The position numbers and the translations under genes are program-made. DNA of 64,000 bases, taken from positions 25,623,365 to 25,687,364 of the forward strand of contig NC_092678.1 in assembly GCF_964355755.1 (NCBI RefSeq), written 5' to 3'. The stretch is from Antedon mediterranea. Lineage: Eukaryota; Animalia; Echinodermata. The notes below the pieces were generated by a model, which saw only the letters and a program-made list of their open reading frames with translations, did no database searches and was not told the DNA's origin. Positions 1-64,000 of this stretch are shown here, piece after piece (the stretch's first letter is position 1; each line of letters begins with the position of its first letter).

Positions 1-3000
1 ACCCCTTCAGCATTGATGTTCCGTCCAATCAGACAAAAGATATATGGTCTTCTATTCAGCATTCAACAGTATTACAGTGCCAACAACACTGGTATGTATC
101 ATTCTGTTATTGTTAAGGGATCATGCAAACATTATTCTACTGCAGTAACTGCAGTTACTGCATTTTGAAGTAACTTTTGATTTGTTGTTGAAATCTGTTT
201 CAATGTTTTTGAGGCAGTCACTACAATAGTGTGTATGATTATTTATAAAAAAATTGTGTTACTACTGTTTGGTCTGTACAGTCTTGGTACAGTCATCCGT
301 CCCGCTTTTCCCCCCTCCGGCTTCAGTAGGCTATCATACATACGTGGAAGATCATATCCTCCAATGTATTACTGATTTGTTTAATTTTTGTAGAAGAATT
401 TCCGCGAGTTGTCATTAAGGAATGGTGTGTATATCAAGAGAACACAATGCAGCAACCTGATCCAGTTGAAGCGATGCCACTCGACTGGGTGGCGCCCCCT
501 ATCAGTCGTATGTGGCTTGGACGAGAGTCGGAGGATAAATCTTTTCGTTTAAGAGCATTTTTATCGTGTATGTCGAGTGATACACCCTCTATGCTAAAGA
601 CTGCTTTTGTAGCACGTCATGCAATATTACTCTGCTGTGTGCTTAGGTAAGCGCGTTTGGTTTTTATTTATAAACTCTTTCATTTATTTATTTTTATATG
701 GAATAATTCTTTTAAAATATGATACAGTTTGCGTCTTTCTAGGAAACTGTGATCATATTCATCAATGACACTTAAGCGAGATATTTCCCTTGAATACAAA
801 GTATTTTACTAGTCAATAAATATTTAAGAATTTACCTTAACTTTAAGGATAAGTTTTTTTATCTTAGCTAAGTGTGATTGGTGAAAACAGCCAAGTGTTT
901 TAGGGACAGCTCAATGGTCTTGGGTTGATAGTGTTAACTGTATTATTCTCCGTTATTTCAATCTCGTAAACTACATTTTATTTTTCCCTATTGTAGATAC
1001 ATGATGCATTTCAGCCGAGTGTCTCACCAATACTGAACCAGCCCAAGGCACTTCAGGAGATGAAAGTACGCACAATTTACAAATATCATAGTCTTAAGCT
1101 CTGTCTACACTATCAAACTTTATGTGAAAACAAATGTGATGTGCCCATATATGGACATGATGATGTCATATCACCAGGCCTGCATATCACGTATTTGGGC
1201 ACATCACACTTTTTTTGGTCAAACTAATTTGGTAGTGTAGACTGAGGTTTTATACCAACATTTCGTCACATAAAGTAGTTGTCAAGTGGTTGAGTCTGTC
1301 AACAATTGCCATGTCAACAATTGCCATGTCAACAATTGCCATGTCAAACAGTTAGACATATTATTGTGTATTTAAAGTTCTACAAACACAATTAAAGACC
1401 CCTTTTAAAGTAGAACTTATCTGAATGTTTTGTTAGTACAATACATTACTATCAATCAATCAAAATAACATTTCAAAAATATGGCGTTAAATGCTTGAGT
1501 TAGGGACGTCAAAATGAAACAATATATATTAGAAATAAAAATAACTATGTTGTCTTTAGATTTCACATATCACAACACGAGGAATACAACTGGGAGCAAT
1601 CTTCATGCGAGGCATCGAGGCTGCCATGATGGCGAACGATGCCTGCGGGTCACCCATCCCGTGGGAACTATGCTGTCCATGGTTGTATTTTGATGGCAAA
1701 TTGTTCCAGTACAAACTATCAAGAGCTGTTAATAGCAGTCACTTGCGAGACATGTGTGATGGCAAGGTAAAGTAGTACAACACTTCTTTTACCTGTCTTT
1801 TGTGGTAGCGCCTGTATCTACCCAATATATTTTAATTTATTTTGATAAAGTATTTATATGTATTTTTAATATTTATTCAAATTTTATTCTAAATGTTTTT
1901 ATACAATCAGTGCAATAGGAGACCTACTAGAAAGTGATTTAAGTTCGCTTCTTTCCCCCTGTTTCTGCCTGGTTTTGTGTGATTTAAGTTCGCTTCTTGT
2001 CCCCTGTTTCTGGCTGGTTTTGTGTGATGTTTTCTTGTTGTTTGTCCACGTTTTGTTATATTGTATTTTTATGGAGACAAAAATAAATGAAAATGAAATA
2101 CCCTCAGAAATGTGAACACATACAAACATTTATAATCATTGTATTCTCATTGTATTCTCGTTGTATTCTCAAGTAAATTATCAGATTGTGTCTCTTTAAT
2201 GACTATCAGCTTGTTTGATTTTGTAATAGACCAAAATGCACAATAATTGAAACAATAAGTAATAAGTCCACAGCGCAATGAAATAGCGCTATATAAATGT
2301 TCCATTATTTATTTATTTATTTTTTATTAAGGTATAAAAAAAAACATCAAATTTCAACCAGCAGCAAAAGCTGAAAAGGTTTGATTACAATCATAAACTG
2401 AGAAGTAAAATACATCAAAGTAGATCTAAACTAAACATTATACATAAAGGATTCGTGCTAATTGCGGAATAGTAGACCGCCTATATTTTTCAGTACGACA
2501 TTTGCAAGAATCCAACTTTGAACTAGTATTGCTCCTTAACGATCTTGAATGCCTATCAGATTTATATACTGGTAACATATTTCTAAATTTGGTAGATTCT
2601 AAAAGACTCATTACATTGCATACATACAAGTTTCCACATGTAACTAATCTCTACAAATGGTTTGTTTAAAATAAAGTTGTAATACTCTTGCAGATGGATC
2701 AAGTAGGGAAAGTAGAGAGGATGAGGCAAGCCATTATGGAAGGACTTGCATACGACTTTGCAAGATCACGCCCAACGCTACCAACGCACATTGGTATTGA
2801 CCACCTCTACTCGTACCCACCACCGATACCGCCAATGGATTACGGGTTGAACTTCCGACCAGCTGGACAGATGGTGCACCAGGGGCCAGGTGGCAAGGGA
2901 CGAGGAAGAGGTTCTATATACTGTGAGCATTATTACTTTTTATTTTAATTCCTTGATCATGGAAGTATGTTTCCATACGTGTTTGATCCAAAAAATTACT

Positions 3001-4173
3001 GGGTTAATAATGTTCAGTGTTTCACAACAATAGGCGTTTTATAAATCCAGGATATTATTATTATTATTATACTCAATGATAATGCAATTCACTTTGTGGT
3101 AAATGAAGTTATAAAATATTATTTATGTAAATATTTCTTTCAGCACGTCCAATGAATGCCAGAGGAGGCCGTCTAGAGGTTGCCGGGATGGTGGTTGGTG
3201 AATGGGCCGGTAGTGACGGTATGAGAGCCACCAGAAGGTAAGTGTCGTACAATTTTCCTGATAAATTAAAGATTATCTGATCATATTCAATCCTTTATCC
3301 TGAAATTATTTGTACTATTGCATTCATAAACATTTATTATCTGATCAATTTATGTTGAAATTATTTGTACCATCGCACTCATAAACTATCATATTCAATC
3401 TTTTATCAGGCCATTGTTTGTACCATTGCCCTCGTAACCATTCATTATTTGATCATATTCAATCTTTTAAATGTAGTGGTTCCAGTGGTGGCGGGAATAG
3501 TGGTGGTAATTCGTATGGTGGCTCCTATGGCAATTCAAATCACCAGTCTTGGAACATGTCACCAAGTCATGACCCTAATTTTTACTTCTATGGCCAAGGT
3601 GCTCAGTCTATGTATGGCCACCCTTCTTTACAGGATCCTATGGTAAGAATTTCAGGACACCAGAATATTGTGGGTTGATTGGTTTGTGAATAAAACTGTA
3701 TCCTTGTAATCATTTTGAAATGTATGTTATAATTATAGACGCATTTTTAAATTTTATATATTTTGCTTGTATAGGTACATATGCAGATGATATCACAACG
3801 AGGAAGATACGGTGGACGCACATATCCTCAGGGTGATCGCAGACCAAGACACATCAAAGGGAACCAAGGTGGCAAGGGAAAGGGTGTTGGGAGGGGGGTT
3901 ACGATAGAAGAAACGCAGGAAGTTGGAGATGAACGAGAAACTGGGGAGGGCGCTGTAAATAGTGTCGCTAACGATAATTACAAAGACGAACCTGAAGATG
4001 AAAACAAGGTGGAAGAGGACGATGGATCATTTCACACCCCAGCTGGATCTAATGAATACAATGACTATGGCAGTAATGCCAAATATGGAGATGATCACAT
4101 GGGTGGGTATGACCTGCCGGCTGCCACGGCGACGATCAATGGAGGAAATAGCTATGAAATAGCAGAACAGTAA
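1..4173 (+). CDS. FAM120A: FAM120A-like (constitutive coactivator of PPAR-gamma-like protein 1), 5'-partial. Exons <1-91, 394-646, 997-1065 (frameshifted), 1560-1766, 2694-2910, 3144-3237, 3477-3642, 3775-4173
   Basis: Spliced translation contains ALMFRPIRQKIYGLLFS, VIKEW, LLCCVLR, RGIQLGAIFM..ANDACGSPIPWELCCPWLYFDGKLFQ and GGRLEVAGMVVGEWAG, recognisable FAM120 family motifs, followed by an RG-rich/acidic tail. All introns are GT-AG and phases are consistent except for exon 997-1065. Confidence 0.88.
1098..1247. mobile_element. MITE family A (TIR gctctgtctacactatcaaact), near-complete copy
   Basis: Terminal inverted repeat ctctgtctacactatcaaa...tttggtagtgtagactgag with TAA/TTA-like flanks (PIF/Harbinger-like, inference). 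At least 9 related copies occur in the window. Confidence 0.8.
2335..2650 (-). mobile_element. 3' fragment of a non-LTR retrotransposon ORF2 plus tail
   Basis: ORF 2438-2629 ends ...CRTEKYRRSTIPQLARIL, resembling the C-terminal RTxR(F/Y)xxSxIPxxxRL motif of L2/CR1-group LINEs. It lies in an intron. Confidence 0.55.
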
Positions 4174-5734
4174 ACAGTTGAAAAGCATTTATGCCTTGCA
4201 GATAAATGGTGTATAAAGAAGATTTTTGTAATGAAGGCAGCCTACTGAGATGATATCCATATTTGCTGTTTTCAATTTCTCTCAACCAGTTATGCTAATT
4301 GATGTCAAAGTTCAATAGAGTATATCTAGTTCAAAGGGTCATTTGAAAAAAAAATATGTACGGTTTTCCTCAAGTTAATAATGACAATGTCTAATTTGAT
4401 GACTTGTAGCGCCCTCTCGTGCTATTAAAATAGCCTAGAAACATATCATAAACGTTGCATAGAGCTCCCTCTCCAGTCCTTACAGTTGTAAACAGTGTGT
4501 CTCGGGTAAAAATTAAGCAGTTGAGTTAATACTATAAAACTTGATGTGTTTACCCCACCTACCCTAACAACATGCTCAGTTAATAGTCTCTCCCTTCCAG
4601 AATTTAGAGATTAAGACATCAATTCCAGGCTTACACAGCAAAATGCTTAAATTGTCCTACCCCTTTTTCCCAGTTTGCCTTTGAAGTTTAATTAAGATTG
4701 TTAAAAAAATTTATATTGTAGAAAGGTAATCTGTATACTCTTAATTGTCTGTTGCTATGAAAGAAAACTACAAAATTGTTTTGTTGTTAGCGATATATTT
4801 GAAAATACCCAATAGACAATTAGTATTGTATATCATGAATCGATATGACCTTTTTTTTGGTACAATTTTTTCCTTGTAACTTATATTTGATGTTATTTTT
4901 AGAAAGGTCATGCAAGGTATTATGGGTATAGTTTAGGTATTTTCCAAGTGTCTATTTTTCCTCAATTCTTTTTGTGTCCTGTGATTTGAAAAATTAATTT
5001 TCAAAATATTGAGGGAAAATGTAAGTAATTCCAAATAAATAGAAATAATTTATAGTTTCTTGCATTCAAACAGAATTAAGCATGTGTAGAATGTTATTTC
5101 AAATTAAAATTATAGAAGCGCAAACAATTGATCAGAGGGCGCTGTTTGCTACGCTGCTTTGTTGTAAAGTGATTATGTAGTAATGTAGAACGGTATTTTC
5201 ATAGCCTTGCTTTTGTTGTACATAGTGCCTAGACAACGTTAAAAAATAGACAAAGAAATGAAAATGGACAACCACCATTATATTCCTGAAAGACTCAACA
5301 TTTGAAACATGGAGGTATTCGGGTAAATCTAAATACGGATGTATTTCTAATTTTCAACGTACCACCTACCGTCTAAATATAGGAATAATAATCAAATTAA
5401 TTTGTGTCATCTGAATAAAAGTGGGATTTTTGTTGCCCACTAGTGTTACTAGCATGGTGACATGACATCTGCAATGTCATAGAAAAAAATAATTATTGCC
5501 ACATTTTTTGTAGTTATGCCAAGGCTTCATGTATTTTGTATTAAATACAAAGAAAACAAAGACAGGAGTCTGTTTATTAACGTTTAATTTAAAAATAATA
5601 TGTTATTTTTGAGAAAAGATTCTAACTGTTATATTTTCTATTCTGAACAGGCCGTTAATAAATTGTGTTACAAAGCATCAGTTCGTGTGAACAGAGCTTC
5701 AACGCAGATTCCGATCTTTCACTGCATAGATTGA

Positions 5735-5958
5735 TCCATGTGAATAGAGCTTTAGTCCAGAAGTAGAACTGCAATCTAAAGAAGCGATGTGTGAACACAG
5801 TCTTAATCCAAATGTAGATCTTTAGCTAATATGTTGCTGGATATTAATCCATGTGAATAGAGCTTTAGTCCAGAAGTAGAGCTGTAATCTAAAGAAGCGA
5901 TGTGTGAACACAGTCTTAATCCAAATGCAAATCTTTGGCTACCATGTTGCTGGATATT
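5735..5958. repeat. 113-bp tandem duplication covering the LTA4H stop codon and proximal 3'UTR
   Basis: atccatgtgaatagagctttagtccagaagtaga...ttaatccaaatg..atcttt.gcta..atgttgctggatatt occurs twice; stop-codon copies at 5916-5918 and 5803-5805. Confidence 0.9.
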
Positions 5959-8900
5959 GGATGCATAAACTTGCGTTGTTCTTTAAAGTTGTTTACGGCT
6001 TTATCTTTGGATTTGTCAAATGCATACAACGCTCTGAAAAGAAAAAATGAACGAAAAACCAATAATCAACGAGAATAGGACAGGAGACATTCTACAAAGA
6101 AGGAAATAATCTGCGTCAACTAACCTGTATAGAGGGCGCACAAATTTCATTCTTCCTTGTCGGCTAACAAAATCCAAAGCTGGCTCGATTGCAGGCTCGT
6201 GCTTGGAATTAATTTGCAATTTCAACCACCTGTTAAAATATGCAGATTTATTAGTTAGCATTGTTTTTTTGTACTGTTCATTTTACCCCACACTCTTTAG
6301 ATAGAATGATCAACATACAGGAGTCAACCTTACCTGAATTTAATTTCTGAATTCTTGGATGCGCTGAATTGATAATTCTCGTCCATGGCTAGCAAATGAG
6401 ATTCTGGAAGTGTAGCCCGCTGGTGATTAAAATAAATAGTTAATAATTAACCTCAATTTTTAAACATTCTAATTTAGCCAAGTTACTTTTGTCACCAATT
6501 TCTAAGTGAAAGTGAACTAACCTTATGGAGTAGTTGTTCGAGGAACTCTTTCTTCTGCATTGCTGAAAAGTCTGCAATATCGTCACTATTAAAACTCTTT
6601 AAATCGTCTTCAGATGCCTAGAAAAAGACAGTTATTTTGTACGTGATTTTTTGGTGTTATAAAAAAGAATTCTTATTGAATTTGCCTCGGGTCACTCCTG
6701 TTAACTTACTTTACTCCAACGGTCACTCAGATTGGTGCAGGCATCTGCCAAAATAGTGTTGTACCTAACGGAACAACAAACAATGTATTTATTTCTAGAC
6801 TCTTTGTCTTTTATATCTTCCTCTGAATATAATTTGTAGTTTTTTTAAAGAATTCTGATCGTAATTGAAAAACAAATAATGCACACATTTCTTAAGTTTC
6901 TATGTTATATTTATATCTCCCTCTGAATATACTTAGCAGTTTAAAAATTATAATTACTGTATTTCTGATCTTAATTTTTTTTTGCTCTAAAGACTTACTG
7001 GGGTTTAACTGGTGGCATCCCTGGTTTAGTGAACCACGCATCCCAATCAATGCTATCCAAAATATCGGCCGAGACCTGAAATTAAAACACATTGCAATTA
7101 ACGCAATTGTGTAGTTGTTAGCAAAACCATCTATGTTATTAATAAATTTAAAATATAATTTTTACCTTGTTTTTGAAATAGCTGAGAAAGCAGTCTTTCC
7201 ATTCATCTGTTGTAATGCTTTTGAATGCAAACTTTTTAACATAATGTTTCAAGTATCCGTCCATTTCCTCTGCAAAATGAATTTCGAAACATTACAATAT
7301 TTACTTATCGTCAAATGGAAGAAGTTGGGATTGGGTCCTGTGCAACTCACGGCAACCATAGTAGGATTGGGTCCTGTGCAACCATAGTATGGCGTTACCA
7401 TTCTGTATTTCATTTCTTAATTGGACATAAAAATACCATGCACAACAGGGGCCAAGATTATAATTTCTAATAAACAATTCCTTGAAGAAGTCAATTTACC
7501 TGAACCTCCGACGAGCGTTTCAAGGTAAAACAGAAGCGTGTGACCTTTTTCGTAGGGAATACTTGAGAAAGCGTCATCTGGGTCGCTGCCCTCTAGAGGT
7601 GGAATGAGTTGTGTGAATTTGTGGGTCTCACCAAATGTTTTGACCTATAGAGTAGTAATACAATTGTAAATGTGAGCATTTTTTGGAGCGATAACAATGT
7701 CTTTATTTTGTTAGTTTGATAAATAGATACTAACTTACACTGTTAATAAGGTCTTTCCAGCCACCTTAAAAATAGTAAAAAAAAAAAAACGAATATCAAT
7801 CTGAAATTACTGAACAAATGACCATACTGTTTTTTTACACAAATATGTATTTTGATTAATATGTGTAATGTACCTATGGCTTGGAAATGTCTTGTCTTCT
7901 CATCAGTCAACTTAGCAATTATTTTCCGTTCTAAGTAAACTGTGTGTCCCTCATTCAACCAAAAGTGTTCCCAATTGAGGTTTGTTACAAAGTTCCCGGT
8001 CCAGCTATGGGCGATCTCGTGAGCGATCACGTTAGCAAGTGACTTGTCACCAGCTAGGAGTGTCGGAGTGACGAATGTAAGACATGGATTTTCCATTCCC
8101 CCGAATGGGAATGACGGAGGGAGCACCAGAAGGTCATAGTGACCCCAAATGTATTCACCAGCTATGGACTCTGCTGCTGCTATCATCTTTTCTGTCTGAA
8201 ATTTAAACAAACATTTTTCTAGCTTATTCTAATTTACTTTTTATTATATTCGGTATTGGAATCATCAGTTCAAATCATAAACTACTACTATCAATTTGAA
8301 TTCGGAAAAAAAACTTACATCTTCAAATTCCATAGCAGCATCTTCCACAATATCTGCTTCCGACCAGACGGATGAACGTGGACCAATTTGCCTGTAGTTA
8401 AAAAAAAAGACAGTTGCGTTATTTCCTGAAACAATGGCGTGCTGGTATACAATTGTACTATGTAAGTAATTTTAATTGCAGAGGATAAATCGAAATTGTC
8501 ATCATCCCATGATGGAGGGGCTGACTAACCTGCTATCCAGGGCACCAACCACAACAGCAAATAAGTAACTTGGTATTGGGACGTTTTGCTCAAATTTGTA
8601 CACTCTCTGTGTAGCATCAGTAGGTGAAAGTTCATTTCCCATTCTAGTAGCACTCATCAATGCTGTTAGCTCTTGTGGAACTGTCACCTATTACATAAAC
8701 ATTTAGTATGTGATGTGCCCATATATGGACATGATGATGTCATATCACTACCATATTTGGGCATATCACTACCATATAAATAATAATAATAATAAACAGT
8801 ATTTATATAGCGCCTAATGGATCATTTATTACTACCAAATTGATTTAGATGATCATACATACTTACATTTGCCTGATATGTGACTTTGACTGCAGGGGTG

Positions 8901-10144
8901 TCCTGGCACGGCATAATGCTTCTTGCATGTATGGGCTAAAAAGACAAACAAAATAGAAAAACTCTAAAGAACTATCACTATAAATTGTTAATGTTTAGTA
9001 TTGTTTGTAAATGATTCCAGAAATCTGTTACTATCACCTAACACTATGTCAATGACCTACTGCAATGTTTGGCAGCATTGGTCATCAATAATGGTCAGCG
9101 GAAAAAAACTGGTCTGCTTGACCAATTTACACTTTTTAGTTTGTCTTACTTGGCACTGACTGTAAAGGTAAGGGTGTTTCTTTCCAGAGGTCTGCTCCGG
9201 TGCCATCCAAGCCAACGCCGATGCATCAGGAGAGGTCACATACTCAATAGCAATCTGTGCAACACTTCCCCTGTAAATAAACGGTTTCTATTGATGTAAT
9301 AATAGCTGTACTACACTATACATTATGCTTAAATGAACAATAGGTTTGTCTTCCCTACCTGCAGATGCTAGCATGTTTTACATATATATGGCTATCTATT
9401 TGATGTAATGTTGATACATTTTAATGTCATTTTCCATCAGATTTAAATGATCCCAGAACAAAAAAAAACTATACCTTTTCTGTGTGTTCAGAGGCAATTT
9501 TATTTCTAGTGGCTGTCCATATGGCTTGACGGTTTCTTTCAGTTGAAATTGCAATTTCTGGCCAGTCTCGAAGTCTTGTACAGAGTGGATTGTAAGGTTA
9601 GATGTGTCTAAAACCTTAATAAATGATAAAGTGGATTGTAAGGTTAGATGTGTCTAAAACCTTAATAAATGATAAATTATAGTAAATTAAAAATTAAATT
9701 GGAAGAAAACACTGTTTATGTGAACTTTATGATAAATGAAGATATGCTCTCAAATTATTACAGCCACTGTTGTGCATTGGCTACTTAGGTAATCATACAG
9801 TACTTCTAAATCTACAAACTACGTATTTTATTGCTTGTTTTTTTACTTACCAAGTGAGTAACTGAATCTTCAAGTGTTTTTATGTCGAGTACAGCGGTTC
9901 CCTTGATTGTTTTCTCTGCAAAGTCCACGGCCCAAGTTAGCTTTATGTTCGTGGTTATAACTTTATCTGGAGATGATAGCGATGAAGAGTCAACTCGTCC
10001 CATATTTTTATGATAAATCGTTGATATATAAATCTGTATTATGTTGTAGAACAAAGAAGAAATTAGCCCTATGAAGATGAACACAGTTACAGTCGACAAC
10101 CGGCGCGAGATCATAACAAAAGGGGAATTCCTTTTTCTAACCAT
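5916..10144 (-). CDS. LTA4H: Leukotriene A4 hydrolase (M1 zinc aminopeptidase). Exons 10144(or 10003)-9851, 9614-9475, 9270-9150, 8935-8867, 8687-8530, 8391-8319, 8195-7874, 7764-7739, 7644-7500, 7269-7166, 7075-6999, 6764-6710, 6617-6522, 6419-6334, 6229-6125, 6033-5916
   Basis: Motifs GGMEN, HEIAH(x18)E zinc site, [35 protein letters not shown] and C-terminus [16 protein letters not shown]. 16 exons with GT-AG introns and consistent phases. Confidence 0.96.
9585..9676. repeat. Exact 46-bp tandem duplication spanning the LTA4H exon 2 acceptor
   Basis: gtggattgtaaggttagatgtgtctaaaaccttaataaatgataaa at 9585-9630 and 9631-9676. Confidence 0.95.
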
Positions 10145-10149
10145 GTCTC

Positions 10150-10645
10150 ACCAAACTTCCTGGTGACCTCAATTAGCCTATATTGACATTTGGAATAAAC
10201 CATTATTGAAAACGGGGGTGTTGAAATCTTCTTCATTATCTTGCTAGAGCGTATCCGGACAACTACCTTCTAGACAAATTACCATCTGAAAACTACATGG
10301 CGCGCCCTTTACATTAATGTGTATTATCAAGAAATAAAACCTAATAACCTATAAAGTATTTTTAAAATATCACAATTTATGATGATCATTTGTTATTGTC
10401 CCAGTCTATCAACATTCCAAACTTTCCCGGATGGTGGCGCTAGATTTAAAAACACAAACACGTGCGACATACGTCACCGAAGTGGCAGACGACTGCTTTT
10501 TTGATGGATGATTAATTATATTTTGTCTAACTTTCTAATTGCAAATTTTGAATTATTATTGGAATTACGTGAATACACATATGCATATTGTTATTTATGA
10601 AGAGATGGTTACATTAAGTAAAAGGCATACAACATAAAGTAAGTC
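10150..10645. promoter_or_regulatory. LTA4H promoter region, possibly bidirectional with an unidentified + strand first exon ending at donor 10638
   Basis: Local CpG enrichment, a CTCF-like motif ccggatggtggcgct (10427-10441), cacgtg and acgtca motifs, and a consensus donor aaa|GTAAGT at 10638. Confidence 0.4.
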
Positions 10646-13600
10646 AGTATTTTTATGGTATAGATAGAATAGTACTACTAGCCTAGGCTAGGCTAGTTGT
10701 AGTCGAGTTGGCATAGCTAGTACAGTAGTACTACTAGGTAGGCTAAGTTACTAGTCTAGGCTAGTAGTACATAGCCTAGCCCCCCCCCCCCCCATGCCAT
10801 GCTCCACCACCATCCTACGTAGCTCCCTCCCTGGTTCTAGTAAGTGGCATATTAGATGTTGATATTTATCCTCCTCATCTAGGCCTAGGGTATGCTCACA
10901 TATTGTCATAGTTTTTTGTTCAACAATAGATATTTTTAAGTGGTAAAAATAGTGATATATTATTAATTATATGTCATTGTCAGTACATGTTTCCAGTTTT
11001 ATTGCATTTTACTAGTTTTTCATATTCTGATGTTTGAGTGATGTTTTAGGTCTTACTATTTTATAACATTTTAAGCTTGTTTCTTTGACGAGAGTAAAAT
11101 CTGGAATAGTTTTTGTGACTGTCACTTAATATTTATTTTGATTTCTTTGTAAAAGCCAGAGGATCTATGTTTTCGCTCTAAATTGTTTAAAAAAAATTAT
11201 ATTTAATCATGAAAGTGTGAAAAAGACAAATGTTTAGGGGTTCATATCCTGGAGGAGGGTCCATCTGTAAAAATCATCAATTTGGGCCTAAAAAATAACA
11301 TATTGTGATATCCCAAGCAACCCACAATTTGAGAAAATCTAGGTTAGGTTGAAATAAATAAATGAAATATCTGGCTGACCGAGTTACTAATTGAACATTT
11401 TTTTTACAACATTACATGCAGTAGTAATACTAGTAGTAGTCAACTCATCAATGCTGTACAACCCTTCTGAATGTGTTTTACAAATACTGCCCTCTATAAT
11501 GTTAAAAAGACTGTAGGTAAACTATTACTATACTACAGTATTATAGAAGAGACAAAAAAGTCACCATAAAAAAAGGAACCAATTAAAATGGCTGCATTAA
11601 TTTAAGGTACACAGTTAGAAGTTGCGCCAACCATGTTTATTCACATGCCACTGCATTGTGTTACCTGCATGTTGAGGGCATCAACGTGAGCACGTTTTTT
11701 TCTTGTAATTATATGAATCACCATCCTCCATAACTAAGTAGAACATATTAATCTTTAAGAACCAACATTTGGGTCAATTCAGTATAATTTGTTACTTGCA
11801 ATTTAACATTGTATGCATCATGAGAGGAAATATAATCACTCCTTAAAACAAGTAATGTTTATTCATGATGAAAAGCTGATTGTATATATCATATCAGACT
11901 GATGACTATTAGGAATCAGGCTATAATAGCGCATAATGCAAAAGCCTCATGCTTACAGTATATAAAAATGCCAGAAAATATAAAAATGATTATTATTATT
12001 TATATATGCTTGGTGACCTCTTCAGTCAAAGACTGGTCTCCCAGGATAAGAGGGCCCAGATATGAGATAATATTTTTATTAAGTTTTTTTAATTATTCTG
12101 TCAGTCTTGGTAGGTTGTGAATTGAAATTATTTTTGAATTTTTCTAGCATTCTTGAATGATGACCAATCTAGATAATAAACTATAACAGTTTTAGTTTAG
12201 ATATAATCTTATTGTTTTAATTGGCAATTTAATATATTTATTAAATAACAGGTGTTGGTAACTGTGGCTGGTAATAGGAAATAAAAATATTTCCCAAGTC
12301 ATTATTGAAGTAACGTCTGCTGTTCCTACAGTCTATGCTCTGGTACACTTATCTTATAATATCCTTTCCTGTCAAAAACATCAATGAAAGCAAGTATTTA
12401 ATTTATGGTTTTCATACATAGTTATAATGTGTTGTTAAAATCTACCAGCTGGAAAATTGTACAATAATTAAACTGGCATTAACTGAAAAATTTGTTTAAA
12501 AAAAATTGTTTGCATTATGATCATTGAGGCTTTCAAGAATAGAGTAATTGAATGGCTAGGAAACATTGTAATTACCAGTATTTCAATCAATTATTTTTCA
12601 TATTTTATTTTTTTGACTAAAAAAGGGAATATATTGTAATATTGTGCCAAGTCCAATTGAATATTTCTTTTCTCACCCTCAAAATGAGTGGAATAATCAT
12701 GCGCTAATTTTTATCTCTTTAATAATAATATATTCATTAATTAAATATTAATTAAATTATTTTAAAATTGGTATAAATTTGGCCAAGCTAAGCCAATTGC
12801 ATATAAAAAAAACTGTGATGGTATTATGATACGTATTGGTGGTGCATGATGGGAAGACGTAAATGTTGGAAATCAGTAATTTCCTGTCTTGGTATGACGA
12901 CGATGTCCAACTAAATCCTGTTGCACCTAGATCCTCTAATGTATAACATTATAAACAAATTTCAATAACAGCACCTCAGTTTTCCATTTTAATTTGCAGA
13001 TTATATTTTAACATGAAATATAAGATTGAAATTAAACCATCGTTGTCATTCATGCATTGGACGGATTATTTCATTCGCCCCATAATTCATATTTTTATTA
13101 TATTGCAAAAATGAATATGATAATAAAATATCGACCAAGTGTTTTTAAAATCTAATCTAATATGACAGAACAGTACACATAACTTTAATACAGAATACTG
13201 TACTTAGACCATATAAGCACGGTTCTTCTCTATTGTGCCTTCAAATTTACTACTGTAACTGTATAGACCAAAATATATTTTATAAGTAGCGTTTGTAAGT
13301 AACATTGTAGAAGATTTTTGTTCCTAAAAAATAATTTTAAAAATGTATTTATAGCAACATTGGAAATTTTATGATTACTCCGTTCATTAGTGGTTGTAAT
13401 ATACTGTACCAAACTACTTCTTTGTTGTACGGTTCAAATCTGACAATTAGTCTTTGTCAAAGGCACTTTCTGATTGTCTAGTAATCTAGTAGTATTTTAT
13501 AATTTTTTGTAATCTTTGCATAAATTCTGAGTTTTAGAAAATGAGTATATTGATTTTGGTACAATATTCTACTCATCTCTGTGTATCCTACTTCATTGAC

Positions 13601-14900
13601 TTGATGATAGTAATGATACTACAGTACTTTTAATTGGCTATCTCTCACAAAGTGTGGGGTTCAACCCTAAACTAAGTTATTTTATTACACCAATGGGAGG
13701 ACAGTCACAACTTGCACCTTTTGGCAGCGTATCACCAGTTCTTTGAATTTGAATTTGAAATATTTTTTTTTTCATTATACTGGGTGACCTCTTCAGTATA
13801 TAACATAATAATGATGCATTAACATGTGAAATCAATGAAAACCAAAAGTTTGAAACTTTAAATGTCATCATAATCATATAAACAGTCAGTTTACTTATCT
13901 GTCAGTTCGTGTTTAAAGTGCATTTTTGTACACTAAATGGGTGTTCTAGTTGCAACATTCTTTATCAATAAATACCAAAGCCTACCTAAGTCGTAATGGT
14001 GCACATTTTTATCTTTATATAGGCTACATAAGATGATGTTGACACCAAAATGTTATGTCTGTACATTTGGTGTTGTTGACCTTATTATTTAAAAAAGAGT
14101 CAAGTGTACCATTTTAGCGTAAGATTCTCGCCGATGTAATTCATCATTGTATCCAATCAGAACATTTCCTATTGTGGAAAACCATAGCTTTAATAGTTTT
14201 ATCGAGACTTCCTTGATGTCCCTAACTGATGAGCGCTCACTGACTAAACCCAGAGCTTACAGGGGCCCCTGAGCAGAACCCAGAGGAAACTTACAGCCTT
14301 TAAAATATGTCAAAAAAAGGCTGAAAACATTGTTGAAGGGCCAAGTTGGTTCCTGAAGTAAGAAACTCATAAACAATAAACATTGCCCTTAACAATAACA
14401 TGTACTTATTGATCTGCGGTTTATATTTTGACTTCGCTATCAGCTTTTTATGCTAAAGCATCATAACTCCACTTGTGAGAACATAGCCATAAACCATGTT
14501 GATTCCAAGAAATGATTTTCTCGTTCGTTCCACTAAATGCAAGTTGTATTCTGTGCTTTAATATCAAGTAGATCCATCATCAGGGAATTATACATTTTTA
14601 AACGTGTATTGGTGTAAAATATGAAAAATAATAAAGATGAAATAAAAATTTGAATAGGCCATTTTGTAATTTTAATTCAAGTTATTCAGTTTTTGTAAAA
14701 ACAAAATTAACAAAAATTACAATTTTGCTTATAAAAAAAGCAAAAAAAAAAAATTACATTTATTTATTTATTTATTTATTACCATATTTACTGAGGGTAG
14801 CCTATCCAGTTCCTAATAGAACTGATCATTCAGGGCCCTCGACAATCCAATCCAGACAATAGGCTTCCCAGTCCAGTTTTTTCTTCAAATTTACTCTTAA

Positions 14901-15025
14901 TCTCTGTCTACACTATCAAACTAGTTTGACAAAATAGTCTGATGTGCCCAAATATGGTAGTGATACAGTATACCCAAATATGGTAGTGATATGTCATTAT
15001 CATGTCCATATATGGTCACATTTTT
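14901..15025. mobile_element. MITE family A copy (truncated)
   Basis: ctctgtctacactatcaaactagtttgacaaaa...gcccaaatatggtagtgatat...catgtccatatatgg, matching 1098-1247. Confidence 0.75.
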
Positions 15026-15284
15026 TGTATTGTGAATAACTATTAATGGCCTATTCAACAAATATTTGTTTTTTAAATAAATTAATCAAAAGCACCAATT
15101 TGATTTAAATATATCTACCTAATTAGCACATTTGTGTTATAATAATTGCATGTTATATTTTTTTAATATTATTTTTTTTATAGAAAATTCTTGATATAAA
15201 TGATGAAAAAAGTGTCATTTTCAACGACTGTTTTTCATTAGACATCAAAATAAATGTTTGTTTTTTGCATTCTTTCAATCCTTT

Positions 15285-18200
15285 TCATGTGACGGTATCA
15301 ACCATTTTGATTGTCTGTTTTCTAAACTTTTCTCTGTTAGATGTGTTCCTTTGGACGTGGTTATAGTTTGGTGGTTCCTCATCTATAATAGGCCTAGAAG
15401 AATTCACTTCAATTTCAGTTCTATTTTCATCATTGCGAACACTAATTTCAGCCGTTTCCATAGTTTCTATATTATCCACAGAATCACGATTGATCACAAT
15501 ATTTTTCAATAATTTAGTTTCTTTCTCTGAATTGAGTTCGGTTTCTATTTTCATACAAAGATTATAATCTGGTGGCGCTTCACTATTAGCAACAGCGTGG
15601 TGATGATCAGTTGATGAACGACGGATGGAATCTGAAATAGAAATGAAAATTAGTTTGATGATACAATTACAAGACTATATTAAAATTATCACAACGATAT
15701 AAAACTAGATTGAATTAGCATACACTTAAGTAATTTTAGCTGGTATAGTTTGTGGATTATGCTGCCGAGTTAAATGCAATGAAGCATTGAAACGTGTAAA
15801 CGGAATTCTCTAATTAAAAATAACCAAAAACCATAACTGATCACATCGCGGCGGCTCGTCAGAGTTCATCCATAGTACACTGCCCTCAAGATTGTACCCT
15901 ATTTAATGGTGTTTGAGATAGATCTATACATAAATAAACTTCCAAGATTTAATGAAATGAGAATTATTAATTAAATTGTGTTTATTAAATCCTTGGGAAT
16001 TATGATTCCCCTTTGGCGATTTCACAATCCATATGGAACTAAAGATGTTAGAATTTTGTATAGTAATGGAAATCCTGGTTAGTATACACAAATTATTTGT
16101 TCACATTATTGAATTAAATACAAAGATTGTATACATTATTTAATGAACAGCAAATTCATGTTTAATGAAGTTGAACCCCAGCAATATGATGCATATCTCG
16201 TCATTACCGCTGTCTGTCCTTGTACGCTTATTTCTGTTCCCTATTATTTTATCTACATCCTCTTCAATTTATATATTCGCAATGCTTTTTGAAGTACAGT
16301 AATCTTTATAGTAATAGGTTATGCCCGGAGTTTGTGTAAATACATTTGTAGCGGTATTCTATCATTTTTAATGGATTAGTATTAATAGACTTGGCCCAAG
16401 TCTGTAGTTATTGACTTTGTAGTAATTGTCTTTTTTATGTTAGTCCACCAAGTTAGATTTTCGATTTTTGTCTAAAAACTACAAATTGTAATTGATGAGC
16501 TCTAAGTATTGTAAGTATGAAATGCCATATGTGCCAAAATATTTATCTTTGTAGTTATTGTCTTTTTTATGTTAGTCCACCAAGTTTCAATGTTTGTCTG
16601 AAAACTACAAATTGTAATGTAATTGATGAGCTCTAAGTATTGTAAGTATGAAATGCCATATGTGCCAAATCATCTTTTTAATAATTACGTTCTAGAACCT
16701 AGACTATATTGTATTATCTGCAGTTCAGTATTCAATTATTATTACTCTGCCTGCACATGTGCCTGGGAACATCATCGACATCTGCGACGATCTGCAACTT
16801 TTGTTTTATTTCACATTTATGATTACACAGCTTTCATTAATAGTTGAATTATGATACTAAACACTTCAACTATGTTTTTGTTTTGTTGAGCTAGACTCTC
16901 AGTCTGTTTTTCATAACTATACATTCTCGCAATACCGGACACCCTTAGGCTAGGTTTTGGTTTTCTGGAAACTTGGAATTTGAGAGTAATATTGTTTTAG
17001 TTAGTTAGTTCCTCAATCATACTAGTACAGTAGTATCGGTAGCCATTATTGTATTTCTAATAAATTAAAAGTTAACAAAATACCAATAAATAAAACATTT
17101 GTGTTTTATACTTGATTTTAGATAAATTTAATATATTAATTATTTATATTACACCTAAATAAATTCCTGTCATTTGATTAAACGATTGTGGGTCACATGG
17201 TGTGCAATAGTACGCAGGTCACATGGTGTGCAATAGTACGCAGGTCACATGGTGTGCAATAGTACGCAGGTCACATGGTGTGCAATAGTACGCAGGTCAC
17301 ATGGTGTGCAATAGTACGCAGGTCACATGGTGTGCAATAGTATGCACTATTTAACAATTTATTAGAAATGTTCACCTGGTTTGTACTACTAAAAGTTGAT
17401 TGGTTTGTTAAGAAATTTCTAACTCATATAGTAATTTCTTTTTACCATTTACCATTACATTTTTTATTCTTTGTTTTTTTATAAAAAAATTTAACTTTGC
17501 AAGCCAGTGACAATGACTACTGTAGCTGTGGAGGATTGTAAAGTAGTAACTAGAAAAAACTGTAATTATCAATTTAACAAAGCAATAGTACATTTCTATA
17601 GATCAATTAATTATATTATTATTATATTACAGTCCTATAATCCCCTGTAAGCCATTGTTCTTAACATGTGCATTTTCTATGTTGCTATACAAAGGCTGAA
17701 TAAGCCTACAATGTAAATTATACAAGTGTCTAATTTTTGTAGTTTCCTGAGGTTACTCACTCTTCCCTGTTAATACAAAGGTTATCATTTAAAAGTTCAT
17801 GTAATAAACATTTTAGAGCACCATATTCTTCTATTCCTGTTCGTATTAATGTGTTATCTGTCAGCATTCCTAGATACACATGATATTTTACACTATTAAA
17901 GTACTGCAATTTCTATTTTACAAACAAACTTTGTTCACCCAGTATGGTAAATACTGTAGATAAATCCTTGAATTGGTTATGCTTATTAAATATGTATAAT
18001 AATAACCAACTACTCTCGTAGCATATAACAGATTACCTCTGGGAATTGATTTCATATTGCAATGAATTTTTAAATCTTTTATATAAAGCAACATTTTGAA
18101 TTAACTTTTGAATTGATACCCAAAGGCCTATCCATATGTAGTAGGTAGCATTAGATGTATTAGTACATTCAATATGCCTATTACATGAATATAACGATTG

Positions 18201-19298
18201 ATTAATTAATAGCAGGATCTAGTGTTGTCAGCAATGCTCAGTGGTGCATTACATTTTGGCTAACTCTTAAGAGAGAATCCTGTCTGGAGACAGTCATCAT
18301 ATTAATAATACTGGGTCTACTGTACCTTAAGGGACCCATATCTCATTAATTACATGTTTCCGCTTTACATTTTTTTGTTGTTTTTTTTTGTCGACTAACT
18401 TTATTTATTGTATGGAGGTTTTTTATTGCATGTATTATCTCGTAACCCCTCTCTTGATTGTGTACAAAACTGTTGATTATGTTGTCGAGATAAGAGAAAT
18501 AAATGTTAAGGAATTATTAATATGAGGTCAGGGTAAAATTCTACATTCTTATTAATTAATAGGGGGTGGTCTTTAATGGTACCATTCTATATTAATAGGT
18601 CTATTTTAAGGACCGTCCTATTAATTAGTAGGGGTCTATAATGGTACCATTCTATATTAATAGGTCTATTTTAAGGACCGTCCTATTAATTAGTAGGGGT
18701 CTATAATGGTACCATTCTATATTAACAGTAGGTCTATTTTAAGGACCTTTCTATTTATTAATAGGGGGTCTACTTTAAGAACTAGGTGTGATTGCGACTT
18801 CAAGCTTTAACTAAAACTTTTAAAAAGTTTCCGAATACTTACGGACACTAACAAGCCTTGCAAGTCTTCTGGGTACGAAGCCTGCCCTCTGTTGTTGGCC
18901 TTGCTGTCGTTTACGCAAGACAGCCATTACTATTAAACAGAAAATGAGAAAGACACACACGCCACAAAGAGCTCCTATGATAATGGCTCCAGCTACTGAT
19001 ACTGAAATGGTAAAATATTGATTACAAAATCATAAATATTGCTGTTGATAAATTGTACCTGTAACTGATACAGTGATAGCAATTGAGAGATTGAATATAA
19101 TTATGGATGGAGGGATTATTTGATTTTGATATAATATGTACAGTATTGTTTATGTAGTGTAAATACATTAAACCTATACAGTAAATTGTATTAATTAATA
19201 GGTCCTAGCTAGCATACAATTAATAGGTAAAATGTTAAAAATAAAAGCTTACAATTGGTTTTGTCTTCTGCTGGCGGCATTGAGACTGTGGCATCCAT
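15285..19298 (-). CDS. Uncharacterised 183-aa single-pass membrane protein with two PPxY motifs (paralog A). Exons 19298-19253, 19001-18843, 15631-15285
   Basis: Spliced product MDATVSMPPAEDKTN-LSVAGAIIIGALCGVCVFLIFCLIVMAVL-RKRQQ...RLVSV-HSIRRSSTDHHHAVANSEAPPDY...EEPPNY...VDTVT*. Donors are GTAAG, acceptors TTTCAG, and both introns are phase 1. Confidence 0.75.
17191..17346. repeat. 26-bp minisatellite, 6 copies
   Basis: Unit ggtcacatggtgtgcaatagtacgca starts at 17191, 17217, 17243, 17269, 17295 and 17321. Confidence 0.95.
18560..18780. repeat. Degenerate ~62-bp tandem repeat, about 3 copies
   Basis: ggggtctataatggtaccattctatattaataggtctattttaaggaccgtcctattaattagta repeated. Confidence 0.85.
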
Positions 19299-20011
19299 AA
19301 TGCACTAGGCCTACTGATCAAAAAAAAATATATGGATTATTCACTGAATTGATTTGAATTGATTAATCTAATAATACAATACTTAGAAAATAATAATAGA
19401 TAAACTAGGTCAGCAGACATCGTATCCTACACGCGTATCCGACCGCGGTGCGCTTGATCTTTACGCACTTCCGAAGCACATAGTGACGCGCACGTGCCTT
19501 GTATATCACGCGCGTACATAGCTTGTAGCAACGGCAGCAGCAGCGATACCACTGTTGTGGTAGCGGTACGTTACGTTACGATATTATTTATTATCATTTT
19601 AACAACGGGCTGGTACAAATAAAATTTGGTTACAGACGTGTACATCGACGATCTATACTCACGACCTTGCCAAAATCATGTCTTATACGACCGACAGTCA
19701 CGTAAAGCATGTTTTATCGTTCGTGTGCACTAGATGGATGTCATTCATTTAAGATTGAATATAATCCCATCGATGTGCTATAGCGAGAATTCACCGTGCA
19801 TCTGGTACTAGGAACTGTGTTCAGGACGTTCACCTAATGTGTTATAATGTCGTAATTTCGGAAGTCTAGTCATGCATATTATATTCCGTTGTGCGACGTC
19901 ATCCATATCCATTAATAAATTATACTGACGACGGACGAAAAATATCAGTGGAATTGTCACAGTTCTCTAAACCATCGTAGTAGTGTGTCGTTTTGGACCG
20001 GATGCTCTTAA

Positions 20012-20355
20012 GCGTGGTTCCCACTAGCGACGCAACGCAAGGACGTAACGCAACTCAAGTGAATTGACCAATCACAAGCGATGGCTTATTCGCTTGTGAA
20101 TGCTAACTGTCTATAACTTCGCTTGTCATTGGTTAAAACGCTTGCGTTGCGTGTACGTCCTTGCGTTACGTTCTAGTGGGAATAAAGCATTTAAGCATGG
20201 TATCCACTAGCGACGCAACGCAAGGACGTAACGCGCAACGTAAGTGATTTAACCAATCACGCGACGATGGATTATTCGAACAGTGGCTTGTCATTGGTCA
20301 ACTCACTTGCGTTGCGCCTACGTTCTTCCGTTGTGTCTCTCTATGGGAACCACAA
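20012..20355. mobile_element. MITE family B (TIR gcgtggttcccactag), two adjacent copies
   Basis: Palindromic units ttcccactagcgacgcaacgcaaggacg...gaccaatcac...attggt...ttgcgttgcg...ctagtgggaa separated by ttaa. Relatives occur at 26690-26815, 48563-48628 and 49388-49740. Confidence 0.8.
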
Positions 20356-23300
20356 TTTAGGGAGCGCGCGAAAAGTGGCCGATTCGCTCGCACGATCGTG
20401 TCGGCGTTGATACATCTATAAAAACATAGAGATATTATAGTGATAAAATAATAGCTCTATAATAAAAAACATATTCAATATTAAAACACACTTTAGTGAA
20501 ATATTAAACTCGTGGCATTACAGTATATCATCATCATCGTGCCGGATGTGAATCAGAAATACAATCTTGCACTGAAAATTCAAGGCCGACGGCGTTATGT
20601 CAAAAATCGTTTCAGCAATAAAGAAAAAAACGTTGAAAATAATATTAATACCAGTATTTTTTTTATGTGATAAAACGCAGGATACGCACTGACCTCGACG
20701 AAGCGGGTAGAAGAATTCCAAGTTTAGTCGAACCCTCTCCACACGAATCTTTTTTTTTTCTGCTGCAGCTTTTCGGGTCGAAGCAGGTTTTGGTACGAAA
20801 AAATGGATTACTTCAACTACATACCATAATTAATGCGCGTTATTAATATGTCGGTTCATTGTTCACACCACCACGGCATTCGATACATGAACTATTAGGT
20901 CAGCCTGTATTAGGTCATGTACCGAATTCTTACGAAAACAACATCCGACACGTCATTAATGCTCATGAGTGTTGTATCCGTTACGCAATACCGTTCACAA
21001 CATTTTGTTTACGAAATTAATGCGATGATGACCATTAAATATTAGTCTGAAATCTGTTGCCAAGCAACACGTACTTGGTTCGTAGAACAATTCGTTACTC
21101 ATGACACGTGCCCGTGCGGTGCCATCTCCATCTAATGGAGCACTTAAGTAGGTTCTAACTCCAGGCTTGCTGGTGCGCGTTTACAACAGGCTTCAAATCA
21201 TGTGTGCTGTCAGCCAAAAAACGGTAACATTTCATAAAATAAATACAAATTATTCTATAAAATGCAGCGATGGAATACCCTATTATTTTGGTAGCAATGA
21301 ATATGTTGGTTGAATTAATTACGTTCGCGTCCAAAAAGCCCACCGGATTTCCGCAATTAATTTAATCGTCAAGGTCTGAACAATTAAAAAAGGCATAACA
21401 AAAATAAATTATTTGAATTATAAATGTTATTAAAATAAACACAAATGATATTGACAATTACCGTGCCTCATCGACAATTCGACGCACGCGTGCAAATGCC
21501 GTACCGTGCCATTGTGGTTCACATCGTGGTTCTAAGCCTATGTTTGTACGTTAACTGTAGATCAATCATATCCGTAATGTGTAAGACCATGCGAAAGATT
21601 ATATTCGATGAAGTCGATTGCAATCTTCATTCTACACCCCTCCAAAATTCGAATAAGGGGGGGGGGGGGGGGGCCTATCTATAACTTACAGTACTAATGA
21701 AACCCAGTAGCTACGTACGTATGTATTATGGTGAATGTGTCCAAGTACCCGCCTAAATCCATGAATGAAACCACAGTAATTGCCAACACATCAATAATAA
21801 TAACAATCGCTGTATAACACATCAGTTTCTATTATCATTTACATAACCTTCTTCAAAAATGCCAGTATACATATTCTAGCTTACCAATTCATGAATAATA
21901 GTATCGGCACTGCGAGTCCATTACAAACTATACCTCCTAACAACTCAATTACCGGCAGATAATTAGCACGGAAGGCATAGACGTACGTATGATGCCTTAG
22001 ACAGGTTAGGGGCAATTAAAATACCAGTAAATGAATACTTTGCTGGCCTATGCTGTTATTTTTTTATTGACCCACATATCGACGATTCACGCGCGCGTAT
22101 AGTTTAGCAAGTGGACTAACAAATGTACGGGTCGCACATTGACATAAATTAACAATATCCCGAACTGCGCCCCGTATTATAAATATTGATAAAACTACAG
22201 TACTGTACTTACTAAGTTTTCAAGCGCAAAAGTGGTTTCAATATCGGACAACCTATTTCCAACCTACCTACAAGTTCGAATCGAAAACGTGATATCTACC
22301 CTAATAATATCTCTCATATTTCGTGATTTATTTTGTCTCAAAACTTTCATACCGAAAGTTCACAAAACAGCAATATTGCAGGTAAACTCGTTACACCATC
22401 ATGAGTCATTTAACAACTTTTTTTGGACACCGATACAGTTGTCCGAGCAGAAAATCTTGGATAATGGTCACTTTGTTTAAACCATAGAGATATTATAGTG
22501 AACTATAATATCTCTATGTTTAAACCAGACATTCTACAATTGTTTTTTTTTAATAAGATTATTTTTTAGGAAGATAATTTATTGGTTTATGGAACAGAAT
22601 TGTGCTTTTATCAGTGATACCTAATTGGGAGTGTCCATGAGAGATATATATTTGTATAACAGGATTCTCTAGCGTGACCGTGAATTATATTTTATCTCAA
22701 CCAACAACCGGTCTTACCACCAACCACCACAACAACAACACAATGTACAGTACCGGACAGTGGTAGGCCATAGAGATCTCTGTGAAGAGTAGGAGGCCTA
22801 CTACGGGTCAGTCTAATTACCGAAAACAACCGAAAACAACCGAAAACAACCGAAAATAACCGAAAACAACCGAAAACAACCGGAAACAACCGAAAACAAA
22901 CCGGAAACAAACCGAAAACAAACTTTAAAAAATCTAATTACCGAAAACAATTTTTTTTTTATGTCGCCCTCTATATTAATGATATATTGAAGTAGATAGC
23001 ACTGCGTTATTACACGTGAGCCTTGGTAGGATCTGACGAGTATACGGCACCAAAATCAGGGGCGGATCCAGGATTTTGAAATAGGGAGGTGTGGGGGGGG
23101 GGGGGAGCAAAGGTAAAGTTTTCCCCTATGACATGTTCATTTCAAACTGAGAAGCAAAAAGCAAAGCTAAATACGTCAGAGGTGTTTTTTGTTTTATAGT
23201 AGGCCTATATACCCCCACCCCACAAATAATCCACTGAAAATTAATTAAATAGTCTATTATTTATTAAACTTTGTTATTCGATGGCCATATAACAGCTAGG

Positions 23301-23952
23301 AGGCCTACTAAGAAATTTGTAATGCCTGAGATGATCATTGTGGGTGGGTGGGTAAGTTTAGTTCTGATAAATGATAAGAAGTATTGGAACCATGGTGGGG
23401 CCTGTGGCGAAGCTAATTTACTCCCATGACACCCCTAGCTAGATGGCCGGAAATGGGTACTCTCGCGCGTAAAATTCATGAAAAATGGAACCTCATAACT
23501 CATATCATTTGACGTTATTTTAATGTTGATTCTTGAATTTATTTGTTCACTAAACGAATAACTGTAATTTATTTGAATGCAAATAGAGAGAAAATGATGC
23601 CTGTGCTCACGCATGAATTTGTTCAAAGTACTTGTTTCATTAAAAAATCACTTTGAAAGAAAGAGTATAGCTAGCTAGCCTTCTGGTGTAATGCCCAATT
23701 CACCACTAGACTTTACAAGTATTGTAATACAAATTAAAATCAAGGTTAAAATTAAAAAAAAAATATATAAAGTTAATAAAACATTTATTAAATAAGTTAA
23801 ATTCTTAATTCCAGCAGTGTGCGTTTTAGAGAGGATTCATTTTAAGTCTTTTGCAGCGACAGCTTAATTTTGATTAAGTTGTTTAACAATTAAACGTAAT
23901 GTTGTTTCCCCTGATTAATGAGTTAATGAATGTTTTTCTCCGTTGAAATATA

Positions 23953-24100
23953 TATACTGGACCTACGGTTTATAGTCCTTATCCGAGAAGACTCGTCTAA
24001 CCACCAGAACCACGGAGTGAGTGAGCCTCGAACCCCTGCCGATGTTATGGCTACGTAATTACTGTTCCACTGTCTTAACCGCTCGGCCACTCACTCCCTA
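23953..24100 (-). mobile_element. tRNA-derived SINE, 3'-truncated
   Basis: The minus strand begins ggagtgagtggccgagcggttaagac (box A) ... ggttcgaggctcactcactcc (box B), followed by cttctcggataaggactataaaccgtaggtcc. A second copy lies at 33580-33950. Confidence 0.8.
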
Positions 24101-24387
24101 CGAATGTCTACTAATGTTGATTTGCAAAATTATTGGTTTAGGTTCCCGACCAAATCAACATTAAACTCAGATTTTCGCCCAGTTTCTAACCTTCATACCT
24201 TAGGTAAGATTATTCAGTATCTAACCATTTCCTGTCTACTTTATGAAACATATCAGTCGGTATAAATAATATAATAAATCTCATAGTACGGAAACTGCTC
24301 TATCGCGTTAAAAGTGATATATTATGTTGATGAAACCTGATAAAGGGTGATATATTATGCTATAGTTTTGGCAGTTTTTTTTTATCC

Positions 24388-24452
24388 TTTTGATACGATA
24401 GATCACGACATCCTGATCAGTCGTATGCAGAATGAATTTGGCATTACTGGCT
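24388..24452 (+). mobile_element. Short LINE reverse-transcriptase fragment
   Basis: Translates as FDTIDHDILISRMQNEFGITG, matching the (A)FDTxDHxxL motif of L2/CR1-group RTs. Confidence 0.65.
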
Positions 24453-27400
24453 TTTCTTTATTAATTGGGTAGATAGAAATAAAATTACTTCAGCATTACA
24501 TAAAAGGGAGTTTTTTATTGGCGTCTTTCTTGATTTTTCAAAGTCAGTCAAATACCACAATACTTCTATCACAATTAATTGATTGGTTTAAAAGTTATTT
24601 ATTATTTACCTCCGCCAAGGAGGTATCTCTAATCGATCGCGACGTGTGTCTGTTTATTTGATTGTCTGTCTGTTTGTTAGCAGAATTACTCAAAAAAGTT
24701 ATTGCAAGAAATATGTGGCCAAGGACCACTCCATTACATTTGGAGGCAATCCGGACCACGGTCCCAATTTTTGACCACTTTTTAGTATTATTTTCAGACC
24801 TGCTAGTGTTAAAGCGAATTTACGATTTGCACCGAATAGAGGTGTTTTTCACATGTACAAACTGTTTTACATATAAACACAATATACACAAATAAACGTC
24901 GTAGAAGTGGTGTATTATTGTCATGCGGTAAGTACATTTGAAATCGCTGAAATTATACTATGTATTCGAGAACCATCCCTAGTTGTTAAAATTGTTATAA
25001 AATACTAAAAAATATTTTAGAAGTGATTATATCGAATTACAGTACTTAAAAATGCTTATATATTAAAATGCTTATAGGCCTATATTATGCGTGGTGCGTG
25101 TGAGTGTTAGGCTACTATTATGTAGTTTCTTTTATATTATATGTAGGAATACTTTAACTTTCCAACTTGTATCTTTAAAACCTTATTTCATGTTTTTTTC
25201 TTTATGATAATGTTTTATTTTTCAAAGGGTCTTACGACTACAGACAATTCCTTGTCTCTGTAAGATTCATGTAACATATATATTAAATATCTAACATATT
25301 GTAGATTCTGTAAGTAAATGCACGGTGTTATCATTGAGTTTGTACGATATTGAGTTACATTTTGTGCACACTTCCATTTCGTATGGTCTCTATCTCCTTG
25401 GCTTTGCGCGCGCGGTCTTGTTGGCTTTAGAAACACCTATCAATAGAGGGCGACATTAAAAAAATATACTGTAGAAATTTGTTTGGCGTGCGAGGTCAAT
25501 ATAGTAGCTGCATCAAATTTGTTTTCGGTATTTAGATATTGTTATTTTGTTTTCGGTTTGTTTTCGGTTGTTTTTGGTTGTTTATGGTTGTTTTCAGTTG
25601 TTTATGGTTGTTTTCGGTTGTTTTCGGTTGTTTTCGGTTGTTTTCGGTAATTAGACTGACCGGCCTACTACTACTAGTATTATGATCTAGTAGTATCTGA
25701 TTATGATTAAGCAATTTATAGAACCGACACACTCCATTGTGTTTTATGGATTTATAATTTAATAGCACAATCCACAGCTATTGATACAATAAGGTACTCT
25801 GAATCTGACTCAGAGAGCAACACTTATAGCGCGACCGAATTTTAGTTAACGCCGTTTTGTACAACAATGAGCCATGTGTACTTCGGCACCAAAATACTGT
25901 ATATCCAACCGAAACAAAGAATCCACAATAAAATAATAGTCTACACTACAGTATTATCAATTATATATTACCTCGTACACTACGGTATAATTAAGGCCTG
26001 TCTGGCCTATATACCACCATAGAGAGATATTATAATATTCACTATATATAATATCTCTGTATGAATACCACCACACCACTAACTTAGTCCTATTCGTCGT
26101 TCTTACCTGATTTCCTGCTTTCTATAAGTAGGATCGGATCGTACTTAGTACTTAGTAGTTGTTTAATGTCTACTGTCTGCCTGTACGTTATCTGAACACT
26201 AACCGATTGTTTATAACACTGTAATACCAGTACTGTAGTACGTCGTCTAAACATTGGAGTTACACATTTTGAATACAGTAACTGACTGATACCCTTTACA
26301 ACCTGGTGGTATAAATGAAACCGGACACAGTTCACAGATTTTGAATAGCGACACTCTATAGGCCTAATAGTCGATCTTTTGTTTGTTGACATGCTGTTCG
26401 TACCGCTTGATAGGTTCACGGAAATATAATATTTTCCCCCTTTGTGCTGATATAGGAACCTTATCGGATATTATGACGTCACATTCGTGGTCCGGTAGAA
26501 ATTGGAAATTGAGTAGTACTGTAATAATATATTATAATTAAATAATTATTTGTTGACTTTTCCATGACCTAGGCCTATGTTGATAACATTATATTGTTCA
26601 CCAGTACCAATAAGAAGTCTGGTCACAGAAATTTAACTCATCACCATGGTTTTTCACTATAGTATTAATTATCGTCGGCCTTACATTTTACGCGTTCCGA
26701 TTGCGCGTATCCCTTACGCGCGTAAGCGTGCCGCAAGTAATTCACCAATCACGACGCGATGGATCAAACTGTCCTTGTGATTGGTCAACTCACTTTCAAG
26801 TTAAACGCGCACGTAGATCAATGGGCTAAATAATCACCGAGTGACAGTAAATTGTCAACAACCGGCGCTTAGTCTGTTTAGTTTGGATTTTTAACTTAAC
26901 CCGTACCGTATGTCTAGTCAAGTGTTTATTTATTTATGATGGTTTGTTTTGGGTAAACAAAGAAACCCGGCACTGATCAAGTTGTTTGATATAAGTCAAG
27001 TATAAGGGGAAAACCACAGATTTACAACAACTATACTATTCAGCTGAAGATAAGCGAAGCATTGGTAGGGTGGCATTATATTATCTAGTTTGTAGATCTA
27101 GAAAACTATATTATCTTATTCCCACATTTATGTTCCGCATCAACCTGTTGTTGCCACATCCCATAAACGCACTGAGTACGCCCCAGTTTGATTAAGTAAG
27201 TAACCACTAGAGATTTAGTACGTACCTACTGTCAATGCTCACGGGAATGTCAGTTCCATATTATTAAAACCTTCGAAAATAACTATGATCCATTCATATG
27301 TTACGCTTTCCTTCGAAGTTAAGTATGGTCCACACATGTAAGATCAACGCCTATAGAACGCGCTGTATGATATCAACTCCTAATAACAGGAGAAGCCTAC

Positions 27401-27865
27401 GCGCACATCAGACGGAAATCCATCAATAAACCGTACTTGTAGACTATGAGCGTAACCATTGAATCAGCAACCACAGAAATGAATTTAGAAGTTCGATATT
27501 AGCGTCTTAGAATTATTAGAATATTATGTATGATATCAGAGAGGCGCATAATGAACGTTAAAATATCGTTCAATATAAGATTCGATTTGCCACGCATGAT
27601 TAATGCACATAGCACGCGAGATAATCGCGTGTTTTTAGAGTAAAATTCGTGGCTTAAATTGCTGGGCAGTGCTTAAATCATGAAAGGTCTTAAGAACTAA
27701 CTTGTTAATTAGCATGACTCTAATAGGTGATCGATTTCAATGAATATAATACGCAACTTATCGGAATATGTCAGACAATAAATAGGTGGCGCTCTAATAA
27801 CAATTGATTGTATCACGACATAGGCCCCTGCAGATATCGTTTGTGTTTTGTCACCAAAAATCATG

Positions 27866-28522
27866 TAATATCAGGGAAGAGTGAATACGCGAGTGTAATT
27901 TCACTTTTTCATTGCAGTATCAATCATCCTTAATATCAGGGAAGAGTGAATACGCGAGTGTAATTTCACTTTTCCATTGCAGTATCAATCATCCTTAATA
28001 TCATCAGGGAAGAGTGAATACGCGAGTGTAATTTCACTTTTCCATTGCAGTATCAATCATCCTTAATATCAGGGAAGAGTGAATACGCGAGTGTAATTTC
28101 ACTTTTCCATTGCAGTATCAATCATCCTTAATATCAGGGAAGAGTGAATACGCGAGTGTAATTTCACTTTTCCATTGCAGTATCAATCATCCTTAATATC
28201 AGGGAAGAGTGAATACGCGAGTGTAATTTCACTTTTCCATTGCAGTATCAATCATCCTTTATATCAGGGAAGAGTGAATACGCGAGTGTAATTTCACTTT
28301 TCCATTGCAGTATCAATCATCCTTAATATCATCAGGGAAGAGTGAATACGCGAGTGTAATTTCACTTTTCCATTGCAGTATCAATCATCCTTAATATCAG
28401 GGAAGAGTGAATACGCGAGTGTAATTTCACTTTTCCATTGCAGTATCAATCATCCTTAATATCAGGGAAGAGTGAATACGCGAGTGTAATTTCACTTTTC
28501 CATTGCAGTATCAATCATCCTT
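27866..28522. repeat. 65-bp minisatellite, 10 near-identical copies, each with an internal hairpin
   Basis: Unit taatatcagggaagagtgaatacgcgagtgtaatttcacttttccattgcagtatcaatcatcct; copies 3 and 8 carry an extra atc. Confidence 0.96.
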
Positions 28523-29534
28523 ACTAATTGAATTAGAAGAATACAAACATTATGAGAAAACAAACTAACGAACGAAATATTTTAAATCGTCATACTTTGC
28601 TTTAGAGTGTTTGTAAGACGTTTACGTTTTACGGTCATAACTTTAAATTGGTGACAATTGAAAATCACAGAATGTAACTGAATTTTGGGAAAATTTTAAA
28701 TTAAAAATACAAATTTGAATATACAAATTAATATTCCGTACTTTTAAACCTCATTTCAAAATTTACAAAAACCAAGACAGTTCTATTAATACATTTTACA
28801 AACCCACGTAGACCGACCATAACAAGAAAACTTTTTATAGAAACACACTCACTAATGACAGAAAACTTCCGGCTTTGAAGGATTTAAAAAGTATCGTACA
28901 GTAGTCAGATAAGTAACCGTATTTTAAACGTCATTACAGGAGGAAGCAGCCTTCCTTTATTCGTTAAACGAGTTCTTTTTCTAGCAATGACAACATTGCA
29001 TTGCACAACGTGTATCGACTAGTCTCAAATCAATTTAAATAACTTCAGACGAGGTTCACTGCTACAACTACCTTCCAATTTATTTTAGCTGGTTTTCGTT
29101 TTTTCCAGAGATAGTAAATTTATTCCTCTTTTGGTAAGTACAATTTTATTTATTCCAAATATATTTATAAAATCGAATGATTTTACAAACTTTTCTGGAG
29201 CTCGTCTATAAATTTCGATGTTTCGTGATTTAGACGTTCATAAACTTCTAGCGAGTAAATTTATTATTTCGTTTGTACGTAATTCAAAACGATTGCTATA
29301 AATTCAAATATTATTTTCTAAATTTTACCAGAGCCCGCCTAAATGTTCATATTTTGTGATTAGACGTAAAATTATACACGATAGGTTATAGGCTACATGG
29401 CCTACTTTTGCATTATAAGTTTTAATTTTAATCCGTTTTTACGACAGTTTAAGTCGCATATAGTAGTTGTGTTGTGGCTTAATGTATTTTTATTTATAAT
29501 ATTTAAAATTTGTTTCTAGGAGGATTTCCAAAAG

Positions 29535-31965
29535 ATGGGTGATAGGGAATGTTTTTGTGAGAATGGGGGTACATGTACGTCGTCTGGGTTGTGCTTTTGT
29601 GCCTCAGGGTTCAAAGGGAGCACATGCCAATACGCTGGTAAGTCGTCGCTGTTATTTTATTCCAAGCCACACAACCTCCAAATTATATTCGGGAACAAAT
29701 CGTGATCGATCATGTTTGTGTATTTTCCAATACAAATTTCCAACGAATTGTCATGGCCTCGGTTACACACAGTGGAAAGGAAATGACAGTCCAAACCTGC
29801 AGGAAATAATACATAAACTATTTGTTCACATTTCGAATGCGATTATCTTTCCTTATTTTATGGTCGGAATTTAATATTTACTTTCAACATTAATTAGTCT
29901 TTTGTTCTCACACACAAAAAAAGACATACGTTTCACGCGTGATTTGCACGCGGTACGCATCAAAACGCAGCAATCTAAACGAACGCGTAATTTTTAGATA
30001 CGACGATCGCCACAAACCGACACATTACGCCTCATATGCAAAACCAAAATAATTACGCAATTAAAATATTTTTTATGAGTCCAAAGTATTTAACGGTGGT
30101 CTATACGCGATTTGTCATCAACTTATTTTATTGGTAACGTTATAGCGCCCCCTAATGGTTGGTTGTGTTTTAAAGAGTATTTATAGTCCCTCTATTGTTT
30201 GGTCACAACTTCAACTTGAAAAAAGTTTGAAGACGCGAAATTGCTCAGGTTAGGCATGGACCTAATTAATATGTTTGGGATAAAAAAAAGGATGATAAAA
30301 AAAAGGGGAACAAAGGGGGAAAAAGAGGTTTTTTTTGTTAAAAAAAAAAAAAAAAAAATAATGTTTAGATTGCTGAAACATGTGTTGTAATGTAGTATAT
30401 AATAGAGATTACTAGAGAAACTTAACTTTTGTTTTTCTCTCATCAGATGATAATATCTCGCACTTTCTTTTTCAGATGAAGTTTCTGAAAACACAGCATC
30501 TAAAACACTGGAGATAATTATCGTAATTGGTGCTATAATTTTCTTCATGATCAATGGTCTGTGTTGGCTATTTATTTGGTATAAACGTAAACAACAAATT
30601 GAAAATGAGGGCATTTCACTTGATGTGCTTAACCGATGGGTCAGTGTTCGTAAGTACACATTAATTAAGTTCATTCTAGATAAAAACTTTGCTTTTAAAT
30701 AGATCCATTTAACTCCTAACTTAGTTTACCCTCCTTCTGCACACTTTCCGATGGGTCAGTGTTCGTAAGTACACATTAATTAAGTTCATTCTAGATAAAA
30801 ACTTTGCTTTTAAATAGATCCATTTAACTCCTAACTTAGTTTACCCTCCTTCTGCACACTTTCTTTCATTGTAAATGTTATGTGTATGCAGAGAAACATT
30901 AAAAACAAAGATCGAAACAAACTAGATACAAAAAATTTCCCTGAAGAAAAAAAAGAATACTTTTATTAAATTTTTATTTACGTAACAGACTTTCTTTATT
31001 GTATATAATTTAAAAATTCAATTTCTCCGACAGATGCAAACCGACAACAGTCATTGGACCAGAATTCACGTATAATGGCCGATCTCGACATTCCACCAAA
31101 TTACGAAGATTGGCAGAATGGTTCACCAGGCACGCCTGTTGTCTTACCCGGTTACTTAGTATCACATGTGCAACACAAAGACAAGCGTTCCTACTCTTTA
31201 CCAAACACCACAATATTTGTACCGGGATACTACCAACCACCGACAGGCACCAGTGACCAAACTCCAGGATTCTCAACGCCTTCAACCCCAGTGATTTTAC
31301 CTGGTTGGTGCAGCACACCGAACAGCTCAACGTCATCACCCTCGACTCCGGTTATTGTACCTGGAGTTATGGCGCCTGTCAAGTTGTCAACAGACTCGCG
31401 ACAAAGCTCCTCGCAAAGTACTCCAGATTCGTCAGGTGTTCCTAACGGTGTTCTGTCACCTTTAGCTCGATTCTGGAAGAAGACGTCTCCAAATAACCGA
31501 TCAATGGATGCAGCATCGCCAAATTCACCAGTTTTTCCGGTAACAATATCTCCGCTTGTAACATCCGGGGTTAAAGTTGATACGCAGCAACAAAACTACA
31601 TCACAACTCCGACAAAGTCTTCACGATTGTTTAAAAAAAAATCTAGCGTTTTAAAATTATTTATACCGCCCCATGATGCAAGTTGTTCAGTGGTGGACGA
31701 ATGTGAAACTGCTCCGGCATCCTTTGGCAAATCAAAAGGAAAAAGTCGTGGAAAGAAAATGTTAAAAAAGACTAAACATGTAGATGAAAGTGGAATTGGA
31801 ATTACATTATTGGTAGATCCTAAAAAGGAGGAAACAAAAAAGGAGGAAACAAAAAAGAAAGAAATTAAAAATGAAGACACAACAAACAAACAAGAAACAA
31901 ATGAAGACACAAATTGTGAAGAAAAAAAATGTGAGGGAACAAATTGTGAGGACACAGGACTTTAA
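29535..31965 (+). CDS. Uncharacterised 402-aa EGF-module single-pass membrane protein with PPxY and an SP/TP-rich tail (paralog B). Exons 29535-29637, 30476-30649, 31034-31965; probable 5'UTR exon ending at 29133
   Basis: MGDRECFCENGGTCTSSGLCFCASGFKGSTCQYA (six-Cys EGF pattern), TM IIIVIGAIIFFMINGLCWLFIWY-KRK, then RWVSV-HANRQQSLDQ...IPPNY. Both introns are phase 1 with GTAAG donors. Confidence 0.82.
30633..30862. repeat. Exact 115-bp tandem duplication spanning the donor of the TM exon
   Basis: ccgatgggtcagtgttc|gtaagtacacatt...ctgcacacttt at 30633-30747 and 30748-30862. Confidence 0.95.
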
Positions 31966-32715
31966 AGAAAATGTACATATGTTTCCTCCTCAACATATTT
32001 TCTGAAGAAACATAAAACTACAAAAAACTATATGTCTAAATGTCAATTTATTATCAGCTGTTTCCATGATTTACAATTTTTATGGAAAATAATAAATAAT
32101 ACTTACTTGAGTTGACATCCTTAGCAAGGATCCTAACCAACAAAAACTAATAATAGGCCTACATTTAATAAGTAATAACTTTAATAAACAAGTACTGTAC
32201 TTTTAATAAAATTCCCCTCATATCATTATGAGAAAATCAAGTTTTTAAATTCAAACTGAACTAAACATTAATCTTATACCATAAATGTATATAATGTAAA
32301 GTAATACAAAAAAAGATGAATACTTCAATGTTTGTTTAATTATACAATTTTTATAATTTGTAAATTGTTATGTAAAATAAATGGAGTTTAAGTACATGAT
32401 GTCTTTATTCTAAATTTTTGTGAACAGTAATAGTGTAATTGTCAGTAATCTTGTACAATGAATGCTGTTTTTCAAATCGAAATCTGCAATAATACCATGA
32501 AATAAAAAAGTAAACAAGTATGCTTTATATAATGTTTACAGGGAATATTTTGGAATATATATGATACTTGGGATTATAACTTGAGTCTGTTCTGATTTTA
32601 TTTTATTTATTTTATTGTTTCATATGTTTTTATCGTATGTATCTGTGTGACTCTAGTTTTAATCAAGTAAATCAATCAATCGATATAATTTATAAAAATA
32701 TTAGTATTAATAATC

Positions 32716-35700
32716 TTAATGTAACCCTCCAAAGCAAGCATACTTAATGTTAAGATATTCATCTATACCATATTTTGATCCCTCCCTACCCAAGCCAGAC
32801 TCCTTAATTCCCCCGAAGGCAATGTTCATAGCGGATAGCACCGATTCGTTGATGCCGACCATTCCAACCTCTAGGTCCTCAGCCACACGCCAAATCTGTT
32901 GGATGTCTTGTGAGTAGAAATAACCTGCAAGACCCATCCTGGTAGAGTTGGCAATTAATAGTGCTTCTTTTTCTTCCTTAAATCTTTGAAGAAATAAAAG
33001 AACAAAAGTTAATGTTTCATCTCTAAAGCTCTGTCTACACTTTCAAACTAGTGTGATATGCCCAAATATGTTAGTGATATGACATCATCATGTCCATATA
33101 TGGGCACATCATATTTTTCAAATAAAGTTTGATAGTGTAGATTCAATGCAATAATCCATTAACCGATTTGTTGTTTTTAATTTATAATGTTTTGTTTATT
33201 ATAATATCCATTATATTTTATACCTTGCAGCCCAGCCATTCTTTAAATGAACTGTAAGACTGTCTCAACAAACAATTGCATCTTGAGGTATGTGTCCTTT
33301 TTTAATTCATAATTCCATACAAGAAATGTCAATACATTTGTTTACAGTGTCTTACTTTATTACTGGGGCTAGAGGTCCAAATGTCTCTTCTCTGCAAACC
33401 GCCATTTCTTGATTAATGTCACGTATTACTGTTGGACTGTAGAAAGCCGGCCCTTTAGCGAGCCGTTCTCCACCAATCAGAACCTTCCCTCCTTTTTCTA
33501 CCGCATCTTTCACATGTTTATCCACCTAAAAACAAATATTGTTTTAGTATTATAACTTTAAACTTAAATTAGGATAATAATATATAAGATTTGTAAAGAG
33601 CACATATCCACTAAAATGCTCAAGGCGCTGTGGACTAGATGTTACACTTTCAATAACATGCTTCTTCCCTAAGGGTCTCTTCATGTCCTGCAGCTACTTA
33701 CGGCGCTTTATCTTCTGTCCACGACACAGTGGCTGAGTGTAAACTAGTACACCGGGGTAACCCCCCTACTTGTCTTTGAAAGATGTACTAGGTTCTTTAA
33801 GTGTGTGTACACTGGACCTATGTTTTATAGTCCTTATCTGAGAAGACTCGTTCTACCACCAGAACAATGGAGCGAGAGAGCCGTGAACCCTTGCCGATAT
33901 TTGACTATGGATTACGGTTCCATTGTCTTAATTGCTCGGCCATACACCTCACTAGTGATGTTGCCATTGTCATAACTGTAGCTCCATCAATGGTACCTAA
34001 CCTTATCTACTGCCTTTTCATTGATCAAAGGTCCATGTGTAGTACCATCTTCCAAACCATCGCCTACAACAAATTTCTCGACAGCTTTTGTCAGCTTCTC
34101 ACAGAACTCGTCATAGACTTGGTCTTGAACTAATAAACGGTTCGCGCTTATGCACGTCTGTTAAATTAAAAATGAATATTTGGTTTAATTATAATATTGA
34201 TATTTTTTTTAATTGTTTATCTTTATTTAAATTCAAAATTAAGAATTGTTTGTAATTGATTCTTGTGGACCTTGTCGATGTTCTTTTGTCTTGTCTTGTT
34301 TATGTATGTTGATTGCGAAAAAAAAAATTACGGCAAACCCAACAATTATGATCAGTAGTAAGAACACTATTTATTGTGCTTTTAATTTTGTTATCTGTTC
34401 AAATATACAACTATGATTTGGTTAGTAAGCTGAATCTAGGCGTTTAAATTAAAAGGTAAATCTAGGTGTTCAAATACCTGGCCTGATCCTCTAAACTTTG
34501 AGGAAACTGCACCCGCTACGGCAGCATTCACATCGGCTGAATTAAACACGATGAACGCCGCATTCCCACCTAGCTCCATTGAAACACGCTTCATTGTGTC
34601 CACAGACTGCTTCATCAAGATCTGAATAAAAATATACTAAATATGGTAGTGATATGCCCAAATATGGGCACATCACACTTTTTTGTCACATAAAGTTTGA
34701 TAGTGTAGACAGAGCTTTAGAAATTGACATAAACAAGCATAATCTACAACACAACTTGTGAAGATTCAGCATATTGTGGTAACTTACCTTCCCTGTCTCA
34801 GTTGACCCTGTAAATGATATTTTAGAAACTTTAGGATTTCCACAAAGAACTTTGCCAACCTCTGCTGCATGCTTATGAGAGCAAGTCACTACATTGAGTA
34901 CACCAGCAGGAATACCAGCTTGTTCCGCATACTGTAGCAAAATCACAATGAAATTAATAAGATGTATGCATTGATATTCCGCATACTGTATCAAAAGCAC
35001 AATGAAGTTAATAAGATGTATGCATTGATATTCCACATACTGTATCAAAAGCACAAGGAAATTAATAAGATGTATGCATTGATATTGATAATTTATTGGT
35101 TACTCTCCTTTGAAATGGAAGAACACGCTTGTAACAAAAGGTTCGAAGTCATACAGTAGTTTGTAATGGCCAAATGATACTGATAGTGTGTTTTAAATGT
35201 TCTGATATAAGTAGGCATCATTATGTGGTATATGTTTTAATCTACCATATCCAATGGTTGTTAAGTAAAGGAATGATTTGAATTTTTTTTTTCATATCAA
35301 TTTCAGCTTGTAAATATGTATATGTTTGTATGATGTCGTATGTTTAAGCGGATATTAGCATTGATGGCATTTGCAGCAATAAAGAAATTGAATTAAATTG
35401 AAATTACATGACAGGTAGCAAGAGCCGACAGTGGCGTGTCTTCAGCTGGTTTGACAACTACCGTGCATCCAGCGGCCAATGCTGCTCCTACTTTCCTTAG
35501 AATCATTGCATTTGGGAAATTCCACTACAATCAATAATAACACATAGATTTAGAGTTATAGAGTTATGATACATGATTTTGTCTATAGGGCTGCCCATTA
35601 AAAATCACTATATTCTGTAAATTTGATGAAAATAGGGACCCGGCAAATAGGGACCCGGCAAATAGGGGACCAATAAAATCCAGGGACCAATAAAATCCAG

Positions 35701-36877
35701 GGACCAATAAAATCCAGGGACCAATAAAAATCTAGGGACTAATAAAATCCGGGTACCAAAAGTCTGTAATTGGGGTTAAGACATATTGAGTGATTACTTA
35801 ATATATAGAATTGTTAAGTTTCAACATACTGGTGTAATTATACCACAAACGCCAACTGGTTGTTTGAGATGTAGTTGCCTCTTGGATTTGAACCCAGAGG
35901 GCAGCACATCACCATACACTCTCTTGGCCTCTTCTGCAAACCACTCCACAAATGATGTTCCATACATTATTTCTCCTCTAGCCTCTGTAATTGTTTTCCC
36001 CTATAATTAAAATAGGAAATATAAATAAGTATTTACTATTCATACTGTAGCTCATAAGAAGCTCTGTCTAAACTCTCAAACTTTATTTGACAAACAAATG
36101 TGATGTGCCCATATATGGAAATGATGTCGTCATATTACTATCATATTTTAGCACATCACTTCCCTATTTAGGCATATCACACTTTTTTTGTCAAACTAGT
36201 TTGATAGTGTAGTTTAGCAGTTAAAAAAAGAAATGGTAAAAGAAAATATTGATTATAAATGGATACTTACATTTTCAGCTGTCAATATTTGAGCCAGTTC
36301 TTCTTGGTTGTTTGTCATTATTGTGTACCATTTCTTTAATAGTTTACTCCTATCCTGAAATCAAATATATTTATATTCATAATATGATGCAATTTATCTC
36401 TGTACAGTCTCAGGGCCATAGCTCGCCTCGTCCGAAATTTTCAGTTTTCAAAACCCACCCCATTCCCCAAACACAGCTTGTCGTATTTTATATTAATAAT
36501 TATATTTAATTTAAAGCATCTCTGCCTTTTTGTCTGTTTTTAAACTCTCGCTACTGCCTTCAATATTTTTATATTTAAAAACTTAAACAACATACAAAGG
36601 CTGTGTAGTCTTTCCATTGTTTGAATGCTTTAGCTGCATGGTTAACTGCTGCTTCTGTTTCGTTCGCTGTCATGTCAGCTACTTCTGAAATCAGTTTCCC
36701 ATTTGCCGGATTCTTAACTGGAAATGTGCTGCCATCTTCTGCGGGGACCCATTTACCGTTGATGTAGGCGTTGCTGAGGGCAAGTGTCATGGCCGATCGT
36801 GATGACTTGCATATTGACGTCATAGACCTAATTGTCAATATGTTGTTGAAAAGTTTGTGTGACATTTTTCCGATCAT
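32716..36877 (-). CDS. ALDH5A1: Succinate-semialdehyde dehydrogenase, mitochondrial. Exons 36877-36596, 36354-36271, 36000-35830, 35524-35408, 34931-34788, 34621-34478, 34157-34002, 33525-33356, 32983-32716
   Basis: Motifs [45 protein letters not shown] (catalytic Cys), EETFGP and [17 protein letters not shown]. The basic, Ser-rich N-terminus is consistent with a transit peptide. Phases are consistent. Confidence 0.95.
33027..33141. mobile_element. MITE family A copy
   Basis: aagctctgtctacactttcaaact...aagtttgatagtgtaga. Confidence 0.75.
33580..33950 (-). mobile_element. tRNA-derived SINE, near full length, with a Deu/Nin-like central domain and LINE-like tail
   Basis: Minus strand: tggccgagcaattaagac (box A), gggttcacggc (box B), cttctcagataaggactataaaacataggtcc...ttaaagaacc core, and tail cagcgccttgagca...tggatatgtgctctttacaaat...tattattat. 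The family label is from memory of Deu-domain consensus sequences. Confidence 0.7.
34923..35084. repeat. 54-bp triplication spanning an ALDH5A1 splice acceptor
   Basis: ttccgcatactgtagcaaaatcacaatgaaattaataagatgtatgcattgata in three copies with a few substitutions. Confidence 0.93.
36060..36218. mobile_element. MITE family A copy
   Basis: agctctgtctaaactctcaaactt...aaactagtttgatagtgtag. A further partial copy lies at 34637-34717. Confidence 0.75.
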
Positions 36878-37479
36878 TTTTACATCTGAAAATAATAACT
36901 ATATTGTTTGTGAACTTGGTTACATATTTCAAAAAACGTCTTAAAAAAAACAAATAATAAATTTATAGATCATCGATTTCTTTCTTGTAATTGTATGGTC
37001 TTTAGCCTTCCTTCTTGCACACATCGAGTGTTAGAAGTTATGTGCTAGGCCTAGAATAACATGATTCACTCTCATCATCTAGGATGAGAGTAACTACGTA
37101 CTACTCTCTAGTGGAGTTTAAGTTTACCAAATGGGTGGAGTAGGAAATGGATTCTAATAAAGTCCCTAGCCTTTACACTAATATTGGATCAAATCTAGAT
37201 CTTGAAATTGATCATAATACTAAAACTTCATCTATCTCAGTGAGTAAATGTTGAAATTACCAAAAGCCCTGTTAGTGTTATGTTGCAAACTTTCACCACA
37301 CACCATCTACAAACCTCTGCACATTTAGGCCATAAGCAGTAGCTCAAAAGATGCCTAGAACATGGATTTCGTTCCCACCTCTTGGATCTACATTTTGAAA
37401 GTTGATATTGTGAAATGAATATGTTACACATACTATATCAAAAGTTCTCCATGAAATACTTGTACACTTTTGAGCAATG

Positions 37480-38530
37480 GCCTCTCAAAGGTACCCCACT
37501 ACTGCAAAAAAGGCACTTTTTGAGGTCTGGAGGTACTTTTATGGGCCAATATCTTTAAAAGTCTTTGTCCAAATGCAATTGTCTTTTCTCTGTGAGTAGT
37601 CCAGTATATTGTGAACACTTATCCAAAATTTAAAATTTAAAAAATAAGTATTTTGTATTTGAGGAAAACTGAAAAATTACAATTATTTAGTTGTAATTGC
37701 ACTTTTCAAGATGTTTAAGACACAATATCTTCGTAACTAATTGACATACCATATTTATATTTTTTTCCCAACTATTTGAGAGGGTTGTTAAACAAGATTC
37801 AAAGTTTCAGCTTGTCAGCTTCAGGGAGGTTTTATTTATGAAGATGCAAAAACTGAGATTTGGCCAATTTTATAGATAATTTTAATATCTTTTAGTCGTT
37901 TTTTGAGCAGTTATATTTTAATAATCAACTCTCACTATGTATTTATATTCATGCAATGGGTATCCTAGTGAGTTAGTGACACACAAGTGAAGTTTCAACG
38001 CAAAAGAAATTATTATGCAATAATATGATAGTAACTTACATTGCATTTTTTTTGTTTTTAGTGCCAATTTTGTGTGAACTCGACTCAAACCGTAAAAGGC
38101 GCCTGAATAAATACTATGCCTTTTCTGTACAACTACCCGAGAGGGTTGATAAACAACCTTTTCAAACCAGCTTGATGATTTTTTTTATATAGGATGATTT
38201 TTTTTATATAGGAAGATGCACTGCACCAGCTGAGAATTTGCAAATTTTATAGATAATTTTGATGTTTTATTTGTTTTTGAGGAGTACGTAAGCCTACATG
38301 ATTTCTTAGAAAATGACTTGCCATAATAATATTTATATTCATGCAATGGGTATGCTAATAGGTTAGTGACATCTGAGTAAATTTTCAACACAAACAATAA
38401 ATGATTATGCAATAACTTATTTATTGTAACTTAAATATTGCATTTTTTAGGAGTTTTTAGTGCCAATTTAGGCCAGGAGCTTCCATAAAAACAACCCATT
38501 TTTTTCTGTGAAACACCAGATAAGTAGGCC
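37480..38530. repeat. Probable non-autonomous repeat with an internal ~200-bp diverged duplication
   Basis: 37840-38075 resembles 38210-38470 (aattttatagataatttt...atttatattcatgcaatgggtat...gttagtgaca...ttgcattttt...tttttagtgccaattt). Confidence 0.5.
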
Positions 38531-40199
38531 TGCCAGCCCATTTTTACTGTTTTTATATTGATAACATGAATGTAAGTCTTGTGGAGAGAACTATTATTAT
38601 TGATAATGATATGAGATGGACATATATACACACAATATACAACAAATACCTTGTAATGTATTTTCATTTATTTTTTTTTGTTTCTTTTGGATTTGTGTTT
38701 TTTTACAACCCTACATGTTGCCCAATATACAATGTATATAATCCTACTCTTCTCTAGATACGTTGTACCAGCATAACTAGTAGTCAAGTAGAAAAGTTGT
38801 CAATTTCAGGTGCGGCATGGCCAGTGTACAATGGAAATAGCAAATATACTTTAACTAATTAATAAGTAATAATTACTATGTGGAATATCCTTCATATACA
38901 GTATGTACATACTACGTGGTAGGTAGGTACAATTAAACATAGATTCAGCAACATTTGCAGTAAGTATTTTACATTCAGCCAGTTGATGGTTTTGAAGTTT
39001 ATGAAAAATTCAAGATGATGACAATTGTTTTGAAGTTGGTATCATTTCTGTAACAAATAATCAAGAATAGATTATCTAATTTATATTGATTACTTAATAT
39101 TTTAGTTAAACTGAATATTATTAAATTACAATGAATCTTTTTGGTTTTATATTTAAAAATTAGTTCAGATTTGTGGTAAACCATACACAGAAATGTTGAA
39201 ACATTTTCAACTTTACTTATTCTACCACACACTTTCCATTACTATATATAGTGTTTATTGACAATGCAACCTGGTATATAAAACATTTTTAAAGTAATGG
39301 ATGTTTTTCAGCTATTTCTTGCATTCATTACTACTGTATTTTTAACTTTCATTACTAATTTTACTACTATTGTATATAATTATAACAAAACATAAATCAT
39401 TTGGCATTTCTCATCTCTACATTAAAAAAGGATCCAAAACTTACCAGAATCAGTGAACGTGTTCAGCATTTTGGTGCCTCCTTTCCACTAGACAACCTAG
39501 ACATAAATAATTGAATATAAATTGAATTGAAATGATACAGTTGAAATGAAATAAATTATTTTAAATTAAAATTAAGCATTTATAAATAAAAATAATACCG
39601 GGCTGATGTATGAATACTAGGCCTAGCTAGCTAGGCCTAGTCTTCGGACCAGGCCATCAAAATGAATGCATAATACTAAATAGGATAGCGCCTAGGTACA
39701 GTATAGGGAAAGCCTGCTTACTCTAGGCCAGACCAAATTAATTATTTCAAACAATTGTAATTATTAATAATAATAAATAATAATATATTAATTTTAATGT
39801 GTATTTATTATGTTTGCTCAAAATGTACTAAAATTATGCTATCCTCACCTGTGTCTTTGTATTCCGTTTGTCGCCGTTTTAACTTAATAACAGCCCATTA
39901 AGTTATAGTTTAGTAGCAGGCCTAACTGTACTGTGCTGCTGCTGCTGGGCCTACCTAGCCTATGCCATCTTGAGAGTAGCCTAGTATACACCTCCAGACC
40001 TAGGCCAGTGTGCTACCTTAAGCCTTTAAGTTTAGGCTAGAGCCTAAAGACGTAGCTAGCTAGCCTAGCCTTTCTGTACGAATATTATTAATATAGCACA
40101 CTGGTTTAAGTGGTAACATTCTAAAAATCCCATTTCTTATATGAGCAGGAGACTATTTCAATACAATAGGATGATCATAAGATGCATCATTTCTTCGTT

Positions 40200-40890
40200 T
40201 ACAGTAGCATTTGTTCGGTGGGGAATCAAACAAATTTTCCTCCACGTCTAGCTCCATTCATCATTGAATATTTTTGTCCACGTGTGACGTTGCCGTGTGT
40301 GAGTTTTGGGGATTCCCCTCATCTGTAAACAGAGCATGATTGGTGAAATACGATCACGTGGTACAGTTTTTAAGACGTTGCGGATAATTTGAACGTGTAA
40401 CGTTCGGCCCGACCAAATCACTCACGCGGTGTATATTAAAATAAAGTACCAAAATAAAACAGTAATTTCTCAAAATTGTCTAACACGATTATGGAGAACT
40501 TTTGATATGTTGTTATTTATAAAATTATTATTCTAAATATGTAAAGAAATTGTAGATCCATGACATCGGAACGAGATGAAACGTTAGAATTTACTGCTTA
40601 TGGCCTAATTGTCATTGACGTTTTGTTTATCAAATCTGACCTTTGACACATCCAGGGCAGTACTAATAAAATCTTTAGATAGTACTCAAACAAACGTATT
40701 TAAGTCTATAAATTCTAAAATAAAAAATAACAGAATTTCAAATTAATAACTGAAAATACGTATTAATTATCCAAATAACGTGGTATAGACGGTTACTAAT
40801 TGAAAACGAAAGAATGATTTCCAAAATATATTCTCGTAATTGAATTCGTAAAAAGAGCAGACAGCAATACAGAGTAGCAGTAGAAACACA
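40200..40890. promoter_or_regulatory. Divergent promoter region of ALDH5A1 (-) and GTF3C6 (+)
   Basis: Head-to-head genes with a cluster of ccacgtg, tgacgt, ggggattcccc (40308-40318), tgattgg and tcacgtgg motifs. Probable ALDH5A1 5'UTR exons at ~39445-39496 and one ending at ~39849. Confidence 0.55.
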
Positions 40891-42445
40891 ATGGCGACAG
40901 CCAAAGATAATGTCATGCCTGATGAAGATTCGGATGAATGGGAGGAGGAGGTAGGAAAAGAATATTACTTTATTCAAAATATAATAGTTAAATATAATGT
41001 TTCAATATAATGGTGTAAGGTTAGATGTAAGGCTATAGAGCTAGGCCCGCTAGGGCTAGGCCTGGGCTCTCTCTACTATCTACCTACCTAGTAACCTAGC
41101 TAGCACACCACGCCACGCCACAGTACTAAGATAGGCCTATGCAACCAAGTAGGTAAAGGTTGCCGCTTTGAAAGTAGCAAATTCACCCAATTAATGTGAT
41201 TAATTTACAATTACAGGAGTACTATGTTTTAGTGGAACTGTCTGGAATATCACATGATGAATTCAAAAATAGTAAAAATTGTGAAGTCATTGTAAGTATT
41301 ATTATTAAATCTTATTGATATGAGAAACTCAATAGTTCTTTTCAGAATTAATAATGTGGTGTACGGCAAACTTTATATCAACATTTGATTTCTCCATGAA
41401 AACCTTCAAACAATATATCATTAAATCATTCATTTTAATAATGCACCTTTTTAAAAACAAGTACTTTAATATAACTTTATTTAAGTCCTTGTTTAAAATT
41501 ACTACTGTATGCGTTCATGGAGGTATACCTCCATGATGTGTTTAAGTCAAGCATGTTTTACAGTTTACATGATTGGAACCATAATGTTGTTAATGTTTAA
41601 TAATGTTGTCTTTTCTACAGGATATAGATTCTCCCAGTCCACATCTTAAACTGGACAACTGTATATTTAAGGGACAGTACAAGCACACAGTGGGAACAGC
41701 GGTCATTTTTGAGGAGGGAAAGGAAAGTAAGACAAATGGACAGACAGACAAACTTGCTATTTATAGATTTGTAATTATTTACAAATAACACCAGGAGAAC
41801 ACCAGGAGACTGTATTGTCATTCACTCACATACACAGGCCTTGTCTTTGAGTCATGTGATCACTTTCTAAACACACTCCTAAAATGCCTCCAAGGTGCAT
41901 GGTTGTATAGTAAGCTTAAACACCTACACACCTGAGTTCAATTTGTAGCGCAACTGTAATTTTCAAAAGTTTGCACATACTTAGTTTTGGGTTTTTTTTA
42001 AACAGAAACTGAAGATGATGTACCAATGATGAATTACTTGTGTAAAACTGTCCAAAAACTTGAAATGGAAAGAGTTTTCTTGAAACCAAAGACGTCTGCA
42101 TCAACAACAGGTACGAATATTTGTGGGTTTCACTTTCCATGCTGTTGAAACGTGTATGAATAAATGGTAATATAGTGAGAGCCTATCTCTAGTTTCATTA
42201 TTCACTACATCAACACCCTCACGACTCTCATCGATCGATCGGTTGATTGATTCTCATCGATCGATTGATTGTTTGATTTGTTAGCTTAATTTACCTGTCT
42301 TCCTCTATTATTGCTCTTTTTCTAATGTCACAAATTAATCAAAATACTGCTTTATTCTAAAGATACTCCCAGTGAAAAGTTAGAAACTACAGATGAATTG
42401 GATGAAGGAACATCATCTGAAGACAAAGCTATGGACACAGGCTGA
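40891..42445 (+). CDS. GTF3C6: General transcription factor IIIC subunit 6-like. Exons 40891-40950, 41217-41291, 41621-41726, 42006-42110, 42363-42445
   Basis: DEWEEE-EYYVLVELSGI...DIDSPSPHLKLDNCIFKGQYKHTVGTAVIFEE...YLCKTVQKLEMERVFLKPK matches the TFIIIC_sub6 pattern. Phases are consistent; 142 aa. Confidence 0.88.
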
Positions 42446-43587
42446 TGACTATCTACAAATGCTAAGAGATGTACATACGGTTTTTATCAGAAGATGCAAA
42501 AGTTGCAGCCTATATCCAGCATCATTAAAATATAAGTGCTTTGTGAAATGCTACAGTAGACACATAATGTACTAATATAGGAGAGTTGCATGCCTATATA
42601 AATCATTTATGAATAAAAAGCTCTTTTTAAAGATAGCAGTTTGTATCAATGGGAAATGCTAGAGGTGTCATTCTTTGACACACAAACATTAAACTTATTA
42701 TTATCTTGAAATATAAGGGCTTTACTAAGTACATATACATAGATGTACATACAATTCCCAGAATTCTAAATGCCAATTCATCTATGAATAAAAGGCTCTG
42801 TTTCAAGATGTGTATTTCAATGTGTATCAATGTGAAATCCTAGGACACTACAGAGGAAAATTAAACTCATTATTAACTTGAAATATAAGGGCTTTGCTAC
42901 AGTCAGTAGACACATAGTGTACTGATGCACCACCAGAGATGTAGACTGGTTTGTTAGAATCTACAGTGTGTACATATATACCTTGTAGGTTAAAGTATTT
43001 AATTTAATCCAGTACTGTATTAATGGTATTTAAATAAGTGTTCTTGTTCACCAAGTTCGAAGGAAAAGTATATATTTTTGTTTAAGTACAGTACTTACAT
43101 TTTTAATTTAACACGATTTACATGGTTCTATTTGATTTTTATTTGATATCCTGGATTTGTTTCCTTTTATTGACATATCCTTGTGTGGCCTATCATGAAG
43201 TAAGCTTCATAAAATAGTGATGTTCCAAGAAATTATAAGAATAAGAAATTGTTAGCCAATAATTGTCAGGGGCTATTCGTCACATATCAACAAGAGCCGT
43301 TCACGCAATGTTGGTGTTCTGGTTCCCTAGGTGATCATAAACTCGTGTGACCACAAACCGCTGACCATAAATATGTGGGTGGCTGGAAACGATCGTGTTA
43401 AACTTTAATTGACCCTTAGGAGACAAAATATAGTCATTAAAAGTATCAATGAAGTTGTTATGCAACTTTAATGGTGATGATGGTGATAACAATACATTGT
43501 ATTCAATTTAATTTTTCTTGAAATATTCAACAAAATTTAGTCTACATTTCATTTATGTTCATTGGTTTTAAAGTTGACGGTCAGCCA

Positions 43588-43716
43588 ACGAGTTTCCCGC
43601 GCAATTCGAGAACTTACGCGTTTCCCGCGCAATACGAGAACTTACGAGTTTCCCGCGCAATACGAGAATTTACAAGTTTCCCGCACAATACGAGAACTTA
43701 CGAGTTTCCCGCGCAA
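43588..43716. repeat. 28-bp tandem repeat, 5 copies, each containing TTTCCCGC
   Basis: Unit cgagtttcccgcgcaatacgagaactta, with the TTTCCCGC core at 43593, 43621, 43649, 43677 and 43705. Confidence 0.93.
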
Positions 43717-44622
43717 AATTGTATTGTGTTCTTTTGTACATAAAAACAAAGGCACGTCTAATTTTCGTTAAAGCAGCTGCTTAGTTCGGATTATTTGTGA
43801 CAATAGTAGCAAACCTACAAAATAAAAGACGATCAAGTTTATAAAAAAAAACCAACAATAAATTATGTAGAAAATTAAAATTTATAATTCCCCTGTTTAA
43901 GTTTTCTCCAACTTCCGTAGGCCTAATAAACATAACGATAAAATTACTGTGACTAATTTTCTACGTAATTGCAAGAAATTCGGCGTCATGTTCCGATGGG
44001 AAAATAGTATCATGGGCGTATATTCGGGTGTTTTATGCACATGTGTATGATAACACCATAGAGATATTATAGTATAATATCTCTATGATAACACCGATCG
44101 CGATTGAGGTTTTTTTTTTCAATTTATACATTGTACTAATTACTTAATAAATACGAGGTCAGTGATTTAATCGTTGACTTATAAGATGATGCAAATTGGC
44201 CGCATGTAAGCTTGCTAAATAAATCATTAAAATAGCAAAAAATGTAACAAAAATGTGTATACAAAAAGGACGCTACATTGGTCACATGACCACGTCTAAT
44301 ACACACGCACTCTTCACTAGCCTATTGTTGTTTTGCTTAGTGAGAAAGCGTGGATACTACCCGTGCTTCCCGATGTGAGCTGCTGGAGGCGTCCGTAGTC
44401 CAATATACGCTAAACCTTACTTGCTCACAAATCAACATAATTTCCTCTATTTAATTGCACTGCTGTCCTGTATATATCTGGTAGTAATTAAATAAATTGT
44501 GGACATTTTATTTATTTTTTTCTGCGGCTCTCGGCGGGCGTAAAACGTTGGTTGCTTAGCTAAGCGAACGCAGACGATACGCGAAGAATAGATCAAGGAA
44601 AGCAGACGACATTTCACAAAGA

Positions 44623-47600
44623 ATGAGTTCAAAAAAGGGAGAAGATTCCGCCATTGAAGAACCAACAAGAAGAGGCAGAGGACGGCCTCGAAAATATCCG
44701 AAACCAGACCCTGTAAGTAGTATGCTTTTTTCTATAAATATTAGCATTTTTTTCATTTATTAAACGTCTGGTGTATTGTTGACAATTTTGATGATTTTTT
44801 TTACATTTTAGTCAGAGGAGCCAAAAGAAAAGCGACCTAGAGGAAGGCCAAAGGGTAGCACAAAAGCAACGACTGTAGCGAAAAAGGTAAAAAATAATAC
44901 CATTACTTCTCACTGTTAAATATGCTATTATATTACTCTGATATTATATGCCAAGTGGGCGCCATGACACCAAAGTACATGCTTATTATTTGTGTACTAA
45001 TAATATTCGCGATTAAAAATACGCGATGTTGCGTTGCGTTGGTGAAGGGTGTGAGATCGGGCGCATTTGAATTCTTTTGTTTAAAAAAAATCGTGATTTA
45101 TAAAGTTTTTGTTTAGAATTGAGTATAATTTTATTTTTTTGTTTAGGCCTATGTCTATAATGTGTTAATATATTTATATTTAGAAAACAGTAGTGGCCAC
45201 CTCTTCAAGTGGAAAAAAACGAGGTCGAGGTAGACCACGAAAAACGGCGGTAAGCAATATTTAATTTGTATGCATAAAATATTAAATAGAGTAGTTTATT
45301 AGGTCATTTATTTGATATGTACTTTTTATAATTGCTTTAAATAATATGCTACACAAAGTTTCCTGATGACTCAACTAGAACATATTTACAATATTTACAT
45401 GAAATAAAGTAATACACATACCAAATTAATAGAAAGAGAAAATGAAAGTGTCTAAAGCCTTGTATACTATAAAACAAATATGATGTGCCCATATATGGAC
45501 ATGATCACGTATCACTACCATATGTGGGCATATCACTACCATATTTGGGAACATCACACTTTTTTTTGTCAAACTAGTTTGATAGTGTAGATAGAGCTTT
45601 ATGTTTTTTATGCTACTATGCGTTTAAATTGGTTTACTCAAAGTGTACACTGCTAAATTTTCTAGTTTTGTGTCAATATTTTGATGTAGTGTTCTTTATG
45701 CTGTAGATTGTGTCAATATTTTGATATATTGATAGATACAATAGGGTCAAAATGCAGTACTGTACTAAGTTAGATTTGAGTGTTTTTGGGTAAAATGTTG
45801 AATGAGAAGAGCTTAATTTTTATTTTATGGAAGGATTTCTCAAAAACTACTCTTTTTTGTTGTCAAATATATTGTTTTTGTAAAAAGAAAATTAGGAAAA
45901 TTTTTTGTAGCAATAAATTGTAAATTTAACAGCTTGTATGGCCACTTTCACACGCTATTTGGCCTTCTTGTATAAAAACATAAAAACAAAACTGGCTTGA
46001 CCCCTACATGACCTCTATCATGTGAGGAGTAATGTCAACATTACCTGGAATGTGACCCTATTATTTCTGCTGCTTCCCTCCTCTATTAAATCAGTGATTC
46101 TCTCATCATAATTGATAGATATATTTGAAATAATATTTATAACATTTCAGACAAATTTTAGCCAAAAAAGTGACTCAATTGGAAATATTATTACAATTCC
46201 TATATCATTTTAATTATTTTTCCTAAATAAATTAAAAATATCAAGTATTTAATTTATTTTATTCATTTCAAGTTTGAAATATTATTTATAACAATGTTGC
46301 AAGCTCAATTCAGCATTTCAGACTGCCAACCAAAAAAGTGATTCAATCAAAAATTATAATTATTATGGTACACATTTTTAAACTATATCATTTATAGTTT
46401 AATATTATTATTATCCTATATTAAAAATATAATTTTATTTATTCATTTGAAGTTAAGATTGAATGTAAAATTAGAAATATTAAATTATTAAAATTATATT
46501 TTCCTAAATTAAAAAGATAGATTATTTAATTTATTTTGTTCATTTGAAGTTTAGTGACAATCTTATCAAAATGACAACATCAATTGAATGTGTACAATAT
46601 CTTGTACTTTTTTATATATTGTTGTCTGTAACCCAGAAACCAAATTCTTAAATCTAATTTAAAATGTTAAGTATGTTGAACCCACTACTACCTCATGCAG
46701 ATCATTACCAGGAGGAGTTCACATTTAGTAACAACATACTTTTATACTTGACATTCTCTAATACAGTAACATTGATATCGTCAACATTTAGGTAACCAGT
46801 ATATATTTTGAAAATGTTTTATGTTTTATTTATTTATTCAAATTTCTGCCAATAACAAACAAATTTTAACAACATTGTCATAAATTGAAAATTGAATTGA
46901 AAGTATAAAGTATAGAAATTATTGCAAAAAATAATGGAAAGATTGGTAAAATGGAATTAAAATTATCTTGATACTAAAATAAATAAAATTATGAATTAAA
47001 TAAATTATAATAAATAAATGAAGGACTATTAAACATAGATGCCTCAGATAGATCAAAGGACTCTTTGAATTAAAATGATCTTGATACTAAAATAAATTAT
47101 GAATTAAATATATTTATTAAATATATTATTAATTAATAAATACATGAAGGTTTATGATATAGTATTAAACACAGATGCCTCAGGTAGATCATAAGACCTC
47201 TATGATCAATATGCTTATTACATTTACCAGGCTGCAGCAGCAGCCATCCTTTGGTCCTTCTTTGTTCTCTGTCTTTTCTTTGTTAACATCATTCCTGCCT
47301 TCTGCTCAATTACTAAATGTCTGTACAGTACTTAAGCATCATAATGTATTTTGGTATGTTGTATCATTTGCTTTTCTAAAATGTTAATGTTCCCAAATTG
47401 TTCATGGTCTATTCAAATTCTCTCAAAATAATTATTAATATTATATTTAAAATTATAGTAAATTTACTTAAATCATATTAATTATTAGAAAAATAATTTA
47501 AATGAAATTTATATAAAATTTGTTTCAATTATGTGTTTTTTCTGAAATATAGATAATATTGAACATTCCAATTAAATGTACTACCATTATTTTTTGAGAA

Positions 47601-48452
47601 AATAAATTATAATTTAAATGAAACTCCGACTGGATAAAATATGTACAGCAAAATTGTATCCAAGCTGATGGAAGCGTGACCTGTTTAGGGATCTTCTTAG
47701 AAAAGCTATTTATTTGAATCTGAGCTTGTCCCTGACTACATAAAACCTTTACTACTTATTTCACTCTCTTGGCATTTTCCGTTTATTATTGTTAATGTTT
47801 CGTTTTGTCGTAAGAAGATTAATTATTTAAATCTAGGTTGAGGTCAAATCATAACCGATAGCTGATTACTCAGGCGTGACAAATTTTTAATTAAAATGCC
47901 ACAATACTGTCTATAGAATTTTTGATTTAAAAACATATCAATGTTTAATATGAATTTTGAGTATTAATGAAAGTTGGACAAATAATAATATAGTAATATA
48001 AAACAGTATCAGCAGAAACACAAAATATCCTAAAATTCAAACTGGAATTAAAAATTACAAAAGGTTTCTAAAAGAAGAGGCACGATTGGTGCATGGGGAG
48101 GGAAATGGTCTTTGAAATATCCCCCGAGTTACAGCAACATTGGCAAATTTAATATTCACAGAGGGAGACAAACATATTAATCAAATCTTATTCAATAATG
48201 TGAAAGACTGTAGATATAAAATATTTTATTTTCTTTCTTGTTTGTTTTGTAGTCTGAAGACACAAAGGTAAGGATACATTGAGACATAATGATATGTTGA
48301 ATGTACAAATACAACTTAATGATTTGGATGATAATGATTGATGAAACTTGATTTAGATAATGACATCTTGTTTTCCTTTTCAGACTCCAAAGAAAAATAA
48401 AAATGCAGAGGCAACATCGGAAGAAGAGGAGGAGGAAGAAGAAGAGCAGTAG
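44623..48452 (+). CDS. HMGA: HMGA (HMG-I/Y family, HMGA2-like exon structure), 104 aa. Exons 44623-44712, 44812-44886, 45184-45249, 48253-48267, 48384-48452
   Basis: Three AT-hooks, one per exon (RRGRGRPRK, KRPRGRPK, KRGRGRPRK), a 15-nt exon SEDTK and an acidic tail SEEEEEEEEEQ*. All introns are phase 0 and the third is long. Confidence 0.93.
45455..45599. mobile_element. MITE family A copy
   Basis: tgatgtgcccatatatggacatgat...aaactagtttgatagtgtagatagagcttta. Confidence 0.75.
47231..47335 (+). other. Candidate alternative terminal exon of HMGA encoding a hydrophobic tail
   Basis: Acceptor ttacatttaccAG|; phase-0 translation AAAAAILWSFFVLCLFFVNIIPAFCSITKCLYST*. No transcript evidence is available. 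Confidence 0.35.
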
Positions 48453-48544
48453 TTAGAAATTAAAAGAATGATGGATAAATGTTTAGACAAATTAACAAAT
48501 GAAAGAATTGCTGCAAATGATTACTCTGTGATCAGGGTAATCCT

Positions 48545-48924
48545 CCCATAGAGTTATTATTAAAGCTTGGTTCCCACTACGACGTTACGCAACGCTATTG
48601 CTTGCGTTGCGTCGCTAGTGGAAACCATTTTTTAGGAAGCTTTCCATTTGCCACGATCCAATACTTACCGTATGTAAATTATCTCATTTCTCCAAGTCGG
48701 ATATAAAAATCTAAACATCGATTGAAGTAAATACTGCTAGGCGAATTTATTCGCGCGAATGGAAAACGTTGACTAGTACGCACGCGTATTATTATTTTCA
48801 CCTACTTTTTGTGACGTGAAAATTGTGCAACCAATCATAACTCAGGATTGTCGCGCCTCGTGGAAAATATGCTTTATGACGTCGGGAAATTGAAAGCTCC
48901 CTGTTATATATAATAACTCTTGGG
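48545..48924. mobile_element. Small TIR element (cccatagagttattat...ataataactcttggg) with a nested short MITE-B derivative at 48563-48628, in the HMGA 3'UTR
   Basis: An inverted terminal 16-mer enclosing the palindrome ggttcccactacgacg..acgcaa...ttgcgttgcgtcgctagtggaaacc. Confidence 0.6.
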
Positions 48925-49387
48925 TAATCTCTCTGCTAGTTTCCAATGCGTGTGTCTAAAACATCAGATGTACAGACAGTAGGCCTATGTATGATTTTAG
49001 GAAACCAGTCTTTAACCAGAGAAATACTAAAAGATTTAAGATCAATGTGAAAAATGATTTTAAAACTTGTAATATAATCCAATGAACAAAGTCAAATTTA
49101 GATCGAAATTTATAATAATGTATGTGTTTGGACAATTATTACTTGCACTGAAAGAAAGTAGATTTTTAAACCAAAGAATTCTTGTACAGAGTGGTTACAA
49201 AGTATTGTGATAAAAAAATGAAGTAACCAATAATGTTGTATTCGGAAATAAATTGTTAAATTAAGACCGTTCTTAAAACATTAAATTTAACCCTCTTGTT
49301 TGCTAGTTGTGTACATAGTGTATGTTTTTAGTACATAGGCTTTTTTTTTAGCGTTTTCAGCATGTTAAATTAGGATGTCCGCGACGA

Positions 49388-49740
49388 ACTTGGTTCCCAT
49401 ACTAATCGTGCGCGCTGCTTTACCAACGCAACGCGCGAAAAGAACGTCGTCAGCGCAACGTAATTAATTTGACCAATCACGACACGATGGATCGTCTCAA
49501 CTACTATATCGCTCGTGTGATTGGTCAAATTAAGCGTGGTTCCCACTAGCGACGCAACACAAGGACGTAACGCAACGCAAGTGAATTGACCAATTACAAG
49601 CGATGGCTTATTCGCTTGTGATTGCTAACTGTCAATTGGTCAATTCACTTTCGTTGCGTTACGTCCTTGCGTTGCGTCGCTAGTGGGAACCACGCTTTAC
49701 GTTCTAGTGGGAACCAAGCTTTATCGTGTCCTTGCGTTAC
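49388..49740. mobile_element. Nested MITE family B copies
   Basis: A near-perfect palindromic copy aagcgtggttcccactag...ctagtgggaaccacgctt (49532-49697) lies inside an older copy starting cttggttcccatac at 49390. Confidence 0.8.
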
Positions 49741-51807
49741 GTATTGAATTCAAGTCGAAGGACCATTGTCAAACGTAGATTAGATTAGTAATGTTATATC
49801 AAGTTTATTTAATAACCTTTAAATTGTATTTATAGTGTGTGTTTGATTTTTTAAAAGTTGAAAAATTCATTGATTGATTATCTCTTGACGGCCTACTAGG
49901 ATACTTGTAGGTTGTTAAAACCCTGTTCCAGCAGACCACTCAACTGCCTTTATATTTGTTTTCTTTTCTATCACAATTGTTATACAGTATTAAAAGATCT
50001 TTTTGTCAATTTGTTTGTCAGTATTATTAATTAGTTCTCAGTCGCCAATGTTCGGAATCTAAATATTACGATGAACGGCAGACGACAGGAAGGCTACGTA
50101 TAAAATACTGTATCACCACGTGATGCCATATTTATTTATTTAACAACATCTTATACAGGATTACACAATCAGGTAAAAGAAAACCTGTTTTGAATTGTGG
50201 TCATGTCTTAAATACAAAAAAAAATCCGGAATCGAAAATCACGATCTAGCTTTGAATGAAGCAATAATTGTTGGGAAAGTTTAATTTCAGTTGGTAGTTT
50301 ATTGCATATTTTGGCGCCTACAAGTTTGAACGACGAGTTCAACTTACTAATGATTTAGTAGGGTGGCGTTCTACTACGTGTAAAGTGAGTATGAATATCG
50401 CCAACCATAACACAACCTTCTACAGACTTTTGTGATATTGTCGTACAATTTTATTTTATGAAATATTCATGAAATAAAATTAAGTAATATGCGTCCGTGT
50501 TTTTCGGATTAGAGGTGATCGTTGATCCGTGTCAATGAACGCCAAATATGAGGGCACATTCTATCCAATCATTGGTAAATCGATTAATGTGGTTTAATCA
50601 TGTTTTCCACGACGGATTTCCGTCCGACATCATTAATTTGTCGCATTCATTTTGCGTCATATTCCGTGTAAATGTTCACAACGATTTTATTTTTCTCAAT
50701 AAGGTTCAGTAATTTAAATTTCAATGAATGTCGCATGTTTTTTGTATTATTAGTAAATCCATGGAGAATAGATTTTTACTGTGTGCATGCTATCGGCACG
50801 GGGATAGTAATATAGTTCTATGCTATCGGCACGGGGATAGTAATATAGCTCCATGCTATCGGCACGGGGCTATAAGATTAGCTCCGTATCGGGAATGAAA
50901 AAGAAAACCAAAGATGATTGTATCTTTGGTAAAACATAAAGTGCGACCTCAATGTTGTGTTCGTGAAGTTCTTGTTGTTGTCGCGGTTTGTATGTGTGGT
51001 CAGCAACAGTTGATACACTCGTGAGGAGGATACCTCTTCGGTCCTGGCGTACGCCGAGCTTCATAAGGTAATATTCCACTTTTTACTATTAAATTATACA
51101 ATTAAAAAACTATGTGCTTATTTAAGATTAAATGTTTTTGTTTACGACGCGCCTGTTTGTAGTTGTCATGTGTATTTAAGCATGTTTCTGAGGTTCTGTT
51201 CTTTCTTGTGTTGTGTGCGAACTAGCTAGGCAATTCTTGTTACAAAATTCCAAGAAGTGGAAGGCAGTGATGACGTAATATCATACTTTATTAATTCGTT
51301 CTGAATTAAATATTGTTATAACAGGAAGGCGAGCGCTTCCCAAATATTAAACATTAATATTATACATCTACGTACCGTTTGTGCGGTGGACAAAACGGCA
51401 TAATCAATGTGTACAGAAATCCTATATATACTTTATTTAGAGATTAGGTCTACAGGTAAAGGTGTGTGGACAGCATAAAATTAGAAAGTTTGAGATTACA
51501 CAATAAGGGGGTGTAGCCATCATAAAATGCGCGATTAGCAAAGTAAAATCGGGAGAGAGAATCATACATTATTTTTTATTAAAAATAAGGATGGATGGAA
51601 TTAAGATTACACTATTTGAATCAAGATTAAAGAAATTGTATTGGTCCACTAAGATGGAAATTAATTGGCATATTAATTAAGAAAATAAAACTACAAGAAA
51701 ATACATAAAATTGCACAAACGGTATAGGCCAATGTTGAAATACTGTCTCATTTATTTTACCTCGCGGCAGGTAAACCTAGAATTATATATTCTAGGTGAT
51801 CTTTGAG

Positions 51808-54800
51808 ATGTCTATTGGCACCAACATGGAGCTTCATCGACTCATTGCTGAAAGATCTGTGTCAGAACACAGCGCTGAAATGTCATTAAGTTCACTCTCG
51901 TTAAATATTACATCGGATGAGTCTATGAAATCCAGTGATTCACCTGTTGATGTTGCCGTTGAGTTTCCATCATTTCCAAAAAATATTGGAAACAAGTTGC
52001 CTTTAAACATACCAATTGAGAAGAGAAAGAAAATGAATGTTTTAGACATTGTCTTCGAGTTTCCAGATTCCATTACCTGGTCGTCACCAACAAAAACTGT
52101 TGTCGTGGAAAAATCTGAAAATGGCAAACTTGGTATTGCTTTCTATCAAAAACAGGTAAGTTTTACTTTATAGTTATGTTTTCAAGGATAACCCTAAGCA
52201 AATTCATTCACTATCCCTCTTAAAGATCGAAATCCCGTTCACAAGACAACATATACAAAGCCTTATTACAATTCTTTGAGAGTGACATATGACATGGAGT
52301 GGAATTGTGACTTGGGGCGCGTTTATACAACACGCTATTACACGCATATTCTACACGCCTACGAGAAGTGTGTTGTATAACAACAAAGAGATTCCGTGTA
52401 ATGAGATTTTAATTGCAAAAAAGGCTACTTGGCTGAATCCTAAAATTTGGTGGATTCCCGGTTGCCGTTACCGTGTTGGAAGTGTCCTCAGGGTATATTT
52501 TGACCTCTCGTTAAAACAGGTCGTAATATCAATCATGTCATGCAACGTCTAACAAGATTGGGCCCATTTATTGCTGCTTCGCTGCCAGCAATCATCCTCC
52601 TACCACGTCTTACGCCTAGCCTGGTAGGGCCAACTCGTAGTGCTAGTAGGCCTCTATAGACTATCGTTTCCCACTCCAAACAGAATAAAAAATAACATCG
52701 CAAAAATGGCATCTTCTTCCATAGTGTATAGATGAAACAATGAAACCCTTAAAATAACTTTTATTAATTTAAATGAACCGAGAACAAAATAAACAACAAT
52801 GCAAACGTGAACGAATACAATAATGAAAATGGTAAAAACCGCGCGAATACATCGGACAGCGAGGAGGCGACGATGATTTGTTGACAACAACCCAGCCAAC
52901 AATTCAATTCAAGCGATCAACGATTTGACCATCATGATTTGACCTTTTATCCTAGCATGCACTGTGTGTTGATGAAACTTCCGGTACAACACGGTATCGT
53001 GATTTCTAGTATAACAGCAAACGTTAAGGTGGGTTGACCTCGGTCCGAACAACACGCTAAAAATTTAAGCCGTGTTCAAATTTAGGGTGTTGTATAAACA
53101 CGACCTTGGTGACGGTCCTGGCACATGTCAGGATTTTTAATAATTTGTAATAAGTCTGTTTCTTATGATTTAAACAATACTTTTAAAACATTAATGTAGT
53201 AAACTTCAAATCAATGATAATGTACGTTTTTAGGGAAGTTGCCGTTATTATTTCACAATACATAGCATAAAGAGAGATTCGCCAGTTTATGGCAAGTTGA
53301 AGTGTGGAGACTGGATACTCTCTGTTAATGGTAACCCAATGGATTCTGAGAAAAATGTAAGTCTGCACTTTAATTTGTTTTAAGTCCTCAAAAAATTCTA
53401 AATACTTAATAGTTTAATATCAACAAACAATAATTATATAGGTTAGTTTGTGCATGTAGGTATTTTATACCTCCATGGTTTGTGCATGTCTGTGGCGTTG
53501 TTTGTGCATGTAGGTATTTTATACCTCCATGGTTTGTGCATGTCTGTGGCGTTGCTTGTGCATGGAGGTATTTTATACCTCCATGGTTTGTGCATGTCTG
53601 TGGCGTTGCTTGTGCATGTAGGTATTTTATACCTCCATGGTTTGTGCATGTCTGTGGCGTTGCTTGTGCATGTAGGTATTTTATACCTCCATGGTTTGTG
53701 CATGTCTGTGGCGTTGTTTGTGCATGTAGGTATTTTATACCTCCATGGTTTGTGCATGTCTGTGGCGTTGCTTGTGCATGTAGGTATTTTATACCTCCAT
53801 GGTTTGTGCATGTCTGTGGCGTTGCTTGTGCATGTAGGTATTTTAAACCTCCATGGTTTGTGCATGTCTGTGGCGTTGCTTGTGCATGGAGGTATTTTAT
53901 ACCTCCATGGTTTGTGCATGTCTGTGGCGTTGCTTGTGCATGTAGGTATTTTAAACCTCCATGGTTTGTGCATGTCTGTGGCGTTGCTTGTGCATGGAGG
54001 TATTTTATACCTCCATGGTTTGTGCATGTCTGTGGCGTTGCTTGTGCATGTAGGTATTTTTTACCTCCATGGTTTGTGCATGTCTGTGGCGTTGCTGAAT
54101 ATGCCTTTAGTTAGCTTGGACAAAAGACGTTCACAAATTCACTATTAAGTGAAAGTGTGTACCTGTAGATTGGTGAATACATGTTCACTGATGCATGACA
54201 AACTGTGTTTTTGATTGTGAATAGGCCTTTAAAAAAATATTGAATAAAAGGATGATTGAATTACAATACATATTTAGAGGTACTATAAGGTATTTAGTGT
54301 GTCACACATTAGTGGCATAAAGAAAAAATTTAACATACAAAAAGTAATATTTTAATAGAGATTACATTAAAATACATTACTTATGTCAGATTAGTATTTA
54401 ATCTGAAACATTGTAAAATTAATTATATAGTACAGAATTTCAAGTCTATATCTGAAATTAATAAAAGTCACAATTTCTCTCCCATCAAATTTCACGTTTC
54501 CCAGTTTGAAGGAAGTGTATAACCAGGAATACATTCTGGTTTTTTTAACTTTCAATTTTAGAGAGGTTTCTGAGAATTGCAAACTTCTTGAAAAATGAAA
54601 CCATTCTATATTTCGATTGAAATGAATTTCAATATGAATTTCTTAGACTATATTTAACAAAGATGGTCTATTTTATTATTAGACTTATAATATTCTTATG
54701 CTATATTGTTAAAATATTTATAAAAAAAACATTTTTTTTTTATAGGTAAGCAAACTAAGCAGTATTGTGAAAAATACCAGAAATGTAAAATTTATTGTGC

Positions 54801-57800
54801 AAAGTCCTAAAAAATATGATGCATCAAAACTATACCTAGGCGGTACAAATCCTCTTAATCCTCAAAGGCAGAAAAAAGTGGTAAATAAAGAGTCCTGGCT
54901 GGACACCAACATGCCAAATCTTCCTTTCTTGAAACTGTTTGTATTTGGAAAAGAAAGTTCATCCATTACACTATCTCTGATTGGTGCAACAAGCATGTCG
55001 GAGGTAAAACCAACTAATCCTGTAGCAGCTTTGGCATATGCAGATCTGAATCAAGATCATGATTGGTTACGAGTCAAGCATAGTGTTAACTATTTTGCGG
55101 AAGTGTTGGATTCAAGACAAAACTTTGCATTCAGAGGACAATCATTTGGTGGTACATTCCACCAAAATGTTCGTCTAGAAGTCGTTGCGCTTAAGGAAGG
55201 GCACTTAACGGAATCATGTTCCCAAATACTGCTATGTAAACACGCTATTTATGCGATTCAGTTCAGTGTTGAACAGTTTCTTGCGGATTCTGAATCTGTC
55301 CTGGAAACAATCCAAAAACATTTATGTAAAATTAAATGCTATGTATCAACAAAGGTCAGAGTTTATCTGATCGGAACGCAGAATTCTAATATTTCATGCA
55401 ACGTTCACGATATTGGCAGAACGTTACACAACCGATTTTGTGTGTCTTATGGCAATATGTTGCAGTACGATGCGTTGACAAATGCGCCATGTTTCATCGT
55501 GAAGCTCACAAGATATAATCAACGAAAACTGATAAGTGAAAGTTTTGATTCATTCTCTGATAACAATATGTTGTTGGAAATGTATGACGATCATTTTGGC
55601 GAAGACTTTCATCTTTATGACATGCAAGTTGTTAAGAATCATATTTCAAAGGTGGCTCTCAGACAAGGCTTCGTTGATGCTTCGTATCCTTACAGATACC
55701 TACAACTTCATAAGCGTGTTCATGATTTGCGAGATCAAGGATTAAAGTTTCAACTGCAGAACAACTTTATTTTAAATTGCATGGATGTGAATAGTTGCTT
55801 GACGTATCTACATGATTCAGGAGATATCCTTAATACAGGTATTGTTAAATTTAATTTTTTGATGGTCGTAAAAACAATTTTTTTTTTTTTTTTTTTAAGT
55901 TTGTTGGTTAAATTTACAGTATTTTTTTCTTTAAAAAGTATTTTATTTAGTTTCCGATGGCCGTACCTATAAAAATACTGTAAATTTAAACAACAAACTT
56001 TTTTTATTATTTTATTGAATTTCTGATGGCCATACATATAAAAATAGTGTAAATTTAATCAAAGTTTTTAAAGTATTTTATTTAGTTTCCGATGGCCGTA
56101 CATATAAAAATACTGTACATTTTAACCAAACAAAGTTTTTTAAAGTGGAGATTATTTATATCGTGTTACCTGACACAATAGTCATTGTTATGGTGTCTCA
56201 TTGAAGCATGAAAACGTGCCATGCAATGAGTCACTTTATACAGTCTAGTAGTTTTGTAATATTTGTTGAATCTGCTCTCATTTCTATCACAATTTTTAAT
56301 CAATTTCTTGCAGGTAATCTTGTGTTTTCGTCTTCTACTCCAAATGGGTTGATCATGCTTGATCGCCAGCACCTTCTGAGAAACGCTTGCACCATTTCTA
56401 ACGCTCCCCTAGAGTCACTGTGTCATCCGAATTATTACGACGGCTGGCAGAACCTTAAAACGTCCGCTTGTGCTGAAAAGAAATTTCTATCGCAGCTGGT
56501 TGACGGCGTACACAAAGTAGAATTATTAGAATCAATGAATGTAATACATTGCTTGAAAAGAAACGATGTTTGTGGTGCTAATAACAATCATTCTGATGAC
56601 GTTTATTTGGTTCCAATTTATCTCAAACAACATTTCGAGTTGGATCCCTTTCTTAAAAGACAATTCCATCATCAGCTTTGCGTCGACTTCAATGGAATCA
56701 TTCCAGATGGGTTGTTCTTAAGAAGTGCTATTTTAATGATTCAGAAGTTACAACAATCTGATTGGCAATTTCTAAGTCACAATGCACTTCAAGTTAGTAT
56801 GCGAGGGTGTTGTGAGTTTATAATTGAGTCAGACTCTAGGAAAGGAGTTATCAACATCCATGCCACGTAAGTAATAATAATTATAATATTTTTATTCATT
56901 GTTATTTTAATATTGTAAATTCAATCATGGACCTATTTATAAGGTCCATAATTCAACAATGCTTGTTGAAGGTCATATTGTGAGTAATTGTTCTCTGTTT
57001 ACACTATCAAACTGTGCCCAAATATAGTTGTGATATGCCCAAATATGGTAGTGATATGCCCAAATATGGTTGTGATGTGCCCAAATATGGTAGTGATATG
57101 CCCAAATATGGTTTTGATATGCCCAAATATGGTTGTGGTATGCCCAAATATGGTTGTGGTATGCCCAAATATGGTAGTGGTATGCCCAAATATGGTTGTG
57201 ATATGCCCAAATATGGTTGTGGTATGCCCAAATATGGTAGTGACATGGACACATCACATTGGTTTTTTGTTACGACGAACAATAAAACAATAATTTTTGT
57301 TTTATTAGATGGTTTGGAACGTACAGCCCTCTGAATCTCCTAAATCTTGTGACGGAAGTGTTCACTGCCATCTCACCACAACGGACATTGATCGGGCCTC
57401 CGTGCCCGTTGTCATGTGACGAGTGTCACAAAAGGGATGGTGACAACAGGCAAACACATGTCATTGACCTCAGTAAGTACTCAATGTACAATGGTCTGTA
57501 CTGTGGCTCAGAACATATTGACAACGATGAACATGTTGCACCATGGATTCAAAAGAAACCAGCAAACGTGGTAAGTATCATTTATTCAAAAATTTATGTC
57601 TCTGCCACTTATCTTTCCACTGAAAATATTACTATAATCTAATTTTGTTTCAAAGGGTCACAAAACTGACTCACTTTTGATTTGTTTTTAATACTTGTGT
57701 TAAGAATCCAATCTCTTCAATTTTATATTTGTTTGCTTGAATAGATTTGCCAGATTCCTGATAGCACAATGAAATGCCTTAGCTTAAAGACGCGTCTGAT

Positions 57801-58650
57801 GGACCTACCCACAAAGGTTACTAACATCATAGAAGATAACATGAACTATGATGATCCATTGAATCGGAATTGGAAAGGCCTCGCAAGTAAGTACATTATT
57901 TAATTGTTTTAGATATTTGCAATTGTGCTTCTTTTGAATTTTAGTAGGATTATTAAAATCTAATAACAAATATCAGTTTAAAAAAATTTAGATCTGGTTT
58001 GTTTTTGTTGTAAGAAGCCTTTAAGTTGAAATGTAATTACATTGTTTTTATTTTTTACAATTATATTCCATAAACTCTGTCTACACTATCAAATTTTATG
58101 TGACAAAAAATGTGATGTGTCCATATATGGACATGATGATATCACTACCTCATTTGGGCACATCACTACCATATTTGGGCACATCATTACCATACTTGGG
58201 CACATTATACATTTCTAGTTGAATCACAAGACTATTGATTATTATAATGAACTCTGTAACCATAGAATTCCACTCTTGGCATTCTCCCAACAATATGCAA
58301 TGTTATGACCAAATAAAGCCAAAGACAAAAAAAATGGATTTGTATATAAATATAAAAGAAAATAAGGTCATGACAAAAACAGGGAAAATTGTTTAAATAT
58401 ATTTTAAAGTAAATCCAATTAAATCTCTGATCAGAATAATATTGTTGTTTTTACAGGTATACTTGGTTACACTTGCCGAAAAGCAAAAATGCTGGAAAAT
58501 TATCCCAACAAAACGGGTAAATTGTTACAAGACTTCGCCAAACAAGGCGGCGTAACCCTTGGAAAAATGTTTAACCTACTAAAACATGAGGAGCTTCGTA
58601 GGTTTGACATTATTGAGGATATTGAATCATGTTTTGAAATTGTAGATTAA
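51808..58650 (+). CDS. PDZ + degenerate ROC + COR + death-domain protein (ROCO-related), ~904 aa. Exons 51808-52155, 53234-53356, 54746-55838, 56314-56866, 57309-57570, 57745-57886, 58457-58650
   Basis: PDZ: KTVVVEKSENGKLGIAF...IHSIKRDSPVYGKLKCGDWILSVNG. ROC-like strands: LKLFVFG, AIYAIQF, VYLIGT. COR motifs: YPYRYL, CLTYLHDSGDIL, IMLDRQHL, YLVPIYL, FNGIIPDGLFLR. Death domain: RNWKGLASILGY...TGKLLQDF...VTLGKMFNLL...RFDII. Phases are consistent. Confidence 0.8.
53447..54095. repeat. 60-bp intronic minisatellite, ~11 copies
   Basis: Unit ttgtgcatgtaggtattttatacctccatggtttgtgcatgtctgtggcgttgc-type, seen as an exact 20-aa period in the ORF track. Confidence 0.9.
56992..57270. mobile_element. MITE family A copy with its internal 21-bp unit expanded to ~11 copies
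   Basis: ctctgtttacactatcaaact followed by (gcccaaatatggtwgtgrtat)n. Confidence 0.85.
58074..58212. mobile_element. MITE family A copy with 3 internal 21-bp units
   Basis: ctctgtctacactatcaaa...(catcactaccatatttgggca) x3. Confidence 0.75.
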
Positions 58651-59417
58651 TTGTAAATATTAATCGTGTGTGCGCTTGAAATTTGCAATTACGCATGTTG
58701 TGTATTCATGTAAGTGGACAATTACAAACACAATTTTTATGTTTCTCTGTTTTTGTATGTTTTGAAAAACCTTAAACACATTAAGTCGTAACTGGTACAG
58801 TAAGAGTCTGTTTGGATGTAATAATTTACAAAAACCCAACTCATGAGGTGAAATGTCAATTACACCTTAAACAGCAAGTTTATCACCCACAATTACACCT
58901 TAAACAGCAAGTTTATCGCCCACAAGATAAGGAGAAATTTGACCGTACTAGTGTAGAGATGCATGGAATATGACCTTGCTGGGTACATTTTTACAGTAAT
59001 TTACATCATTCGAACATCACTGGTTTAGCTCTCAAGGTATTCCGTAACTGATTTTATGTCTGAACACAGCCTAACTGGTACAGTAACTGTGTTGATTATG
59101 TTTAAACTTACATAATCAACCTTGAAACGTTGACACCTTTGGATTTATTTCACTATATAGCAGTATTTCTATTTGTACAATAATTCTTATGTACAAGAAT
59201 AGTATTGTAAACCACAATCATTCTTATGTACGAGGAGAATAGTATTGTAAACCACTTGAAAACCAGGGCCGTGACCAAATAAATAAAGCTGATTGTGAAA
59301 CACAAAACGTAATATTTTACTAAACCAGGGCATTGAAGAAATGAATAAAGCAGAATACTGTACACAAAACATAGTATTCCACTTCCTCATATTATGGTAA
59401 ATTACTACTGATAAATT

Positions 59418-59975
59418 AAGATCCAGTGTTCATTTAATATGCATAAAACATAGGCCTATTCCCAAAGAGATTATGGGATACTTGTCTATGCTTCCACCCC
59501 AATGAATCCTTGTGATGACCTTTGAAAAAATATGTAAAAGTTAGCATTTACTCAGTTTGCCTAAGTACACCAACTTAGTTTGTATTTGAGTAATGTTTTT
59601 TATTTGGTGTTATTTGTATAAATCCAGTGTTCATTTACATTACTACATAAAACATAGGCTTTACTTCATATAGAACCAAAGGGATGATGGGATACTTGTC
59701 TATGCTTTCACCCCAAAGAATCCTTGTGATGACATTACAAAAATATGTACATTTGAAAGTTAGCATTTACTCAGTTTGACTAAGTACACCGACTTAGTTT
59801 GTAATTGAGAATGTTTATAATTTGGTATTATTTGTATAAAATCAGTGTTCATTACATAAAACATAGGCTTTACTTTATAAAGAACCAAAGGGATGATGGG
59901 ATACAGATCTTCTACCCCAAAGAATGTGTACATAAAGTTAACATTTACTCAGTTTGACTAAGTACACAAACTTAG
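59418..59975. repeat. Diverged ~190-bp tandem triplication downstream of the death-domain gene
   Basis: cagtgttcatt...cataaaacataggc...atgggatac...ccccaa.gaat...aagttagcatttactcagtttg.ctaagtacac..acttagt occurs three times. Confidence 0.85.
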
Positions 59976-60654
59976 TAATAATAATAATATGAACATCACA
60001 GGCACAGAATAAATTCTAAACCACCAGTGATATACTAAAATTTAATTAAGTTGAAACGATAAAGATGAGGAAATCTGTGAGAATGAGAAAAAGTCGCCCA
60101 ATATATATTGACGTTCTATTTCGCATCTGAAGTAAAAATCAGTATTTAAAATGTTGTGGTAGTCGGAAAACATCGTATTGGTAAAATGTTGTGGTAGTCG
60201 GAAAACATCGTATTGGTAAAATGTTGTGGTAGTCGGAAAACATCATATTGGTAAAATGTTGTTTCTAAAAATAGAGCATGTAACTTTGTAATCGGGAGAC
60301 ACTACTGTTGCGGCGCAATTGATTTTATCAATTTCATGAATTTTTTTTTTACCAGAGCATTAGTATTATACTATGAGTGTGTTTTTTTTATATATCTGGT
60401 GCCATTTACATCCATAGAACCAATTCAGTATACAATTCTTTTGTTGTATACAGTGTTATTTGTGGAATAAACTGAAAGTATTGCGCAAGGTGTGCCAGTG
60501 CAGTGTTAGTAGTACTTCCTGAGGAAATTCCAGTTTAAACATTATTACCTTCCTATCCTATAGAAGTTGTGTTGGTTCATTGTTTGCCCAAAACAAAATG
60601 AATGCATGTTTATTCAATGAATGAAATTTTGATGATAAAATATTTACTACTGTA

Positions 60655-61010
60655 AACTTAACTTATTTTTTTTGAAATGGGGTAAGTTTAATTCACAAAA
60701 TGGGGCGTACTTAATTCGCAAAATTGGGTGGGCTGATTCACAAAATGGGGTAAACTTAAATCTCAAAATGGGGTAAACTTAAATCTGAGTCAAAATGGGA
60801 TAGACTTATTCTCAAAATGGGGTGAAATTGAATCTGAGTCAAAATGGGGTGAAATTGAATCTCAAAACAGGATGGACTTTCCCAAATTCCCTTATTCTCA
60901 AGATGGGGTAGATTATAATTCTCAAAATTGGATATTAATCTCAAAATTGGATGAGCTTAATTCGCAAAATGAGATGGGTTTGAATCATAAAATGGTGTGG
61001 GCTTACTCTA
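60655..61010. repeat. Degenerate ~21-bp tandem array (aaaatggggtaaacttaatctc-like)
   Basis: Recurring caaaatgggg core at roughly 21-25 bp spacing. Confidence 0.75.
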
Positions 61011-61497
61011 ACATCAGTACAGACAAAATATAATAGGCCAACTGCTTTCAAATTTGTTTATTTAAAAAGCTAACATATAACAAAGCCTTGTGCACATAAA
61101 ATATATTGTAAATATTATGTACAGAAATAAATAAATTGTAAAATAAACTAATACTACGCAACTACAACAGAGAAGGTATAATATATACTAATTTTTATTT
61201 GTACACAGTGTGTTATTTATGTGCTGTTTTACTGCATGTTATATGTAAATTCAAGACTTATTGAATATGAAAATAAATTGTGTACATTCTGCATTTAATG
61301 TGCAAACATTTGTCATATAAATTATTCTTTTACTCTTCTATTATATTGGATGTTTAACCGTTGTATTTTTATGCGAAACAAGTTAAACCACAATTTTATT
61401 CTGATAAGCTGCAATGTAACTCCAATAAGCTGCAATGTAACTCCGATAAGCTGCAATGTAACTCCAATAAAGATTTAAAAGCGTGTAAACAAAGCTT

Positions 61498-63347
61498 CTA
61501 TTTAGTTTCAATAGGAGCACCTTCTTTCAACTTTGCTCCTAAAAATCCACTAAGGTAAGTCATCATACTCAGTTCGTCAATCTTTGAATCTGTAAGCTCT
61601 TCAGGTGTTAAAACCTATAAAATGAAATAGGAAATTATTAAAGACAATGCAGTTGTCCTTGTGTGTAAACATTGGACATCCTAAATGCTTAGTTATAATC
61701 TACCTGTGTAACACCTAACCAATCATCTGCAAGCTGCATAATCTTTCGTAAATGTTCAACTACCTCGCTGTTCTCATTGTCATCTTTGAGTTTAGGACAC
61801 AAACCTAAAGAAAAATATTAAAAAACAACACTCATTGTCTTTCTTTGTCATCTGCCAATTGGCAGGTCCATGATAGTCTTCTTTCTCCATACTTCTCTAT
61901 TTAGTGATTCTTCTTCTAGTTCCGAATATTTTTAGTTTTTAATCTATCAAGCATAGCTATCCTTATTATACTTAACACTTATTATATAAAAATATTTTAC
62001 TTTTTCTTAAAAGATGCTATTTTTAAATAAAACCTTATTTACAGTAAATTACTATACTAGTTTTTAAATTTGTTTGGGTCTTTAAAAAAGTAAAAATGTA
62101 TAGTTTGGGTGTAGGCCTTACCTGGTGCGTGGGCGTCGACCAACGCATGAACAGCACAGCCATCATTCCAATCTGTCGTCAAGTTGTTGATCGTTGGTTT
62201 TTCTATCTTGTCTTTTACCCAGTTGAGTAATTGCTGATTTCTGGTGCTCTCTTGTTCAGTTATATCTTCCAGTTTTAAGAATGCATACTTAAGTATAAGT
62301 GACCATATCACTCCCCCAATCTGGCTCACATTTCCATTTACAATTTCCCCTGCATCTGTTTTGAATGATAATTATAGAATTTAATATGTAAAGGAAATGT
62401 GATTAGTTTAGTGTGTATATTGGTGCTTTGATATAGCCCTACTCCCCACCCAAATCTTTCCCCCTCTCCAAATGCCATACCCTACAGTATATTCAAACCT
62501 CTTCCTTCTCACCCCCTTTCACACTACAATACCCAGGGTCATTATATTCTAGATGGCAGGCATATGTAGAGGAATGTGATTAGTTTAGTGTGTATATTGG
62601 TGCTTTGAAAAATTGTTCCACCTTGTGCCATGTAAATAGTACTACTACTCCCCCACCTGACTCTTCCCCCACCTGACTCTGCCCCCACCTGACTCTGCCC
62701 CCACCTGACTCTTCCCCCACCTGACTCTTCCCCCTCCTCGCCCTCCAAATGCCCTACCTTATATTTAAACCTCGACTCTTTCCCCATCCCCTTTCATACC
62801 AACACTGTCAAGCAACATTCAGGGCCATTACATTCGAGGTGTATATTATGTGTATATGAAATGTGTACTTTATTCTACCAGTGGCGGATCCAGTATTTTG
62901 AAATGGCAAATTTTAAGTGCCGAACTGAAATTAGTGTCCTATCCTTTGCATTACAATAGCAACATTTAGGTGAGCCTGCTGAGTGCGCCTGCTGAGTGAG
63001 CCTGCTGAGTGCCCCCTTGAATTCGCCTATGTTCGTATTGTCTAAAAATGACCCGAATGATACTTACCAAAGCCAATAAGCTTAAGTCCTTCACTTCTTA
63101 CTAACTCCAGAGCTACCTGTACATTCTCAATCTTTTTTGACTTGAATAACGCCATTTTATTGTAGCGTGGTATTTTCCTGTTTGTTACCTTTTCCACTAA
63201 TGTAATTAGGATGACACCATTGCTGAAATCTTTACCTATACTTTTGACACGTTTACCACTGCCTTCTAATTGTTTGTTACACCAGCGAATAACAACATTT
63301 TGTTGCAATTGTGTCCATTCTGTATCGGGTCCTGGATCTTCTGACAT
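61498..63347 (-). CDS. Filamin-like protein consisting only of the tandem calponin-homology actin-binding domain, 243 aa. Exons 63347-63068, 62355-62122, 61804-61704, 61614-61498
   Basis: CH1: WTQLQQNVVIRWCNKQL, KIENVQVALELV, IGGVIWSLILKY. CH2: LLNWVKDKI, NLTTDWNDGCAVHALVDAHAPGLCP, ADDWLGV, IDELSMMTYLSGF. Ends AKLKEGAPIETK*. Confidence 0.88.
62648..62735. repeat. 16-bp C-rich tandem repeat (cccccacctgactctk), ~5 copies
   Basis: Directly visible in the sequence; gives G5 runs on the minus (sense) strand of the filamin-like intron 1. Confidence 0.85.
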
Positions 63348-64000
63348 TGTCTTATTCCTCAATGTAGTGCAGTTGATATCAATCTATGGTTTTTGTTCCG
63401 TCAAAATGTCAGTGAGGCTTTGCCAGCTTATGAGTTCTGTGTTGATACAATTCTGTCACTATAAAAAAGTCTTGTAAATAATCGATGTATATGTGCGTGA
63501 ATATGTCAACAATAGTATTGTAATATGTATTTGGGGCGAATCTACATGTAGGTTTAATCCTTAATAAACACAATTACAATTGAACAGTTTAAAAGATCAT
63601 ATTGAGTCAGACTTTGTATTGTTATGTAAAACATGCTTGTCATAAATATCAATTTATAACAACAGTATGAATAATTGGTACAAAAAGCAGGAGGGCTCAG
63701 CCATGTGGAACACGCAAACATACCAGTTTCACCCGTAATGACCATATATGGGCATTAGTGTGGTTAATGTAAAAGAATATAATATACATTTGAATGTAAA
63801 CTAAAAATGAGTGGGTGAGTGCTTACAGGGCAAGGCTATACTGCTGTGTATTATCAAATATCAAATGAGTGGGTGAGTGCTTACAGGGCAAGGCTAATAT
63901 ACTGCTGTGTATTATCAAATATTTAATAATTCTACATTTGTACTGATTTATTAAAGTATACACATTATAATGTAAGAAGCTAAAGTTTATAAAATGTTTA

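Follow-up and report, generated by a model that had tools for sequence, protein, structure and literature searches.

What does a Roc-COR tandem do once its GTP-binding motifs are gone? The question is raised by a gene at 51808..58650 of the window (the whole 64,000-nucleotide stretch of the Antedon mediterranea genome that was analysed), which a preliminary description read as a PDZ domain, a Roc-shaped region, COR and a death domain in a single protein.

Gene structure and transcript

The gene was described as a frame-consistent reading of seven exons and about 904 codons. GT donors and AG acceptors are present at all six introns, the spliced frame has a single terminal stop, and the 904-residue product is identical to an uncharacterised A. 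mediterranea protein (P0001, XP_071960416.1), so that the model stands as drawn. An in-frame stop lies directly upstream of the ATG. All exons are on the forward strand. Exon 1 (51808..52155, residues 1-116) encodes a serine-rich disordered tail (residues 1-76), a helix and the beginning of the PDZ domain, with a conserved PD-x-I-x-W extension, the first strands and the GKLGI carboxylate-binding loop. Exon 2 (53234..53356, residues 117-157) carries the middle of the PDZ and is spliced to exon 3 (54746..55838, residues 158-521), which contains the end of the PDZ (to about 54817), a linker, the pseudo-Roc (54911-55669, residues 213-465) and the start of COR-A with an LxYLHxxG motif. Exon 4 (56314..56866, residues 522-706) completes COR-A and covers most of COR-B, the end of COR-B is in exon 5 (57309..57570, residues 706-793), and the death domain is divided between exon 6 (57745..57886, residues 794-840), where it follows a linker and begins at about 57787, and exon 7 (58457..58650, residues 841-904 and stop). 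The motifs noted previously are all in the product: LKLFVFGK at residue 219, GTQNS at 367, CPLSCDEC at 738, HVIDL at 756 and LYCG at 769.

The junction for which transcript confirmation had been sought, 53356 to 54746, is joined on contigs of sequencing run X1, as is 55838 to 56314; both joints are GT..AG and neither is present in the DNA run X4. X1 is RNA-like, but its RNA status is a guess, as no run is recorded as RNA, and expression rests on its contigs only. Exons 1, 3 and 4, 5 and 7 are found on single X1 records, with gaps of exactly 125 letters (2 plus the 123 of exon 2) and 143 letters (1 plus the 142 of exon 6), and the loose end of the exon 2 contig matches the end of exon 1. Differences from the window seen in four runs include no stop or frameshift. 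The spliced contig runs on from exon 7 into a probable 3' UTR (58651..60021, forward strand); we note that DNA contigs also end at 60021, that a hexamer lies at 60008, and that 60021 may not be the true 3' end. A non-coding 5' exon probably ends at 51042..51067 on the same strand (donor 51068, acceptor 51770), a geometry that 24 unplaced letters heading the spliced contig fit by length only. Intronic minisatellite open reading frames at 53406-54148 and 56984-57339 were rejected as exons, and are read-through of repeats.

Four folds in one protein

Pfam detects the PDZ (E 8.5e-4) and death (E 0.036) domains of the 904-residue protein below their curated cut-offs and has no Roc or COR match in it; none of six single exons gave a meaningful match, and exon 3 has no match below E 0.29 among PDB sequences. 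Both terminal domains are clear in Pfam for the relatives described below and in comparisons of the family profile with PDB, with the p75NTR death domain at E 3e-9 and an MPDZ PDZ domain at E 6.4e-6. Roc-COR was recovered by profile-profile comparison (hhalign; probability 97.4, E 1.6e-11), whereas reversed and five shuffled profiles gave E 0.26-0.66.

The predicted structure has pLDDT 72 (35 for single-sequence folding) and pTM 0.60, such that the placement of the PDZ and death domains relative to the core is not fixed by the model. Its top Foldseek match is LRRK1 (E 4.8e-15), and residues 212-786 superpose on 1329-1859 of LRRK2 (8fo9; Z 23.1, rmsd 5.0, 446 aligned); the Methanosarcina Roco 4wnr matches at Z 22.6 (rmsd 3.5, 297 aligned). 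By both structure and hhalign, COR directly follows a Roc fold, as in ROCO proteins. Residues 808-904 form a six-helix death fold that aligns with the MyD88 death domain (Z 12.9, rmsd 2.4, 95 aligned); Pfam Death is above cut-off in six relatives, and a WxGhA death-domain motif is present in all 12 full-length rows of the family alignment. The PDZ fold resembles those of Tiam1, NHERF1 and Dvl1 (Foldseek TM by target 0.77-0.80), and its carboxylate-binding loop, R/K-xxx-G-h-G-h, is kept in 11 of the 12 rows, while helix aB is variable, poorly aligned and without the conserved class I His. No ankyrin repeat and no kinase or other enzyme domain was found in the 11 proteins scanned with Pfam. All four of the proposed folds are therefore accounted for, the PDZ exons belong to the same spliced transcript as the rest, and a literature search found no published description of a PDZ, dead Roc-COR and death domain architecture.

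A Cys/His cluster had been listed as a further element. Its residues (Cys738, Cys745, His756 and Cys771; 57403-57504, in exon 5) are indeed present, and kept in 12/12 full-length rows, but they do not form a separate unit, falling inside the stretch that aligns with COR-B. The cluster is a predicted zinc site, although no paper supporting a zinc site in COR-B was found.

Loss of the GTP-binding motifs

At the P-loop (G1) position, residues 225-232 (54947..54970), the first Gly is retained and is invariant in the family, but a three-residue deletion has removed GK[ST]; in the model, strand 218-224 is followed by helix 228-236 (block pLDDT 91). The loss is general, as the preliminary description had suggested checking in orthologues: all rows share the same three-residue shortening, and GxxxxGK[ST] occurs in 0/16 family rows compared to 73/74 control Rocs. 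As the controls were fetched by their G3 motif, the comparison is a fair one at G1 but not at the other motifs. The reported absence of DxxG at the G3/switch II position (residues 304-309, 55184..55201) is equally general. Here Asp is replaced by Ala and Gly by Glu, neither residue is present at the aligned position in any of the 16 rows, and DxxGQ is found in none of them. The G4 position (residues 367-371, 55373..55387) needs some revision. It has no Asp, as proposed, but the Gln of GTQNS is allelic, with GTHNS in all four other runs (55381 G>T); [NT][HK]xD matches no family row, and is a weak pattern that matched just 34 of 74 control Rocs.

A G-domain fold is thus retained in a protein whose nucleotide motifs are lost in all orthologues, the hallmark of a pseudo-GTPase. 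With a shortened P-loop lacking its Lys and Ser/Thr, and no DxxG Asp, the Roc is predicted neither to bind nor to hydrolyse GTP.

Conservation across animals

Relatives are present in a second crinoid (Anneissia), starfish, sea urchins and the brachiopod Lingula, all with the same dead Roc, and the four-domain order recurs in starfish, sea urchin and Lingula records, the PDZ being doubled in Lingula. Each of the four domains is 21-35% identical between crinoid and non-crinoid rows. There is one cluster per species, with no tandem copies within the window, and the groups of a tree that omits four partial rows and any outgroup match animal classes. Pfam Roc matches 0/11 family proteins scanned. 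Word-based homologue searches, including one with a family profile, returned only the two crinoid proteins, and such blanks are uninformative because relatives do exist; the 71 loci that a motif scan picked out of metagenome contigs included no family member by profile. The PDZ is missing from the 763-residue model of the second crinoid, from a Diadema antillarum model (P0033) and from gene calls P0005 and P0007/P0014, which are either incomplete models or PDZ-less forms. Because relatives in other echinoderms and in Lingula have lost the same motifs, the sequences argue for a conserved family of pseudo-GTPase Rocos and against a decaying gene.

Mean conservation over nine rows is 0.49 at G1, 0.49 at G3 and 0.38 at G4, compared to 0.78 at a helix of residues 347-357 (QxxLxKIxxY; 55313..55345, forward strand) and 0.69 at a hairpin of residues 394-407. 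No other window in the family is as well conserved as this helix, a rank that is partly ascertainment because the helix lies within the exon used as the search query. Selection probably maintains the fold as a surface, since conservation peaks at this helix, the COR-A LHxxG and the family-specific hairpin, and not at the old pocket.

Proposed function and alternatives

We lean, at slightly under even confidence, to a scenario in which this protein is a nucleotide-independent adaptor. At one end, the PDZ would attach to the tail of a membrane or cortical protein; at the other, the death domain would bring in death-domain partners, and between them Roc-COR would serve both as a fixed spacer and as a platform for binding. 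Lacking a switch, such a protein would be controlled through its PDZ, by localisation or by clustering. Candidate pathways are innate immunity (MyD88/IRAK type) and receptor-linked cell death (p75NTR/UNC5 type). Receptor-tail binding, dimerisation and an immune or apoptotic role, all proposed in the preliminary description, are suggested by domain precedent. A complex prediction for two COR copies (residues 466-790), in which the alignment was not used, scored 0.01, which speaks neither for nor against a dimer. Copy number does not favour an immune role, since there is one cluster per species, unlike expanded invertebrate immune sensors. Echinoderms and brachiopods separated more than 500 million years ago. 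A bolder and distinctly less probable version is that this is an undescribed pseudo-GTPase Roco family at least as old as the bilaterian ancestor, serving as a low-copy core adaptor between membrane proteins that bind PDZ domains and assemblies of death domains. If so, Roc-COR can signal without a nucleotide cycle.

Somewhat unlikely, though the strongest of the other explanations, is a decoy or regulator, in which the dead Roc-COR pairs with an active Roco and changes the GTP cycle of that partner, or else a MyD88-type assembly is capped by the death domain. IRAK3, an inhibitory pseudo-kinase, is among the top death-domain matches of the family profile, the most conserved window is a surface helix of the pseudo-Roc, and marine invertebrates have active Roc-COR-Death clusters. 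A simple decoy needs no PDZ, however, yet the domain survives in 11 of the 12 full-length rows, and Lingula has two copies of it. Possible partners would be DAPK, LRRK or the marine-invertebrate Roc-COR-Death proteins. Pairing of this kind is consistent with reports that Roco dimers form through COR and Roc, with hydrolysis needing a residue of the partner Roc (PMC6337361), and that the DAPK1 Roc heterodimerises (PMC6320773).

It is rather improbable that the former nucleotide face now senses a microbial molecule, an effector or a host protein and so triggers death-domain assembly, as has been proposed for inactive STAND NTPases as nucleic-acid sensors (PMC8195603). Run X1 differs from the window at nine amino-acid-changing codons and one silent codon in the Roc, compared to four and five outside it (residues 1-212 and 466-793; Fisher p 0.057), and three changes at residues 369-378, beside G4, recur in 4/4 runs. 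The 9:1 ratio is nonetheless not above neutrality (binomial p 0.31), so that these run differences do not show positive selection in the Roc; relaxed constraint suffices, because several changes are in low-confidence loops of the model. Moreover, the net charge of the Roc is inconsistent across rows (-8 to +8), and no gene expansion was seen.

Very improbable is a protein that remains a switch, its Roc still binding or hydrolysing nucleotide through a non-canonical pocket. In its favour are an intact G-domain fold, an invariant first Gly in the P-loop, GTH as the commoner G4 allele, and the variation of G4-G5 among true Rocs (PMC6337361). Against it, every row has the P-loop deletion and lacks the Lys, the Ser/Thr and the G3 Asp, and residues at the pocket differ freely from species to species, whereas true Rocos are most conserved at G3 (PMC6337361). 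A mis-joined gene model or decaying Roco pseudogene is barely credible, for although the Pfam matches of this protein are all below cut-off, the model of its nearest relative lacks the PDZ and expression is read from contigs of one guessed-RNA run, the joints are spliced on contigs, the four-domain order recurs in starfish, urchin and Lingula, and the frame is open with no disabling variants.

A family that has held on to the tandem fold since echinoderms and brachiopods parted, while lacking every GTP motif, provides a natural control for nucleotide-free Roc-COR, bearing on dimerisation, on a locked conformation, on the surfaces that matter, and on the debated mechanism of LRRK2 and DAPK1. 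Knockdown tests of function are feasible because orthologues are present in the laboratory sea urchins Strongylocentrotus and Lytechinus.

Comparison with known systems

LRRK1, LRRK2 and the Chlorobium and Methanosarcina Rocos are the best structural matches over Roc-COR (residues 212-788), but at 9-14% identity, and the family has no LRR, kinase or WD40 and has lost the GTP motifs. The death domain is closest to MyD88 by fold and to p75NTR, IRAK3, MyD88 and NRADD by profile; because identity is about 22% this likeness names no partner, and unlike MyD88/TIRAP-type adaptors or p75NTR/UNC5 receptors the protein has no TIR, ZU5 or transmembrane segment. Among pseudo-GTPases, p190RhoGAP pG1/pG2, CENP-M and dynein LIC have platform roles, and none is a Roc-COR tandem. 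Tsr1 likewise keeps the G-domain fold with eroded motifs as a binding platform (PMC4895721), and is not such a tandem.

The C-terminal half of DAPK1 is similarly Roc-COR followed by a death domain, with no LRR (PMC6337361, PMC12408332). The likeness is one of domain layout, no DAPK1 sequence being in the alignment. DAPK1 binds GTP through its P-loop (PMC6320773), which the family lacks, and the family has a PDZ in place of the kinase, CaM-regulatory and ankyrin parts. We also note a cluster auto-named DAPK1 among the Atlas look-alikes. In Atlas Roc-COR-Death clusters, Roc is matched in 82-92% and Death in 56-63% of members, so that most still match Pfam Roc, unlike the crinoid, starfish, urchin and Lingula family. 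The kinase-less C-terminal core is shared with the AP-GTPase, COR and Death proteins of sponges, corals and molluscs (PMC8195603, supplement 4), which carry ankyrin, DED, TRADD-N, CARD or HEPN modules; a PDZ is in 0 of 11 AP-GTPase rows from that supplement. The original claim of novelty is accordingly narrowed. Kinase-less, LRR-less Roc-COR-Death proteins are common in marine invertebrates and already published (PMC8195603), and what is new here is the PDZ, together with a dead Roc that is conserved.

Gene structure and transcript

The sequence contains all seven predicted exons of the PDZ-Roc-COR-Death gene (51808 to 58650, forward strand). Each of the six introns has AG/GT ends (exon 5 starts at 57309), and the spliced frame of 904 aa is closed by a single stop, in agreement with the preliminary description. 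The identical protein is in the database as P0001 (XP_071960416.1), an 'uncharacterized protein' of the crinoid Antedon mediterranea. None of the five runs listed is on record as RNA, and run X1 behaves as RNA. Its contigs omit 53357-54745 and 55839-56313, both with GT..AG ends, and the joints across these segments are present in X1 and absent from the DNA run X4; the 53356-54746 junction, previously singled out as needing confirmation, is thus spliced. A 1630-nt X1 contig comprises exons 1, 2 and 3, and a 2552-nt contig comprises exons 4, 5 and 7, the last two separated by precisely the length of exon 6; the two contigs overlap at the exon 3/4 joint. The PDZ and the Roc exon therefore share a transcript, as seen in two overlapping contigs of the single run X1.

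Unspliced X1 contigs at 55812-56099 cover the intron 3 donor at a depth of 10.5-13.6, compared with 42.2 for the spliced contig, whereas intron 2 is mostly without X1 coverage. With intron 3 retained the frame would stop at 55972 after a tail of hydrophobic residues encoded by a T-run whose length is uncertain, and these contigs represent either a possible form without the death domain or merely pre-mRNA or DNA. The introns carry minisatellites at 53448-54096 (54-bp unit, 12 copies), 57015-57247 (21-bp, 11 copies), 58141-58205 (inverted 21-bp, three copies) and 55936-56143 (66-bp, three copies); the 21-bp family and an element in intron 1 (about 52170-53170) reach very high copy numbers in the DNA runs.

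Three neighbours, a peptidase M1 gene (7746-8228, reverse strand), which we take to be LTA4 hydrolase-like, an aldehyde dehydrogenase gene (32719-36898, reverse strand) and a tandem calponin-homology protein gene (62060-63383, reverse strand), have no link that we could see to the PDZ-Roc-COR-Death gene. A 318-aa Ser/Pro/Thr-rich open frame (31009-31965, forward strand) has no Pfam match.

A Roco fold without GTPase motifs

Pfam matches to the 904-aa protein are weak for PDZ (E 8.5e-4) and Death (E 0.036), and Roc and COR were not found. Among the feature-based Atlas look-alikes listed, 10 of 10 contain Roc, COR or Death families, with best scores of 0.85 for the whole protein and 0.92 for aa 205-470. 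A structure model built from the 16-row family alignment (pLDDT 72, pTM 0.60) ranks LRRK1 (E 4.8e-15), a Chlorobium Roco and LRRK2 at the top in Foldseek. Residues 212-786 align with LRRK2 1329-1859 (Z 23.1, rmsd 5.0, 446 residues), and a Methanosarcina Roco aligns over 297 residues (Z 22.6, rmsd 3.5), both well above Rab-type GTPases (Z at most 15.6). The C-terminus aligns with the MyD88 death domain (Z 12.9, rmsd 2.4, 95 residues), and the family profile matches p75NTR (E 3e-9), IRAK3, MyD88 and many PDZ structures. These fold and profile matches bear out the proposed PDZ, Roc-like, COR and death domain order. The Cys/His cluster described earlier exists and is conserved, with C738, C745, H756 and C771 (a predicted zinc site) kept in all 12 full-length rows; it is not a separate feature, since it lies within the range aligning to the end of COR-B and so belongs to COR.

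For comparison, 121 bacterial loci were fetched by the Roc G3 pattern, and the 74 with sufficient open frame on both sides were kept (47 dropped). Family aa 205-792 aligns to these controls with probability 97.4 and E 1.6e-11 (COR alone E 3.3e-9, Roc alone only E 0.002), against E 0.26-0.66 for one reversed and five shuffled negative controls. Relative to the control Rocs the family P-loop is three residues shorter and DxxG, described before as absent, is replaced, and in the model a high-confidence three-residue turn joins strand 1 and helix 1. A P-loop is found in 0 of 16 family rows, relatives included, and in 73 of 74 control Rocs, a comparison that is fair for G1 and not for G3, by which the controls were chosen; the G4 pattern matched just 34 of the 74. 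The GTQ reported at G4 is not universal, being GTH in all four runs compared, and the Asp is missing as described. From the loss of the P-loop and DxxG, together with established P-loop chemistry, we infer that the pseudo-Roc would not bind GTP.

Between X1 and the window, replacement to silent codons number 9:1 in Roc and 4:5 elsewhere (Fisher p 0.057); the Roc excess is not above neutrality (p 0.31), and relaxed constraint on Roc is at most hinted at. Three amino-acid changes at aa 369, 372 and 378 (55379-55407), next to G4, recur in all four runs with no silent change nearby.

Relatives in other animals

An exhaustive search with exon 3 (E up to 0.001) returned 11 cluster representatives, namely Antedon, Anneissia, Acanthaster, Asterias, Lytechinus, Diadema, Lingula and four others, among them a record in one cluster with Strongylocentrotus. 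The Lingula match reached no more than E 3.6e-6, and the search therefore probably overlooked members at greater distance. All named relatives are annotated 'uncharacterized', and the UniRef name of the Strongylocentrotus one is 'PDZ domain-containing protein'. PDZ and Death matches in the same order occur in five of nine new representatives, COR-A matches are weak (E 0.002-0.09) in five, and Pfam Roc matches occur in none of the nine. The Anneissia model, one Diadema model and two further lineages lack the PDZ, which counts against a uniform family.

Domain identity outside crinoids is 21-35%, and crinoids, starfish, urchins and Lingula form separate groups in a tree of the 12 full-length rows that was rooted at its midpoint without an outgroup and has long branches flagged. 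The best conserved stretches are helix 347-357, the WxGLA helix of the death domain, the GD strand of the PDZ, the Cys cluster and LHxxG in COR-A; G1, G3 and G4 are poorly conserved. Read-through calls from starfish, urchins and other animals (records of the P0005-P0007, P0009, P0013 and P0020 type) begin or end at the intron 1, 3 and 4 sites, which suggests that these positions are common to the gene and its relatives. Two near-identical 1427-aa Lingula anatina records (P0011 and P0034), each with two PDZ stretches, are recent duplicate or haplotype copies.

Possible role and relation to known Roco proteins

Without an enzyme domain or a switch, the protein is most simply read as an adaptor, in which the PDZ would set the location of the protein, Roc-COR would serve as a fixed platform and the death domain would give the output; we favor this tentatively, at slightly under even chances. 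Immunity and receptor-linked death are both candidate pathways. Less probable, at perhaps one chance in four, is that the protein acts on active Roco or death-domain assemblies as a decoy or regulator, and a repurposed sensor pocket is improbable. The apparently low copy number is more in line with a conserved adaptor than with an arms-race sensor. A non-canonical switch is very improbable.

No description of the PDZ-Roc-COR-Death architecture, its six gene ids or a pseudo-Roc was found among the papers listed from the openly accessible literature, in keeping with its proposed novelty. The accessible text of three Roco reviews (PMC6337361, PMC6320773, PMC12408332) recognizes three groups, of which the DAPK1 group alone has a death domain, and does not mention PDZ. 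Proteins with AP-GTPase, COR and Death and without a kinase are already published for sponge and coral (PMC8195603); among the matches listed in the accessible part of its supplement file 4, PDZ occurs in 0 of 11 AP-GTPase rows, and in the text available AP-GTPases stayed switches only. The Antedon gene is a real, spliced and conserved member of an apparently undescribed family, which by its modelled fold is Roco and by its sequence motifs a pseudo-GTPase. It is neither a DAPK1 nor, on its motifs, an active Roco.
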